Assembly: GCA_050084515.1 (NCBI GenBank) | Contig: CM114271.1 | Location: 48,422,001-48,486,000 of the forward strand | Direction: 5' to 3' | Source of the DNA: Blasia pusilla | Lineage: Eukaryota | DNA length: 64,000 bases | Shown: positions 1 through 64,000 of the stretch, one piece after another | Layout: every line of letters begins with the position of its first letter | Numbering within the stretch: the stretch's first letter is position 1 | The notes under the pieces: model-generated | What the model was told of the DNA's origin: nothing | Seen by the model: the letters and a program-made list of their open reading frames with translations, nothing else | The model's database searches: none | Position numbers and translations under genes: made by a program

Positions 1-315
1 ACATGGCTTCCTCTCAAGGCTTAGCCAATCACATTTTGACACAAGTAGATTTCCTCTTATCTCTTCCAAAATATCCTCTTTTACCCACATGATATTTTCC
101 AAATTACCCCAACTAACCTAACCACCAACCAAGACTACTTTTGCTTTTCATTAAAGCAACTACTTTACTTTTATAAAGTCATCTTTTATTTATTACCTCC
201 TTTTCCTAAAGTTAGGCCCGCATAAAAGAGGCACCATAAAGAGTTTTAAACATAAGAATTTCCTTTTTCTAAGCCAATTTACTTAATACTAATGAAACTC
301 TATCTAACACTTAAT
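1..315 (-). repeat. Truncated LTR (family A), inverted relative to the copy at 1162-2430
   Basis: Near-identical to 23178-23490 and the reverse complement of 1203-1516. It stops about 40 bp short of the LTR terminus and fuses to integrase coding sequence. Confidence 0.9.
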
Positions 316-1068
316 TTTATTCTAGAGGATATTGTTGCTCAATATGGGAGTGTCGGGAGAATCCGTGCAGATAGAGGTGAGCTGAATGCGGAGGAAGCAC
401 GAGAGTTCTTCAAGAGATATGGAGTCCAGTTGAGATTAACAACCTCCATGAATCCGGAGGCAAACGGCAAGAGCGAAAGGGAACATCCACCAATCATTCA
501 AGCATTGGTAAAGGCGTGTGGAGATCGTTATGGTGATTGGCCTAGATTACTTCCATTTGCTTTATGGGCTGATAGAACCACTCACAACACCATTACAGGG
601 TTCATGCCTACAAAGTTGATGACAGGTCAAAAGCTGATAATGCTTGCAGAAGGAGATATACCCACTTGGATGGGTTTGCCATGGAAAGACGGGCTCGATA
701 GGGAAGAGCTCCTAGCACTTGGAATGCAGTAGCTAAAGCGGCGGGAAGAAGATATTGCAGAAGCATTAGTCAAAATGAAGGAAGCAAGGTTGAAAAATAA
801 GGAGCGCTTCGACAAAACTCATCGACTTCGGAAGGAGCCGATAAGAGAAGGAGATTGAGTCTTGGTGCACGACAACAGCCTCGACAACCAGCATAGTACA
901 ATTAAAAAGTTTGCACGTCGCTGGTTTTGTCCATACGTTGTAGTCTTTGCTTTTGACAATGCCACTTACAAACTACGTGAACTAGATGGCACGATTCTCA
1001 AGCTGCCCATTGCGGGAAAAAGAGTCAAGATTTTTCGTAGACGTGAAGGATTTCTTGATTTCGATTGA
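316..1068 (+). pseudogene. Ty3/Gypsy integrase (rve core and C-terminal part), family A, with in-frame stops
   Basis: IRADRGE...NPEANGKSER...WPRLLPFALWADRTT...TGF and KFARRWFCPYVV...YKLRELDG. Followed by a polypurine tract (aggagggggtgaa, about 1149-1161) and an LTR. Confidence 0.9.
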
Positions 1069-1161
1069 ATGTGTCTAGAGGCACAACATAAATAAGTCTA
1101 TAGCAAGAAGTCACGATGTTTCGAAACATACCGGAGGATGTGCAGGTTAGGAGGGGGTGAA

Positions 1162-2430
1162 TGTCGTATAGTAAAATCAATCAGTATGTAAATTCCTTCG
1201 TCATTAAGTGTTAGATAGAGTTTCATTAGTTTTAAGTAAATTGGCTAAGAAAAAGGAAATTCTTATGTTTAAACCTCTTTATGGTGCCTCTTTTATGCGG
1301 GCCCAACTTTAGAAAAGGAGGTAATAAATAAAAGATGACTTTATAAAAGTAAAGTAGTTGCTTTAATGAAAAGCAAAAGTAGTCTTGGTTGGTGGCTAGG
1401 TTAGTTGGGGTAATTTGGAAAATATCAAATGGGTAAAAGAGGATATTTTGGAAGAGATAAGAGGAAATCTACTTGTGTCAAAATGTGATTGGCTAAGCCT
1501 TGAGAGGAAGCCATGTGGCACAAGATAAGATAAGCTCTATTTCGTACTCTTGTGGATCCCTTGTGAGTATATAAAGAGGAGGGACCTTCAAGGGTTCATC
1601 ACCTTGTATTCCACATCTTGAGTCTCTCGTGTCTCTCTTGAGTGTATGGCTTTGGGATTGCTTGCTCTTCCAATGAGTGGATCACCCCTCTTGGGAGAGT
1701 AACTTGATCATGGTCTATTCTTCGAGAGGTTTCGAGTGTGGTGTGTGTGTGTGGGGGATGAGAGGTTTGTCACCGAGAGGAGTTTAGTCATACTAAAATA
1801 GCGGATGTTTTGGCTTGTTACTTTCCCAATGAGAGTGGATTACCCCTCTTGGGAGAATAACTCCGCCAAAACCCATTCTTGAGGAGAGTAGAGAATGTCT
1901 GTCAAGCATGGATAGGGGTGGAGCACGAGTTGTGCCCGACTTTCCTTTCCTCAATCCTTACCATGTCAAGGTACTCTTTGTAGATAGGCACTGGTTCACT
2001 CGCTATTTAGTTTATCACTATGGGGGAGGCGTTCATGAACCAGGTCATGCAATCTCCAACTCCGGTGATTCTTCCTATCATCACATATGGAAGGACATGG
2101 GATTGTACTTAATATGTCCTTATATAGCGATCCATGGATGTCAATAGGCGTGGTCAAGTAGGGTTTAACACTAGTTGTGCTATCTTCCTTGTGTACAAGC
2201 GTAAAATAGTTTATAGGGATTTTATAGTTAGGAATTTCGGGGTCCGATATTAAGAAGAAGTGATCGCCTCGGCACTTCCATTTGTGATACCTTTCGTGAG
2301 AGAATGGAGAATGTACATCATAATTTTGTATTGAAAAAGGAGAACTTATTAGAGAGTTCACCTCGCATCGACCGCATCTACCGCAGCTAGAAGCCCCGCC
2401 CTTGCTCGAAGAAAGACTCTCGACACGACA
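1162..2430 (+). mobile_element. 3' LTR of Gypsy family A (1269 bp)
   Basis: TGTCGT...ACGACA termini, directly after the PPT. A second full copy lies at 22260-23532. Confidence 0.93.
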
Positions 2431-2464
2431 CCGCTGGTATACTCTCCATAAACTGACATAATAA

Positions 2465-2957
2465 GCAAACCGTCGGGTTGCTTTTCAACCTGTCATACTA
2501 GTCCATACTAATTACCAAATCGTTCAAACTTAGCCCATAGGCCTGATAGAATAGCGACTTGTCGGAGTCCGACGGATTGTCTTCCAACTCTAAGATCCCT
2601 TTTTTGGCCATGAGCAACCCGTCGAAAGCCGACAGGTTGCTCATCCTGGTGGACAGAACCTCCACCGTTTCGAGTGCGATGGTTGGCTTACAACTTAATA
2701 CAATTTTTCAGAGTTGAGAAGTTCCTAATGTAAGAGCAACCCGTCACTTTCAGATGGGTTGCATCAATCCAGAAACACGGGGAAAAGCAGTGCTACTTGC
2801 AACCACTCAGGTTCCAACGAGTTGCAGTCAATGGAAACTTGTTGGTGAATTTGCAACCAGTCGCTTTCAGATGGATTGCAACACAGCAAACACAAGCTGT
2901 TGGGATCCGACGGGTTTGCATGCATAGATGCAACCCGTCGGAGCCCGACGGGTTGAA
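2465..2957. repeat. Cluster of 27-bp palindromes (consensus GCAACCCGTCGGA-N-TCCGACGGGTTGC)
   Basis: About 8 degenerate copies, e.g. 2614-2640 and 2930-2956. They lie downstream of a GTAAGT donor at 3640 (- strand), so are probably intronic. Confidence 0.85.
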
Positions 2958-2993
2958 TTTCTGTTAAACTAAATTCGTTTAATAAGAGGATTT

Positions 2994-3634
2994 TGTCGTG
3001 CGCATACACATCGCTACACAACATACATCGCTGTCACCGAACACACACACAAACACGCACGATCCCATGCTAACTCATGGCATCCAAACAACAAGACAAG
3101 AAGTACCAAATATCTCCAATAAATTGAGATCCAATCTCTCTCTACACAATCTCACACCATAGCTCTCAAGGTGTGCACTCTCTCTCATGTCAAACCAAAC
3201 CCACTCTCCTAATGAAAGGCTTGGGTTACACTCACAAGGCAAGGGACCATAGCTCCGCCGCCTCATGCCAAGAGGTTCAACAAAGAGAGAATGAGCTCTC
3301 AAGCTCTCTCTCCTTGGGATATATACCCCTCCCCTCTCCCAAGCTCTCTCCATGGTAACCTATTCTCCCAAGTCACCTCCTTGGCTCTTGACCTGATGTA
3401 CGAGGTCAAGGGCCACTTACTAAAAATATAAAGTCGATCATATACTCAAAATGGTACTTACCTAAAATAGTAAGTTTCTCAATATGGCTCCAAATGAGCC
3501 AAAACGAAGGGAAAACCTGCTCTCTCAGGTTTCCCGGGGCCTCAGCAAGTCATCCTCGACCTCCTAGGCCTATCCTCCACTACTCTTGAAGATGCTCTAC
3601 TAGATCTCATCGATCTATCCTAAAGGACGTGACA
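2994..3634 (-). mobile_element. Solo terminal unit (X+Y, 641 bp) of the DNMT-Gypsy family B
   Basis: TGTCGTG...CGTGACA termini. Matches 15101-15677 and 58889-59528. Flanks attt/actt are at best an imperfect 4-bp TSD. Confidence 0.9.
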
Positions 3635-5708
3635 ACTTACCCGGACTTGACTCGTCGCTTATCGGAGTGGATACTCATTTTTAATTACCCATGATTGCGC
3701 CGTCCTCCACTTCAGCGACCTCTTCACACATTGAAGGTTGAACAGCTCATCTTCGCTCCCTCCAGTGAGGACCAAGAAACAACCCTTGTCACTCACATAC
3801 GCGTCGGCAAAAGAAAACAACAGCACGATCTGGTCATACGAAAGCGGGACATTCCAGTCTAGGACGGTTTCAGACGGATTGTTGTCCCACAAGCAAAACC
3901 CAGAAGGCGAATCCGCAATGAGGAGGTCGACCGCCACCTCCTCAACCACCCCATGCACCGTCCAGGGGGCGTGCCCATTTCGAAGGAGTTTTCGTCCCAA
4001 CACGGTCAGTTTGTCTATGGCAGGTATCGACTCCTGAGAACTGAAACTCTGCAGCTCATCGACAAGATGAGTCAAGTGAACAAGGACATTTTTCTTGGTG
4101 GTTGTCTCCCTATGCCTGCCCAAGGATGATGGAGTGTATTCCACATCCTTATCTCCTTCCTTAGACGAACCAGGCGCCTCCCGCTTCCGCTTCTCCCGAG
4201 TCTGATGTCGGCTTGTGGGAGTCTCTGTTACCTCAGACTCCATAGGAGTTTTCTTCAATGAGGACCTGGTCCGGCCCTCTTGCCCCACTCGCCCGGACAA
4301 TTCCGCCTCTCACCTTGAGGACTCAGCCTCTTTTCTGGAAGACTCCGCCTCGGAATTCCTCGATCCCCTGGCCTTCCTCAAACCCGTTGTAGATTTGTCT
4401 TTGGCGGTGACGACCTTGCCCACCAACTCCGCTGTCTCAAGGGCTTGCTCCTCCGCATCTCCTTCGGAAAAAATTTCAGGTTGCACGAGGTTCGGAATAT
4501 CCTCCCTACCTGCGACCACTGCATCATACACCGTGCGTAGATTATTTTTCTGTAATATCCTCTGGGTCGTTGAAGTCCAACCTGATTGGACAATTGTTAA
4601 CCTCCCAGTTGGACATGCCCTATCCCATCTCTATGTCGTATGTGGAGAATGCCTCTCCATCAGGCGGAGAAGCCCACAATTTGCAGACTGCCGGTAGGTA
4701 CCTGCATTCTTACAATTGATGAGGTACCTATACTCCATCCGCTGGGCAGCTCTTTGTCGAGATGACTAGGCCGCTTGGTCCTGAAGATCCCGCTTCTTCT
4801 TTGCAAAATCCCATTTTTTTGGCGTCTATTTCCTCATCTTGGTCTGCCTGAGGGAGGATGTGATTCTTGAACATCATCCAGAATCCCGGGGATTTTGTGG
4901 GCTTATCTCTGATGTCATCAAGCCATAGTTCAAAATCTTCTTCAGCCTCTAGGCTTGCTTCCTCTGGAACTGGCTCAATCTTCTTCAGCTCTGCTTGAAG
5001 ATCCATGAGCATGGACTTCCCCAGAAGGCTTAACGCGTCCCATAATGACCATTCCCGTAGCCAATGGGAGATTAGTGGATCTGAAACTCCCAGAGGATGG
5101 TGTGCCGCCCGCTTTTGGGCCTTAGTGCCCTTGAGACTGATTTTCATCAATCGGATTTGCCTAAACTCGGAAATTCTAGATAGCGCAAATGTGTGCACGC
5201 GGTCCAGAGACACTTTCTTGCCGATCCGACCCTGTGGATCTTCGTCTCTCTTCCACTCGCACTTGATTATCGCCTTGAGCTCCTTGTAAAACTCCGGGCT
5301 AAGTTCAGGGTTGAGAACTGCATCTTGCTTGCATTGTACTTTGTAGCTGCAGATAAAGCAGCCTGAATAAACTTTGCACGTTCCGACGCTCATACGTTCT
5401 CCCTTCGCTCCAGTTCCAACGAAGCACTCTTCTTGGCGGCCTGGATCTTGGACCAACATAGGATTGTGACGGCTACATCTTGGGAAATGAAGGTATTTGC
5501 CCAAGTCTTCTTTTTTATTTGAGCTCCCTTTTCCAGCATCTCATTTACCAGACCGTCGCCCAGGAATCCCTTGTACTTTTCCGGGTGCGTCGTAAGCACC
5601 TTCTTCACCCTGTCGCAATCTTGGATCCAATGGTGGGTGATGTTCCCCTCAGATACAAGCCTGCACATCCAAACACAAGATAAGAATACTGTAAGCTATC
5701 GGGTTCCT

Positions 5709-7547
5709 GCAACACGTCGAACTTCGACAGGTCACAATTCTGTCAACCCATGGGGGTTGAAATGGTAGTACAAAGATAAATGTTGCAACCCGTCGGAGTT
5801 TGACGGGTCGGAACACGTATCTTTGTGTTACATTTATTGCAATACTGTTGAAATTTTTAGAGAGAATTGCAACCCATCAGAGTCCGACGGGTTGCACTCT
5901 CTTTTCGTGACTTTCTGGTCCAACCGATTTAGTCATTGGTTACAACTCATCGGACTCCAACGGGTTGTAGAATGACTTCAATTTGGAGATACATTTTTGA
6001 ATAAAAATTGCACAGATCAACCCGTCAGAGCCCGACGGGTTGCGCAATGTCGTGCGCCTACTCTCCTTGAACGTTAATCTTGTTTGTTGCGGAAGCGTGC
6101 GTTCAGTAGGTCACGCTCTCAACGCTGATCTGCATCCAAACACGCACTTCGGTTAGTCAGGTCTTGGATCAATCAGCGGGATTACTTTCCGAGTTCTCGT
6201 CTCGGACTCTCTCTTCAAGCTCAACCTTCCTAGTTTCGCGGTTTCCAACACGGGCAAGTCTCGAAAGACTTGGGACAGACTTTCAGTCGGGATTCAGAAC
6301 TGAAACGGCGTTTCGTAGAGGATAGCGCCTAGCGGTTCCAACTGTCCGATGAACATCTAATGAGTTCCTCACCAAGACTCGCACGAAGTGAATCTCGGGT
6401 GGAATCCAAGTGTGGCGTACAAAGTCCACTCCCTTGGATCAGGTTTGGGTTTCGGGTTTCCGCGCCAAACTCCCGTTTCATCCCGTGCCTCTGAAACGCC
6501 GTTTGGCGCCCAAAGTGGGATTTCGTTTCCCGAGACATCTCAGAGAAGGTACTCCCCTTACTAGTACTTCTGGGGATCTCCGGGGGCCCCCTACATTTAG
6601 AGAAAGACACCCGGGCCCCTCCAATTGGCCCTCAAGCCGATTGCTCTCTGAATCGTTTTCGGCCAATATCTCAGCCTGTACTTATGCGTTTGCTAAGATC
6701 TTTGGTGCGTTGGAAGCGTCTTGAGATCAGCTTTCCAACGTGCCCTTACTTGTCCCGAACGCATCTCGGAGCTCAACGTTATGGTCCTAAACACAGACAA
6801 ATTCTCCCAAACGCTAGTCATGTTCCAAACTGGTTCTCACCTCTTTGGCAACCAACCTCCAAGACTCAACTCATCTCAAGTCTCGGCTCGCCTTTGGTCT
6901 AGGTTTCCTGGTCGCGACCATTAACGCATGAAACGCACAACTCTGTTCCGCGTTTCGTCTCTTAGACTTTTCCAAGAGACTCTTCCAAACGCCTCTCCAA
7001 AGCGCAAACCTCGCGGCGTGAGTTCCTTTGAGTTATGATGTTTCGCTTGGTGCGTATTTGGTGTTGTTTGGTTATGAGGGTCGCGACACGCAATGCCTTG
7101 TAAAGCTGGAATTGGATGCCTAAAAGCAAGCTCTCACACTCCGACCACCTACCCCTAGGGGGGGAAATGCAACCCATCGGAGTCCGACGAGTTGCTCTCG
7201 GCCAAAAGTATCCAAAAATAACCGAATAGTCTAGCAACTCGTCAGACTTCGACAAGTTGCTATTAGGCGTCCGATGATTTGTTACCTCTCGTTGTGCAAC
7301 TTGTCGGAGTTTGGCGGATTGCAGAACAAATAAATTATGCAGTCATTTTTCCATCCGTCGATGTTCGACTGGTTTCAGTATCCTAGATTAATCTGGTGTG
7401 CTTGGCCACCAAGCAACCCGTCGGACTCCAAAGGTTTGCTTGACTATGACATTGACCACAAACAGGATGGTGGCAAGAGACTCAAATCATTCCTGCCCAT
7501 CTTTAAGCTTTCCAATTATTCAACCCGTGTGACTCCAACGGGTTGAG
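5709..7547. repeat. Intronic clusters of the 27-bp palindrome (5709-6044 and 7169-7547), split by a solo LTR
   Basis: e.g. gcaacccatcagagtccgacgggttgc at 5869 and gcaacccatcggagtccgacgagttgc at 7169. Confidence 0.85.
6048..7088 (-). mobile_element. Solo LTR, family C (1041 bp)
   Basis: TGTCG...CGACA termini with perfect 5-bp TSD cgcaa (6043-6047, 7089-7093). Homologous to 35562-36566; orientation taken from the PBS-like site beside that copy. Confidence 0.93.
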
Positions 7548-9134
7548 GCAATCAAACTTAAGGAAGAGGAAACTTACGTATTCATCGCACGTATTGCCAT
7601 TTCTACTATTGCCATATGATGAGGAAATGGATGGTGCACAATTTCCTTCATGCAAACATGCGCCTCCAATGAATTTCGGCGCTCCTTTGCAAACTACGTC
7701 CACACCATGTACCTATGGTTTCCATCCCAAATGAAGAAGTAAAGGTTCCACATCCAGCTAAATTTGGTTCCTTCAATCGCGCTTCTGAACTCTTGATCTC
7801 TCAACCTCCAAAAAGTATCCACCGCCTCCAAGTCCTCTTCCGTCACCAACGCTTTGGTTCCATGTTCATTGCAAGGCTGAATATAGAACGGAGGGAAGCT
7901 GTCAACGTAGGATGTAGTAGCTGCCGACTGCTTGAGCTTTGCAATGTCCTCCTCCGACTGAATTTCATGAACGTACTCCATTGTCCGCAATCGACAGAGT
8001 GGAATTCTCGAGGGCATTTTGGCCCTCCATAAGTGCCATCTGCTCAACAACTTGCCACAATGGGGACCAAGTCAATAAAATACAATGTTATGCCAATGAA
8101 TTGCATAATGAGCCTTCACATAACTCAATTTTTTCTTACCCGCTCAAAGATTGGGTCGGTGTCCAGGCCCGCTAGCTGCTCTAGGACAACAACTGGCAAG
8201 TCCACGGGAAACTCATCGATCCGATAAAGGTCGATTTCTTCCACAAGGCTCAAAGACAACGAAGACTCTTCTCTTGCTTCTTCAGAGATGTCCACCATCT
8301 CCACACTTGTTGTCCTCGTGACCTCATTGTCTGTCACTTGAACTTCGGCCGTTTCCTCAGCCAATTTTAGATTCATGGTGTCCCCTGACCTCATCGGAGA
8401 CATTTCTTGCATCTCAACACTCTCTATTGGATGGGCAGGGCTTTCTTCAATGACAATTTCTTTTTCCCTTCGAGCTTTCACCAATTTTGCTCTCCTCACA
8501 GAGGCGTCATGAAGCTTCTTCTCGCGTTTCTTGTCCGTGACTCTTTTCTTTAAGGCCTTCGATGCCTCAACCTCGGCATTTTGCTTAGCAAGCTCCTCCA
8601 GAACATATTTTGCTAGAACCTCCTGCTTGTGCATATCTGCTTCCCTTTCCCGCTCCTCTATTTCTTGTTGCCTTATCTCATTTTCCAAACGAGGACTTGG
8701 AGATGGTGACGTTGGAGTCCTGATGGACTTGGGAGTGATGCTCCCTACCTTGGTTGCTTGTGTATTTCTCGTCATGGTGCACGTTGGGTCAGTTCTTCCT
8801 CCTCGACAGTCTAATCTTCTCCTCTGCATGATAGATCCCTCAAAGCATTTCGTGATGAAGCGCCGTGACCCTCCAGCGGATGGGCTTGCCAAAATCGAAC
8901 CCTCAAAGCGTCGGGTGCTGGATCGTCAAAACCTTCCAGCAAAGTGGTGATGTAACTGAGTTTGGCAGCGGAAAGGTAACGTCATCTCCTGCGAGGAAGA
9001 GCACATGAAATTGCAAAATGAAAAACGGAAAGGATCGAAACCTCAGCCTTTTATACTTTTCGAGTCGTTGAGCTGACCGTTGGGTCGTTGGGTCGTATCA
9101 ATGGTGACGTGTTGGCCGTTATGGAACTTTGCAC

Positions 9135-9510
9135 GTGGGAATCCGGGCACCAACGGGTTGCACGCTTCCCTCGTCTTGCGGATGTAGGGCGAGTTGCCAA
9201 GGCAACCTGTCCGAGACCGACGGGTTGCACGCATCCCTCGTCCTCGGGTAACAAGGCGAGGTACCCAGGCAACCCGTCGGAGACCAGCGGGTTGCACGCT
9301 TCCCTCTTCTTGGGATAACAAGCCAAGGTACTCGCACAACCCGTTGGAGACCGATGGATTGCACACTTCCCTCATCTTGGGGTAACAAGGTGAGGTACTC
9401 GGGCAACCCCTCGGGGACCGACGGGTTGTAATTGCACCCTTTCCTTGTCCTTGGGTAACAATGCAACAAAGCATAGTCCCGAGGCAAGCCATTGCCCTCC
9501 GACGGGTTAC
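9135..9510. repeat. 67-bp tandem repeat (about 5 units), each containing one 27-bp palindrome
   Basis: Palindrome starts at 9202, 9269, 9336 and 9403 (67-bp period). Lies between the two divergent genes. Confidence 0.9.
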
Positions 9511-9976
9511 AAGGTCTACCTTGGGGTGGACACTTCCCACCATACGGCAAAAGTGCACGCACGGTTTGTAGAGTTCATTCGAGAAGAGAAATCGACGCGA
9601 GATCCAAAAGGGAAAGCCAGCTTAGGTGCCTTTCAAACCCGTTGCAATCCCCAACGGGTTGCCGTAGCAAATCCATGCGATGTCTCGTGTCTCGATGTTA
9701 GCAAATCCCAACTCCAATCACACAGGTCAAATGGGCAGGGGGTACCAACCCAATAGACTCCGATGGGTTGCAAAGTTGCACTCGAACTCTTACAGAAGCT
9801 GGTACTACGTGGCTTTGCAACCCACGTGTTTGAGTCCCAAATTTTGCAACCCCTTGGACTTTGACTCGTTGCAACAGGATTGAATCCATTCCGTCAGACA
9901 ATCTCACCTACCAAACAACATCTTGTCAGTCGAATTCTGTTAGGAGAATAACAATCACTATTCACTATAAATTAAA

Positions 9977-10026
9977 CATTCTCATTCTCATTCCCATTCT
10001 CATTCTTATTCTTATTCTCATTCTCC
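9977..10026. repeat. (ATTCTC)n microsatellite
   Basis: cattctcattctcattcccattctcattcttattcttattctcattctc. Confidence 0.9.
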
Positions 10027-10257
10027 ACTCAGTGGAATCATCTGGGAATGGATGATTATGTGAAACTCACTTGTGGCAGTCATCTAGCAGCCCTTTCTCA
10101 ATCAGAAATAGTTCGACCGTAAGCTCGTGAATCTTTCATACTAGTGGATGAAATTTTTCTCTTAGTGCAATTTCTTCTCCAAATTGGAACAATCTTTGGT
10201 TCCAAGGATGTTAGGGTGGACGATACAGAGGACGTTGTAGGTGAGACAGTCTAGCTA

Positions 10258-13200
10258 GTGAAAGAAAACCGTAAAGTATGGAATATCCTACCCCTAAAAA
10301 ATGGTCAATACAGAGTTTATGGCTTGCCTCTGAATTCCTCTGTTTCCCAAGTAGACAGTCTGGAATTTCCTAGTGCACCAAGCTCTACGTTTGCCACTAC
10401 AAGCTTAGTATATCCGGAATCGACTCCAACTTCACACATTTGTAACAATGTTGTACTTCTTGAAGACATTCCAGATGTCGTCAACCTCAGTGGAATTGTC
10501 GGACACCAACTGGGTCCTCTGTCTGCTTACTCGTTCCACTTGCGAGTATCAGGCAATAGTTTGCTGTTATCTTTGCCCTTTAAAATGTTCAAGCATATTC
10601 TTGTCAACGAGCTGCCGCCCACGTACGATGGTAATTGCATTTTTGAGTTGCCTCCGCTTGCTGGTCTTGCTCAAAAGAAAGATAGAGGACGCTTGAAGGG
10701 TATGGACAGAAAGTCTGATTGTCATGGATGGTGCAGGTTTCGACGGACTAGTGCTTCAATTCCAGATGGTCCTTGGATTTTTTCTCGCCGCCAATGGGTT
10801 GGAGCCTTGGAGTGTAGAAGTCTAGGTTGCACGTATCTAGAGCGCAATGGGCGAGTCAATACGTCACAATTCTCCCCTAAGAATGCAGAAACTCCATATG
10901 AGGTCGGTGCGACCATACCGCTGGGAGGCCATTGATGTCCTCATTGTCAAGCATTCCCTTTCTGCGTTGGAGCGTGTCCCGCATACATATTTTTCATTGT
11001 GCACGACTTCAATTCTACGTCCGAGTACACAAGGCTGGCAGTTCATGTTGGCTCCCACATTCATCTTGTTACCGGTGCAATTCAGAGACACATCAAGAAG
11101 GATGTGGCAAAGAAAGTGGCCGAGGTATGTAGAAACTCTCTGGGATCAAAGCCCGGAGTGATCAAGTTAACAACAACATCACAAATTTGTGAACAATTGC
11201 TTGGAATCCCTGGGCTGGGCAAGATCACGGCTGGTGAGGAGAAACAACTCTAGGAAAATCTCGCATTTCTTGCTGATCCTGAATGCTTCGGGAATTTTCT
11301 GCGTCAAATGCAAGTACTGGATGGAAAGACGGCCGAAATGGATGCCATTTCCAGAATCAAGGCCAACTCCAGATTTCCATTTATTCAAAGATGGCAGTTC
11401 ATGGGCCAAGGAGGCAAAGGATCTAGGGCTTATATCTTCATAGTATCAACGACAGGGCCGTCCAGTGGCCTCAATCTTATAGATCAAATGAGTGAAGGGG
11501 ACGATCTTTACGGCAGTTGGGTAAGCTTTGATATTTGCTACAGAGTGCTGAATGGATGGTTGACCATGGGTGCTCACGCTTATGACCATGTGGAGAAGGG
11601 ACTCAAAATTGTATTTTCTGTGAGGTAAATGCAGAAGACGTTGGCAGTTTGAAGATGTGTTGGTTACTCTTATTGGAGGTGGTGAAGGAAAACAAAAGGC
11701 CACCTCCAGAGTTTTATGGATTCATGGCAGACAATGCACAACTTGAGTGGATAGGTTCAACCAGAGAGGGAAAGGTCGAATTCTTTCCATTGGAAACAAT
11801 CTGTGACTTGGTACACCAAATCTTGCATTAAGGAGAATAAGAGGACAGAGCATGTCACTCTACTCCAACGCTGCAAGGACAGCAAAGCCTTGAAACAAGC
11901 CATGGAGTGCCAAGAAGAACTACACGGGTGGTGGAGGAAGCATGCGATTGGGGGGAAGTACAAAGAGTTGTGCTCTTGGCTCAGTTGGTGGACTATACAA
12001 ATAAGATAATGGGGAAACTTCATGCGGCTGATGAGTTCAGTATTTCGTCCTATCAAGCTCATGCTGAGAATTTTTTGAAAAGTTGTAGCTCAAGTTGAGA
12101 AGCGCAGGCACTATAGGGATTTCAAACCGAAGAAACCAAGCAACCCGTCGGATGCGACGGGTTGTCTGAGTGTGCAACCAGTCGGAAATCGACGAGTTGC
12201 ATCAAGAATATTTGTGTTACCCGTCGGAGCGCGACATCATGCACGAGGAATGTTTGTGCAACCCGTCGGAACCCGACTGGTTGCATGAGTGTGCAACATG
12301 TCGAATCTCGACGGGTTGCAAGTTGCATGTATAAAAGGCCTGCAAATAGTTTGACCCGGATGGGTTGCAAGCCGCAAGGCTGCGAGTTAACTCGGTCTGC
12401 AACCCGTCAGATTTCAACAACTTACGTTTGTCTACAACATGTTGGATTTCGACTAGTTGTGTCTGTATGCGACTCCTCGCATTCAGACAGGTTACGGCTG
12501 TCTCCAAGTCGTATCCAAACACCTTGCATCAGTTCACGTTAACTGGAATCCCTCGAATTTCAATAGTTGCAAAGCTTTGTGTGTGGATACTTCTTGCAAG
12601 CCAACAAAATCTGACAGGTTGCACAAGGATTCCCGAGACCGGACCGGCCTGCTTCTCACAACCCGTCTAATTTCGACGGGTTGCAGTAGCAGGTTCCTGG
12701 GTACTAGGTTGCAGTAAGAGGTTACAGGGATATTCTAGGGATGTCTCCGACTTGCAACCCGTTTCAAGTTGGAGGTTGGAAAATCCATGTGCAACCCGTT
12801 GGATTCCGATGACTTGCACTTGGATCTTGCAACCCTGAGTGGCCAAAGTTACTTGCAACTCATTTGAATCCGACAGGTTGCAGTAGGTGGTTCCTGGGTG
12901 TTGCAACACGTCGAAAATTGACGGGTCGCAAAGTCATTCATGGGATGCCTCCGACTTGCAACCCGTGTGGTTCCGACAGGTAGCTTTTTTCTTTGCTCAT
13001 AGAGCTATTCTCGTTCCCTTCTCACATTGCCGTCGTTGCAGGGATTGAGCATTCATGAAAATGCCCTCTCCCCCAACACAAGTGGAGAAGAAAGTGTTCA
13101 TTCCTTCCGGAGGTCGTCACAAGCATGCCAAAGAATTTCACTTGTGGAGGCATGCCAACAAGACCAGGAAAGAGCAATGCTACAATCTCTAGCATCCCAT

Positions 13201-14543
13201 ATCTTCCTCACAAAAGGCATAACAAAAGGAAGGGGGCCTTCGATTTACGAGCTCTATGTCAAGGCGGCTGTGAGATCTGGTGATGAAAAACTCTATGTGG
13301 AAGCTTTCAATCGGTGAGTACCAGGTACTCCCCTTGAGCAAGATGTCCACATTGGTGGACACATTGGTGGGCCTTTTCAAGACGTCCCATACAGATGGTG
13401 GTAGAGCACTCCAAGAGAGACTCGTGGAGACCAGATAAGTATCTTGACTTCAGACAAGTGAAGAGGAAGCATTGAGGAACGAACCCGGTGATGGATTTGG
13501 ATGAAGAAGTTATGCCGCCCAGGTATTTGGAGACCCCGGATTGCTCACAAATCTGTCATGCAGTAGTTTCTCCAAAATCAGTGAATGTTTTATTTCAAAA
13601 GCCCTCCGTTGCTGGAAGTCTGCAACATCCGATCATTGGGGTGGTTCAACAATATGGGATTCCAGTCATTGAGGTGGATTGCAACCTCAAAAGGTGGCAT
13701 ATATCTTAGAGCAACCCTGGACGTAGACCCACTTGGAGGGCAGGATCTGATGGCATTAGGAGAGCATGGGGCACTTTCCTAAATAAGAATTATCCAAGGA
13801 CTGGACGACCACTGCTTGGATTTTGGAGGCTCAAAATCTTTGATCGTTTCATGAGGACCGGGGATCAATTGAAGTACTTCTTCTACACAAATGAATCCTG
13901 CGCTTTCCGAAAGTCTTATCCAGCTGCCATTGGAGCTCCAGGGAATACCCTGACGATTTGGCCCATTGCCGCAAGTACGAATTACACTTAGGACAAAGTG
14001 GACAATCTTACAAGTGTCGGTTTTAGACTTGTAGACGGAGGAAGTTCATAGCATGTTTGCATTATAGAGACCTTCGCATTTCGGATTCAACCCAAGATTG
14101 ATGTCAACATGTACTCAGAGAAGGTGGATGATCTCAATCCACTATTTTTGTTTGAGTCTAGAAATGGGGTGAAGAGAAACAGAATATGTAGGCCAACGGT
14201 GGAGAGAGCAAAGCGAATTGCATCAGCTTGAGAGGCAAACATGGAGATCATCGCCAAAAAATATGTCTAGAGTGGAAATTGAATAGGAAGGATGTATTGG
14301 GTCAGGAACAACATTGTAAATTCAAGTGTGACAGGGGTGTATGTGGTGCACATCTGTTGCTTTCCCACATGTTCCTATGATGACTTTGTCCAAAGAGAGA
14401 CAAGTGGGAAAAGGTATTTCCCTTGTAAGCACATGAACTATGTGTTGCTTGTAGTTTTAAGAGAGTCGGAGGTAGGAGTAGGAATCCACCAACCAATTTT
14501 GTCCCTCAAAGAAGTGCGAAGTATTTTAAACAAACCACTTTGA
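10258..14543 (+). pseudogene. Mutator-like DDE transposase with Cys/His-rich (GCM-like) N-terminal region and C-terminal SWIM zinc finger
   Basis: Candidate catalytic residues: VSFD (about 11530), FMADNA (about 11730), FHW (about 11790) and NTSGEESVH (about 13090, after an intron at about 12030-13040). SWIM-like CCFPTCSYDDF...FPCKHMNYVL (14350-14450). Multiple stops. Confidence 0.7.
12139..12985. repeat. Dense intronic array of the 27-bp palindrome (about 17 copies, irregular spacing)
   Basis: Copies at 12139, 12174, 12257, 12293, 12399 and onward, within the putative transposase intron. Confidence 0.88.
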
Positions 14544-15991
14544 CGATGCAAAATGAGGTCTTAGATTTTACTTTCATTTGCCAAAACCTTCACTTTGAGC
14601 TTGAACTCTTTTCAACCTAGGACAAATGATAGATTTTTTTCAGACCTTGGATGGAAAAAGTGTTTTGTTCCACATTTATTATTCCAATGATTTTTCAGTT
14701 TTTAAAATTTTGTGCAAATTGCAACCCGTCGGATTTTGACGGGTTTCCAAAATGTGGAAGAGGAAAAAAAATTGTGTGGGAGTGCCTAAGCACTGAGAAC
14801 AAAAGTGCAAAAATAATCACACAAAAAGTTTCCTCTCTTCAACCCAACGGAAACTCTCTTCAAAAAAAAGTTTCTCTTTGGGTTGAAGGTAGTTTCCTCT
14901 CTCCTCTCTTCCTCTCTTCCTCTCCTCTTACCGGTCCTCAGTTCTTCTTACAAAGCTTCTTGCCGAAGCTAGAATCACTATCGCACTTGGGCCTAGCGAT
15001 CTGCTTACTTTGTTGGGTCATCAGCTTCATCAAGTCCATCATATGGACATAAAGTGTCGAGTCACTTCAGTTTGGAGCCAAAGGCCCTGTAGAAGGATTT
15101 TGTCGTACGCATACACATCGCTACACAACATACATTGTTCTCACCGAACACACACACAAACATGCACGATCCTAAAGTAAGATCCAATCTCTCTCTACAC
15201 CATCTCACACCATAGCTCTCAAAGGTGTGCACTCTCTCTCTTTCATGTCAAACCAAACCCACTCTCCTAATGAGAGGCTTGGGTTACACTCACAAGGCAA
15301 GGGACCATAACTCCAACGCCTCATGCCAAGAGGTTCAACAAAGACAGAATGAGCTCTCAAGCTCTCTCTCTTTGAGGAATACCCCTCCCCTCTCCCAAGC
15401 TCTCTCCATGGTAACCTATTCTCCCAAGTCACCTCCTTGACTCTTGACCTGATGTAGGAGGTCAAGGGCCACTTACCAAAAATAGAAAGTCGATCATATA
15501 CTCAAAATGGTACTTACCTAAAATAGGAAGTTCCTCAATATGGCTCCAAATGAGCCGAAATGAAGGGGAAACCTACCCGTGGCCTCAGCAGGTCATCCTT
15601 AACCTATTGAGCCTGTCCTCCACTACTCACGAAGGCGCTCTACTAGATCTCACCGATTTATCATAAAAGACGTGACAATTGTCGTGCGCATACATATCAC
15701 TACACAACATACATCGCTGTCACCGAACACACACACAAACACACACGATCCCATGCTAACTCAAGGCATCCAAACAACGAGACAAGAAGTACTAAAATAT
15801 CTCCAATCGCCCCCCTACCTGGTGGTTAGGTCCCTCTAACTCCAGATAGTCATCTATCCCTACCTACCATGACATACATCTCTAGGACGCTAAGAGGAGA
15901 AAGGCCGGGTGCTCATGTGGCCCCATCATTAGTCGCCTTCCTGTCATCCATGTCACAAAAAAAGTCAGAATTGAAACCTACCTAGTATCTC

Positions 15992-16145
15992 CTCTATGTA
16001 CATCTGGGACACATCCATTGTCCCCGAGGAACCCTAGTAAGAGGTGGCGTCAGACATGCCATATGCCAACCTCTCGAACATCAATCATAGACTAGCATCG
16101 TGGCCGCACCACAGGCAGAACCACACAACATACAACGCAAGCGTG
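15992..16145 (-). pseudogene. PHD finger at the integrase C-terminus
   Basis: RCMLCGSACGAATMLVYD*CSRGWHMACLTPPLTRVPRGQWMCPRC fits the C4HC3 pattern, with one Cys mutated and a stop. Confidence 0.9.
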
Positions 16146-19060
16146 CAGGAACTACTACTAAGCTTGGATCTACTCTACCATCAATATTAGGAAGGTGACA
16201 TGGCGCACAATTACGCACAAGGTCCTTCCATACCATACCACCGCGTCCCTCCACCAAGAGAACAACAGATGGCAAACCGTCACGCACTCTCAGGATAGTG
16301 CGCCCTACAGTCACATCCAATATTTTCGGTGTCGTCTGCTGCAAGTAGATATAATATCCTTGATGAAACCTCTGGATAGTTGGTCGATAACCACCACCCT
16401 GAATAGTCGCATACCTCAACGTATTTTGATGTTGTGCAATCGCCAAGTTCTCAAACGCCATGGGCATCACTCTCTGAAACAACTTAGCCCTCTGAGAACA
16501 TGCTCGCATCCATATATCTAGGTCATCAAGATCCAGCACCTCACCAGCATCTCGACAAATGGCCACAGGTAAATCTGGCTCTCGGCCATAAAGTAGCAAG
16601 TACGGTGAAAAAGATTCTAAGGATGCCTGCCTGCTGAATCTGTATCCCTTTGCCAACCAGGGCAACTAGAGGTCTCAATCTCCTAGGTGACCTCTCTGCA
16701 AGCCATACTTACGTAAACCCCTCTTCACCGTCTGCACAACTCTCTCCGCTAATCCATCCGTCTCGGGATGATCTTGCGAAGTCGTGTGGTCGTCGATCAG
16801 CGCCTGATCACCCAAGGCTTGGAACTCACCATGAAACTCGGTACCCTCGTCTGTCAACACCTAAGTCGGTGCGCAATAATGACTCACCACTCTGTCAAGG
16901 AAGGCATAAGCTACTCCCTCAATCGCTTTGTCAAGCAATGTAACCAACTCGATCCACTTCCAGAAGTGCTCGACCATCACCAACACATAACGACTATGAC
17001 GCTCCGTCAAAGGCAAAGGTCCTACAAAATCCAAACTCCATCTATACCCTAAGCCCATGATCGGTAATGGATGCAATTGTGGAGTCAGAGCATTGAACGA
17101 TGCTCGAACCCGATCACACACCACGCACCTGGCAACAAACTGTTGAACGTCAGTCTGCATACCTCGCCACAATACTGAATCTGGAGCAAGTTGTACGTCC
17201 GCTTTATCCCAAAGTGACCCAACTCCTCGTGGGAATGTTGCAGTAGTCATGCTCTCTGCAAAGGATGCGGCACTATACATACTCTACCATCCTCCCAAAC
17301 CCTCAAAACATGTGTCTCCTCCCAACGGAACCGTCTGGCCCGCTATAGGATCCGATCCTGCTCTCTAGCACCCACGGTGCTCGCAACGCTGCCAATACAA
17401 AGGTACTCCAAGACTACTCCATCATCATGAATATCTCGGCCACTTGTGGTCTCCTCACTCACCTCAGGATCCAAGGACTCTCCACTAGACCTCGCCATCA
17501 AAGTCTCCACACTGTGGCTCTCCATAGCCAACATGCATATATAGGCTGACGCGTGCCATCCTGGCACTAACTCCTCATCACTTTCTCCATGCCATCGAGC
17601 TCCAGTCACATCTCTCTAACTCAAGCATGGGTTACGACTTAACCCATCTGCATCTTGGTTGAGCGTCCCAGGTCTATGTACCACCTGAAAATCATACTCC
17701 TGCTACAACAGAGCCCATCTCTCTCGAAGTCTCTCTCTCCCTCGCAAGCTTCCCTGTAAGCTTGTCAGACTCCATCAACCACTTCAATGGTTGATGATCA
17801 GTGATGATGGTAAAGGGGTTGCCGAATAAGTAACACCTGAAATGCGCGACAGCCCACACTGCAGCCAAGCACTCACCCTCATACGAGCTGAACTTTGCCT
17901 CTGTAGCGTTGTTCGAGCGGGTAGCATAAGCCACCACGAACTCTCTACCCTAATCATCATGTTGGGTGAGCACTGCTCCAAGCCCCAACATGCTCCAATC
18001 TGTGTGCAACGGGAAAGGACGCCCCCTGATCCGTCTCCTCAAGATGGGCGCGGACGTCAACATGTCCTTGAGCAACTGAAATCCTCGCTCCTGCTCATCC
18101 TCCTAGTGCCACTCGTGATCCACCTTGGTCAGCAAGGTTAGCGGCTTTGCAATCGAACTGAATCCCTTGACGTATCGCCGATAGAAGTTCGCCAATCCAT
18201 GAATGCATGAACACGGCTCACATCCGTAGGAGGTGGAATGCATGAGATAGCCTCTACCTTCGTCTACTGAACACCAAGGCCCCCTAGGTATATCGTATGA
18301 CCCAAGTACTCAATCTAGTCGTAGAAGAACTTGCACTTGCCTGGATGTAGCTTCAGCCCATTCAATTACAATCGTCGAAACATCTCCTCTAGATGTCGCT
18401 CATGCTCGTCAACCGTGGCGCTAAAGACTACAATGTCATCAATATAACACCTAGCAAAATCAAGACCAGCCAATATCCTATCCATGACCCTCTAAAACTC
18501 AGTCGGAGCGTTCTTTAACCCAAATGGTAAGAACCGCCACTAGTACAAACAATCCTTCCCGTGAGGATCGATGCTCCAAAATGCCGTCTTTTTCCTGTCC
18601 TCCAATCTAATAGGCCGGTGATGGTATCTGGCTCGCAAATCCAATGAACTAAAGATCTTTGCGTGACCAATCGCATCAAAGATCTCCTCAGGGGTGGGCA
18701 TGGCATACCTATTGGACTTCGTCTGCCGATTGATAAGTCGGTAATCCCCACACATCCGCCTATCTATACAGTTTCCATGCACATCCTTCGTGGCAAGCAT
18801 GACAATGGCAGATGCATACTCCCCATGCGACATCTGCACTAGTCTTGCTCCGACCAAGTCCTAGCTCCTACTCTGAATCAGAGCCCTCTCCATATCACTA
18901 TACCTCTAGGGTCGTCGGAAGATCGGTGTATCACTCGACAACTCAATGCGGATCCTCGGTCCCTTCAACGTACCCAAATCCTTCATGTTGAACGCAAAGC
19001 AGCTCCTATATCTCTTGAGGAATTGATGTATCCGGCGCCGCTCTCCTCCTATCAACTTAG
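16146..19060 (-). pseudogene. RT - RNase H - integrase (Gypsy order), disrupted
   Basis: RRMCGDYR...KIFSSLDLR...YIDD; VAYATRSNN...YEGECLAAVWAV...TDHQPL; HGHFG/CxxC zinc-binding region; WSLDFVGPLP; LTDEGTEF; HPETDGLAER. Confidence 0.95.
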
Positions 19061-19399
19061 GGCCCATATTTGGCTCCCAAGTCTCCATCGTGACTACAGT
19101 AGGACTCTCCGGCGCGGGTATCGGTGGTTGCTATGGTGCAACCCCGTCTCGAACAACAGCACTCGGCCGCTCTCTTGTAGCCAACTGCAAACTCTGATCT
19201 CCTCCACATGCAGTGCCCAAAACCATGCTCGATATTGTGGCTTTCATCTCCTAGCGTACCTGCAAAACATCCCAAGAAGTCCAAGGGTGTCTCTCCCAAT
19301 CTCCCCTGGTGTGTAGGTCTCCTCGATTCTCGCCCCTAGCCACTACCTCCACCGTCTTGATAGGCATGGGGCTCACCAACGCAATCGTTGTGATCTGTC

Positions 19400-20350
19400 G
19401 CGATCTCATACGACGTTGCTCAGCCACTCCCAAGTTGAGGATCCATGTCAAGCAATTTAGGTCCATCGCTTGACCCAAGACATGGCGTCGTGATCCCTGT
19501 GACACTAACGGTACTGCCGTCACTCCAGTGGGAAATCCCATCGCTCGCTCTCTCGGCGTTGGGCTCCACCAACCGCTGAACCTGGTCATCCCAAACCAAG
19601 CCAAGACCGGCCTCCTTGTATGCATAGGAAGCAGGAAAACTCACAAACGTGGGAAAGCCTGCCCGCGGCCTGCCTACCCTCTTGACCACAGTCAATAGTG
19701 GTTGATCATTGTGCCTCACTGCCTGTGAGCGACAACCTGGATACAGAATGGAATCCACTAACAAATGGGAGGGGCGCTCCACTCTTGCATACGCCCTCCG
19801 TAACACCGCATGGGGCACCAAGTTGGTCCACCATAGACGCGGGCGATGGGCTCTAGAACCTACACTCGTAGTATCCAAGAACACTATTGGGCCGATCCAG
19901 GCACGGACTTGATGAGCACTCATCACCACCTATGACCTGGAGTCTCCTAAGATCGGCACATTCTCCAAAATGTAGGCTGGAGAACAAGACTGGTGCTCCT
20001 ACAACTGCCGTAAGACCCTCAACATCTCCCAAAACAACCTGGATCGAGTATCAGCCAACCCGATGCCTCGTCTAGCATTCGATTGGCCCTGACATGGCCA
20101 ACCGGAAATGACCAAATCAATGGTCCCTACCCGCTCTAAGTCTCTGGTACCCCTGTACCATGGACGTAGACAATAAGTCGGGAAAACATAGGCATAATTA
20201 TGCCACATGTCGTAGTGAGACGCGCCTCGCAACATCATCACTCTCCACATACATGTACTCTTGCACTCGCACTCCTGCCTACAAAACAGCAGCTAACCCG
20301 ATGCTAATCCCTCCAAAGAGATCTAACATTCAAATATCCTCCTTCGGGGT
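19400..20350 (-). pseudogene. C5 cytosine DNA methyltransferase domain (DNMT3-like), copy 1
   Basis: LDLFGGISIG (motif I), IDLVISGWPCQGQS (IV), YILENV (VI), GSRAHRPRLWWTN (VIII), ERAMGFPTGVT (IX), RRHVLGQAMD (X). Confidence 0.92.
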
Positions 20351-20497
20351 ACACCACACAATGGGTGTGGTATCCAAGGGTGTCATCAAAGCACTCTCTG
20401 CTACCTCGGGTTCCTCAGACCCATCACCCTCCGATGCAAACGCCTCGCTCCACGCGATCTGCATGTGCTCATCTGCCAATCGTCAAAGCTCCTCAAC

Positions 20498-21150
20498 CGC
20501 TCATGCTCCTCAACCGTGGTGCTAAAGACTACGATGTTATCAATATAACACCTAGCAAAATCCAGACCAGCCAAGATCTTATCCATGACCCTCTGAAACT
20601 CAGCCGGGGCATTCTTTAACCAAAATGTTAAGAAACGTCACTAGTACAAACAATCCTTCCCGTGAGGATCGATGCCCCAAAATGCCGTCTTCCGCTTGTC
20701 CTCCAATCTGATGGGCAACTAATGGTATGTGGCTCGCAAATCCAATGAACTGAAAACCTTTGCATGACCAATCACATCAAAGATCTTCTCAAGGGTGGGC
20801 ATCGCATACCTATCGGACTTTGTCTGCCAATTGATAGGTTGGTAATCCCCATACATTTGCCTATCCGTCCAGTTGGCATGCACATCTTTCTTGGCGGGCA
20901 TGACAGTGGCAGGTGCATACTCCCCATGCGACATCTCCACTAGTCCTGCTCCAACCAAGTCCTGGCTCCTACTCCAAATCAGATCCCTCTCCATATCACT
21001 ATACCTATAGGATCATCGGAAGATTGGCGTATCACTCGACAACTCAATGCGGATCCTCGGTCCCTTTAGCGTACCTAAATCCTCCATGCTAAACGCAAAG
21101 CAACTCCTTTAACTCTTGAGGAACTGATGTATTCGGCGCCACTCTCCTCT
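20498..21150 (-). pseudogene. Duplicated N-terminal half of RT
   Basis: Parallels 18410-19060 (EMSHGEYA...KVFSSLDLR...RCYIDNIVVFS) and ends at the duplication junction, about 20497. Confidence 0.9.
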
Positions 21151-21499
21151 TGTCAACTTAGGGCCCATATCTAGCTCCCAAGTCTCCATCGTGACTACGG
21201 TAGAACTCTCCGGTGCGGATATCGATGGCTGCTATGATGCAACCCTGTCTCGAACAACAACACTCGACTGCTCTCTTGCAGCCAACTGCAAACTCTGATC
21301 TCCTCCACATGCAGTGCCCGGAACCACGCTCGATGTTGTGGCTATCATCTCCTGGTGTACCTGCAAAACATCCCAAGAAGTCCAAGGGTGTCTCTCTCGA
21401 TCTCCTCGGGTCTCGCCCCCAACTAGTGCCTCCACCATCTCGATAGGCATGGGGCTCACCAACGCAACTGTTGTGATCTCTCGCGATCTCATCCAACGG

Positions 21500-23750
21500 T
21501 GCTCAACCACTCCCAAGCTGAAGATCCATGTCAAGCAGTTCACGTCCATTGCCTGACCCAAGACATGGCGTCATGGTGCCTCTGATACTGACGGTACTGC
21601 CGTCACTCCTATGGGAAATCCATCGCCCGCTCTCTCTCGTCGGCGTTGGGCTCCATCAATCTCTGAACCTGATCATCCCAAACCAAGCAAGGACAAGCCT
21701 CCTTGTATGCATAGGAAGCAGGAAAACTCACAAACGTGGGAAAGCCTGCCCGCGGCCTGCCTACCCTGTTGACCACAGTCAACGGTGGTTGGTCATCGTG
21801 CCTCACTGCTTGTGAGCGACAACCAGGATCCAGAATGGAATCCACTAACAAATGGGAGGGGCGCTCCACTCTTGCATACGCCCTCCGTAACACCGCATGG
21901 GACACCAAGTTGGTCCACCATAGATGCGGGCGATGGCCTCTAGAACCTACACTTGCCGCATCCAAGAACACTGTTGGGCTGATCCAGGCACGCACTTGAT
22001 GAGCACTCGTCACCACCTGTGACTTGGAGTCTCCTAAGATTGGCACATTCTCCAGAATGTAGGCTGGAGAACGAGACTGGTGCTCCTGCAACTCCCGTAA
22101 GACCCTTAACATCTCCCAAAACAACCTGGACTGAGTGTCAGCCAACCCGCTGCCGCGTCCAGCACTCGATTGGCCCTGACATGGCCAACCGGAAATGACC
22201 AAATCAATGGTGCGTAACCGGTCTAAGTCATGCACCCCCAGCAACGAAATATCCCTCGGTGTCGTGTCGAGAATCTTTCTTCGAGCAAGGGCGGGCCTTC
22301 TAGCTGCGGTAGATGTGGTCGATGCAAGATGAACTCTCTAATAAGTTCTCCTTTTTCAATACAAAATTATGATGTACACTCTCCATTCTCTCACGACAGG
22401 TATCACAAATGGAAGTGCCGAGGCGATCACTTCTTCGTAACATCGGATCCCGAAATTCCTAACTATAAAATCCCTATAAACTATTTTACGTTTGTACACG
22501 AGGAAGATAGCACAACTAGTGTTAAACCCTACTTGACCAGGCCTATTGACATCCATGGATCACTATATAAGGACATACAAAGTACAATCCCATGTCCTTC
22601 CATATGTGACGATAGGAAGAATCACCGGAGTTGGAGATTGCATGACTGGTTCATGAACGCCTCCCAAAGTGATAAACTAAATAGCGAGTGAACCAAAGGT
22701 GCCTATCTACAAAGAGTACCTTGACATGGTAAGGATTGAGGAAAGGAAAGTCGCAGCACGGCTCGTGCTCCATCCCTATCCATGCTTGATGACATTCTCT
22801 ACTCTCCTCAAGAATGGGTTTTGGCGGAGTTATTCTCCCAAGAGGGGTAATCCACTCATTGGGAAAGTAACAAGCCAAAACATCCGCTATTTTAGTATGG
22901 CTAAACTCCTCTCGGTGACAAACCTCTCATCCCCCCACACACACACACCACACTCTAGAAACCTCTCGAAGAATAGACCATGATCAAGTTACTCTCCCAA
23001 GAGGGGTGATCCACTCTTATTGGAAGAGCAAGCAATCCCAAAGCCATACACTCAAGAGAGACACGAGAGACTCAAGATGTGGAATACAAGGTGATGAACC
23101 CTTGAAGGTCCCTCCTCTTTATATACTCACAAGGGATCCACAAGAGTACGAAATAGAGCTTATCTTATCTTGTGCCACATGGCTTCCTCTCAAGGCTTAG
23201 CCAATCACATTTTGACACAAGTAGATTTCCTCTTATCTCTTCCAAAATATCCTCTTTTACCCACATGATATTTTCCAAATTACCCCAACTAACCTAGCCA
23301 CCAACCAAGACTACTTTTGCTTTTCATTAAAGCAACTACTTTACTTTTATAAAGTCATCTTTTATTTATTACCTCCTTTTCCTAAAGTTAGGCCCGCATT
23401 AAAGAGGCACCATAAAGAGGTTTAAACATAAGAATCTCCTTTTTCTAAGCCAATTTACTTAATACTAATGAAACTCTATCTAACACTTAATGACGAAGGA
23501 GTTTACACACTGGTTGATTTTACTATACGACATCGGTAGGGAACTCTGGTAGCCCTGTACTGCACACATAGACAATAAGTCGGGAAAACGTAGGCGTTAT
23601 TGTGCCACATGTTGTAGTGAGATGTGCCTTGCAACATCATCACTCTCCACATATAGGTACTGCTGCACTTGCACTTCTGCCTACAAAACATCAACTTACC
23701 CGGTGCTAATCCCTCCAAAGAGATGTAACACTCGAATACCCTCCTCCGGG
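21500..23750 (-). pseudogene. C5 cytosine DNA methyltransferase domain (DNMT3-like), copy 2, split by a solo LTR
   Basis: Motif I region at about 23700-23740. IDLVISGWPCQGQSSAG...PAYILENVP...HRPHLWWTN...ERERAMDFP in ORF 21609-22244. Confidence 0.92.
22260..23532 (-). mobile_element. Solo LTR, family A, inserted in the DNMT domain
   Basis: Reverse complement of 1162-2430, with TG...CA ends and 4-bp TSD tcgg. The empty site is visible in the sister copy at about 63695-63722. Confidence 0.93.
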
Positions 23751-23943
23751 GTACACCACACAATGGGTGTGGTATCCAAGGGATTCTCTCTTTGTAAAGT
23801 AAGATCCAATCTCTCTCTACAACATCTCACACCATAGCTCTCAAAGATGTGCACTCTCTCTCATATCAAACCAAACCCACTCTCCTAATGGGTTACACTC
23901 ACAAGGCAAGGGACCATAGCTCTTCCGCCTCATGCCAAGAGGT

Positions 23944-24700
23944 TCAAGGGTGTTTCGTAGCACTCCATGCTACATCGGGTTCCTCAGACCCGTCATGCTC
24001 CGGTGCAAATGCCTCGCTCCACGGGGTTTGCACGTGCTCATCTACCAATCGTCGAAGCTCCTCAGTCGAGCCCCACAGCGGCACCTCTCCTCCACGGAAT
24101 GATGCGGCTACCATAACACTCCTCTCCATAGAAATGTCAAGAACGGGAGTATCCTTTGCATGGACATGTCTCTCAATCAAATCACTGGGCCAAGTGATGG
24201 CACTACTAAATGCTGCTAAGGTCGCCATCTCTCCTGGCCATTGCTCGATCATTGCACTTGTGAATCGAACGGGTAATGAGCTAAGGCGCCCATCACCTGA
24301 CTGCCATCCTAGTCGGTAGGATGCTGACTCCTCCCAGTAATCCACTGAAAACCCCATCGAGTATAACATTGCTCCATCAACCAAGATGTCGTAGGACTCT
24401 GCATCAGTCACCATCGCCTTGGCTCGCACCACGGACTCATCTATAGGATGTCCCCGGAAAATCCTCACCACGTCCTCTTGTCGGGTGATATACTGTGTGG
24501 TACTCACTCCACCCAAGGATGTCTGTATCCGGAATGGACAACGCTCCATATTGGCTCTCGTCAAGCCAAATCCTCTAAATGACGCTTTTCCCAACATCAG
24601 GGGTTGCGCTCCTGAATCCAACAAGACGCGTTGTGGACTAAAAGCTCTACCTCCGAGACTTACCAACTAGAAGACTGCTCCTTGGTTATCTAGCAACATA
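23944..24700 (-). pseudogene. Aspartic protease and linker of family B
   Basis: RVLLDSGAQPLMLG...YDILVDGAML. Confidence 0.88.
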
Positions 24701-24994
24701 ACACCAGGAGAAGCCATGGCACGCTCTATCGCGAGTCTAGCGGGCATCTCCGCCATCCTAGTAGCCGCAACTTGCCATGAATCTGACGTGGACGACCCGA
24801 GCATCCGCTCTAAGGGCAAGTCTATCACCTCTGAATGTGATGCAGGAACTCCAACTCCACTCTCATACTGTAGCGGCCAGCCGCAAAGCCTCGTTGGGCG
24901 TACCCCCCAACGTCATAACATCGGAAGCAGAAAATAAAGGAGCGCGGTACACAATGGTGGCCGCCCCCAACAACGTGCTCGACACATGCCCCTC

Positions 24995-26806
24995 CTAAGC
25001 ATCAACAATAGGAGTCGTCACACTCGCTTCTCCCATCGCCCTCCGTGCGTGCACACCAACTCTCCAGGAACTCTGATCAGGACCCATCGATGGGGTCCTC
25101 ATTGCCTCGGACAACGTGAAAGACTGAGGAAGCGTAGTCTGTTTCCTGGCTTCCCCTCGCTGTGAATCTAACTCTGCGGTTGCCTCCATCTGGGCAACTC
25201 CGCACATCCAACCAGGATCCTCCATATCTCTGATTGCTCCATATGATGTCGATGCCACGGATCTGACATCGGGTAATCTCAATGCCATAGCGGAAATCTG
25301 CTCCTATAGCTGATGTATCTGAGCACCCATCCTAGCCTCACGCCCGACATCTCCCTCGACGCGTCTAGGTGGTGGGACTCTACCTCCTCCACAGGCAACT
25401 CCACCACCCTGTCAGGAAACTCCAGCTCCTTGTCCCCCAACGGGACCACTTGGTGCATAATCTCTAGGCCCACCTGGACTCGCTACTCGCTCTGGTGCCC
25501 TCTCTGGCCCTCGGTCCGGAGGTAACTCAGGATGTAAAATGAAACACTTGGCGCGTGTATGACCATACCTCTGACAATAGTCACACTGATCACCTCCTGG
25601 TGCAGCACCATCTCCTCCTCCATGCTGAGGCACACGTCCATGACCCTGATGAGTGCAATCGCGCTGATGATGGGCTCTACCATATGACCAAGAAGTAATA
25701 GTAGGTGGCTGCTGCTGAGCCGCATATGAAGGCGCAGGTCTATGTGGCACAGCCTCTCGGTATCCTCCGTGAGCTTGTGCTGCCATAGTCAACCTATCTT
25801 GGAGTCCACGTTGTTGTATAGGTAGTGTAGGCAATCGTGACAACTCTCGCCCTGAACCCATGGTGGCTATGCTCTCCTCCGCCATGTTGCGCTCAATGTT
25901 CTCGGCGGTCCTAAAAACATCTCTCAACATAGGGAGGTGTTTATAAGAAGCACCCCCTCCCGCACCGCAGGGTCCGATCCAGCATCGCGTACCATGACTG
26001 GATAGCCTAAGCCTCTGTCACCCCTGAGTGACGTTGATCAACCGGCGCAAGCGAGTGTAAACCTTACGCAAACTCTCACCCGGGCGCCTCTGGAAGTCGT
26101 GGATGCTCCGCAACTTCTCCGTCCGTACCCCTTGGTAGCTCGCCCTCAACTCAACAAAGAACTCAACCACGGGGTTGAACCTGGGACGAACCCGACTAGA
26201 TGGTGCAACTGCTCCAGTGCGAGTGACCCCTCCTAAAACATCACTAGTGGAAGAGGAAGTAGCCTCTCCTGACTCCTCCTCCTCATCTGGGAACGGCTCC
26301 GTCCATTACACATAGTGTGGATTGTAGTAGAGTCGGCATGCCTCAATCTCCTGGGCATATCTATGAGAGAACTCATGGTAATCGTCCATGGATGCCCCTT
26401 CTAAATGCTAGAACATACCGTTCCATGCTATAAACGGGTTGAACTCTCTAGAGTTCCTAGCCGGCTGTGAGTCACACCAATTCCTACACTCTGCAATGAA
26501 GTCATGTAGCTCTATGGTGCCTACAGCACCAGAAAACCCACGCGGTCCTCTACCCCGGTCATCCATCTCGTACGCCCAACTGGTAGGACCACTCAATGTG
26601 TACGGTGGATCACTAACACCCTCCTCTACACGCTCCCCCTCATCTGAAGATGAGATAGAAGGAGATCGAGGTGGTCTCTCACGTGGAGACCCTCGAAACC
26701 TCGCACCACTCCGGGTAAACCCTCTAGAGCTATTCTCAGGTCCACTCCCTCGCCTCTCAAAATCCTGAAAGGACGCCGTGATGGTCCTTGTGCCCCTCTC
26801 ACACAA
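24995..26806 (-). pseudogene. Gag of family B with zinc knuckle
   Basis: GFSGAVGTIELHDFIAECRNWCD...; CDYCQRYGHTRAKC (CX2CX3GHX4C) at about 25550-25590. Lies upstream of PR. Confidence 0.85.
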
Positions 26807-27689
26807 TCACTCCCAACCTCGCGAGTAATCCCTCAATCACTCATCCCAAACATGCGGCACTCGATCTACACTCTCCCTCCCCGAGACCTATAACGTGCGG
26901 CAACAAGCGGCGTGGTGCGGCAAATCGACCAGGCTATCATCTCATCAACAACCTACCCTCAACTTCGGACATCCCACATAGGTCTATGTCCCCTAAATCA
27001 CATACATAAATGATGCTCTCAGCATCTACGACCCAATATCCTCAAATAAACTACCCAAATCCCAGGATCCCTGACACGTGTAGGGTAAAGGACCAGAATA
27101 GGTAACCTGAACACATGTCGATGTCGCTCCTCAGCAATTGTAAATCTCGACCCCAACTCGGTCGTGGAGACAACTCCTCCAATCAGCAAGTCATACTCCT
27201 CTTGTACTGACGTTGCTCAAAACTCCTCGATAGATAGTGCGGTTCCAGCGGAACGGTGCGGCGTTGCAGGAGGCACAGAACGGCTACGAACGGCACGGCC
27301 CTCGATGGTGGGATGCGGCACTTGGCAGCATATCCTCCTCAATCAACAATAAATCCACACTCTGCTCCACAATGACGGTGCGGCTCCACGATCGAGATGG
27401 TGCGGTGCGGCCACGAGCAGCAATCGGCGGCACGTTGCGGCTACGGGCGTCACGGCATGGTACTCGATCATTGTCGAGCGGCTACCAATCACAACATAGC
27501 AGCATGAAATCAAAACTCAAACACCATAACTGGAGGTCATCTGCCATCACAGGTTGATGACGAAACTACGATGACAATGGCGGCCAAAACAAAATACGTG
27601 GTGGCGACGCAAGTCAGAGAATCAACAAACGTCGTGGAAGACCCTCCACTCCGTAACGGCGGCAATGGCAACCAAAGGGTGGACAACGG

Positions 27690-27830
27690 ACGATGGACCG
27701 TTGACGGTGACAGTTGACCGTTGATGGTGATGGCCGACCGGTGACTATGACCATTGACAGTGACGGTTGATCGTCAATGGTGATAGTTGAACATCGATGG
27801 CGGACTAATGATGGTGACTATGACGGCGAC
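27690..27830. repeat. Degenerate (TGACGG/TGACCG)-like hexamer repeat in the 5' leader
   Basis: gaccgttgacggtgacagttgaccgttgatggtgatggccgaccggtgactatgaccattgacagtgacggttga. Confidence 0.7.
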
Positions 27831-30434
27831 GGCCGCCGCCAGTGTGGCGGCTGGTTTAGGGTTTGAACAATTTAACCCTAAAAATTGTTTAGCAATGGCA
27901 GTTTTGCAAGATTGACCATAACTTTTTCCTTGCAACTCTAAATTGCATTCTGTTTGTTGCATAGTGTGCACAGCTTCACGATCTACAATAGCATTAAAAA
28001 ATATTTAGAATCGGACATTCCAGTAAAAATTGACGGGGAATGTCTTAAAGCCCAATGTCTCTTTCTTCTACACAAAATTTGGCAGCGCTTCCGCGATGAT
28101 TTCTCCCAATGAAAATGTAAAACCTACAAAAATACAAATCAGCAAGCTACATAGGGCTCTCGAGAGCACCGGCATGGGGCAACCCGTCCCAATAATCAAT
28201 CCCTATCAAAAATTGGGCAGCGCTTTCGCGCGCCACTCTTCCACACGAAAAATCGGCAAATGCAAAGAACAATCAAAGCAGCCCTTTCTCCAGTGAGCAC
28301 TCCCATGAGCCGTTGAATGGGGAACATGGTCCCTAACGTGCAAAAACAGCGAGTGACCTGCAAGCTCCCCCATGAAGCTCTCTCACTCTCTCATTCTCTC
28401 ATTCTCTCTTTGTAAAGTAAGATCCAATCTCTCTCTACACCATCTCATACCATAGCTCTCAAAGGTGTGCACTCTCTCTCTCATGTAAAACCAAACCCAC
28501 TCTCCTAATGAGAGGCTTGGGTTACACTCACAAGGCAAGGGACCAAAGCTCCGCCGCCTCATGCCAAGAGGTTCAAAGCAAAGAGAGAATGAGTTCTCAA
28601 GCTCTCTCTCCTTGAGGTATACCCCTCCCCTCTCCCAAGTTCTCTCCATGGTAACCTATTCTCCCAAGTCACCTCCTTGGCTCTTGACCTGATGTAGGAG
28701 GTCAAGGGTCACTTACCAAAAATAGAAAGTTGATCATATACTCAAAATGGTACTTACCTAAAATAGTAAGTTCCTCAATATGGCTCCAAATGAGCCGAAA
28801 CGAAGGGGAAACCTGCTCTCTCAGGTTTCCCGGGGCCTCAGCAGGTCATCCTCAACCTATTGAGCCTGTCTTCTACTACTCATGAAGGCGCTCTACTAGA
28901 TCTCACCGATCTATCCTAAAAGACGTGACAAATATCTAAGACATCCTAATGACTAGAGCTCGGCCTCTCGAGAGTTGCCGTCTCTTCCTCTGGCTCTTGG
29001 TCCGTCATTAGTTCATCTCTTGGATTTTTTTGCTTGACTGTGCGCTTCCTTCGTTCTTTGCACTCGATTGCCATCTTCAAGCGCTCGGTCACATCTTAGT
29101 AGCTGATAAGTAGAGATCTATTGCACCAACGGCATAGAGAGCCAGCGGACTGTCTTGAGTGTTACTTTGTTTTGAGGTGTTGGATGAGGTTGAGGATAGG
29201 TCCATTTTTTTAGGAATGTCATTTCTGGTGACTTTCCTATTTTGGTCTTTGACAACCGGGTGACTTGTTGAGCAGGTCATCCGCCCCTGATAACCTATAC
29301 GCGCAAGTTACTTGGAGGATTTCTAGGGTCAGAGTCTTTTGGCTCTTCCCAAAGCCATATTTCTCATGTTGGGTCGTTGGAGCACCTCTCTTGCTCATGT
29401 GTGAGGTAGGAACTAGAGTGCTACACAACTAGCGTGCGGATTCCTTCATAGTAGAGGGTGGACGAGGCTCAATATGTTGATGTAGATTCAAGAATGGAGT
29501 TTTAGGCTAGGTGTGTCGGTATTACTTTTCTTTTTATATGAGAAAGATGCGAGGGAGTAGGGGGACTCGTTGTTTGCAAGTAGGCAAGGGATTTGCCTTG
29601 GTTAGGAGCCCCTAGAGATGTAGGTTGGCATTTTTCTTTGGTAGTATTTTTGTTTGGAAGGCCGTGCAAGGAAGCGTTGTCTATTTTTTGTATTTTTTTT
29701 GGTGCCGGTTGACGGGGGATAGAAGTTGGGTGTGGCGGCAAACGGTTACGAATGAGTAACGGGAAAGGTTGGGAAACAGAGAGAGAATTTCATGTCTTGG
29801 GGCAGTTGTTTAGTAAATTGGCTAGGACTAGGTTACAAGAACCTTACTCTAATCACAAGCGGGAGAGTCTCAAAGGGGAGCGTGTAGCTTCAAAGGCGGG
29901 GCAAAGAGAAGGTGCAGTTGAACAAGGTCTTAGCTTGCGCACCACAATGAGACGGATGGAAGGAGCCACGCCATGGAACAGTACATGGCTGGGAGCTGGA
30001 GAACACAACCCCGCCGTGTGTAGAGAGGAAGGAGTCACAAGCGAGGTGCATCCATAGGGACGTGTACCGGAGGCTGAGTAAATGAAGGCACTAAGGCTCC
30101 AGAGGGAGCTATGCCTCTGGATGAGCACAACTACAATCGGGGTACAGATGTGGGTGTATATGGGGTCGGAGTAGCAGAGCGGTAGGGCAAAAGAGGCACT
30201 GCAAGTCGAAAGCAAGAACAGGAAGGGTCACGGACGGAAAGAGAGCTACCACGAGCCAATTGGGAAGGAGTTGCAGATTTGGAGGTAGCCACGTGGAGAC
30301 AAAGTTGCGTCTAGAGGGAAGCATGTCCGAGTACGTGCCAGGATAGATAGGGGTTTATGGATAGGAGTTTGGAGTGAGGAAGGGAAATTGGGAGCAGTCG
30401 GGCTTGTGGGACGGCAAATGTAGCCGTTGGCTAC

Positions 30435-30764
30435 CTAGCGCTGGGTAGCGGGGTTGAGGCGGGCCTCTTGTATAGGGCCGTGTGCCCTATACAAGAGGCC
30501 CGCCTCAACCGGGAGTTTGGGGCAATTTCCGGGGAGAACCGGGGTTTTGTGTTGAGCTCGCCGGAAGAATTTGAAAATTTCCGATTCAATTTGTCACTTA
30601 CCGGCCAAAAACCCAGGATTCAGGGAGGGTGTCCTTTGTATTCGTATCCGTTTAGCCAGCTGGAATGACGAAATCTTCAAAAATTGCCGCCCGGTTTTGT
30701 AGAGATCGGAAATGTACCGGTTGTCATAAAAAAACTCCCCGGACCCTGGTTTGGGGTGCGCTAG
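30435..30764. repeat. Small fold-back element with a perfect 27-bp hairpin, interrupted by a hAT MITE
   Basis: Stem 30452-30478 / 30484-30510 with a 5-nt loop. Outer ends are ctagcgc...gcgctag. Confidence 0.7.
30523..30748. mobile_element. hAT-type MITE (226 bp)
   Basis: 8-bp TSD gtttgggg (30515-30522, 30749-30756). Imperfect TIRs caatttccggggag / ctccccggaccctg. Confidence 0.82.
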
Positions 30765-31072
30765 CCTAGCTGTGAAGCCGAGAGAGTGCCAAGGGAGTGA
30801 AGACAACCAAGTGAAAAATATAGACGTAGTCCGACACTAGTGGGCCCGACCTGCATAGGGTGACGTGTAGAAATGGGACGAAGTACGTATGCGTGTCTTG
30901 AAGGGCGATAGATCAAGTGCTAGGTTTGGCCTTATAAAAAACGCCACATCAGGATCCGTTATCACAACCATGTTATTAGGAGGGTGTGGAGAAGATACAA
31001 TGGCTGGGGGAGCTTGCGCCAAAATAAGGGCATCCAAGATTCCAGGGTTTAGGCCTTTAGGGTAGTCCGGGT

Positions 31073-31289
31073 CAGTGCTCGGCAAGGATTTTGACGCATA
31101 CCGGTACTTTTCCAAGAGAAAGATCAAGGTAGTCGGCAATTTCATCATTGAAGCTGGTTTTTTTTTAATTTAACAAAGAAAACCTACTTTTCATGTTGGG
31201 AATTTTCCTAAAGTTTCACATTTGAATCGGAAATCACACATTCTCAACCGGCTGCTTTTACAAAGAATGCCGGTTCTTGCCGAGCATTG
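31073..31289. mobile_element. hAT-type MITE (217 bp)
   Basis: 14-bp TIRs cagtgctcggcaag / cttgccgagcattg and perfect 8-bp TSD gtccgggt. Confidence 0.9.
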
Positions 31290-31974
31290 GTCCGGGTCCA
31301 CACACGTAGGAGTGAAAGAAACGTCGGTGGATAGGAGGTAGCGAGAGTTATTGCTAAGTAGAAAGGAGGGGGGAGTAGCCAGAAGCTGTCGGAGAGATGG
31401 AACCAGTACCTGGTACGTGGTACATGCGGGGCTGCATAGGATAGCGAGCCGGAGCGTTGAGTGTGCAGAGTTGCGGGCCAAGAGGTGTCGTGCGAGCACA
31501 AGGGGTCATGGAGCATCGGGCCGTGCCAAGCGAGTATGAGGACGGGAGGAGGGAAAGCTATGGCTGGTAGCGTCTGGGAAAGGCGTATAGGTATGCGCGC
31601 CCACGCAGGAGCTGCGGTACTGAACAAGGCGTGCATTAAGAGCGCATAAGGCCGCATGTGAACGTAGTAGGGTTGACGTGGTATCATCACTTCGTGTTTG
31701 GGGCTAATCTGGTACAGTCAAATGTGGTTGCACCGAGCATTAAGCATGGTAGGTATTATGGTCACACGGTTGAACCGGGTTTTGATTTGTGATGGGGTGT
31801 TATTGATGGAGACAGGTAGTTCGCACACGCTGACGGGAGGTTTGATGTGTTGTTCGAGGAGAGTGTTATCCCGTAGAGGTTGCCGCACTACATGGAGGAG
31901 TATGTGTTGACCATGAAATAGATTGATGGCGGTCATGTTCAAGTTACCCATTCAAGTCTCTTTTCCCACACTTG

Positions 31975-34900
31975 TGTTGTGTCATTGAGGGTATTCGGTA
32001 CCGGGTAGTAGTTGGTGCTAGGTGGGGATGGTGATGAGTGTAGTCTCCATGCATATATAGCATGCTTGTGGATATATAACGGTTGCCGAGGAGGGGTCGC
32101 ATGTATGACCGGAGAGAGGGAGTGAGTAGTTTAGGTGAGCTAGTAGGGAGGCTTAGGGTGAGCTAAGTGGGAGACTCTTGGTGAGTCTGAGTGATTGAAC
32201 GTGTGAGGCAAGATTGTCATTATGGTTTACTTCTAGGGTTTGGAAGATCGGAGTAATGCAAGCAGTAGTAGTGGTGTGACATGGAGTGGCGTGAGGTATC
32301 AAGGGGTTTCTAGTGAGGAACCATCCCGAAACCTATTCGTGGCTGGATGGTCATCACTAGACAACGGATCTAGTGACAATATTGCATACAGAGATAGTGT
32401 CACGTGGGGAGAGATAGACGATATGGGCCATCGGGGCATGCGTCATTTCTTTAGTGCAGTAGGCACCATAGATCTAGATGACTTCATCCTGGAGTTCGAC
32501 ACTTGGTACGACTTCCAAGAAATACGGACCCCTATACGGTTCTACCCTTTTATGGCGTGGAAGGGTTTGCTCCAGCATCTAGAGGGTCCTCTGATGGATG
32601 ATTACATTGAGTTCAGATCTTTACAATCATTAGAGATCGATGCCTAGAGGATGTATTGGGCTCCACGGTATGTATCCACTAGGGGCCGAAAGGCATATGA
32701 TGAGATAGTGAAGACAGAGAGACCTACACCATCAGCCCAAGGATAGTAGTGAGGATGGTGAGGTGGTAGAGACCTGTGGTGATAGAGGGCCACCTAGTTT
32801 CAGTCCTAAATTGAAGTTCTTCCAACATTTGGGGAGGAGCTACCAGGGCGTGCCGACGGACCAGCTGAAGAGTCTACAGGATTTTCAATGGAGATCGGAT
32901 GACAATCCGAGAGAGGCGTTCACGCACATGCAATGACTCTTCATTGCCACATATGGGGTGACTAAAGCACAGCAAGCATAGTATTAGTACGGGGTGCTGG
33001 ACCATGAGCTAAGGAGGAGAGTCTAGCATGCAATGTTGCTTCACACGTAGAAGCCCACAATGAAGGTGGTCTTGAAGTTGTTTGAGCGGGTAGAGCTCAA
33101 CATGAGTGAGGAGCATGTGGTGATCATGGGATTTTCATGAGATTCAATGGATTCACGAGTAGTAGTAACCTCACAAGTGTCTCTGTATGCACCAATACCA
33201 AGGGAGCGAGCCGGCGAGCCAAGAGAGCACAACGGGTATCGTGAGTCGATGAGGCAATGATCCGCATCAACATATGTTATATTACCCAGCAAGGACAAGG
33301 GTTGGCTTGTTGGATGCGTGAGGGACTGCCCACATAGAGGTAGAGGGGCCGAAGGCGCCTCTGATTACTCGATCGAGAGCCACCTCGGATGGCCCCAACA
33401 TAGTTGCAGTATGATCATTGTGATCGATATGGTCACACTAGGGATATGTGTTTTGATCTTTGCCTAGAGGTACGTCCAAAAATAGGCAAAGGATCAAGGG
33501 GCGAGAGAGCTAGTGGAGATCGAGTAGTTGACAATCATGGTTGTAGAGTTCCACCACCAGTCGAGGGAGATGAAGGACATGTATCGGATGGAGTGTTCCT
33601 CACTCGCATCGATTAGTTGGAGTAGAGGATTGTTGCCATGATGATGATGATGTAGGTAGGGACAAGAACAGAGCCGACAGTAGCTAGTGTGGCTCCAACC
33701 TCCACATCGTATCGGGATACCGGGGAGGATTATACGGGATTGAGGTTAATGTGTAGTACGGCTCAGGTAGAGGCTGTTGCGGTGGTCACTCGGGGTGCTA
33801 CAAGATGACTGAGCCATTGAGAGGTGGGGTGGAGATCAATCCACAAGAGGGGACCAATGGGCAGCAGGCCTAGGTTCCTTTGTTGTTCACGTTGTCAGGG
33901 GCAATTCACACACCATTGATGATTCCTCGATGACCAATGGTGCCCATAGGTGAGGCAGGTATGTCAACGTCATGAGGAGTTGGAGAGATGATTCCTATGT
34001 TGGCTTGTGTGGAGCTAGTATCGACTTCATTATTGGAGGTGGCCATTAGGGTGAGCCAGGCTCTATTTTTTTCCGCCATGGAGTTGGCGACAATGGGAGT
34101 TGGACCAGCGAAGGTGTTATGGCTCGCTGCTATGTTGTGTGAGCATGGAGAGGTGACTGCTTCTCATTTAGAGATAGTTGTTGAGGAGGTGGTGGACATG
34201 CCCTCAGAGCATGTGCTCGAGAGGTCCCCCATGTCACTTCGTCATGGCATGCTACAGCAACAAAGTTGATAGATATGCCAACTAGACCAGCGATAGAGCG
34301 AGCCATGATCACACTAGGTGTAGTGTTCTTGGATAACCAAGCTAGAGTGTTTTGCTTGGTTAGTCTCAGAGGTATGGTATCCACTGCGCATCCTACTTGA
34401 TTCGGGAGCGCAACCCTTGATGTTAAGGAAGGTGACGTGTTTGGCATTGGAGTTACCAAAAGGCGACATTGAACGTTGTTCCTTTCAGATATAGACCTCT
34501 ATTGGGGGCCTATCACCCACACAATACATGACTTGACAAGAGTTAATGGTTAGACTCCAACTAGAGCATGAGAAGGATATTGCGATGGTAAGCATTCGGA
34601 AATTACAACACCGGCAGAGTCGTATGATGTGTTGGTAGGGAGTACGGTATTGTATCCCCTTGGTTTCATTCTGAATTTTTGTGAGGAGAGGATTTCTTCT
34701 TGGCTAGGATGGTGATCAAGTGATGGACGGGTGAGCCATCTACTGATGTAGTTTGGAGGGGGTAGTAGTGGTCGACCACGCGAGGATACGGTGACCACGT
34801 TGGCAACATTCACAAGTGATGTTAGCCTATCAGGAGAGTTGTTGGAGAGAAGCACACATATGGAGGAAATTCTTGTAGCCGATCGTCCCACAAAGAGACA

Positions 34901-35417
34901 TGCCAAGGTAGGTATCTCTTCCCATAGTGCGGAGATTTCTTTACCATTGTTGGGTATGAGCAAGGATTGCAGACGAGCTTGTGAGGCATGCGTTGGGTTG
35001 TGCCTATGTCTTGGACCCAATAGATTAGATGAAGGTCATGCTCTTGGGTGGAGACTTCATATCTTTGGATACCACACATGTTGTGTGGCAACGTTTGGAG
35101 CAGGGTATAAGAGTGTTAGATCTCTTTGGGGGCATCAACACAACGGGTATTTGCAATGTTGCAGTGTTGTGGGGATGACGGCACTGATGGTGCTAGATGT
35201 ATATAGGACAATAGATCATGTTGGATATATATGTGTGAACTATTTGGAGTTGGCGCCGGGGATCCAACAACCAGCTAGGGGGACTGTTGGGTTATCTCAA
35301 TCGTGAGTTAATTTTTGTACATGTGTGGATCTACCCGTATGTTGGGGAAGATGGGTTTTTTGTGGTGTGGATATGGCCAGCAATGTGTATTGTGTAGCGA
35401 TGCGTATGCGCACAACA
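31975..35417 (+). mobile_element. Old, internally deleted relative of family B (gag, PR, start of DNMT, then 3' end)
   Basis: Gag GTIDLDDFILEFDTW...FMAWKGL; knuckle CDRYGHTRDMC; LLDSGAQPLML at about 34390; GIRVLDLFGGIN at about 35105. Then ccagctaggggg and a Y-like end ...tgtagcgatgcgtatgcgcacaaca. Left boundary approximate. Confidence 0.82.
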
Positions 35418-35561
35418 ACTCGCCTCTTCAAATCTCCTCATTGTTTCTTGCATCCCTCCCCAAGCGTCTAGGTCTCACTGCTACCTTGAGTTCTCCCCAA
35501 GCGTCCAATTGCTCCTACAGCCTCAAGTTCTCACTTACCAAGGATTTTCTCTGATACCGCA

Positions 35562-36566
35562 TGTCGTGCGCCTACTTCTCTTGAATGTCAATCTTTAGTG
35601 TTGTGGAATCGTACGTTCTTTGGGACACGCTCTCATCATCGATTGGCACCCACACACACTCACGTTAGTTTGGTTTGGGTCAATCGGCCTTCCAACCCGC
35701 CGAGTTCTCAACTTGACACTTATCAAACTCAACCTTCCCTAATTCCTAGCTTCCTAACACGGAAAGTCTTCCGAGACTTGGGACAGACTTTCTAGTTATT
35801 CTAGGCACCTAAAACGATGTCCGCGCACCTCGCAATCCCAAGTGTCCAATGGAGCCTTGCATGAGACCCAACAATATGAGTCGCGAGTTGGAATCCAAAC
35901 AAGGACCTCCGAAATCTACTCTATTGGACTTGGTTTGGGTTTCAATTCCCAACGCCAAAACTTCAGTTCCATTTTGTGTCCTTAGGTGGCCCCGCGGTGC
36001 CCAAAAGTGGAGTTTGAGTACCAATCACTCTTGGAGACCTTCCCCTTTACTAGTACTTATGGAGATCTCCGCCCTCCCCCTACCTTTGGGGAAGAGACAC
36101 TGGGGCCTCTCTTTTTGGCCCTCAACCCAACTCCCTGTATGGTCATTTTCGGCCAATATCTTAGCCTTTGCTCGTGCGTTTCTGAGGTCTTTGGTGCGTT
36201 GGAACTAAATTTTCATAAGGTTTCCAATGCCATGTTACTTGTTCCAAATTCATCTTGGGAATAAAATTTATGGTTGAAAATACATTCAAAACCCCAAACG
36301 CTAGTCACATTTCAAATCCGATTCTCACCTCTTAGGCAACCAACCATCCTAGACTCAAATCCTCTCAAGTCTTGGTTCACGTTTGGTCCAGGTTTCCTAG
36401 TCACGACCATAAACACATGAAATGCTCAACCTTGTTTGCGTCTCATCTTGTGTGTCTCTTGCATCTCTTCCAAGAGACGACTCCAACGCGCAAAACCATT
36501 CTAGCTTGAGCCCGCTAGAGTTCATATGTTCCGCTCGCCGCTCGTTTGGTTATGAGGGCCGCAACA
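35562..36566 (-). mobile_element. LTR family C, probable 5' LTR with adjacent tRNA-iMet-like PBS
   Basis: Homologous along its length to 6048-7088. Preceded on + by ctctgataccgca (- strand tgcggtatcagag, versus canonical tggtatcagag). Confidence 0.82.
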
Positions 36567-36698
36567 GAAAATCTCTTCAAAATAAATGATATATTTGGGT
36601 TGACAAGATTTTCCTCTCTCCTCTCTCTTCTCTCCTCTCTTCCACTCCTCTTACCACTCCTCCTTTAGAATATCGATTGCACTAGGGGAGATCCGGAT

Positions 36699-37458
36699 TT
36701 GGAACATGACTAGCATTGGGGGTTTCAATTGTATTTAGTCTTAAGATGCGTTTGGGAAAAGTAAGCTAGCGTTGGAAATCATATGCAAAGCCGGTTCCAA
36801 CGCACTTGAGATCTTAGCAAATGCACAAGTAAGGACTCAGAAACTTCCCAAAAATGACTATATGGGGAGTTGGGTTGAGGGCCGAAAAGAGGGGCCCGAG
36901 AGTGTTTTCCCAAAAGATAGGGGAAGGGTGGAGAACTCCAAAAGTATTGGTAAGTTCAAGTCCCAAGTCCTCTCAAAGAGTGCTTGGGACTCGAATCCCA
37001 CTTTGGGACACCGCGGGGTGAAGTAAAGGCACGAAATGGATCAGGAGTTTGGCGTTGGGATTCGAAACCCGAACCAAGTCCAATAGAGTGAATTTCAAGG
37101 GCCCTATTGGAATCCAACCCATGACTCATTTAGGTGTGTCTTGGTTTGGGGCTCATGTGAGCTTAGTCTATTGGAAAATTGGGACCGCTACGCGTACGAA
37201 CGTCATTTTAGGTGCTTGGAATAACCAAAAAGTCTGTCCCAAGTCTTGGAAGCCTTTCCTGTGTTGGGACGTGAGGAACTAGGAAGGTTGAACTTGATGA
37301 GATTTCGAGTTCAGAACTCTATGGGTTGTAAGGTTGATCGACCTAGTCCAAACTAGCATGACTATATTTGGATGTAGATCAATAATGAGAGCGTATCCTA
37401 CCAAACTTACTCTTCAGAAATAATAGAGATTGACGTTCAAGGGGAGTATGCGCATAAA
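36699..37458 (+). repeat. Partial, diverged LTR family C in the opposite orientation
   Basis: e.g. aaaagtctgtcccaagtct and agattgacgttcaaggggagtatgcgca are reverse complements of family C segments. Confidence 0.82.
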
Positions 37459-37849
37459 ATTTTGAGCGCACATGGGAAATATTGAGTTGGCAGCAATTAA
37501 GAAAACTGCGAAGAGGAAGATTGGAAAACTGGTGGATTTCCTTGCATTGAGGATTGCTAATGCAATACCATATGGATTGGAATTTGAATTTCTAATTAAA
37601 ACTTGAATTCTGATAAAATAGATATTACATATACGATCTTTTCCTTAATCAGTCGAAGCTATTTTCAATGGTATCCTATTTGGATTGAAGTTTCGATTGA
37701 GTTCCATCTACCATTCTGTGTGGAGACCATGAAGAAGAGACTCAACACTCATTTGGGTCCTAGCCACAAGGACATAAACACGTTCATATACAATTGCTCT
37801 CCCACCACATACAATATGTAGCCTATTATGATGGTTGCCTATGAGGAAG

Positions 37850-39210
37850 GTAAACTCGTGGTACAAGATAGTCTTGCATACTCCAAGTATTGGCTGAGGT
37901 ATAAGACGAGCATTGAGAAGAGGAGGTAGAAGAAGACCAACTTGAGACTGCTACAAGGGCTTGACGAAGAAAATGTGAAGCAAGTCATAGGAGAACTCCT
38001 CAAACTAAGGGTGTAAATAGGGTTTGCATCTACTTGCAAATCACATAATGAAGACTTGATGGACCTGAAAGGCTAGTGCGACAAATTGAAACGTGAACAA
38101 GTGAATGTAAGCGCCATCTATAAGTTCTATTTCTTGGAGAGGGAGTTCTATGTTGGGAGAAGTTTCAGAGATTGCTTCAACTTGCTCATTTTGCAACAAG
38201 AGTTCCGCATTGATAATGCCGAGATTCTCCTCGATATTCTGCTCGAGGAGAAGATATATTTTAAAAGACATCTCTCCTTTGTCACGCAAGCTAAATTTTG
38301 TCTTCCTCCATAAGAATTTTGAGGGACATTGCGAGAATTACTACGATTGCAGAGGGCCAACCAACCAACAAATGACTTTCTTGTATCTACGCACAAGGAA
38401 GTCATTGGTAGTATTGATACAACTTCAACGAGATTTTCTAGACTATTGTAAATAGGGAGGTGGAAAACAACGAGTGGGATATCCTTTACAACACAGTTTT
38501 TGTAAACATGGTGTGCGCATTAAACGATTATGAATGGATCAATGTAGAAGATTTGAATCATTCTTTGGCGAAGGATGTTATCTTAATGCAAGTGAAAGCG
38601 AATTGGTGTTTTTTTGCTGAAATCGAAGTACTGGGAAATCTTGTAGTTGCTTGCCAAAGACCACCCAATGAGAGATCCAACAAGACAGAAGATTCTAAGT
38701 GGAGGATGGTTGATGGTTTTCATACCGGTATTCAGCAATGGTTTTGATGAGTCCACTCTGGACGAACACCTCACCATTGTAAATAGAATTCTTGATGGAA
38801 TGGAGTGAAAAAAGAACTTACACAACTCCGAATGGAGTGAAAAAAGAATAGGACATTGAGGCGCAATGGTGATCAATCAAGGTGGATTGTAGTGGAAAAT
38901 TAAGGGGTCCAACATTGTGGTTATTTTATCTCAAGATGTCTTGAGTGGCAATGGAATAGGTCGAATGCACTAGGTTAGAGGCAATATATGTAATTCAAGT
39001 CTTGCATGAATTTACATTTTTCACATATGTTGCTTTCCATGTTGTTCCTTTGATGGCTTTGTCAAGTGTGACACAACACAAAAGAATTACTTCCCGTGCA
39101 AGCATATGCATTTTGTTCTCATTCAAATTCTAAATGAATGAGAACATGACATATCAATTCATTGCCCTATAATGTAGTTGAAGAAAGTAAGATATCTTTT
39201 GGAAAAGTGA
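37850..39210 (+). pseudogene. Highly decayed fragment ending in a SWIM finger related to the MULE-like transposase
   Basis: HICCFPCCSFDGF...NYFPCKHMHFVL at about 39020-39120 parallels 14350-14450. The upstream part is unassigned. Confidence 0.6.
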
Positions 39211-39501
39211 ATTTCGTCTTTTTTTTTCTTGGAGGATTTGATATTGGACCAGCCAAGTCTAATAGAGTCAAATTTGGAACGTAGTATTGGAGCAACATTT
39301 TTCATGGGACCAAACTTCCTATCTTCATTTCTCCTATCTTCTATCTACCTCACTTCCTCACCTCCAACCAGATCTCGATGTTCCATTTCAAATCTAGCAT
39401 TCAAATGCATGGGCATCTTATCCGTAAGTTTCTATTAAACTTTTGCTTTCAAATTTTCAACGATACAACATGAGCTCCGGAAGAACATTTCTTTTCAAGA
39501 A

Positions 39502-39664
39502 CTAGATTGTCTTCCACTAAGTCCTACCCCCCATTCAACTCAAAAACCTACTTGCTCAACCCGTAACATGATGTTGCAAGTAGGGGTGAAGGAGCAGGTA
39601 GGGGTTGAGCAAGTACGTTTCGGAATTAAATGGGGAGACAATTAGAAAGTTTGGAGGACAACTA
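39502..39664. repeat. Imperfect fold-back / MITE-like inverted repeat
   Basis: ctagattgtcttcca...cctacttgctcaaccc versus gggttgagcaagtacg...tggaggacaactag. Confidence 0.6.
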
Positions 39665-40262
39665 GGTTACGGAGTTTCCAATAGGGGTTGACTCATTCCG
39701 AATCACAAGGTCTGGACAGATTTGACATCTATATTATTATTGGAGATTGCCTTCTTGATTTGCAAACACCTCTCTTTGACACATGGCATCTAGGCAGCAA
39801 GAAAATGTTTCACGTGCTACGGGCAAGAAAAAAATTTGAATTTGTGTATAGCATCATTATTCCCTCCACGGGCACTAGCAAAAGCTCCTCAAACAATTTT
39901 TTTCCCATGCCTCTTGCAGGCACCTTGCTAGTTCTTAGTAAATACAGTTCTTAGTAAATACATTTTACCAGATTGGATTCAACATTAACGAAAGGCCACC
40001 CGAGAAACAAAAGTTGTAATTTCCGAAATGAACGGAACCCCTGAAAATTATCCCTAGAATCTTTAGGCGTAAATTTTAAAAAACCAAATAGAATTTCATG
40101 ATGTATTTAATGTAAAATCCGGGGATTAGAAAAGCCTGTCCGAGCTTTGACATCGGGACGACGCAATAGATATATATGTCGTCAATTGGTCTCAAAGTAC
40201 AATTCTTGAGTAGATGCAGTCGTGTGTGGTGCTACCGTATCCGCACCAATCTACGGGTTAGG

Positions 40263-43200
40263 TTATTGCGCGACCTTGCTCATAATTTCAGCATTTAACT
40301 GAGCGACCACGAAACGGATGTTCTCCAGAACAGGCTTGTAATTGACCTCCCGTTCTTTTGCCTCTAATTCTGCACACCGAATTCCACTGTTCAGGTGTCT
40401 GATCTGCATTCATTCATCCACGATCCTGGCGCCATCCTTCCATCTTTGTTATCCGTGTTAGAGACGCATCCTTCTACCTTTCACGTGTTAAAAACAAACC
40501 TATGGAACCTATCCAGACTTCACGTTAACCAAAGGAGTGGGTCAGCACCTGCCACGCAGCCACGCTCGTGTAGGATCGAAGGAAACTCACGAGCACGTGG
40601 GAAATAGAAGTGGACCTTGCTGCGTCGTTAGGATGCTTTGATGGACAGCTCGGAGCTTTTGATGTTGTAGTTCGAGACTTTTGTGATGTGGGCACGCATT
40701 CAACTGCTTTTGCATCGTCTCCAAAATATTGTCCTGCTCTCGCAATTGCTCTTGCACCAGTGAGGCTTTCGCTTGGATCTTACTCTTTTCTTCTTCCAAC
40801 TTCTGCAGAGAACCCGCGGCACGTGCAGTTAGGTGCTTGGTTGTCCTCGTCGAACCAAATTAGCCACACCGTGTCGTTGGAAGCTGCTGAAGACCAATTA
40901 TGGCTTTCTCAATCAAAGACCACCTAAACTGTAGTACAATGGGTCGTCAAGAGAGACAAACGAATCCCACAGTCAAAAAGCTCCTCCCAACAACTCAATG
41001 ACTCCTGACTTTATCAATCCACGACCGGTCTTGCATAAGTGGAACGGGTCGTCAAAAGAGACGAACGAAGCTCGGAAATCACACGTTCTCAACCGGCTGC
41101 TTTGACAAAGAATGCCGGTTCTTGCCGAGCATTGCTTTAGGGAATGGATCGCCCAAAGCGACAAAGGTAAGCTGCTCATGATGGTAGAAGAACTTTTGAT
41201 CGGAGGTGTCTACGGACGGTGCACAGGAGGTGGCAATCATAGCCTGAGTTCAACTAGAGTACACTGCATGACTAAACAGACGAGTATCCTCATTGTTATT
41301 TCTGAACCCATTGGATCAGCAAACATAGACACGGCAAGATGCAGGAAACCAAATAGGTTGAACTATGTTGACGTAAACTAAATTGGTAAGGTGGCCCTTC
41401 CTAACAATTGACTCAAGGCATTTGGGAAGAGGGTCGGGTGGAAAGCAGAACGTGAAAATGAGCACCCTGATGGTTTTTCTGGCTGAATAATGCCATGAGA
41501 AGCATTTGGCCCGAACTTGCAGACAGGTCTCGAGATAAATCTAGCGTAGAAGAGACAAATGTTCTTCCACTTCGGTGGTTGTTCAAGTTGTAGAACGATG
41601 TTACAAGTTTCTTCAGCCTTGATACACATATGCACCCTATATGTTTGTGCTTAAATGAATGTTTTATCAACTGCTTGGTACAATTCGTCATTAGTATAGA
41701 CAGTGAGGGAATCTGGACTGCTTACTATGAGCACAGTGGGGCTGAGATTTCGGTTAATTTCAGTCCAAATGATTTGTTCATTTTCATTGCCTCCTGATGC
41801 TTTCTTTTCTGGCTTTTCTCTTCGTTTTAGTATCCGTCATACCTACTTCTGGTTCGAATATTACCGAACATCTTGCTTCTGCTGCAGCCCTTAGCTCTTC
41901 GAAGCGGGTGAACTTCTCCATCTGGGCCTTTAAGGACACCATCTTCTGCCTGGAAGCTCCAATTTCTTTCTCTGTTTTGGCCTCCATCTCTTCAAGCTGC
42001 TGATGCTCCCTTCTGAGCTCGTCCAACTCTATTGAGCCAGACATGCACCCATAAGATACCACCCAACAACAGACAGAAGCTACTGACGTTAAGAATTAAC
42101 GTTTTCGATCAATTTACTTTGTTTCTCGTGGTCCAGTGCACTGGAACCAAGTCTTAGATTGTCAAGCTCGACTCGAAGACCCAACAGGCATCATTATTTA
42201 AGCAAGCCTTTACGGGGCTACAATCTGCTAGAAGATGGCGATCATCATGTAGATCAGGGTCGTATGAACTTTTCGAATTAGCAGTTGTGGACCTTGTGTC
42301 AGCTGTTCTATATCATCAGAGTTGTCCTCAGGGGTCGTATCCTTTCCTGCTCCCTTACCAAAGACGGTGCAATCCACCTGGGTAAAATATTAGCAACTAA
42401 ACGTCACCATTAGTTGGACAAGAACAAGTGTCCACAGTACCGTGATAGGTGGGCCGTAAGGCAACCTCTGTTCAGGGGTTAAGGGAGCACAGAATGGGTT
42501 TAGGGTTTTGGCAGAGAATGCTATCTTCACATGCTCTCAAGTCCAGAGAAAGACTTATCTTTTACTATCAACTCCTGAACTCAACCTAAAAACCGTCTCC
42601 TTTGCGATTACTGCCTTCCAACGAGAGGAAAGTTAAAAGGAATAAGGGAAGAGGTGGCTACTGCGCTAATGTTTTCAAGCAGAAGCCCAATTTTCTCTTG
42701 CACAAGCTGAATTGCTTTAGAATGGTCATGCCGCATCACTTCATAATTGTCAATAAAAAACTGCATCTGTTTCTCCTTCTCATGAATCTCCTGAAACCTT
42801 TCTGCTCGTCCACCTGAAGATCTCACAGGAGGACGCATTTTGGCATTACATAGACATTTCAATGTCCTCTTTCTATCTTTCCATCCTAGGGCTAAACAAA
42901 GCCTCCGTGTTTTTTCATGAATTTAGAATTATCTGAGCCATACACTTGTCTTACTGAGGTTGATTGCAAGCCACTGCTTTACAAGGCTTCTGTGCCTGTA
43001 AAGCAGAATTATTATTGCTTATTATTTCAAAAGATTTACCACTATATCTGTCACACTGCAATTATTTCAAAATATTTACCACTATTAACTGTCGTACTGC
43101 AATTTGTTGAGATTTAACCTTAGGTGGAACAAGACAAATATTTCTACCACTCATAGATCCTTAAAAAAGGGGGCTCCTATGGCACAAGAGCGAGGATTAT

Positions 43201-46200
43201 CCATGACATTCATCACAGCGAAAGTGTACACCTTTAAGTTCGGATATGGCTTTCTCAGCTGCCACCAGTTTATCCTGATAGATGCTTATCTGAGTCTCCA
43301 GCTCCCTGCACTTATCTTCTGCCCTTGCAATCTCAGCATTCTCCTGTCTTATCTGTGAAACTTCAGTGAGAGAGTAATCAGAATCTCTACAAGACTGAAT
43401 CTGCAGCCTGGAAAGCATACGCTTTCAGTTGGGAAGTGGTCAAACTGAATATATGATCATGATAAACAGGCAAATCATTTTGACAGGCTTGAAGAAAACA
43501 CGACTCCTGGATTACTGGGTGATGCAGTCTTTAATACCTTGAATAGCATGGCTTCACGAGATTCTGACTGTGAAGCGCGCACCGAACAGGTATCTTCTGC
43601 CTTCAGATGTGCCAATTCATCTTCAGCACTTAGAAGTTGTTCCATCAACGCAAATGCCTTTTGCTTTGCCAAGGGTGCCTTTGCTAGATCCTGTGCAAAA
43701 GCCAGTATATTCCGTTTTGATATGATATAATGATGAAAGTCATATCCATGGTCAAAGTTCACTTAACATTCCCGAAGTAGAGGATTAAGTGGGATACTTT
43801 ACAAGCCAATGTCCAGAGAAATTGAAGCGTGGTTGACTGTTGTAGCTCAAGTTCTTCACAAAATAAACCAATATTCCCACAACATCCACACTCCAAAACT
43901 GGTTCCATTGTCACCATGTAGATCAGAGCTACATGGTATCAGCAATGACCTGTTCAAGAGGACGCAAAGTAGCATTCAGATCTTGCATCTTATTTTCCAA
44001 CTGCTCCACTTCATCTCTAAGCAGCTGTGTCTCTAGTTGTATGTCCACAAATTTTGCTCTTTGGTCTAGTGCCTGCAAGGCGCTGACCTTTCGTTCAACC
44101 CAGGTAGCAGATCAACCTGGAGTCTTCCTACCTTTTGCAAACAAACTTGACATTTTCTTTGTAGCGAGTTGGACCCTCTCCAAAGAAATGTCATTGAGCA
44201 GCAATGTGACTTGCTAACAAAAGCCTAGCTATTTGATTCAGAGGGCCTCATTCCAAGCAGACACTGTGCCATATTAGTAGAAGTACAAAATTCTGGACAC
44301 GGGACCATGGTATAGTTGAGGTTAACATGAATGAAAATGGAGTGCTGCATCCTTTTGTTGACAAGTTGACGCAACCAAAACAGAAACTCTTTGAGTACAA
44401 GGAAAGCTTAGGTTCCACAGAAACTGACTTGATTGAGTTGATGCTCCAACTCAAATTCGATTTGACATATTTCCACTTCAAAGATCTTAGTTTCCATCTC
44501 CTTTCTGCACACAGAGGACAAAGAGTAATCGATACCACCCACTTTCCTCACAATCTCAAGATTTCATCTTTTCTTTTGATTAAACAATATCCTCCAGGAC
44601 TCTTTTACACAGGCTACGAAGGGCTACTCTAACCCTTTTCTATTCATCACACTTAACTGGGATTGCTCAGAAAACAGCTGATCAATCTTCATCCTCTCCT
44701 TTTCATTTTTTCCTTTCAAAGATTTAAGGGCATCCTTCAGCTGCTCAGTCTCAATTCCTGCAGCCACCTGATAACATATCTTTATTCAGCTTTCTTAAGT
44801 TCTCACTCAGTGCAGTAGGAGGAACTAGTCATTCATAACAAACCCTCTCCATTGCCTTCTCTTACTCATTTGCGCTCTTAGATGTCCCTCAGATACACAC
44901 AAGGTGACCAGGGTGTGTAGGTAAGAATCTAAGAATTGCAGACAGAATCTAAGATTTGTCATATTGCACCGGTTAAGTCCTTAACAGGGTTTTCCTGAGA
45001 CCAAGATGCCATGAGAAAGCTTGTTCCCTTGTCCATCTGCTATGTCACTGATTTTTTGCATGCTCAATAGAAGACAGAGTCAACTAAATCTGCCAGGAAA
45101 AGTATATTTTCACCCAGTCTAACATCATAACGTAATCACTGCAATAAACATGATTGGCTATTGATGTGATCAGACCCTCAAGCTCTTGGATTTCTTATGG
45201 CTGATTCAAACAACAATGTCAACCCACATCATAAAACACCATTAAAAAGGATAAAAAGTTTTTTAGGACAAGAGGCTCACATTCTCCATCACCATATTGT
45301 AGTCCCCAAGTTGTCCTCTCAGAGATTTCAATTCTTCCAACAAAAGCTCCTGTCTGCGACACAAAATAAGGAGGTTCTCATCAAGCAAGTTAACTCTGAG
45401 CTGCCACATCCAGTCTGATGAAATTGTTTGTCAACATTTATGCTGTATAATTCACCAAAAGACTAGCACACCTCATTCTGCTGCCCACCATGGGACGTTG
45501 ATGTAATGGCTGAACGCTCCCAGATCACATTTCAGGATTATGTTTGTGTGGATGTTGAATATAGAAGTAAGCCTTATGAAATCTTTTTAAACCTCGAGCG
45601 CGGGACACTAAAGAATGCAAAATCATTCTCAAAAAATTCATTCTATCCTCACAAAGCAAGTTAACACATAGTGTCAAGCACAACATTAGACTTACTGATG
45701 TTCGAGATGAACACTAGCAGGCCCTCTTTTCTTCAGGCGATCAATTTCAGCTGTCATTATGTCTATTTCAGCCTGAAGTTCTTGCTTCTTACTTCTGAGC
45801 TTCCCAAGAAAATAGGATTTATCTAGTATTTTCCGACCTGGACCTGCCAAACCAGGAAAATGAAAGGAGAAGAAACAGAGTAAGGCACCACCTTTGATCA
45901 CGCCAATGCGAACAGCGAGGCGAGTTGAGTTTCTCAATTAAAATGCAATTCAAGTCTAATAGGACAGCATTTTTCATTGACTCTTGTTTAGTGTTCTCAA
46001 AGAGCAAACATTTGGGAAGCTTGAGAGTAACCCTGAAGGATCCACAGGGACACTCATGCGTAAGCAGATTTTCTGTGTATGGAAAGTCACCAATTGATTT
46101 TACAACCAAAGGTCTTAGTCAGCCAAACGCTGGAACCTAGTGTGCTCGTACGTAAAAGAAACTCATCCTTTCTTATCCACGAAGAGAAGTCTGCACCAAT

Positions 46201-47287
46201 CCCTAAGTTTGCTCAAAACTCACACGATCCAAACTTCAAAAAGCATCTGGTTCCTGTCTGCTATCTCAAAGATGGATCCTCCATCCTTAAACTACACAAA
46301 AACAAAAGATCCACAAAGACAATGGACAACTAAGTACAACAGCCTCTCAGGAAACCCAGTTTTCCGGTTTGGCACATAGATACAGGCCATCACGAGAAAC
46401 ATGGGACCACAATATCACCGGTCAAAGTTGAGTCAGGAACATCCACCATACACCACAAATGTAGGCGGATACACTAGGATCACTTAGCTAGAGATGTCCA
46501 CCAACACTGCGGTCATCTGCTCTACCAACTGATCTGAGGTAGAATCTAGCAAAACGGAAAGGACGATACCAAAAAATTCCATCAATCTAACTAAAAGAAC
46601 GATGGAAACTATAGGGCATGTTGTACTGTACCTTGGGAGGGATTGCGCATGCTCATCATTCCTTGATGCGTTAGAGGACGGCTCTCGACCGTTACCTGGG
46701 TATTAACTCCAATGCTACCCACTCCTACACAAGAATTCGGTCTTTATCACAAGGTAGCCATCAACAGATTGCTAGTAATCATCATTAAAAAGATGTGTCA
46801 CTATCATGATAAAAACTTAGAGTCGAACTACTAATTTGCAAAGAATCAATCACTTTAGATAAGCTGTGAATTTCGCAGTTGCCATTGTCAACCTAGAGTT
46901 ATGCAGTGACATGGACAAGTTGAAAGTAAGAGATGACATCATGACGAGTGTCTGCAGATTCTCTAGAGGTTGTGGATAGATTCGATTGGCCTCTAAGATT
47001 CAGTGCGGCATCAGGCTAGTGTATATTTATGGTCAGGCCTTGGACACGTTAGCTCTCTGGGGAATCCTAAGAAAAACGAAATTTACTCCAACAAAGCGTT
47101 GAGCGTATTGCCAATTAACGTTGTTGACAGCAGAAAATAGGACGATTGGGTTCAGCGAGAGGACACACTAAGAAAGCCATCCCATTTTCCTTCTATCTGA
47201 TATTGAATGGAGATGCGCAGGCAAGCACTCACCAGGCGTACCAGGGCGAGCATTGCCGCGCTCACTTCTTGATGACGCGGGACGCAT
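40263..47287 (-). CDS. IFT74: Intraflagellar transport protein 74 (multi-exon, about 14 coding exons)
   Basis: GT-AG exons: MRPASSRSERGNARPGTP (47287-47233), VTVESRPLTHQGMMSM (about 46725-46632), PGRKILDKSYFLGKLRSKKQEL (45843-45696), LKSLRGQLGDYNMV (about 45351-45280). Then coiled-coil exons and a last exon EAKEREVNYKPVL...SKVAQ* (stop 40263). Middle exon boundaries are approximate. Confidence 0.88.
41072..41133. repeat. One end of the hAT MITE family seen at 31073-31289, in an IFT74 intron
   Basis: About 60 bp nearly identical to 31228-31289, including the TIR. The other end was not found. Confidence 0.8.
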
Positions 47288-49938
47288 GGTGCTTTGGCTG
47301 TGATCCGCAGATGGCCTGAACGTTGACACAGATCAGTGGCCTTTGAGTTGTTGCCCGGGCGTGGTAGACATCAACCACCCTGCTGCCGTTGCCGTTTGCA
47401 AACCTCTTCGTCTATTTGAAGAGATTTCTAACCACCGCTACAATTCAGACACCAGACACTTCACACTACTCTCACGTATGCACACACTCACCAACAATCT
47501 CTGGTCCTCACCACGTCCGAGTAATTATCCACAAGCTCCCTACAAATCCGCAGTTCTCGTTGCCATCTGCTCCAGGCGACTACACTCCAGCTCCATCTTG
47601 CGGCCCCCTCGAGTCACGTGCGTGGATCTCTGCATGTGAATGTCGCTTTCACGTGAACATTGACGAAATTGTTCACGATGAAACACCGGCAACAGAAACA
47701 AGAGCATCTAAATTAGTTGAGGGTCGATTCCATGCGCGCAGGGTCGCGGCGACGATAGAGCGTCGCTGAATTGACCCAGCGTCCTCCCGACCCATTTAAC
47801 AGAAAACTGTAAGTAAATAGCCGTGCAGTGTGAAATGGTACTAGTGGAGTCCGTGTTACAACAATGATCTCGTCGTATCGTGAGAGACTACGCTGGCCAC
47901 CGTTCCCGTCTCCAAACGGAGATACTACTTTCCAAGTACGAATATGAATAGCGCAATATTGTTCGTTACTATCCTCTTGCACTTCGCAGTTTAATCGTCT
48001 CTTTCCCTGCGAGCATCCTTGCGCGTCGCCTGCAAGTTCATTCATGAAGCCAGAACTTGCAGCCACATTTGGAAATTATTTTAGTATGAATTGGGATTTT
48101 AGTATGAATTGGGAGAGCAAGTAACCGGCAGACAGAACACCACACGACCTATATTCAGGAGTCCAACAAACTGCCTAACTTCACGGCTCATGTGTATACA
48201 TTCAAGTGAGGGATCGCAGTTAGAATCCCTCGTACGGAATGCCGCATGATCTATGTCTGAAACTTCCTGGTTTCACACGAGGGATTGCACTTCGCACCGA
48301 TCCTCGCCTCTACGTACTTCGATTCAAACAGAAGAAACTACGTAACTTTACGATCCCACGATTAGCTGCTCTCGTAACTTGGTTCCACAACTGCACACTT
48401 AGAATCAAGATCAAAATTAAAAATTCTGAAGCTGCTTCCAAATCTCCCTCAGTAACTGTTCAGACCAGACGTACCTGACAAGGATCGTAGCTCAAGCGCA
48501 GGGCTGTCATTATCAGTTGGGGTTTAGGGCTTGCTGGATCTTACAGTTTCCAGATGAGATGTGGCAGGAAACAGGCGAATTAGAGATTGGGAGCCCTTGT
48601 TATGGAAAAGAACCCGTCCTCTGGAACTTGATTCATGGAAGGTTGGCTCTGATTTCGCGATGGAGATACGGCCGGGTACGGTCCAGGTTTACATTGCGCA
48701 TGAGGGCGGGGAGGGACCAGTGAAACAAGATCCGGGAACAAATCACAGTCTAACTGTCACTTTTCGGGTCACCCAGAGGAGGGGTCTTGTTCCTCCACAC
48801 CCTTTTTCTACGACGAATTTTGAAGTCGTGCAATTCTCCATTCTTCTCCACATGGGCACAGCCGGGTCCTCTGGAGTCTCGTTCACCTCGAGGGTTGAAC
48901 TCTCTCCAGAGGTAGGAGCGACACAGTACTCTCATAATCTCTTTCCTCTTGATGCATTCAAAGCCTGGCAGCCCCCGATTTTGCCTCGAGAGTGGGGAAA
49001 TAAGAGACGAGAAAGACACCACGAAGCGGGGTTTCGCTTTTGATTGAACAAACGGGCAGAATTTCTGCCGGAGAAGAGGACGTCGTCGGGTCGCCATGGA
49101 CTACCAAGAGGGAATCATGACAATCTCGGAACTGGGCACCACAGCCGACTATTTGGCAGCTAATCGTTAGTTCCTGATAAGATCATCGTCAATTGGGATT
49201 GGCGTGAGAGAGGAGCAAAGGTACAGAACAATTGGCTCTGGACTGTTTTCGAACACTTCCTCCAACTTCTAGCTCTCTAACGAACCAATTCCACAGATGA
49301 ACAACTTAATGTTTCCTCACGTCAGACATTAGGAGACCTCTTGCCTTCAAATACTACCACATCAATGAATAAACCTGACTCCTTCCATCATCTAATGTGA
49401 GCTTCTGAGTAAGCTGTGAGAGAGAGGCGCCACTCTTGAATTGGCAACCTCTGAATTTTGGATAGAGTAAATTGATGGAGCCCAGGACCCCGACAGTCAC
49501 ACCAGTAAGCCCGTGTCCACAGAAGGAAGGAGGCAGAGAGAATACAATGAATACTGGGGCTGTGGGATAGATTAGCATTCTTCCACCTCCACGGGTGTGG
49601 AAGATGGAAATGATCCACAGAAAGTTTAGAAATTAGCCTAGAAATATTATTGAGTTGGGGTATGCTCACTACGTAGTAACAACGGGCGGTCATCGGGCTA
49701 GCACAATATAAGAACATTCCAAATGTCTTCCGAGAGAGGTGCTGATACGTACATGCGTTTAGTGTGATCCTACTTGCCCTCAGTAACTAACTGATTATTG
49801 ACTGCTCATCCCGTTCTGGGCTGCAGATTTTCTCTTCAGGTGAAAACAAAAAAATCAGCACTCGAGAAGGGAAGAGACGGCAAAGAGTTTCAAGCAGGCC
49901 TACTCTTTCGAACACCTACTCCTAAAGTAGTCATCATC

Positions 49939-52900
49939 ATGCCAGGCCCAATAAGAGGAGTTGGGAGCTTGGGCTTCAACAAGTTCGACAGGAAACGAGA
50001 CCTTAAAGATCGGTATGACTCCTCAGCATTACAGCAAGAGAACATCAATGCCAACACCAACAACAAAATGCGAGAACCGATGCGCAATCTTATGTTCGAT
50101 CCACGGGTTGTCCGTGGATCACCTTTTCCACACCTGAAAAAGGTCCGAACTGAAACTCCTCATCCGAAGCCATGCGTCTCCTCATTGTCCAGTTATTACT
50201 TCTTTACAGCAGAACTGGGATAATGATCGCGCAGATTAAAAAATCCCACTAAGAAAGGTTGAATGTAGCTACCTCCACACATGGGATTACTCAATATTTA
50301 TGAGTGTGAGGTCTTATCGTTGAAAGAAAGACGTCGATCAAGCCCAGATTCTTCTCACGTTATTTCTAATCAAGAAGCAATCTAAGTAAGCTTGAATTTC
50401 CAAAGGTGGGTTGGTACGTCTGGTTACTGCCGTACGTATAGGTTCTCCGCAAAGAATCCTAGCAAGTCGGGTGGTATCCTTCGTTGCATGCAAGCGTATC
50501 CCGTGGCGCGAAGAAGAGGAGGAAATGCTGCCTGCTCAGCGTGCACTTCGTCACCTTGCTTCCAAACATGGGAAAACCAGCATTGTTAGTCACAGATTTA
50601 AATTGCTGAGTTCATCCGGAAAATCAAGACAACTTCTGTAGAACGTAGGCAATTTAAAACTCGAAGAAGGGACGAGACATTAACAGCGGAACCGTCCAAT
50701 ATAATCGGAAAATTTGTTGAGGAACTCTGACTATCAAAGCTTAGAAGCTTTAGGATGAGAGGCAGCTTCGATTTGGGTAGATCTATAGCACCACCTCTCA
50801 TGTAGACGTGATGGACCGCAACTGTACAGACTCGGAATGCTCACTACATAATCTTCCAGAATATCAAATGGCTGACTGATGCTCAATGCTTTTCTGCCAT
50901 CCCGTTTTGGATTCGTTGGTCGATCAGCCTTCAGAGGATCCACCAATCGAGAAAAAAACTCCTACTACGGGAAGGCCAGGTATACTAAAGAAGAAAGCAC
51001 CGAGAGTTTCGGATGAGCCGGCCCCAGTGAAGGGTAGGAAGAACTGCGATATCCAGGTACCACTTCTCCAGTTTGCTCACATGGTGCGAATATGGGTATC
51101 TGTTAAATGCTACTTATCTTGACTGCTTCAAGAAATCTAGATTGTCACATTTCGTAGATACGAGAATCGAATGAAAACGCAGATTCGTCTAGTGTAGAGG
51201 AATTGGCATCGTCGTCTAGTGTTGAGTTACTCGACTCTCCGAGCTTTCTCGAGAAGAGATTCTTAACCTCTTGCACCCCTTCCTTACCCCGGAAAGACTG
51301 TTAACAATACATGCAGACGGATCAGTATTTGGAGGAGATCATAGATGAGATTCCAGATTTCAATGCAGTTACTCAGACCGACCCATTTCTTGACCGCCCT
51401 GCAACTCCACTTTTTATTCCCTGGAAATCAGGTCCAGATAAGGAGACTCAGGTGGGATCTCTTGATTTCTTCTTCTCCTCTATATGTTGTTACTTGGTCT
51501 CTCGCCCGCTCTGATCTTTACACCATATCTTTCCCAAACTGCCATTTCTATCTGACGGACTTTTGCGTTGCTTCTACAGATATATGAAAACGACCTGTTT
51601 AACTTTGATCTGGAATGTGAGCCGTTGCTGGAGGTTCTGGTGGGAAGATCCATAGAGCAAGCTGTAATGGAGGTCATGGAAGATCATCAGCTCGCCCACA
51701 TCCGAATGCACCAGGTGCTTTTTTTTCATGATTTCCTTCGGTTCCTTGGGTTTGGCACCCTGTACATACATTACACGACATAGAAACTCCAGCAGTATGC
51801 CGAAACCGGCGAGTAAGCAGTGAGATTCCAATTTAGACTGCATCAAATCTCCGTCGGCTGCAATCTGTGCTCGCTAGATGGACTACAATGCCATCATCCT
51901 CCATACCGTAGCCTAATTCACTTGCAATCTCGCAGAACAGCTGTTTGATCCACTTTCTTTCAGTGACAACTCACTGTTCAAGATTACATGCAGTGGGAGT
52001 ACTCTTTAAAACTAGAGCCGAAAGCGTAAGCAAGACCCTCTTATGAGTCAGCGGGTCTGGCAAGAAATAAGTAAGTAATGCTAGCATTACAAATGGTATG
52101 TTGATGTACCGTGTAGAGTTCACTCTACCTTGCCAGCTACTGATCGGAGATGTATACTCTGGAACGTTGGAACAGGATCGCTTTGAGCAGCTTCGCATAG
52201 CAGAGATGGTATCAGCCGAAAAATTGGAGGCTGCACACATACGAGCCCTTGAGGAGGCAGAACGTCGCAAAGAACAGGAGAGGAAACGGATTGCAGAAGA
52301 AGAACGACTAAGAGATAGGGTAAACTTAAAATCTGTGACAACGATCTGATAAGTAGCCATGAAATGGTGTCGCAAGGGTCAACCATTCGGCCTGGGAATA
52401 GAGAAACTAAACATATTGTAGACCATAGAGGATCCTTGTTGCAATCTTAAATCAAAAGCTATAGTATTCCTTCCCATGAAGATATACGCTAGTAGATAGA
52501 TTCACCCTGCTCAGATCATTTCAGATACTGAGCTCCACAAACTCATAAAAAATACTCCAATGTCAAAAAGACATCTTCTTTTTCTTCTAGTTCTGTCAAC
52601 CCCTCATGTAGTCGCTAGTCCTTGTAAAGCAAAGCCCCGCGGGGCAAGAGAAGAAGGCCATCTTCAACTCTAAAGATTTGGAATCCCGCTTTAATATATG
52701 CATACTTTGTCAAGAATAGACGTTCTTCTCAAAACGTTCCAAAACTCTTGGAAGGAAATAAAAATCGATGTACATTTCCAAATTACAAAGAAATATTGGT
52801 TAAAACTTAAATTTATTTCTTCTAAACATACATATTAATACACCTTTGTTTAAATCCAACAGTCCAGAAACGTGTCCGAATCTCTCCGCCGCGAGCACCG

Positions 52901-54410
52901 GAACTCCAATGTAAAAAGACTTATCTTGTTTTTCTTCTAGTTCTATAAACCCCTCATGTAGTTGCCAGTCCTTGGTATCCACGTCTAACATGCTATTTTC
53001 TGCGGGATTCAGGTGGTGGCAGAGGTTTATGCAAGGCGGTACCTTCATGAGATGAAAGAGGAAGTGGTGGAGTATCTCCGTAAGCAAGGATACTTCTATG
53101 ATCCTGTTCAAAGAGAGGTTAGACTTTCGACCTGGTTCACGAGATACAACTCCATACGAAATTCGGGACTCTCGCTCCTTCACTTTCTGTCTTGGGTGCT
53201 TTCTGATTAATGCGTGTGGATTTCCAAAGCTCGAATCACTTACGGACAAGAGTAGTAGTCACTGTACTAGGAAATTCTTTTGGATATTGAAATTTGCAGC
53301 TCAGATATACTGATTCCTGTGTTTCCTAGTGAGCATAGGGCATATCTGAAGATTTGCGTAGAAGTGAAATCAATTGTTGTATGCAAGTAAGATCGATCCG
53401 ATAATAGTAGGAAATCTCTTAAGATCGTTACGTGCATAGAGTTTGAAGTTTTTCCTATGCCATGATAGATCGAGTTGGAATTCATACCGCCGATGCTCGA
53501 AGGGGTTCGTGGTCATCTTGAAGACATCATGAGATCGCGATTCGTCCTCAGTTACATGGTAGGTCTTTGCTTTCCTACCTTTAAATCATACTTTTAAATG
53601 ATTTCATGGCTTCGTTACTTCTTAGCCAAGTCAAGGAAAATCACTTGCCGGTCCGAAGTCCCAGGGTGCGCAGTAACAGCCAAAATCGATCCCCAGAAGT
53701 AGAGATCGAAAGGTCGTCGTCGTCTCGTTCTTTCCGTCTAAATTTTTATAATTTCTCGATCCATATTTTAACACATAAGAAAAGACCATCACGAAAGAGC
53801 ACAAAGCAATGGTGCTTTTTACAAAGCACGAATTTTTGCTCCTGTAGAAAAATTGAATCGTGGCAGAACAGAGCGACGTTAACAGATCTTTGTCGGTCTT
53901 AAATTCTGTTCTTATTGTTCCACTCCTACACTTTGAACTCGTGCTCTCTGGTCCTCCTTGATCAGTGACAACTGAGGTTCTCGTGTGACAAATGACTTGC
54001 TACAGGTACAAGAGGCTATGATTCCACAAGAAGACGTCTCATTAGAGAACGCATCTGATGGTCTGGAGATGATCTTGGATGGTGTAAATGACATGATTGA
54101 GGCAGGGGATAATTTTGGTGATGCGCCGACCACTGTGGATACCGTCCGCAGTGGTGCTAGGCAAGGGCTGGATGGAAGATTAGAAACCGTACAGCAATTT
54201 CAGTATTCCACCACCGATGTCGTCAGAGGGTTGAGTAATTTGGCCACAACAACAGCAGCTTCAACACATGAATCAGCTGGTCGTGTTTTAGCAGATTTGT
54301 ATAGTGCCGCTGCTTCAGGAACAGCGACAGCCCAGGATAAGACTGGTGGGATTTTAACACATTTGACGAGGGATGCTGGTCCAACAATAAATAATGATGA
54401 AGAGTGGTAG
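49939..54410 (+). CDS. RSP3: Radial spoke protein 3 (multi-exon)
   Basis: NLMFDPRVVRGS; PVKGRKNCDIQ/TDQYLEE; QTDPFLDRPATPLFIP; LFNFDLECEPLLEVLVGRSIEQAVMEVMED; GYFYDPVQRE/IELEFIP. All exons are GT-AG bounded. Assignment of the last exon (about 54006-54410) is less certain. Confidence 0.9.
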
Positions 54411-55587
54411 CTGTTGCAGGGATGTGACATCTCCTTCATCACCAAGCACGTGTCTAACTTTTACAGGTTATGGGAAGGATAGTTTAATTATCTATTCTTC
54501 ACCGATCAAATTCCTCGAAATTAATTTAACATAATGTCCAAAAATTAATTATGGGAGGCAATTTCAAAACTAGTAGTATCTATCCTAAAAAGACGTTGCC
54601 CTTACGTTAAACGAATGGAGCTACGATGCAGGACCACACAACACCATGCAATGAGCAGATTTCTTTTCGTTCCTACCCACTCATTGCTGCGACACGTTTT
54701 AAAGTTTTTGGATGGCATTCTACCTCTGCTGTCGTTGCAGGAATGCTTGTTTTAGAAACGAAAGACAGGAAGGCGAATTCCTGGTATTTCTGGTAGGTTG
54801 AGCCAAGATCTCGACTCATATATACCGTATACCGCCCGCCAGTTGCAGGGAACAGTGAACTCACCGCAGTTTTAGCCATCTTTGTGCATTCCGCAGAGAA
54901 AATAACCGTACTCGTAAAGCAGTAGTGCCTGTCAAAAGCAGTCTTGCGACCGTAGACACTTACACGAGTTACAGCATCCGACTCAATCTGTGTTGCCACA
55001 TGCAATCCAACACCGGGGTTTGCAATCGTATAGAATCCTTGATGTCCGAAAACTCTCAGGACCTCTTGATATACACGTTTGAGTCAGTAGCTTGTCCTCC
55101 ATCAAGCTTTTCCGAAGAACTAGGTAGTACTTTTTGTAAATATGTGTGTCATCCTAGCTTCAAGGTTATATTCCTCCAACTCCAATTTGATACTTCAAGC
55201 TACGTACTTCGCCGAGAAAAGAAATCAGCGACGTGACCGATGCATTTTTAGCAAATGAAGTGGATAGCATTAAGAAGTGCTGAATTCCTCTCGTCTACAA
55301 AGACGATTATGATGTAATAAGTGCTGAGTAGAGCTGTTCGCCGGAGAAATTTCCAACTTCATTTACTCTACCAATTGGTGTGTCTTCTGGCTAAATCATT
55401 TGGACATCGTCTTCCATGGATCTTCATTTATACAGCAAGTGGGTAAAGTCTTCCTCTTCATCATAATTTTGGGTTGACAGAACGAAAAGTGATTTTGGTC
55501 CGAACGGAAAGTAGCATGTATGTAGGAGGAAAGCCCATACAAAGCATATCATTTCATTTGCGACTATCTTGCGAACTGATATGCTAC

Positions 55588-55993
55588 TAGGGGTACTCAT
55601 TTCCGGGTTTCGGCCCCATCCCGGACGCCAGAGTTTTAAGGAGGTGACGTTTGGCGCAGGCTACCTCTTTTGGAACAGGGATGTAATAAAAATGAACTTT
55701 CATGTAAGGATTTGAATTGCACATGAGATATTCAAATTTTACATTGTCTTGGAATTTTAAATTCCATTAATTGAATTTTCTCTCTTAAAATGACATGTGT
55801 CAACATTATAAGAATCTTTAGAAGACAAGTTTCAACATGGGAGGAGGGTTTACTCTAACTCTTTTTTTTAATTATATAGATTGAATGTTATTTTTCTTTA
55901 AAAATACATTTTTAAGATATACACATGCGGACGAGACAAGGTTTCTTTCTATCCCCCGGACTTCTCCCTCACCGAGAGAAATGAGGAGCCCTA
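55588..55993. repeat. Possible degenerate MITE
   Basis: Imperfect TIRs taggggtactcatttc / gaaatgaggagcccta around an AT-rich core. No TSD. Confidence 0.4.
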
Positions 55994-56339
55994 CTATCCA
56001 AATTTGCGTCGCAATGATGCAATGGTGGTACAAATTTGCTAGCTGGTGACTCTTTAGTTTCTTGTGATTGTCAATCCATACATAGCTTGCAGCTACAAAA
56101 TATCGTAAGCTAGTTAGATAATGTTACACTCACAAAGTTTGTTAATGGTTGCAAGGAACATCATAATGTTAAGAGACCAAAATTTTTGGTGATAATTCCA
56201 AAAGTAGAAAAAAGGTTTGTTCTAGTAGTGCAAATATCACTGAAGCTTAGGCCAATCTCAAACCCATTAAAATTTTGAATTTCAACCCATCAAACTACAT
56301 GTTGTCACATCAACTGTGCTAGAATAACCAATATGTTTG

Positions 56340-58888
56340 TAGCGTACGTGGAGAGTTAGATGTCGATCCTAATAAGTAAAGGATGATGTCTTAGGGATAT
56401 GGGGAATCGTCGCAAATAGCTAAGTGTATGGCATCCACACTAACAGGGACCCAGGAAGTGAGTCATAATTTTGGGTCCAAGGAGGAAAGACCTTGGTGTG
56501 ACCCACCAAAGTTGGAACCTAGACTAGCTAGTCGCAATATGAAGGCCAGCGGAACTGACCGTGGGATTGATACTAGGCGAGACTCGCACGTGTCTTGTGA
56601 CTAGCCTTGGGCGAGAAAGGGGCGTAGCTACTTGCAAGGACGAAGGCAAGGTTTGAGACCTTGGAGCCAAGCCCCAAATCAAGGATGAGAAGCGAGCAAC
56701 ACGTGAGTAGTCAAGATGGGTGAAACCCCATGAGACTAGTCACGAAATGCGAAGGGCGGAAAAAAACCGTGAGACACCAAACAAGGAGTCAAGATGTGCG
56801 CTAGCCATGAGACATATGAGACACGAGTCCAAGATTCGTTTAGGAAGCCAAGAGTTGCATAGTTTGTTGGAAGCCTCCGCCAATCTATCTTGATGGATAT
56901 GTGGTTAAATGTCGCTCCACAAGTCACAAACCACGTTTGGGTTGAGGGCCAAAATCAAGGGCCCGAGGGGGACAGTGGGAAGGGTGAGGTTCTCTCATAG
57001 AACCCTAGAAGTATCTATAGGGGGGAGGACACTCTCCCTCCCTACCCGCTCAAGTCCTTGAACCAAGAACTAACCGTGATACAAGTTTGGCCATGTTTTA
57101 GGTTTGAGCTAAGGCACGCATCTTGAGGAATTTGGGGATATTGGTGAGCAACTTGGGGAGAATTGGTCGAGGCTAGGGGAAGAGGCTTCCTAGGGAAACG
57201 ATGTGCACTTGGGGATTGAGATTTGACTCGATCAACACTTGGCAATCTCTTGGCTACCTATAGAACACGCAACCAATTAAGTGAGTTATTGGGACTCAAC
57301 CTAAGTCTTCCGCTTGCAAAGCTCAAAGTCAAGAGTGTTTTGGGAAGAAGCTAGGAGAAGTAGAGATAGGGTCAACTAGAATGTATCTCAACTCATATAC
57401 CATCTCAACATATGCACTCCTCTCCAAATGTTCTTCGAAGATCTCTGATGATACCACACATATGCACAATCTTTCGTCATGTGCTCGAATAACTTCCAAG
57501 TGTTTAAGAAAGTTGCCATTTGGAATTCCAATCTGTGCATTGTCCCAAAGAACATCAATAGAAGTGGTATCCCCCTACTTTGAAGTGCAACATCTCCCCA
57601 CATGTTGATGATCCCCATTAAGGCTTCATTCCTATCGCAAAGAGCTTTTGGAGGTAAAATCACATTGAAGACTCTCATTACATGAAGAGCCTATACTATC
57701 ACCACCACACACAATTGTTGGAATGCCTACCTCAGTTTCTACAATATGAAGGTACTCAAAGACAAACCTCGATCATCTACTCCACTTGAAACCAATGACT
57801 ATTTAGGCATGGGAAGAGACTCAACAACATGTTCGTCAGCCACGTAAGAGCGACCTTCAAAGGTTTCCCTGAATGGAATAGTCTCAATATATGAGAGCCA
57901 ATGCCAACATCACGACTCAAGGTTATTGGAACGCCTTCTGCAACACCCAAAATACATTGTGGAACATCAAGACCTCATCTACTACATCCAAAATTGGGAT
58001 CTTAATAGGAGAAGAAGGAGAATCACTACCCAATATACCTCTCACTCTCTTCTTGCGACTTTTTGGTTCATGTGGAAGTCTCTCCTCGGAGCAAGAGGCA
58101 CCTCCCATGCATTTGGTGCGCATGCTTTTCTTCCTAGACTCTTGTACACGTGTAGAAACAACCTAGTCCTCCCCACTCTTTGTTGAAAATTGTTTGGCAG
58201 CAGATTATATGAGAATCCACCATACATCTCCTCCTTGGGCGCAAAACTTGAAAATCACCAGTATCCTCTATTTTATCTATTGTAAAGTGTAAGAGTTCCT
58301 AGAGCTACCCCCTATTCCAGATTTCTCTCCATTCTTCCTTGACCATTCCAACACTACATCCCTCTTCTACCTTGCATGGGGCATATTTAGAAGCTCATTT
58401 TTCACAATCTTCCTTCACCTCCTCCACATTCCTCCTCTCCAACCATTCATTTAATTGTTACGTAGCCATGAAATCTAAATACTTGGTGGGTTGGCTTCAT
58501 GTCTTTCAAGCCAACCCATAAAATTGTACTTTTTCTCAAGCAATCCAAACAAGTGTTTCCTTCACTTGCTTTGATCTCTCCTCTAGGTGGAAGCAAACCC
58601 AAAGAAACTCCCTCTTTCTTCTCAGTTACTCTCCAATTTTTCTTCATCAACTCCAAATGAAGAAAGTAATTTCCCCCCTTCCAATCTAGTCTATAGAATC
58701 AAGCTCACTAGCTCTCTCAATGGTAGCCAAGAATCACAACACTCTGACATCCACCATAACATTGCTTTCCCCACACTCCCAAATTTTAATAATACACAAC
58801 CAATATTTTCTCTATCCAATAGGTCATCCAAATCTTGGATACAAAGATACTTTGGGAGATCACACTCCATTAAAGCCAACAACATCAA
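56340..58888. repeat. Heavily decayed LTR-retrotransposon remnants
   Basis: 56930-57010 resembles the family C LTR (tgggttgagggccaaaa...). Gag-like ...GGDVWW on - near 58220. No intact ORF. Confidence 0.4.
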
Positions 58889-61800
58889 TGTCGTGCGCAT
58901 AGACATCGCTACACAACATACATCGCTGTCACCAAACACACACACACAAACACGCTGGATCCCATGCTAACTCATGGCATCCAAACAACGAGACAAGAAG
59001 TACCAAAATATCTCCAATTAAAATAAGATCCAATCTCTCTCACAACACTATAGTTCTTACATGTGTGCACTCTCACATGTGTCTCCCAATGTCAAACCAA
59101 ACCCACTCTCCTAATGAGAGGCTTGGGTTACACACACAAGGCAAGCAAGACCATAGCTCCGCCGCCTCATGCCAAGAGGTTTAACAAAGAGAGATCAAGC
59201 TCTCTCTCCTTGAGGTATATCCCTCCCCTCTCCCAAGCTCTTTCCATGGTAACCTGTGCTCCCAAGTCACCTCCTTGGCTCTTGACCTGATGTAGAAGGT
59301 CAAGGGCCACTTATCAAAAATATAAAGTTGATCATATACTCAAAATGGTACTTACCTAAAATAGGAAGTTTCTCAACATGGCTCCAAATGAATCGAAACA
59401 AAGGGGAAACCTGCTCTCTCAGGTTTCTCGGGGCCTCAACACTTCATCCTTGACCTACTAATCATGTCCTCCACTAATCACGAAGGCGCTCTACTAGATC
59501 TCATCGATCTATCCTAAAAGATGTGACAGTTATCGTGCGCATACACATCGCTACACAACATACATCGTTGTCACCGAACACACACACAAACACAAACGAT
59601 CCCATGCTAACTCATGGCATCCAAACAACGAGACAAGAAGTACCAAAATATCTCAAATCGCCCCCCTAGCTGGTGGTTAAGTCCTTCTAACTCTAGATAG
59701 CCATCTATCCTTACCTACCATGACATACATCTCTTGGACGCTAAGAGCAAGAAGGCCGGGTGCTCATGTGGCCCCATCGCTAGTCGCCTTCTTATCATCC
59801 ATGTCACAGACACAAGTCAAAATGTAGAACTACCTACTCTATGTATATCTGGGACACATCCATCATCCCTGAGGAACCCTAGTGAGAGGTGGCGTCAAAC
59901 ATGTCATATGCCATCCTCTCGAACATCCATCAGAGACTAGCATAGTGGCTGCACCATAGGCGGAACCACACAACATACACCGCAAGCCTGCAGAAACTAT
60001 TGCTAAGCTCATATCAACTGTACCTTCAATGTTCGGAAGATGACATGGCACACAGTTACGCACATGGTCCTTCCAAACCATACCGTCGCGTCCCTCCAAT
60101 AAGAGAACATTGGATGGCAAAAACTCATGCACTCTCAAGATGGTGCGCCCTGCAATCACATCCAATGTTGTGGGTGCCGTCTGCTGCAAGTAGATATAGT
60201 CTCCTTGATGAGACCTCCGGATAGTAGGTCGATAACCACCTCCCCGAATAGTCGCATACCTCAACGTATCCCGATGTTGCGCAATCGCCAAGTTCTCAAA
60301 CGCCATGGGCATCACTCTCCGAAACAACTCAACCCTCTCTGAACATGCTCGCACCCATACATGAGGGTCATCAAGGTTCAACACCTCACCAATATCTCGA
60401 CGAATGGCCGCTGGTAAATCTGGCTCTCGACCATAAAGCAACAAGTCGGGTGAGAAAGACGCTTAGGATGCTTGCCTGCTGAATCTGTATCCCATCGCCA
60501 ACCACGGCAACTAAAGGTCCCAATCTCCTAGGTGACCTCTCTGCAAGCCATACTTGCATAGTCTTCTCTTCACCGTCTGCACAACCCGCTCCGCTAGTCC
60601 ATCTGCCTCAGGATGATCTCGCAAAATAGTGCGGTGGTCAATCAGTGCCTAATCACACAAGGCTTGAAACTCCCCGCGGAACTCTGTAACCTGGTCTATC
60701 AACACCTCATTTGCTGCACTGTAATGACTCAACACTCGATCTAAGAAGGCATACGCAACTCCCTCACTCACTTTGTCAGGCAATGCAACCAACTCTATCC
60801 ACTTTGAGAAGTGCTCAACCATCACCAACACATAATGACTATGGCGCTCCGTCAAAGGCAAAGGTCTTGCAAAATCCATACTCCATCTATAACCTAAACC
60901 CATGATCGGAAGTGGATGCAATTGTGGAGTTGGAGCATTGAACGATGCTCGAACTCGATCACACACCATGCATCTGGCAACAAACTGTTGAATGTCAATT
61001 TGCATGCCTTGCCACCAATAATAAATCTGGAGCAAGCTGTACGTCCGCTTCATTCCAAAATGACCCAACTTCTCGTGGGCATGAAACACCAAATGTGCTC
61101 TCTGCAAAGGATGAGGCACTACACGCACTCTACCATCCTCCCACACTCGCAACACATGTGTGCCCTCCCACCGAAACCGTCTGGCTCGTTGTAGGATCCA
61201 ATCCCGCTCTCTAGAAACCATTGTGCTTGCAACGTTGCCAATACGCACGTACTCCAAGACCACTCCATCGTCGTGGATGTCTCGGCCACCTGCCGTCTTC
61301 TCACCGGCCTCTGGATCTAAGGACTCTCCATCAGACCTCGCCATCGAAGTCTCCGCAATCTGGCTCTCCATAGCCAACAAGCCCAAATAGGCTGACGCAT
61401 GCCATCCTGGCACCAACTCCTCATCACTCTCACCATGCCAACAAGCTCCAGTTGCATCTTGCTGTCTCGCGCATGGGTTACGGCTCAAACCATCTGCATC
61501 TTGGTTGAGCGTCCTAGGTCTATGCACCACCTGGAAGTCATACTCTTGCAACAAAAGATCCCACCTCGCAAGCTTCCCTGTAAGCTTGTCGGACTCCATC
61601 AACCACTTAAGTGGTTGATGATCAGTAATGATGGTAAAGGAATTGCCGAATATATAACATCTGGAATGTGCGACAGTCCACACTTCAGCCAAGCACTCAC
61701 CCTCATACGAGCTATACTTTGCCTCTGCAGCATTGTTCGAGCGACTAGCATAAGCCACCACGAACTCTCTACCATCATCGTCATGTTGGGTAAGCACGGC

Positions 61801-64000
61801 TCCAAGCTCCAACATGCTCCAATCGGTATGCAACTGGAAAGGACAACCCCTGATCGGTCTCCTCAATATGGGTGCGGATGTTAATTTGTCCTTGAGCATC
61901 TAAAATGCTCTCTCTTGCTCATCCCCCCAGTGCCACTCGTGATGCACCTTGGTCATCAAGGTTAGCGGCTTTGCAATCGAACTAAAACCCTTGACGTACC
62001 GTCGATAGAAGTTTGCCAATCCCATGAATGCACGAACTTGACTCACATCTGTAGGGCGTGGAATGCGTGAAATAGCCTCTACCTTTGTCTGTTGCACACC
62101 AAGGCCCCCAGGGTATATCGTATGATCCAAGTACTCAATCTGGTCGTAAAAGAACTTGCACTTGCCTGGATGTAGCTTCAACCCATATAACTGCAATCGT
62201 CGAAACATCTCCTCTAGTTGTCGCTCATGCTCCTCAACCGTGGCGCTAAAGACTACGATGTCATCAATATAACACCTAGAAAAATCCAGACCTGCCAAGA
62301 TCCTATCCATGACTCTCTGAAACTCAGCCGGGGCATTCTTTAACCCGAATGGTAAGAACCGCCACAAGTACAAATAATCCTTCCCGTGAGGATCGATGCC
62401 CCAAAATACCGTCTTTTGCCTGTCCTCCAATCTGATAGGCAACTGATGGTATCCGGCTCGCAAATCCAATGAACTGAAGATCTTTGCATGCCCAATCGCA
62501 TCAAAGATCTCCTCAAGGATGGGCATGGCATATCTATGCATACTAAATGCAAAACTAAATGCAAAACAGCTCCTATAACTCCTAAGGAACTGGTGTATCC
62601 AATGCCCCGCTCTCCTCTTGTCAACTTAGGGCCCATATCTGGCTCCCAAGTCTCAATCGTGACTACGATAGGACTCTCTGACACGGATGTCGGTGGTTGC
62701 TATGGTGCAACCCCATCTCGGACAATAGAACTCCCATCTCCACGTGCAGTACCCAGAACCACGCTCGATGTTGTGGCTATCATCTCCTGGCGTACCTACA
62801 AAACATCCAAGGGTGTCTCTCCCAATAACCCCTGGTGTGTTGATCTCCTCGAGTCTTGCCCCCAACCACTACCTCAACCGTCTCAATAGGCATGGGGCTC
62901 ACCAAAGCAACAACTGTGATTTGTCGCATCCTCAAACGACAATGCTCAGCTACTCCTAAGCTAAAAATCCATGTCAAGCAGTTCAGGTCCATCGCCTAAC
63001 CCAAGACATGATGTCGTGATGCCTCACAGGAGCGATAGTGATGGTATTTCCATCACTCCTGTGGGGAATCCTATCACTTGCTCTCGCTCATCGGCGTTGG
63101 GCTTCACCAACCTCTATATCTGGTCATTCCAAACCAAGCCTGGTTCGGCCTCCTTGAATGCATAGGAAGCAAGAAAACTCACCAATGTGGGAAAGGCGGC
63201 TCGTGGCATGCCAATCCTGTTGACCACAATCAACGGCAGTCCATCATCGTGCCTCACTGCCTGTGATCGACGGCTCGGATCCAATATAGAATCCACCAAC
63301 AAATCGGAGGGACGCTCCACTCTCGCATAAGCCCTCCGCAATACCTCATGTGGTACCAAGTTGGTCCACCAAAGATGCGGGCGATGTGCTCGTGAACCCA
63401 CACTCGCTACATCTAACAACACTGCCAAGCCAATCCATGTGCGCACCTGATGTGTACTCGTCACCACGCAGGACCTCGAATCGCCCAAAATTGGCACAGT
63501 TTCCAAAATGTTTGTTGGAGAACGAGATTGATGCTCCTATAAATGTCTCAAGATCCGCATCATCTCCCTAAATAACCTGGATCGAGTGTCAGCTAACTCG
63601 CTACCTTGTCTAGCACTCGATTGGCCTTGACACGGCCAACCAGCAATGGCCAAGTCTATGGTCCCTACCTGCCCGAGTCTTCCGCCCCCAACAATGAAAT
63701 GTCCCTTGGTAGGGAACTTTGGTAACCTTGAATAGCAGACGCAGACAACAAGTTGGGAAAACATAGGCGTAACAGCGCTACATGGTGAAGTGAAGCGCGC
63801 CTCGCAACATCATCAATCTCCACATACAGGTACTGCTGCACTCGCACTCCAGCATGAAAAACAGCAACTAACCTAGTGCTGATCCCTCCAAAGAGATCCA
63901 ACACTCGAATACCCTTCTCTAGGATGCACCACACAATCGGGGTTATGTCCAAAGGGGTCTTAGCAGCACTCTTGCCTACCTGGGGTTCCTCTAACCCGTC
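58889..64000 (-). mobile_element. Second family B DNMT-Gypsy element (3' part; continues beyond the window)
   Basis: Y 58889-59018, X 59019-59528, gt, Y 59531-59658. Then PHD (about 59840-59985), integrase, RNase H (ORF 60649-61899), RT (61900-62541, YIDD) and DNMT. Confidence 0.93.
62940..63952 (-). pseudogene. C5 cytosine DNA methyltransferase domain (DNMT3-like), copy 3
   Basis: IRVLDLFGGIST...YLYVEIDD...LPRDISLL; IDLAIAGWPCQGQS; GSRAHRPHLWWTN. Frameshifted. Confidence 0.92.

Follow-up and report, generated by a model that had tools for sequence, protein, structure and literature searches.

A decayed repeat element of Blasia pusilla with a putative transposase remnant and a divergent, methyltransferase-like accessory gene

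The window analyzed here, a 64-kb stretch of Blasia pusilla DNA, contains at 2434–15093 what we judge, at about even chances, to be one large DNA element of liverwort type in a single, decayed copy, with divergent putative-transposase and accessory genes and an accessory protein that would constitute a non-catalytic module derived from a methyltransferase. The evidence for this reading includes the distribution of a family-specific palindrome around and inside both genes and the profile-level resemblance between the C-terminal domain of the accessory protein and beta-class DNA methyltransferases.

Results

Structure and relatives of the accessory gene

The features of the interval are as follows.

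2434–15093, no strand assigned: largest possible extent of the decayed element, from self-comparison and the confinement of palindrome half-sites to 2466–14851
2466–2955, no strand assigned: left-hand palindrome cluster, 10 half-site matches
2987–3635, plus strand: LTR-like repeat insert, from self-comparison, with copies at 15094–15807, 28413–28931 and 58889–59658
3641–4309, minus strand: last recognizable coding segment of the accessory gene, a basic low-complexity stretch followed by the methyltransferase-like domain (about 3934–3665)
4731–5660, minus strand: exon 3, middle region, spanned by two overlapping open reading frames (ORFs; 5390–5695 and 4728–5540)
5661–7712, minus strand: intron 2, 2052 nt, with palindrome clusters at 5710–6042 and 7170–7545 and an unrelated 1-kb repeat at 6047–7088
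7713–8050, minus strand: exon 2, the ParB/Srx-like candidate, with AG acceptor at 8052–8051 and GT donor at 7712–7711
8140–8829, minus strand: putative exon 1, read from the sequence of ORF 8125–8925
9149–9858, no strand assigned: intergenic region between the divergent genes, 11 half-site matches
10255–12098, plus strand: putative transposase remnant, from ORFs and motifs identified by eye
12141–12983, no strand assigned: palindrome cluster inside the plus-strand gene region, between its DDE-like and SWIM-like parts, 15 half-site matches
14283–14543, plus strand: SWIM-like zinc-finger ORF (CC..C...PCKH), from sequence reading
14722–14851, no strand assigned: right-most palindrome half-sites

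As the initial annotation proposed, in silico exon reading supports a spliced accessory gene that runs divergently from the plus-strand gene. The Glu/Lys-rich exon 1 starts with an ATG at 8829 or 8775 and ends in FER ahead of a GT donor at 8139. Exon 2 encodes IPLCRL at 8005–7988 and harbors the previously noted DGNHR signature at 7726–7713, with DGNH at 7726–7715 and an R codon that is split by the GT donor at 7712; joining this exon to position 5660 in silico generates 202 codons devoid of stops and completes the split codon as Arg. Exon 3 shows a one-base frame change near 5390–5400. In the last coding segment, the VDLLIADSPSG stretch from which a methyltransferase had been suggested is indeed present on the minus strand at 3931–3899 (DSPSG at 3913–3899), followed by VSDKGC at 3796–3779, W.I.N..P.R at 3691–3662 and an in-frame TAA at 3661–3659, beyond which homology goes on as ATSQVR up to 3641, where it meets GTAAGT. 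With its frameshift near 5390–5400 and its in-frame TAA, the accessory gene is a pseudogene.

A phmmer search of 1.84 billion representative proteins returned two matches at E ≤ 0.001, both of them hypothetical proteins of Riccia (R. sorocarpa KAL3687003.1 and R. fluitans KAL2653794.1; E 1.9e-8 and 3.5e-7) that are about 33% identical across the C-terminal domain. Both proteins align with the middle and C-terminal ORFs of the window, exon 3 being homologous to their N-terminal parts (alignment A1), and both models start downstream of the ParB-like segment and include neither the DGNHR exon nor the Glu/Lys-rich one. Neither protein is annotated, no Pfam family was detected on their whole sequences, and each is the sole member of its own 90%-identity cluster and lies on one contig. 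Searches with the family alignment produced 51 pattern hits in viral contigs and 155 in metagenome contigs, none of which was confirmed as a relative. In a word-indexed protein search, the C-terminal ORF had no match among longer proteins, and the family alignment recovered only the query's own Riccia protein.

The C-terminal domain resembles beta-class DNA methyltransferases

The C-terminal domains of the window and of the two Riccia proteins were combined in a three-sequence alignment (A2) and compared by hhalign with methyltransferase profiles. A2 matched 12 phage and E. coli beta-class enzymes with P 1.6e-4 over 83 columns, and 80 viral beta-class enzymes with a probability of 69.8 and P 4.1e-5; the Riccia rows alone yielded a probability of 81.4 and P 1.2e-5 over 80 columns. 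The matched segments follow the order seen in N6_N4_Mtase (PF01555), with a strand that ends in Asp-x-Pro at the position of motif IV, a spacer containing Trp, a V-S-D-x-G-C strand at V/VI and a terminal W-x-I/K-x-N. The motif IV–VIII layout of beta-class enzymes put forward in the initial annotation is hence recovered in register at profile level, and at this level the comparison shows the C-terminal domain as a likely descendant of the N-terminal half (motif IV to approximately motif VIII) of a beta-class N6A/N4C DNA methyltransferase from a prokaryote or phage.

Any Rossmann-like profile could be matched by a beta-strand that leads into an Asp-x-Pro loop and then another hydrophobic strand, and the resemblance might accordingly be a false positive, an explanation that we regard as rather unlikely. 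In its favor, there is no match at the HMM level: Pfam detected no family in the window C-terminal ORF or in any of the three A2 members, and with an HMM of 80 viral methyltransferases the C-terminal ORF was not in the best 12 of 1373 window ORFs. Likewise, the hhalign probabilities for the methyltransferase match (51–81%) stay below 85%, with none above 95%, and the best match of the A2 profile among 177,635 PDB sequences has an E-value of 0.17. The Atlas leads are all methyltransferase clusters, but the N6_N4_Mtase clusters score 0.86–0.87 against an Atlas bar of 0.9, and the low-confidence Atlas model (pLDDT 0.33) has TM values of 0.53–0.56 to methyltransferase clusters; the AlphaFold models (pLDDT 38.8 from a single sequence and 32.3 from three) are unusable for judging the fold. 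Against a fortuitous match, however, none of 200 column shuffles reached the A2 score (maximum 20.8, against 35.0 observed), and the control profiles gave P-values of 0.49 (ParB), 0.41 (the related MT-A70) and 0.18 (IS256). Furthermore, the three sequences, each aligned on its own, adopt one and the same register over motif IV and the V/VI strand (P 1.5e-4, 8.1e-4 and 2.6e-3), and the top PDB match is itself a beta-class adenine methyltransferase, DpnA, whose DPPY aligns to DLPxG in that register. MT-A70 was also considered as a nearer family and rejected at P 0.41, in a comparison with a narrow profile of 19 phage sequences that itself matches the beta-class profile at P 1.3e-8.

Catalytic and SAM-binding motifs

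The catalytic motif IV of these enzymes, (D/S/N)-P-P-(Y/F/W), is found in none of the three members, which read DSPSG in the window and DLPTH and DLPKG in Riccia and which all lack the second Pro and the aromatic residue. The Ser codon of DSPSG is TCG, as originally noted, and lies one transition from CCG; the suggested recent C>T decay of a DPPY is contradicted by the Riccia sequences, which indicate that motif IV is degenerate family-wide rather than recently decayed in this copy. The SAM-binding half of the enzyme (motif X, motifs I–III and FxGxG) had no match among the ORFs of the 64-kb window, where the best E-value (0.32) belongs to an unrelated ORF, and it is absent from the Riccia models too. 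The expectation that motif I would lie downstream, beyond the repeat at 2430, is thus not borne out anywhere in the 64 kb. As each of the three members has a degenerate motif IV and the SAM-binding half is missing from both the window and the Riccia models, catalysis by the accessory protein is unlikely.

In line with the initial annotation, it could be argued that an entire, active ParB-methyltransferase depositing 6mA or 4mC is encoded by intact members of the family, and that this copy has lost its SAM-binding exons and mutated its motif IV. Several observations agree with this scenario. Homology extends past the TAA to a consensus GTAAGT donor (3640–3635), and the Riccia models diverge from each other exactly at the GTAAGT point, as expected if more exons follow. 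The LTR-like repeat at 2987–3635 begins 5 nt beyond the last recognizable coding base of the accessory gene and no matching flanking target duplication is seen around it, so DNA may have been deleted there. Moreover, a half Rossmann fold would not be expected to hold together by itself, so truncation of the gene models, and with it a full enzyme, is conceivable. Lastly, fusions of ParB_N to methyltransferases do occur in phage contigs, and liverworts are described as using beta-class 4mC enzymes (10.1101/2021.02.12.428880). The degenerate motif IV common to all members speaks against an active enzyme, as do the lack of any window ORF matching the strongly conserved C-terminal enzyme half and the fact that both Riccia models end within 12–27 residues of the same point, at the edge of the shared domain. 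On balance, we consider an active enzyme in intact members improbable.

A palindrome-marked unit with a putative transposase

A family-specific 25-bp palindrome, with arms CAACCCGTCGGA and TCCGACGGGTTG, is scattered through the non-coding parts of the element, where it occupies both outer flanks, the region between the genes, the 2-kb intron and the gap that interrupts the plus-strand gene. Allowing up to two mismatches, the 64-kb window holds 55 half-site matches, 54 of which fall inside 2466–14851 and just one in the remaining 51 kb; 53 of these 54 lie outside the segments read as exons. The full palindrome accounts for 32 strand-matches (0.00 expected from 100 shuffles), all within 2615–14746, and the intergenic region includes a 67-bp tandem array (9149–9428, 4.2 copies) with one palindrome per unit. 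The exact palindrome had no match in metagenome contigs. As a loose lead, at sites with both arms intact and a single base between them, the center reads GANTC. The confinement of the palindromes to 2466–14851, around and inside both genes, implies that the two genes belong to one element, as initially claimed.

The element spans up to about 12.7 kb in the window and is bounded on the left by an unrelated repeat that ends at 2433, in keeping with the retrotransposon previously placed at 2430, and on the right by an LTR starting at 15094; the LTR-like repeat next to the accessory gene is, however, a second insertion that the initial annotation had not anticipated. Because both ends abut other repeats, the true ends of the element may be missing. 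No inverted repeat was found between 2401–3000 and 14301–15110 apart from the palindrome motif itself, and the terminal inverted repeats and 9–11 bp target-site duplications sought as hallmarks of a Mutator-like element were not detected. One copy of the element is seen within the window, and Rfam returned no family on 2400–15100.

The plus-strand gene had been interpreted as a DDE and SWIM transposase pseudogene. An ORF series with stops, a frameshift and a SWIM-like stretch is present: a first frame (10255–11628) with two in-frame stops is followed by a frameshift to 11586–12098, which contains two more stops, and by eye the remnant shows a Cys/His-rich N-terminal part and a D..D..E-like spacing. 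A second, diverged SWIM-like relic at 38908–39207 preserves the Cys/Cys/Cys-x-His pattern (53% identity over 100 codons, E 5e-33, tblastx). Statistical support for a transposase was not obtained. Pfam detected no family at E ≤ 1 in 10255–11628, 11586–12098 or the smaller ORFs, the SWIM-like one included; the word-indexed protein search identified no homologue of the plus-strand ORF among 6831 candidates; the plus-strand pieces had no relevant match in the PDB; and their comparison with an IS256-family profile, a narrow one of 68 sequences, gave P 0.14–0.47. None of these searches favors membership in the Mutator-like elements, and the plus-strand gene is regarded as a putative transposase on the strength of its motifs. 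With terminal inverted repeats, target-site duplications and a transposase family match all undetected, the element is a putative transposon.

These same negative results are what would be expected if the minus-strand gene were a decayed host, or host-derived, gene lying beside an unrelated transposase relic, with the palindromes representing a short, locally invading repeat. The occurrence of each Riccia relative as a singleton on one contig agrees with this explanation, and so does the absence of palindromes near the second SWIM-like relic. Nonetheless, the palindromes both flank and sit inside the two genes, are virtually restricted to this interval and avoid coding segments, and the inactivating mutations in the two genes are what an old repeat copy would be expected to show. 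A host origin for the accessory gene is for these reasons also improbable.

The ParB-like segment

Homology of the DGNHR region to ParB/Srx, as initially proposed, is borderline by profile alignment and negative in Pfam, which detected no family on the exon-2 ORF. In hhalign comparisons, the IPLCRL...YIQPC stretch aligns with positions 33–75 of the ParB_N profile (P 0.009–0.017, with one of 150 shuffles reaching the score), and LYFFIWDGNHRLVS aligns with positions 77–90, placing G..R on G..R (P 0.09); these alignments follow one another collinearly, with some 43 extra residues in between. The exon-2 ORF comes sixth of 1373, with an E-value of 18, when the window ORFs are searched with an HMM built from 80 viral ParB_N segments. 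Exon 2 had no relevant match in a phmmer search of the PDB or in tblastn searches of phages and plasmids, and no usable match in the Atlas.

Natural fusions with the same domain order exist. Among phage contigs, three of four proteins with long N-termini that were tested (from 80 loci) bear a ParB_N domain at E < 1e-3, one of them above the Pfam cut-off. In one such locus (L019), ParB_N (E 8e-9) precedes N6_N4_Mtase (E 2e-57), in the same order as the possible ParB-like segment N-terminal of the accessory domain. Four phage methyltransferase or ParB-like proteins considered as further candidate fusions have no ParB_N domain, and ParB_N (PF02195) had no match in five phage records. A derivation of the accessory gene from a ParB_N-methyltransferase fusion is possible, on weak evidence. 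By extension, a liverwort DNA-transposon family might have captured a phage-type fusion of this kind, with intact copies loading the protein on some 27 parS-like 25-bp palindromes and either depositing a 6mA or 4mC mark or, as a dead enzyme, shielding CG-rich sites from the host 5mC machinery; we hold this to be improbable, but it would give a land-plant transposon an epigenetic module of prokaryotic origin that is directed at itself.

Discussion

The degenerate motif IV of all three known members, together with the lack of a SAM-binding half, points to a non-catalytic, methyltransferase-derived module that would bind DNA or recognize bases as the most likely nature of the accessory protein. 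As a proposal in which binding is purely conjectural, this module might recognize the palindromes of its own element and serve, like VANC in VANDAL elements, in self-recognition or in counteracting silencing instead of methylating DNA. If so, the element would provide a second independent route, after VANC, for a plant transposon to address itself, and a further example of how eukaryotic mobile DNA reuses prokaryotic DNA-modification domains. With one dead copy and two unannotated relatives, it constitutes for now a testable lead and not a result. No account of such an element turned up in our searches of the literature.

The accessory gene departs from the N6_N4_Mtase enzymes in lacking (D/S)PP(Y/F) and the C-terminal SAM-binding half and in falling below the Pfam threshold, and from phage and bacterial enzymes in being eukaryotic, intron-bearing and located inside a repeat element. 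Amino-methyltransferases are reportedly few in land plants (PMC4738411), and the one known liverwort case is described as a host sperm enzyme (10.1101/2021.02.12.428880). The Marchantia proteins involved, MpDN4MT1a/b, are beta-class 4mC methyltransferases of sperm and, like the domain proposed here, liverwort proteins of prokaryotic ancestry; according to the same account, they differ in being host genes with an intact TSPPY on which 4mC depends (10.1101/2021.02.12.428880). Given that phmmer found no protein beyond the two Riccia ones at E ≤ 0.001, any kinship to MpDN4MT1 would be remote.

Two transposon-borne systems offer parallels. In the DIRS1 retrotransposons, a methyltransferase domain has been assessed as catalytically inactive, with binding as its proposed mode of action (PMC4738411), although that domain is assigned to a PCIF1-like group and forms part of a retrotransposon polyprotein, instead of being a separate gene of a DNA element (PMC4738411). 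VANC, in turn, is the product of an accessory gene next to the transposase gene in the Mutator-like VANDAL elements of Arabidopsis and is described as targeting short, family-specific motifs, often in tandem, in non-coding regions (PMC5735166). The likeness to VANC is one of layout, with a family-specific palindrome, including the 67-bp tandem array, filling the non-coding regions of the Blasia element; the motif itself, a 25-bp palindrome, is unlike the VANC targets.

Organization of the repeat-marked unit

The two divergent broken genes lie within one unit marked by a private palindrome. This 25-bp palindrome consists of an arm, CAACCCGTCGGA, one central base and the complementary arm, and its 32 strand-matches (at most three mismatches) all fall in 2615-14746, with 0.00 expected from 100 shuffles. 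The 12-nt arm (at most two mismatches) is matched 55 times in the 64 kb, 54 times in 2466-14851 and once at 28180, and only one match (3870) lies within putative coding segments.

Clusters of arm matches
2466-2955: left-flank cluster, 10 matches
5710-6042 and 7170-7545: intron 2 clusters, 15 matches, parted by an unrelated 1-kb repeat (6047-7088)
9149-9858: intergenic cluster, 11 matches, including a 67-bp tandem array (4.2 copies)
12141-12983: cluster between the DDE-like and SWIM-like parts, 15 matches
14722-14851: right-flank cluster, 2 matches

The near-confinement of the arm matches to 2466-14851, around both genes, is direct evidence that both belong to one repeat-marked unit, a feature beyond the observations of the initial annotation. 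Where the central bases are intact on both sides of the spacer (for example at 5870-5894, 5943-5967, 7170-7194, 7414-7438 and 7521-7545), the palindrome centre reads GANTC, the site of CcrM-type beta-class enzymes. This centre is missing from several copies and may be due to chance, as any palindrome centred on GA-N-TC yields it.

The window is eukaryotic DNA rich in repeats, and the unit is flanked by nested LTR-retrotransposon pieces. Its left limit is the sharp end, at 2433, of a repeat (1161-2433) with an inverted copy at 22257-23533 (96% identity in a self-comparison of the window); nested with this repeat, 1-315 recurs at 1203-1516 (inverted) and 23177-23491. On the right, an LTR begins at 15094; the internal part behind it shares 86% identity with 59019-62537, and two copies of this retrotransposon occupy 15094-22260 and 59019-64000 (86% identity over 3.5 kb). 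Its integrase ORF, with stops (16081-17283, minus strand), has matches below the Pfam cut-offs to rve (E 2.5e-5) and to Integrase_H2C2 (E 4.6e-5). An LTR-like repeat family (2987-3635, 15094-15807, 28413-28931, 58889-59658; copies 82-95% identical) includes a solitary copy, 2987-3635, that starts 5 nt past the last coding base of the accessory gene. Unrelated to the palindromes, the 1-kb repeat that interrupts one of their clusters within intron 2 has an inverted pair at 35561-36566 and 36744-37454 (~68% identity). The plus-strand ORF is preceded by a (CATTCT)n microsatellite (8.2 copies, 9977-10025), which separates its start from the palindrome array.

Structure and relatives of the accessory gene

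A phmmer search with the 216-residue C-terminal ORF of the accessory gene against 1.84 billion representatives returned two proteins at E<=0.001, from the liverworts Riccia sorocarpa (P0001, KAL3687003.1; 488 aa, E 1.9e-8) and R. fluitans (P0002, KAL2653794.1; 305 aa, E 3.5e-7). Both are unannotated, each is the sole member of its own cluster, and neither contains a Pfam domain. Word-indexed protein searches and scans of viral and metagenome contigs found no further relatives. As both relatives come from liverworts, the source of the window is probably a liverwort too. The evidence on this family comprises one decayed copy and two relatives. The following exon/intron model was inferred from reading the sequence.

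Model of the accessory gene (minus strand)
8829 (or 8775) to 8140: exon 1, ending ...FER, then GTAAGA
8139-8051: intron 1, 89 nt
8050-7713: exon 2, ending with DGNH and the AG of a split codon, then GTACAT
7712-5661: intron 2, 2052 nt
From 5660: exon 3, whose first base, G, completes the Arg codon

Joined in silico, exons 2 and 3 form 202 codons with zero stops. Overlapping minus-strand ORFs at 5695-5390 and 5540-4728 align in succession to the Riccia proteins, which implies a frameshift of one base around 5390-5400. The final ORF (4309-3659, minus strand) closes with TAA. Beyond this stop, both Riccia proteins still align over another six codons, ATSQVR (to 3641), after which comes GTAAGT. 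Homology through the TAA identifies this copy as a pseudogene, and its coding sequence may formerly have run into another exon. No matching pair of flanking duplications was found around the LTR-like repeat at 2987-3635, so that a deletion is possible there, and recombinational deletion could have taken out DNA downstream of the gene. The strings quoted in the initial annotation were all located on the minus strand: DGNH at 7726-7715, VDLLIA and DSPSG at 3931-3899, VSDKGC at 3796-3779 and WVIKNEYPLR at 3691-3662.

Proposed homologies of the accessory domains

The motif IV-VIII methyltransferase layout proposed for the C-terminal domain was recovered at the profile level, but not by Pfam, which assigned no family, or by an HMM from 80 viral beta-class enzymes, which placed the accessory ORF outside the top 12 of 1373 window ORFs (at least 30 codons). 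With an alignment of the window and two Riccia sequences (A2) as query against 177,635 PDB sequences, the best match was the beta-class adenine methyltransferase DpnA (5hfj, 5hek; E 0.17), with DPPY aligned on DLPxG and the next hydrophobic 'N-G-C' strand on 'K-G-C'. In hhalign, A2 matched a 12-member beta-class set (11 enzymes from phages plus E. coli YhdJ) at P 1.6e-4 over 83 columns, and the 80 viral enzymes at P 4.1e-5 (probability 69.8). The Riccia rows without the window row gave P 1.2e-5 (probability 81.4, 80 columns), and the three sequences taken singly gave P 1.5e-4, 8.1e-4 and 2.6e-3 from one common profile start position. A2 scored 35.0, against a mean of 12.6 (sd 2.4) and a maximum of 20.8 in 200 column shuffles, none of which came up to it; reversing the alignment gave 17.5, and control profiles of ParB and IS256 gave P 0.49 and 0.18. 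Kinship with MT-A70 was also considered and rejected: against a profile of 19 phage sequences, A2 gave P 0.41, though the MT-A70 and beta-class profiles match each other at P 1.3e-8. In a protein-language-model atlas, all named matches were methyltransferase-type clusters, with N6_N4_Mtase rows scoring below the 0.9 bar and a low-confidence structure model, a result that counts as a lead; two AlphaFold models had a pLDDT of 38.8 and 32.3, too low to be of use. Judged from these profile comparisons, the domain probably originated from a beta-class amino-methyltransferase, of which it represents the motif IV-VIII half.

For the ParB-like signature of exon 2, weak hhalign signals and a known fusion architecture speak in favor, whereas Pfam assigned no family, a PDB phmmer search and tblastn against phages and plasmids returned nothing relevant, and an HMM built on 80 viral ParB_N segments placed the exon-2 ORF at noise level (E 18, rank 6 of 1373). 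As a single sequence, IPLCRL...YIQPC aligned weakly on the strand-helix-strand of the ParB_N profile (33-75; P 0.009 unspliced, 0.017 spliced), a score attained by 1 of 150 shuffles. The LYFFIWDGNHRLVS piece alone aligned weakly on profile positions 77-90 (P 0.09), G..R on G..R, and the two pieces are collinear with ~43 extra residues between them; the Riccia models do not extend over this segment. That ParB-methyltransferase fusions exist in prokaryotic mobile DNA was borne out in phage contigs, where four proteins from 80 methyltransferase loci have N-terminal extensions of >150 residues, three of them with ParB_N at E<1e-3 and one above the Pfam cut-off. A ParB_N reading of exon 2 that fits this architecture is thus plausible.

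The plus-strand gene

Of the DDE+SWIM transposase pseudogene proposed on the plus strand, broken frames and a SWIM-type Cys/His stretch are present, but every database test was negative. The frame at 10255-11628 contains two in-frame stops, the reading shifts frame over 11586-12098 with two further stops, and the SWIM-type stretch lies within ORF 14283-14543. By pattern, the gene has an N-terminal part rich in Cys and His, a spacing of D..D..E type and, C-terminally, a SWIM-like motif. Pfam assigned no family to any plus-strand piece, including read-throughs with X at stops; a word-indexed search with the ORF found no homologue, a PDB search with the pieces found nothing relevant, and hhalign against an IS256-family profile gave P 0.14-0.47. 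This profile is narrow (Neff 2.2; 68 sequences, the seed and 67 of 80 fetched loci, with short-match or stop-bearing rows left out).

The SWIM-like motif is kept in a second diverged relic with stops (38908-39207; tblastx 53% identity over 100 codons, E 5e-33), identity being 53% in the coding frame versus 36-44% in the others. The kept motif and the highest identity in one frame indicate that the segment was once coding and part of a repeated family, and a related element was formerly present at 38908-39207 also. No palindrome half-sites occur near this relic. The terminal inverted repeats expected of a Mutator-like element did not materialize between 2401-3000 and 14301-15110, and both ends of the unit adjoin other repeats. 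From its motif pattern, a Mutator-like identity is a reasonable guess.

Catalytic status of the accessory domain

Motif IV reads DSPSG in the window and DLPTH and DLPKG in Riccia: the Asp and one Pro are retained, while none of the three members has the second Pro or the aromatic residue. The Ser codon of DSPSG is indeed TCG, as initially noted; since the degeneration is shared by all three, however, it is not explained by this copy having recently lost a Pro through C>T. The SAM-binding half, very conserved among the 80 beta-class enzymes and formerly expected downstream, is matched by no ORF in the 64-kb window (best E 0.32, an unrelated ORF), and the Riccia gene models both terminate 12-27 residues past the shared domain. 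A complete enzyme whose further exons went undetected is an unlikely alternative. A catalytically dead, binding-only accessory domain is the simplest reading.

Comparison with known systems

One of the two genes in the unit bears a half-domain of methyltransferase descent whose active-site motif is degenerate. The unit would be a DNA transposon, and its accessory protein a non-catalytic one that might recognize the palindromes of the unit. Liverwort hosts carry beta-class 4mC enzymes, reported as having the TSPPY motif intact (10.1101/2021.02.12.428880), in contrast to the degenerate motif IV of the accessory gene, and the phmmer scan, the one basis for this comparison, detected no closeness between them. 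A precedent for a dead methyltransferase domain in a transposon is provided by DIRS1 (PMC4738411). For recognition of the palindromes, the model would be the VANC protein of Arabidopsis VANDAL elements, which localizes to non-coding parts of its own element family and has short, often tandemly repeated motifs as its binding targets (PMC5735166).

Follow-up and report, generated by a model that had tools for sequence, protein, structure and literature searches.

The split direct repeats of the element at 15101-28930 are a true family trait of a Gypsy-order retrotransposon that carries a DDE integrase. The region lies within the 64,000-nt stretch of DNA analysed here (the window) and is a copy of a very high-copy, transcribed Ty3/Gypsy-order family of bryophyte type. 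In this family and its relatives the integrated unit has the order A-PBS-genes-PPT-B-nn-A-B, where A and B are the repeats called X and Y in the window and PPT is a polypurine tract; it starts with TG, ends with CA and carries a 4-bp target duplication. Split direct repeats have been used as a hallmark of tyrosine-recombinase elements, whereas here they are found in an abundant, transcribed DDE-integrase family that makes 4-bp duplications. The layout has a precedent in a Gypsy element, reported in 2018: in a figure legend (Fig. 4c), de Mendoza et al. (2018, PMC5890265) describe, without explanation, DIRS-like repeats together with a Gypsy domain set for KnitGypsy-Dnmt3 of the green alga Klebsormidium nitens. 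The sequence-only reading of the window, in which such repeats were typical of tyrosine-recombinase elements only, had overlooked this precedent.

Along the minus strand the main copy consists of X, a coding region, a purine tract, Y, a 2-nt spacer, X and Y, in agreement with the order first proposed for it. Its terminal units are:

28413-28930, minus strand: X1 (repeat A1), the 5′ terminal repeat, 518 bp, begins TGTCACG
28398-28412, minus strand: PBS of the self-priming type, 15 nt immediately after X1
15808-15820, minus strand: polypurine tract AGGTAGGGGGGCG, immediately 5′ of Y1
15680-15807, minus strand: Y1 (repeat B1), 128 bp, final bases ACGACA
15678-15679, minus strand: spacer AT, 2 nt, separates Y1 (CA end) from X2 (TG start)
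15173-15677, minus strand: X2 (repeat A2), 505 bp, 92% identical to X1
15101-15172, minus strand: Y2 (repeat B2), 72 bp, ACGACA at the element boundary

The spacer is the midpoint of an imperfect palindrome, and Y1, judged from its position, is the 5′ part of U3. Two features lie within X1: at 28593-28579 the PBS partner, 15 nt long, and upstream of it a TATA-like box (T at 28621). Y2 had been taken for a complete repeat; in the main copy it is only 72 bp long because its initial 56 bp or so are deleted there. That the 5′ end consists of X only was confirmed. No Y or purine-tract context was found 5′ of X1, where local alignments scored 17-22 and shuffled sequences about 18 on average and 24-28 at most, and a degenerate Y upstream of X1 was rejected on these scores. 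No TGG-type PBS was found after X1, which is directly followed by non-Y sequence.

The same repeats recur elsewhere in the window, at the two places where they had been noticed before:

58889-64000, minus strand: copy 2, 3′ part only, continues beyond the window end
59659-59670, minus strand: purine tract of copy 2, abuts Y1
59531-59658, minus strand: Y1 of copy 2 (repeat B1)
59529-59530, minus strand: spacer AC of copy 2, 2 nt
59019-59528, minus strand: X of copy 2 (repeat A2)
58889-59018, minus strand: Y2 of copy 2, full (repeat B2)
2994-3634, minus strand: solo XY, X at 3120-3634 and Y at 2994-3119

Copy 2 supplies an independent Y-nn-X-Y 3′ end (58889-59658). The solo XY is flanked by AAGT and AAAT, 4 nt with one mismatch. 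Among the window copies, identity is 86-92% between X repeats and 85-95% between Y repeats. The preformed CA-nn-TG junction that had been postulated is indeed present, with a 2-nt spacer in the window copies and in the 3′ ends of 12 relatives.

Although the repeat layout at 15101-28930 is real, the region is not one clean element, as had been assumed, but a decayed recombinant of two copies plus a nested insertion. Segment 18397-20142 recurs at 20498-22229 with 88% identity, and therefore two copies are joined at about 20496. The interior of the region, from the PBS to the end of the integrase part, is made up as follows:

26552-28397, minus strand: long untranslated leader, follows the PBS and reaches to where liverwort polyproteins begin to match (tblastn of P0007 from 26551)
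24001-26551, minus strand: gag-like N-terminal polyprotein part of the 5′ donor copy, degenerate; P0007 residues 9-846, 37-49% identity (tblastn)
23783-23947, minus strand: X-tail fragment, 165 bp, inserted within the methyltransferase region
22257-23533, no strand assigned: nested unrelated repeat, 96% identical to 1161-2433, inverted
20498-22259, minus strand: methyltransferase-to-RT segment of the 5′ donor copy, duplicates 18397-20142
16000-20495, minus strand: coding part of the 3′ donor copy, many stops and frameshifts, comprising the next four
about 19552-20476, minus strand: methyltransferase
18198-19094, minus strand: RT
17301-18195, minus strand: RNase H
16000-17226, minus strand: integrase

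Because it is a chimera, the main copy lacks a target duplication at its two outer flanks (TATT and AAAT). The X-tail fragment starts at about nt 13 past the PBS partner and includes, at its other end, the first 12 nt of the PBS, so that the window contains a second X-to-PBS joint, at 23795/23794. It is not present at the corresponding site in two other copies, and it resembles a fossil minus-strand strong-stop product. The chimeric state, like the methyltransferase gene, had gone unnoticed in the sequence-only reading.

The gene order in the family is gag-like, Dnmt3-like methyltransferase, RT, RNase H, DDE integrase and PHD finger. Copy 2 gave Pfam matches to RVT_1 (4e-27), RT_RNaseH (1.4e-32), Integrase_H2C2 (1.9e-15) and rve (34.6 bits, against a cut-off of 32.6), and its PHD match was weak. 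The pol order RT-RNase H-integrase was confirmed by tblastn, which in the window also places the methyltransferase upstream of RT. DNA_methylase (PF00145) was matched by two window ORFs, with an E value of 8.5e-12 for the ORF at 21612-22337. A liverwort homologue, P0005, matches DNMT3A/3B/3C chains (E 2e-6); a phmmer search with the window's own degenerate methyltransferase ORF against the PDB gave no match. The methyltransferase part was found in 45 loci, which are all the P0007-matching loci among the 80 searched. In one relative (P0023) it lies between RNase H and integrase, and the PHD finger scores 35.7 bits. The closest protein matches are from liverworts, Calypogeia (69%) and Marchantia. 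The ORFs of the leader matched no Pfam family. No tyrosine recombinase, Phage_integrase or other, was detected in 38 element ORFs (37 distinct) on both strands, although degenerate ORFs could conceal a weak domain. The family thus has the traits of Ty3/Gypsy elements, namely the RT-RNase H-integrase order with rve, TG...CA ends with a short target duplication (in the relatives), and both a PBS and a PPT, save that identical LTRs at both ends are replaced by A only at the 5′ end and B-nn-A-B at the 3′ end; the PBS adjoins A1, and the PPT adjoins B1, not A2. With the DIRS elements (PAT/Ngaro) it shares the split A1-B1-A2-B2 order and not the tyrosine recombinase.

The family was present at very high depth in DNA contigs, and transcripts in the element sense were found in raw-read RNA runs under the same species label. 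The Y-GT-X joint was crossed by 28 and 51 RNA reads, and the passage from X to Y by many DNA contigs. No pile-up of read starts within X was seen among the best 12 of 20 rows, none of which fell in X or Y. Read joints that appear to go back from 28931 to 15101 were rejected as evidence for a circle; such reads stem from Y-nn-X joints internal to other copies and had been mapped to the reference's other X and Y repeats.

The PBS is the perfect reverse complement of its partner in X1, which lies 28 nt downstream of the TATA box (26-29 nt across the family and its relatives). A 15-nt complement was reached in none of 20,000 shuffles, a 12-nt match occurred at only 5 of 9068 positions window-wide, and the minimum-energy fold pairs the PBS with the partner (z −3.24). 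In 11 of 17 5′ ends, no site in A pairs better with the PBS than the homologous 17-mer. In one relative (L034) the pairing extends over 16-17 nt; another (L028) has two compensatory double changes, with 16 of 17 pairs. Moreover, the window and metagenome families differ at several paired positions, with full pairing in both. The complementarity and its covariation therefore point to priming of the Tf1 type, in which the first transcript bases pair with a PBS that follows the 5′ repeat; this self-priming, predicted from the sequence, supports the tRNA-independent route suggested before.

To place the layout in the wider family we used 80 related metagenome loci, with 5′ and 3′ ends counted as distinct ends. 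Eleven of 40 3′ ends were B-A-B and one more had B1 partly deleted; in all 12 the spacer was 2 nt long (AC in five, GC in five and AT in two). Another 18 of the 40 ended in B only. None of 17 5′ ends had B beside A, before or after it, and the mirror form A-B-A-genes-B was likewise absent from these 17. Eleven units had both ends, and their 4-bp target duplications were perfect in seven, had one mismatch in three and were ambiguous in one. The PPT was kept in all 16 relatives listed (12 distinct insertions). Within elements, A1 and A2 were 86-92% identical, and B1 and B2 91-96%. A2 and B2 abutted directly in 10 of 12 cases; the other two joints had extra bases matching the last bases of the PPT, and one of them also had 17 filler nt. 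No further repeat structures were found in the loci without A or B matches.

The B-only 3′ ends deserve separate mention. L001 and L002 are 99.4% identical through B1 and the spacer, and then diverge. On a tree, the B-A-B and B-only forms were mixed throughout, with 12 changes where shuffling gave 10 on average, so that a heritable B-only subtype was rejected and the tree cannot separate direct insertion from later loss. The B-only ends could be dead-on-arrival products; they could equally have arisen by recombination between B1 and B2, or by repeat collapse in short-read metagenome assemblies.

Tabulating ends and target duplications had been suggested as a way to expose two simpler readings. 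XY could be an ordinary LTR, the 5′ LTR having lost Y and a stray Y having been duplicated before the 3′ LTR, and the solo XY in the window, with its TG...CA ends, does resemble a solo LTR. However, in every copy X is directly followed by the PBS and Y directly preceded by the PPT; the window shows the X-to-PBS junction once more at 23795/23794. XY could also be a separate small element that inserts beside the last Y of an X-genes-Y unit; such units lacking the final X-Y are indeed found, as the 18 B-only ends show, and a free-standing XY occurs in the window. Against this, the 4-bp duplication encloses the entire A...B-A-B in L014, L034 and L058, and with one mismatch in L056. Also, the spacer is always 2 nt long and mismatches the first two bases of the duplication, which a second insertion would need to match, and the A1/A2 and B1/B2 divergences are alike, as expected from one event. 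With B at none of the 17 5′ ends, 12 B-A-B 3′ ends and the 4-bp duplications, both readings are refuted: we see practically no room left for a 5′ deletion, and a separate XY element is just as improbable.

In standard LTR reverse transcription the LTR begins after the PPT and ends before the PBS. Since the PPT lies directly before B and the PBS directly after A, the LTR of reverse transcription is therefore B-nn-A. It follows that the integrase sites are inside this LTR and not at its tips, at the abutted imperfect palindrome ...ACGACA-nn-TGTCAYG..., and that the A2|B2 joint is the last pre-PBS base joined to the first post-PPT base, that is, a U5|U3 end-to-end joint. We lean, by a little, towards a scheme in which this split-repeat Gypsy family primes itself, makes a B-nn-A LTR and has its end-joined cDNA cut at CA-nn-TG. 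The cDNA ends would be joined head to tail, either in a 2-LTR circle or through a jump of the reverse transcriptase from end to end. One staggered integrase cut at the CA-nn-TG of the upstream LTR would then generate both processed ends, with 2-nt 5′ overhangs, and the cut molecule would insert as A...B-A-B. Cutting of a one-LTR circle, or of a linear cDNA at both sites, would give A-genes-B, a form that is also found. The X-tail fragment at 23783-23947 and a fold-back in L051 (3361-3878) are compatible with the scheme as fossil by-products. We infer the circle from this anatomy, and two observations tell against it: a symmetrical circle model expects A-B-A-genes-B equally often but this form was seen at none of 17 5′ ends, an asymmetry for which we see no good reason, and end-joining is expected to leave more ragged joints than 10 clean ones in 12.

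It also seems possible, although we would not put it at even chances, that the integrase ends have been relocated from the LTR tips to the internal palindrome. Head-to-tail joined cDNA, as a 2-LTR circle or its equivalent, is normally a dead end; here, replication-competent insertions would require it as their substrate, and what is integrated would be a circular permutation of the reverse-transcription product. IS3/IS30-type insertion sequences form circle junctions with abutted ends that are cut by a DDE enzyme. If true, this family would be a eukaryotic retroelement counterpart of such circle-junction transposition, and the origin of split direct repeats without a tyrosine recombinase would be explained. 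A speculative benefit is that polyadenylation may be favoured at the 3′ A, and not in the 5′ copy, because the GT-rich B follows only the 3′ A.

The joined ends could arise with no closed circle, if the reverse transcriptase jumps from the U5 end to where U3 begins, in its own cDNA or in a second one, and the linear U5|U3 molecule is cut at two successive internal CA-nn-TG sites. The clean A2|B2 abutments suit a templated jump better than a ligation of ragged ends, and the L051 fold-back indicates that aberrant plus-strand 3′-end extensions occur in the family. However, the missing mirror form poses an equal symmetry problem, and the two A2|B2 joints with PPT-derived extra bases and filler do not suit a jump; we consider this route unlikely. 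Extra bases and filler of this kind have been described for circle junctions. Still less probable, in our estimation, is a templated route like that of PAT or Ngaro, in which a transcript without the outer A1 and B2 would give a single-stranded cDNA; the internal B1-A2 joint would serve to complete and bridge its ends before insertion. Formally, the order A1-B1-A2-B2, in which the internal B1-A2 pair follows the enzymes, is the one described for PAT, Toc, Ngaro and Viper (PMC4157794), and the legend on KnitGypsy-Dnmt3 calls its repeats "the same as that of a DIRS retrotransposon" (PMC5890265). Yet the elements described in PMC4157794 have a tyrosine recombinase, whereas the present family has an rve DDE integrase, TG...CA ends and 4-bp duplications indicative of DDE integration. 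Also, its PBS and PPT are canonical relative to B-nn-A, for which an ordinary two-jump scheme suffices.

The scheme of end-joined cDNA cut at CA-nn-TG touches the old question of LTR-LTR circle junctions as integration substrates. The integrases of PFV (PMC1180852) and HIV-1 (PMC1905944) are described as cutting the palindromic LTR-LTR junction, which, as here, is a short palindrome with abutted CA...TG where a DDE cut could give both processed ends. The retroviral junction exists in the circle only and has 4 nt between CA and TG; in contrast, that of the present family has 2 nt, is found in every LTR and is present in both the RNA and the integrated copy. Self-primed reverse transcription is described for the Tf1/sushi and plant Tcn1 Gypsy lineages (Neumann et al., 2019, PMC6317226), which resemble the present family in lacking a tRNA-type PBS and in having, just after the 5′ repeat, a PBS that can pair with what are presumed to be the first transcript bases. 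They differ from it in having ordinary identical LTRs at both ends, and a C-terminal chromodomain where the present family has a PHD finger (weak in the window).

KnitGypsy-Dnmt3, as described, and the present family are both Gypsy-order LTR elements whose pol includes a Dnmt3-type methyltransferase. The host lineages differ, the best matches of the present family being in liverworts. The RNase H-integrase ORF of the window is 40-47% identical to K. nitens "retrotransposon proteins", records that bear this generic name and not that of KnitGypsy-Dnmt3. In the account of KnitGypsy-Dnmt3 in PMC5890265, neither a PBS nor a spacer is described, and neither a target duplication nor a model of replication. 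A literature search on liverwort DNMT-Gypsy or split-repeat Gypsy elements found nothing beyond the 2018 paper and a 2026 preprint, which mentions "streptophytes (Gypsy-DNMT3)". The anatomy seen here (a self-priming PBS, a PPT before B, a 2-nt palindromic joint and a clean U5|U3 joint) turns the 2018 legend remark into a concrete, testable replication scheme. LTR-finding software built to expect two identical terminal repeats will mis-annotate such elements, and annotators may mistake the methyltransferase genes of the element for host DNMT3 genes.

The split-repeat layout proposed for the window was confirmed: there is no Y before X1 in the main copy, a Gypsy-type element with a DNA methyltransferase, and the second copy shows a matching 3' end. 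No resemblance to Y or to the context of Y was found upstream of X1. The features are as follows (coordinates in the order in which the element is read).

28930 to 28413, minus strand: X1, 518 bp, with TGTCACG at its start
after X1, minus strand: internal sequence of the main copy, about 12.6 kb
15820 to 15808, minus strand: purine tract of the main copy
15807 to 15680, minus strand: Y1 of the main copy, 128 bp, with ACGACA at its end
15679-15678, minus strand: spacer of the main copy, AT
15677 to 15173, minus strand: X2 of the main copy
15172 to 15101, minus strand: Y2 of the main copy, first ~56 bp missing
22257-23533: foreign repeat nested inside the main copy
58889-59670: 3' end of copy 2, same layout as the main copy, full 130-bp Y2, spacer AC
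2994-3634: solo XY

The sequence-only reading took 15101-28930 as a single element of this type. Its layout stands, but Y2 has lost about 56 bp, a foreign repeat is nested within the element, and the region is two copies joined near 20496, the segment 18397-20142 being present again at 20498-22229 with 88% identity. No target duplication was found at the outer flanks of the main copy, consistent with the two-copy join. The nested repeat has its kin at 1-2433: this repeat, which is unrelated to the element, contains an inverted duplication of its own (1-315 and 1203-1516, 97% identical) and matches the insertion at 22257-23533 with 96-99% identity. Just beyond the solo XY (2983-2993) and the main copy (15090-15100), the 3' flanks agree at 9 of the first 11 positions (AAATCCT followed by two transitions) before diverging completely; the flank of copy 2 differs. 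This likeness may be coincidental, or may come from an old duplication or from a preference for certain targets. Also in the window, on the plus strand at 32432-34877, is a piece of a second, more distant element whose match to liverwort polyproteins is confined to their gag-like N-terminal 800 residues (30-61% identity), with no methyltransferase or reverse transcriptase (RT) after it within the match.

All copies in the window are degenerate. Copy 2 nevertheless retains RVT_1 (4e-27), RT_RNaseH (1.4e-32), Integrase_H2C2 (1.9e-15) and rve (34.6 bits, above the cut-off) domains. The domain after the integrase is a PHD finger, not a chromodomain; it is weak at the C-terminus of copy 2 (59866-60462, minus strand, 23.2 bits) and clear in the related element protein P0023 (residues 1605-1650, 35.7 bits), and PF00628 is also found on many relatives. 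Unexpectedly, two ORFs in the window carry a C5 DNA methyltransferase domain (E 8.5e-12 and 3.9e-7). The top protein matches, at about 60% identity, are from liverworts (Calypogeia, Marchantia), several being fusions with RT and RNase H; P0005, the homologue from Marchantia, has matches to DNMT3A/3B/3C chains. The gene order by tblastn is a gag-like region (about 850 residues), the methyltransferase and then RT. No tyrosine recombinase was found in 38 element ORFs (37 distinct) with both strands scanned.

A Gypsy element with DIRS-like split repeats, KnitGypsy-Dnmt3 of Klebsormidium nitens, was described by De Mendoza et al. 2018 (PMC5890265), and a 2026 preprint mentions 'streptophytes (Gypsy-DNMT3)'. 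Retrotransposon proteins of K. nitens and Closterium share 40-47% identity with the window's RNase H-integrase ORF. Since the layout is already in print for an algal relative, it is not new for the broad group, and the element is a further example of a known, barely studied kind. We found no replication model and no primer binding site (PBS), spacer or target-site analysis in the parts of PMC5890265 covered, and no literature on liverwort elements of this type.

When metagenome contigs were searched with the window's RNase H-integrase ORF, 80 loci were recovered (54-76% protein identity), 45 of which, all those matching the liverwort homologue P0007, include the methyltransferase part. In these relatives the repeats corresponding to X and Y, here A and B, are about 340 and 115 bp long, and four loci (L014, L034, L056 and L058) are complete units with the order A, internal region (int), B, A, B. 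After merging of duplicate loci, 40 distinct 3' ends remained: B-A-B at 11, plus one in which B1 is partly deleted; B-A, cut off or running into other sequence, at three; B only at 18, each with 400 nt or more of downstream sequence available; four without room and three with other partial B. The spacer between ...ACGACA and TGTCATG... was exactly 2 nt in all 12 B-A-B ends (AC in five, GC in five, AT in two). At none of 17 distinct 5' ends was B found before or after A. Among 11 units with both ends, the 4-bp target duplication was perfect in seven, had one mismatch in three and was ambiguous in one, and it was seen in A-int-B-A-B and A-int-B forms alike. This shows that the whole unit is inserted by DDE-type integration. 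The ends of the relatives and their target duplications rule out both readings that had been set against the split layout, a deletion at the 5' end and a separate XY element. The architecture is real, unusual and family-wide.

The PBS region directly after X1 suggests how the cDNA may be primed. The 15 nt at 28412-28398 (CAAAGAGAGAATGAG) have a perfect reverse-complement partner within X1 at 28593-28579, and this partner begins 28 nt past the T of a TATA-like box. Complementarity of this length was reached by none of 20000 shuffles; window-wide, a 12-nt match occurred at only 5 of 9068 positions, and the minimum-energy fold pairs the PBS with its partner (z -3.24). The PBS sequence of the relatives differs from that of the window, and the partner in A is altered to match: in L034, AACATAGTTCTTTGAG pairs with CTCAAAGAACTATGTT, and L028 has two compensatory double changes, with 16 of 17 pairs formed. 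The homologous 17-mer is the best PBS partner within all of A in 11 of the 17 5' ends. By this complementarity, in the window family and the relatives, the architecture is like that of the self-priming Tf1-type elements, and Tf1-type self-priming is likely in the family. A published prediction assigns such priming to the Tcn1 lineage of bryophytes (PMC6317226). Two rearranged sequences fit the same route. Fragment 23783-23947, which in one copy interrupts the reading frame of the methyltransferase and is flanked by CCTTG microhomology, holds 165 bp of X, from about nt 13 past the PBS partner to the X end, and the first 12 PBS bases; it looks like strong-stop cDNA captured by template switching, and it fits self-priming because its extent is that of the predicted strong-stop species. 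In the related locus L051 (3242-3878), B-A-PBS leads into the half of A upstream of the partner, in inverted orientation, as would result if a plus strand ending in a PBS copy had folded back on its own partner and been extended.

By ordinary rules the LTR spans the base after the purine tract to the base before the PBS, so that the LTR made by RT would be B-nn-A. In 10 of 12 integrated copies, the A2|B2 joint is the last base of this LTR joined to its first; the two exceptions have one or two additional bases that match the end of the purine tract, one of them with 17 filler nt as well. The integrated unit would therefore be a permutation of the cDNA. CA-3'OH ends with 2-nt 5' overhangs are the normal strand-transfer substrate. 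We propose that the cDNA ends are joined U5|U3 and that the CA-nn-TG inside the upstream LTR is where the joined cDNA is opened; a single staggered cut there would yield two such ends. Palindromic LTR-LTR junctions can be cut by retroviral integrases (PMC1180852, PMC1905944). The layout is firm; the joining of ends followed by an internal cut is the best available account of it, to which we give close to an even chance. The known but barely studied architecture now has a testable proposed mechanism.

A cut one-LTR circle, or linear cDNA cut at both sites, would give an A-int-B product, and this form exists, target duplications included. B-only 3' ends may instead arise from B1/B2 recombination or assembly collapse. 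The related loci L001 and L002 are 99.4% identical across 2.7 kb through B1 and the 2-nt spacer and then wholly different, one running on as A-B and the other not; the difference reflects a rearranged allele or else a chimera formed at the repeat during assembly. In a tree of 29 rows the B-A-B and B-only classes are fully intermixed. What does not fit is the mirror form A-B-A-int-B, seen at none of the 17 5' ends, whereas a symmetrical model predicts parity with A-int-B-A-B.

Contigs of two DNA runs and reads of two RNA runs with the same species label were placed at 85% likeness or more. The summed depth of the element family is very high, and most transcription follows the sense of the element; one bin, for instance, had 134 first mates in that sense and 12.7 in the other. 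In the RNA runs, the nested repeat (bin 23009-23485) has some of the highest coverage. The Y-GT-X joint was crossed by 28 and 51 RNA reads. DNA contigs crossed from X to Y (85 loose ends at 15807 in X1, and joints from 15807 to 28413), and no RNA reads did so among the joints listed, a weak hint that transcripts end before Y2. Joints that go back were rejected as evidence for circles, being internal Y-nn-X joints of other copies. The loose ends at 15807 and 15843 indicate that the most expressed host relatives have the common purine tract followed by a B like that of the metagenome family (GTTGTGGTACAC...). Thus, two or more subfamilies are present in the host, and the one in the window is not the better expressed.

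Follow-up and report, generated by a model that had tools for sequence, protein, structure and literature searches.

Retrotransposons that carry a DNMT3-like domain are described in de Mendoza et al. 2018 (PMC5890265), namely SymbioDIRS-Dnmt3 of dinoflagellates and KnitGypsy-Dnmt3 of the charophyte alga Klebsormidium nitens, which is the precedent that a sequence-only reading of the present locus had pointed to. The SymbioDIRS-Dnmt3 domain lies in a Pol polyprotein and methylated CG in yeast, and the non-permuted domain of KnitGypsy-Dnmt3 lies in a Gypsy-type coding region with a DDE integrase and gave no methylation in yeast, a result that its authors called inconclusive. Both carry repeats in the order A-coding-B-A-B (for KnitGypsy-Dnmt3, Fig. 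4c legend), and the same source already prints the hypothesis that such elements pre-methylate their cDNA. Within the open literature searched, the one charophyte alga is the only streptophyte case of a methyltransferase-carrying element, and no such retrotransposon was found for Marchantia or any other bryophyte; the search covered openly readable texts, and the supplementary PDFs of PMC12344493 and of de Mendoza 2018, like subscription journals, may bear on the point.

The window, by which we mean the whole 64,000-nucleotide stretch of DNA analysed here, contains elements that are very probably decayed copies of a bryophyte Ty3/gypsy-type lineage carrying a DNMT3-like C5 cytosine methyltransferase (DNMT). 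As in KnitGypsy-Dnmt3, judged by its published description rather than its sequence, a non-permuted DNMT3-like domain is found in a Gypsy-type coding region with a DDE integrase, the repeats follow A-coding-B-A-B (here in elements A and B and in loci L016, L009 and L026), and the DNMT Ka/Ks is near 0.2; in the present case, however, the host is apparently a land plant, and the relatives are from bryophytes. SymbioDIRS-Dnmt3 shares the domain and the repeat arrangement, but it belongs to the DIRS elements, uses a tyrosine recombinase and resides in an unrelated host lineage. Two points are added here: the split direct repeats at the termini, which match those reported for KnitGypsy-Dnmt3, and a conserved UAG or UAA between DNMT and RT. 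The window family has its DNMT between protease and RT, followed by the conserved UAG.

Layout of the elements and their relatives

The canonical layout of the family is in all likelihood A - gag(CCHC) - protease (PR) - DNMT - UAG - RT - RNase H (RH) - integrase (INT) - PHD-like finger - B - A - B. The features of element A are as follows.

15100..28931, minus strand: element A, a decayed and rearranged retroelement of Ty3/gypsy type whose direct repeats are split (tblastn with Marchantia polyproteins; self-blastn)
28413..28931, minus strand: repeat A1, the 5' terminal repeat, starting TTGTCACG; 92.1% identical to 15173-15678 (521 columns, 24 mismatches)
24860..26551, minus strand: gag with CCHC knuckle (tblastn, P0007 aa 9-554)
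24001..24831, minus strand: aspartic protease region with LLDSGAQ (tblastn, P0007 aa 567-846, 49% identity; ORF)
23783..23947, minus strand: 165-bp fragment between PR and DNMT copy 1, 89% identical to 28401-28576
23522..23812, minus strand: N-terminal part of DNMT copy 1 (motifs I-III), 3 stops (frameshift-aware alignment)
22260..23532, no strand assigned: 1.27-kb foreign insertion splitting DNMT copy 1, 96% identical to inverted 1161-2433
21317..22295, minus strand: motifs IV-X of DNMT copy 1, GWPCQ and ENV intact, 1 stop and 2 frameshifts (PF00145, E 8.5e-12; alignment)
20500..21180, minus strand: RT', a duplicated N-terminal half of RT (tblastn, P0006 aa 696-883; Pfam RVT_1 on 20404-20637)
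19213..20476, minus strand: DNMT copy 2 (motifs I-X), 5 stops, 3 frameshifts and a 12-codon deletion at 20143 (alignment; PF00145, E 3.9e-7)
16000..19094, minus strand: RT, RNase H and integrase (tblastn; Pfam RT_RNaseH, Integrase_H2C2)
15679..15807, minus strand: repeat B1, 129 bp, directly upstream of A2; 89% identical to 15100-15172, 94.6% to 2993-3120 and 91.5% to 58889-59018
15173..15678, minus strand: repeat A2 (self-blastn)
15100..15172, minus strand: repeat B2, lacking the first 56 bp of B (blastn, ends inspected)

Further members of the family are found elsewhere in the window.

58889..64000+, minus strand: element B, which runs off the window (Pfam; blastn)
58889-59018, 59019-59534 and about 59535-59663, minus strand: repeats B2, A2 and B1 of element B (blastn)
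59866-60462, minus strand: weak PHD match of element B (Pfam)
60652-61899, minus strand: RH-INT ORF of element B (Pfam)
61903-62625, minus strand: RT ORF of element B (Pfam)
62819..63958, minus strand: DNMT copy 3, GWPCQ intact, ETV in place of ENV, 3 stops and 2 frameshifts (alignment; Pfam)
32432..35175, plus strand: element C, truncated after a diverged gag-PR and a DNMT motif-I remnant (tblastn, 31-37% identity to P0007)
35029-35175, plus strand: fourth DNMT remnant, reaching motif I only (hmmsearch, E 5.6e-6; translation)
2993..3635, minus strand: solo A-B repeat of the family with no B upstream of A; 92.3% identical to A1, its B part 94.6% to B1

The order gag(CCHC)-PR-RT-RNase H-DDE integrase is found (Pfam RVT_1, RT_RNaseH, Integrase_H2C2 and rve; order by tblastn), and the CX2CX4HX4C knuckle of element A lies within ORF 25415-26017. 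The position that the sequence-only reading gave to the DNMT, between protease and RT, is borne out by tblastn, which puts the aspartic protease at 24831..24001 and RT at 21180..20500 and 19094..18198. The RT-RH-INT region of element A has 17 stops and 7 frameshifts over the aligned 19040..16411. The terminal repeats are split (A ... B-A-B), unlike simple LTRs, and inspection of the ends of the window elements revealed no clear tRNA primer-binding site, polypurine tract or target-site duplication. The 165-bp fragment at 23783..23947, which is like the innermost part of repeat A together with 12 bp of leader, represents a rearrangement.

At 59-62% identity the relatives are polyproteins of Marchantia and Calypogeia and one Sphagnum protein, and relatives are common in liverworts and mosses. 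The multi-copy family that the sequence-only reading had noted in an apparent land plant is supported. There are 448 clusters at E<=1e-30 in a library of 1.84 billion proteins, with the domain kept at full length, and the best 150 matches listed are all of retroelement type. One relative, P0078 (2188 aa), combines CCHC, Asp protease, DNA_methylase, RVT_1, RNase H and integrase in a single protein. Split repeats also occur in the metagenome loci L016 (complete), L009 and L026 (3' ends), and only 3 of 24 metagenome loci have kept the DNMT frame open over 400 codons or more before the stop.

A homologue search that scored 20 of 8000 candidates returned only retroelement proteins and no named host DNMT3, and the domain tree is therefore unrooted. 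It separates two layouts completely. On the PR-DNMT-RT side there are 55 leaves (28 with the layout, 24 unresolved and the 3 window copies), and on the RT-RH-DNMT-INT-PHD side there are 121 (96 with the layout, 25 unresolved). This sister clade includes chlorophyte algae; among its members are P0023 and, from Monoraphidium neglectum, P0219. The DNMT of the clade is a homologue with 39% identity to the ORF in the window, its best PDB relative is again DNMT3A (1.4e-16), its RT-RH is 42% identical to that of element B, and it too has a PHD finger after the integrase; however, its DNMT follows RNase H and its motif IV often reads GWECQ. By its DNMT, Haematococcus P0227 also groups with this clade.

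The methyltransferase domain and the stop codon that follows it

The HMMER check proposed earlier was carried out with PF00145 (DNA_methylase; curated cut-off 22 bits), which matches three minus-strand ORFs of the window at 45.6, 30.3 and 27.6 bits.

21612-22337, minus strand: PF00145 match, E 8.5e-12, 45.6 bits
20002-20292, minus strand: PF00145 match, E 3.9e-7
63540-63809, minus strand: PF00145 match, E 2.4e-6

Frameshift-aware alignment finds motifs I (DLFGGIS), IV (GWPCQG), VI, VIII, IX (RERAMGFP) and X (LGQAMD) colinear, and hence the domain is not permuted. A complete set I-X with GWPCQ and EN retained had been claimed: the unpermuted order stands, whereas EN is intact (as ENV) in copies 1 and 2 but replaced by ETV in copy 3. 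Motif VIII is AHRPRLWWTN in copy 2, and its second Arg is His in copies 1 and 3.

By profile and fold searches the retroelement-borne domain appears to be DNMT3-like and closest to DNMT3A/B/C. The family profile matches DNMT3A in the PDB at 4.9e-20, DNMT3B/C at about 4e-17 and DRM at 1e-12 to 2e-10, and more weakly bacterial M.HaeIII (1.8e-7) and DNMT2 (4e-7), with no DNMT1 or CMT at E<0.01; this separation of classes comes from the profile alone, since a single-sequence PDB search does not discriminate (DNMT3C 1.6e-3 versus HaeIII 1.9e-3). An AF2 model of moderate quality (pLDDT 66, pTM 0.73) retrieved only DNMT3A/B/C among its top 50 Foldseek matches (best E 4.8e-15, TM 0.76). The likeness of motifs VIII-X to DNMT3 that had been seen by eye thus agrees with the profile ranking of DNMT3A over DRM and with the Foldseek result. 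Any description as DNMT3-derived relies on these profile and fold rankings, since the tree has no host DNMT3 outgroup. In the protein atlas the nearest cluster is labelled 'Eukaryota, commonest Streptophyta'; phage methylase clusters come next, and these were set aside as non-specific.

The domain shares the methyltransferase fold and motifs with host DNMT3A/B/C and plant DRM, and motif VIII (AHRxRxxWxNL) and motifs IX/X align with DNMT3A. However, identity is just 20-24%, an insert of about 90 residues separates motifs VIII and IX, and DRM is permuted. Neither PWWP nor ADD was found among the ORFs of the window or in the 8 relatives examined; a PHD finger follows the integrase instead. Catalytic PCQ and ENV are conserved across the family, and the catalytic motifs are nearly invariant.

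A TAG or TAA occupies one alignment column between DNMT and RT in all 27 sequences compared (the 3 window copies and 24 loci). In the window these sites are as follows.

21226..21234, minus strand: conserved stop and read-through context of copy 1, TAG CAGCCA
19125..19133, minus strand: the same of copy 2, TAG CAACCA
62694..62702, minus strand: the same of element B, TAG CAACCA

The stop is followed by CAR in 25/27 sequences and by the full CARYYA in 5/27, all three window copies among them; in 20/27 the context is CARYYC rather than CARYYA. DNMT and RT share one frame, ORF2 always abuts the stop directly, and in 35 of 42 clade proteins with a complete DNMT the protein ends no more than 140 residues past it. 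Type I read-through is defined in PMC5382211 by UAG-CARYYA. As in the plant RNA viruses described there, a UAG, here with CAACCA, CAGCCA or CAACTA after it, stands between an upstream product and the polymerase. We infer that the conserved UAG is a putative type I read-through site. Here the site lies in a retroelement, the boundary follows PR-DNMT rather than gag or a replicase core, and most relatives of the window family have CARYYC. Given this conserved stop, DNMT would form the C-terminus of Gag-PR-DNMT, and RT-RH-INT would be joined to it only by read-through. The suggestion that the enzyme is packaged with Pol therefore needs correcting: the domain shares its frame with RT but is parted from it by the stop.

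Gag-PR-DNMT is probably the main translation product, and a minority of ribosomes would continue past the UAG (type I, UAG-CARYYA) and so append RT-RH-INT. DNMT would then enter particles at Gag-like dosage and, with SAM as methyl donor, might methylate the cDNA or the RNA of its own element, either ahead of integration or during it. That the element-borne enzyme methylates cDNA is a possibility we advance tentatively. The joint reading, in which a large, transcribed liverwort and moss gypsy lineage ends its Gag-PR in DNMT, gains RT-RH-INT by UAG read-through only, and uses the particle-loaded enzyme to mark cDNA or RNA before integration, is doubtful as a whole.

One alternative is that the DNMT is kept for another substrate, either to methylate genomic RNA or to disturb host DNMT3/DRM silencing in the role of decoy or partner. 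Selection (see below) shows retention of the domain and names no substrate, RNA methylation has been raised for LINE-borne DNMTs and the K. nitens domain gave no DNA methylation in yeast (both in PMC5890265), and a role in RNA binding or directed at the host would also fit an enzyme that is part of the abundant Gag-PR product. However, the catalytic PCQ and ENV and a DNMT3 fold of DNA-methyltransferase type are conserved across the family, and its closest relatives by structure act on DNA, with DNMT2 well behind (4e-7 versus 4.9e-20). We consider this alternative unlikely.

It is also conceivable, but improbable, that the stop is not read through, and that ORF1 yields Gag-PR-DNMT only and ORF2 (RT-RH-INT) is expressed from an RNA of its own, a spliced RNA, or by termination-reinitiation. 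In 20/27 sequences there is an ATG two codons past the stop (TAG/TAA CAA CCC/CTC ATG G), the rarity of the full CARYYA points the same way, and RNAalifold found no covarying structure beyond the stop (a compensatory change in 1 of 10 pairs). Yet the window copies, L015 and L028, all of which have the exact CARYYA, lack this ATG, the constant frame and adjoining position of ORF2 speak against such expression, and deeper members of the clade (P0078, P0092 and P0137) are continuous from DNMT into RT.

Duplication, decay and selection

All DNMT copies in the window are pseudogenes with no present function. None of the three main copies has an intact reading frame, each carrying 3-5 stops and 2-3 frameshifts by frameshift-aware alignment to an intact Marchantia relative, and copy 1 is also split by the 1.27-kb insertion; the sequence-only reading had described them too generously. 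This insertion resembles a solo LTR, with ends TGTCGT...ACGACA and TCGG on either side.

The domain had been counted three times in the window, twice in the region 19400-23750. The count of three holds, to which the fourth remnant is added, but the two in that region are not independent. Copies 1 and 2 arose by internal tandem duplication within one rearranged element, the duplicated unit being about 2.1 kb long (at least 2.08 kb) and spanning DNMT and the N-terminal half of RT; self-blastn aligns 18397-20142 with 20498-22229 at 88.3% over 1751 bp. The units are 10.5% apart by substitution and the terminal repeats 4.8%, so that the duplication, being twice as diverged, predates insertion or arose by template switching between two diverged RNAs. 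The same divergence, together with the repeat-A fragment at 23783-23947, might be taken to indicate one element nested within another. This is highly improbable, for neither unit is flanked by terminal repeats, the units meet at 20476/20500 in head-to-tail orientation, with mid-RT joined to the linker before DNMT, and element A has a single gag, PR, RH and INT.

Between lineages the domain has been under purifying selection at least as strong as that on RT-RH-INT. By NG86 with bootstrap 95% confidence intervals, DNMT dN/dS between elements A and B is 0.20 (0.14-0.27) and 0.21 (0.15-0.30), and that of RT-RH-INT is 0.30 (0.24-0.38); intact metagenome ORFs of different lineages give 0.21-0.24, with dS saturated. 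The neutrality that was to be looked for by dN/dS is thus not found between lineages. Close copies give 0.53 (copies 1-2) and 0.77 (L003-L005), as expected from decay after insertion. These values, and the broken state of all window copies and most metagenome copies, would also suit a passenger, a captured host fragment that drifts neutrally without benefit to the element. The chance of this is very slight: the between-lineage values are no higher than for RT-RH-INT, the full-length domain is kept in the 448 clusters and in two deep clades, and its catalytic motifs are nearly invariant. Nor does its resemblance to DNMT3 make the domain a host DNMT3 gene or pseudogene lying among transposons by chance, a reading already refuted by context, since PR lies upstream and RT downstream in three copies and at least 24 metagenome loci, PWWP and ADD are missing, and the relatives are polyproteins.

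The family is transcribed, and sense-strand transcripts are present. Three RNA runs of one study with the same species label gave 3891, 4325 and 4427 aligned reads, and first mates on the plus strand exceed those on the minus strand about 4- to 100-fold across bins, the strandedness of the library being assumed. Most reads are 90-95% alike and so derive from copies other than those in the window. Read joints such as 28931>15101, 15806>15173, 20941>18864 and 20142>23533 were considered as circles or tandem arrays and rejected, being reads that switch between repeated units (A1/A2, B1/B2 and the two duplication units). The CpG observed/expected ratio is 0.66-0.70 in the elements and 0.67 in the window background, and thus there is no element-specific methylation footprint.

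Implications for bryophyte transposons

Methyltransferase-carrying transposons turn round the familiar view of a host that methylates its transposons. Elements of this kind, complete with the unusual split repeats, abound in Marchantia and other model bryophytes, where genetic study is possible. The position of the enzyme upstream of a conserved, leaky-looking stop predicts a Gag-like dosage, and the sister clade, in which RNase H precedes the enzyme, offers a natural experiment on workable domain positions. For annotation, several Marchantia gene models named 'DNA (cytosine-5)-methyltransferase' are retroelement ORFs and not host genes. If the proposed reading is true, land plants would harbour a system of de novo methylation carried by transposons, in a lineage whose algal sister has the enzyme elsewhere in Pol.

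Domain order and decay of the window copies

The Pfam scan covered stop-to-stop ORFs across the whole window. Of the 306 that reach 70 amino acids it took in 257, with 49 short ones in 29856-64000 omitted. PF00145 (C-5 cytosine DNA methylase) matches three minus-strand ORFs (21612-22337, 20002-20292 and 63540-63809), and they are surrounded by Pfam matches to RVT_1, RT_RNaseH, Integrase_H2C2, rve, a CCHC knuckle and a weak PHD finger. These matches belong to two decayed Ty3/gypsy-type elements, A and B, that carry a DNMT3-like methyltransferase (DNMT). The domain order of element A was obtained by tblastn with Marchantia polyproteins.

Domains of the DNMT-bearing elements (window positions; element A by tblastn)
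26551..24860, minus strand: gag, element A
24831..24001, minus strand: aspartic protease (PR), element A
23827..23522 and 22259..21367, minus strand: DNMT copy 1, element A
21180..20500, minus strand: first RT, N-terminal half, element A
20476..19266, minus strand: DNMT copy 2, element A
19094..18198, minus strand: RT, element A
18195..17740, minus strand: RNase H (RH), element A
17226..16000, minus strand: integrase (INT), element A
59019-64000+, past the window end, minus strand: element B, with integrase/RH, RT and DNMT copy 3 (63958..62819)
32432-34877, plus strand: gag-PR of a fourth element of this type, more diverged than the others
35029-35175, plus strand: short DNMT remnant of the fourth element, ending after motif I

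The fourth element is followed on its 3' side by an unrelated repeat (35561-36566) that is about 68% identical to 6047-7088 and inverted 36744-37454. The PHD finger located after the integrase of element B (59866-60462, minus strand) is weak (23.2 bits, where the cut-off is 24), and it is clear in algal-type relatives (P0023, P0090 and P0116). By analogy with the chromodomain of chromoviruses, it may serve as a chromatin-targeting module. There is also a weak, below cut-off Pfam match to Radial spoke protein 3 at 52071-52346 on the plus strand (E 2.4e-5), which, if real, is a flagellar gene fragment that fits a host with motile sperm.

The state of each DNMT copy was judged by frameshift-tolerant alignment to the intact Marchantia protein P0007, with X placed at breaks. 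Copy 1 has three stops in its N-terminal piece and one stop plus two frameshifts in its C-terminal piece, copy 2 has five stops, three frameshifts and a 12-codon deletion, and copy 3 has three stops and two frameshifts. The sequence-only reading had described a complete motif set. The motifs are indeed observed, with GWPCQ legible in all three copies and ENV intact in copies 1 and 2 (ETV in copy 3), but stops and frameshifts in every copy mean that none is intact. The DNMT copies in the window are fossils. The RT-RH-INT region of element A is just as decayed (17 stops, seven frameshifts), and element B is less so (four stops).

Copy 1 is interrupted by a 1.27-kb insertion (22260-23532) with TGTCGT...ACGACA ends and TCGG on either side; an inverted copy at 1161-2433 shares 96% identity with it. 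This repeat, which looks like a solo LTR, is also found at 1-315. The deletion in copy 2 (about 36-38 bp, at 20143) lies at the exact site of the insertion in copy 1 (22259/23533), and RNA reads from other copies contain at least 26 of the letters missing from copy 2. The match in position could be a coincidence, or an earlier insertion could have been lost.

The family is transcribed. Three RNA-seq runs from one study, carrying the same species label, placed 3891, 4325 and 4427 reads over 15100-29000 at 90% or greater likeness. Most of these reads come from other copies, since 3144 of the 3891 reads in run X22 are just 90-95% alike. First mates are roughly 4 to 100 times more abundant on the plus strand across bins, which indicates sense RNA of the minus-strand element if the library is of the usual stranded type. 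RNA depth is 8-21 over the DNMT units versus 36-76 over RT-integrase. Over the 1.27-kb repeat it is 28-153, several-fold above the surrounding DNMT, and 110-211 reads per run extend into other flanks. These values concern the RNA level alone and do not imply protein production.

Between elements A and B, NG86 dN/dS values for the DNMT are 0.20 (bootstrap 95% CI 0.14-0.27) and 0.21 (0.15-0.30), with dS of 0.66-0.74, and the value for RT-RH-INT is 0.30 (0.24-0.38), with dS of 0.45. Because both elements are dead, these ratios are inflated by neutral decay, and constraint on the active lineages was therefore strong. Intact metagenome ORFs yield 0.21-0.24 between lineages, where dS is saturated, and near-identical copies yield 0.77. 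Natural intact DNMT domains include the open ORFs of loci L003, L005 and L015 and a Marchantia copy such as the Mp4g09160 model. That dS is higher for the DNMT than for RT-RH-INT suggests that elements A and B may be mosaics.

Affinity of the methyltransferase and its relatives

A single ORF gives weak and mixed matches to PDB entries. A profile built from 14 DNMT-only relatives instead finds DNMT3A (4.9e-20), DNMT3C/3B (about 4e-17) and DRM (1e-12 to 2e-10), followed by M.HaeIII (1.8e-7), DNMT2 (4e-7) and M.HhaI (6e-7); neither DNMT1 nor chromomethylase matched in this PDB search at E<0.01. The alignment to DNMT3A is colinear through motifs I-VIII and then IX-X, and therefore the domain is not permuted, unlike that of DRM. 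The intact relative P0026, modelled with AlphaFold (pLDDT 66, pTM 0.73), is consistent with a DNMT3-type fold, in that its 50 best Foldseek matches are all DNMT3A/B/C (E 4.8e-15, target TM 0.76, 20-24% identity).

The 242-amino-acid ORF is 47-62% identical to polyproteins from Marchantia polymorpha and from Calypogeia fissa and to a protein of Sphagnum troendelagicum, and it also matches M. paleacea and many metagenome proteins. Among 1.84 billion cluster representatives, the profile matches 15505 at E<=1e-3, 2883 at <=1e-10 and 448 at <=1e-30, and the best 150 matches are all <=7e-64. Domains were marked with phmmer seeds in 217 proteins, and 176 DNMT domains were placed in an unrooted FastTree phylogeny built without host DNMT3/DRM.

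This tree has two clades that agree with domain order without exception. The first (55 leaves, support 0.987) holds 28 PR-DNMT-RT proteins, 24 of unresolved layout and the three window copies. The second (121 leaves, support 0.903) holds 96 RT-RH-DNMT-INT(-PHD) proteins and 25 of unresolved layout, takes in chlorophyte proteins from Monoraphidium neglectum and Haematococcus lacustris, and again has DNMT3A as the best PDB relative of its profile (1.4e-16). The window copies group together as a separate clade (0.996) within a crown group that includes the Marchantia, Calypogeia and Sphagnum sequences. A deep member of the family, P0078, is one 2188-amino-acid protein with CCHC, protease, DNA_methylase, RVT_1, RNase H and integrase domains, and thus the DNMT is fused in frame to both neighbours in deep clade members.

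Two further observations concern the fetched proteins. Motif IV reads GWECQ/GFECQ in 74 occurrences versus GWPCQ/GFPCQ in 83, and GWECQ is the consensus in the RT-RH-DNMT-INT clade (for example, in alignment A3). The residue ahead of the catalytic Cys is usually Pro in C5 methyltransferases, and Glu there is unusual. In addition, several Marchantia models that carry the name 'DNA (cytosine-5-)-methyltransferase' or 'CCHC-type domain' protein (P0005-P0007 and P0010) are retroelement ORFs.

A conserved stop codon between DNMT and RT

There are 32 related loci taken from metagenome contigs, of which 26 reach the DNMT/RT boundary and six do not. These 26 loci and the three window copies all have a stop at one shared codon. 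Among 27 aligned sequences (two near-duplicates omitted), 20 have TAG and seven TAA, and CAA or CAG follows in 25.

Stop contexts of the window copies
19133-19125, minus strand: copy 2, TAG CAACCA
62702-62694, minus strand: copy 3 (element B), TAG CAACCA
21234-21226, minus strand: copy 1, TAG CAGCCA

Two metagenome loci are similar, with CAACCA in L015 and CAACTA in L028. UAG-CARYYA, which the available text of PMC5382211 gives as the type I plant-virus read-through motif, is thus present in five of the 27 sequences (the three window copies, L015 and L028), whereas 20 others carry CARYYC instead. Of 42 proteins in the PR-DNMT-RT clade that have a complete DNMT, 35 end within 140 residues past the domain, consistent with the stop. 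P0006 and P0010, the two Marchantia models that continue into RT, omit residues around the stop, which they bridge via apparent predicted introns.

In L015, GAG-PR, DNMT and RT-RH-INT are three ORFs in one frame with single TAG codons between them. Its second in-frame TAG (3192-3194, context TAG AGT GGT), between PR and DNMT, is probably a mutation because other family proteins are continuous there, although two same-frame stops bracketing the DNMT are still curious.

We read the stop before RT as programmed read-through. The main product would be Gag-PR-DNMT, and RT-RH-INT would be added in a minority of translations by read-through of the UAG. The main rival is reinitiation at an ATG close by; 20 of the 27 aligned sequences have this ATG, and the window copies lack it. 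No covarying RNA structure was found 3' of the stop.

Split repeats, internal duplication and precedents

The 'LTRs' of these elements are split direct repeats.

Terminal repeats of the family
28931..28413, minus strand: repeat A1, element A, followed by the internal region
15807..15679, minus strand: repeat B1, element A
15678..15173, minus strand: repeat A2, element A
15172..15100, minus strand: repeat B2, element A, 89% identical to B1 and without its first 56 bp
2993-3635: solo A-B repeat of the family

The terminus of element B is likewise B1-A2-B2, L016 has a complete A ... B-A-B arrangement, and L009 and L026 have B-A-B at their 3' ends. This layout is the same as that of KnitGypsy-Dnmt3, given as A ... 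B-A-B in the Fig. 4c legend of de Mendoza et al. 2018 (PMC5890265). The solo A-B is as expected from A1 x A2 recombination. No Pfam match lies in the 11.5 kb that separate it from element A.

Self-comparison reveals a head-to-tail duplication in element A, wherein 18397-20142 and 20498-22229 are 88.3% identical over 1751 columns (181 mismatches, 10.5%) and 20142-20380 and 23544-23782 are 87.4% identical. The duplicated unit spans the linker before the DNMT to mid-RT, and its two DNMTs give a dN/dS of 0.53 (0.35-0.83). Because the units are 10.5% diverged and the terminal repeats differ at just 24 of 504 aligned bases (4.8%), the duplication probably predates insertion of element A, or else it results from template switching that involved two diverged RNAs. 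At the upstream edge of the duplication, between PR and DNMT copy 1, lies a 165-bp segment (23783-23947) that repeats the inner end of terminal repeat A together with 12 bp of leader, and this points to a complex rearrangement. That the two copies reflect one element nested inside another is unlikely, since neither unit is flanked by terminal repeats.

In its available text, de Mendoza et al. 2018 (PMC5890265) reports DNMT3 carried by a K. nitens Gypsy element and by Symbiodinium DIRS elements, already proposes cDNA self-methylation, and describes the K. nitens domain as giving no methylation in yeast, a result its authors call inconclusive. Its species table includes Physcomitrella and Selaginella, and Marchantia is absent. 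In the text available, a 2025 paper (PMC12344493) and a 2026 preprint (10.64898/2026.05.21.726589) cite just that earlier streptophyte case. In the full-text literature outside subscription journals and PDF supplements, no account of DNMT-carrying retrotransposons from bryophytes, or of these Marchantia gene models, was found.

The observation holds, and the elements are of a known kind, the Gypsy-DNMT3 elements with split repeats. What appears to be undescribed is a land-plant clade in which the DNMT lies between PR and RT, upstream of a conserved stop of the leaky type. Any function of the enzyme is hypothetical, and its position before this stop suggests that the DNMT would form the end of the first translation product.
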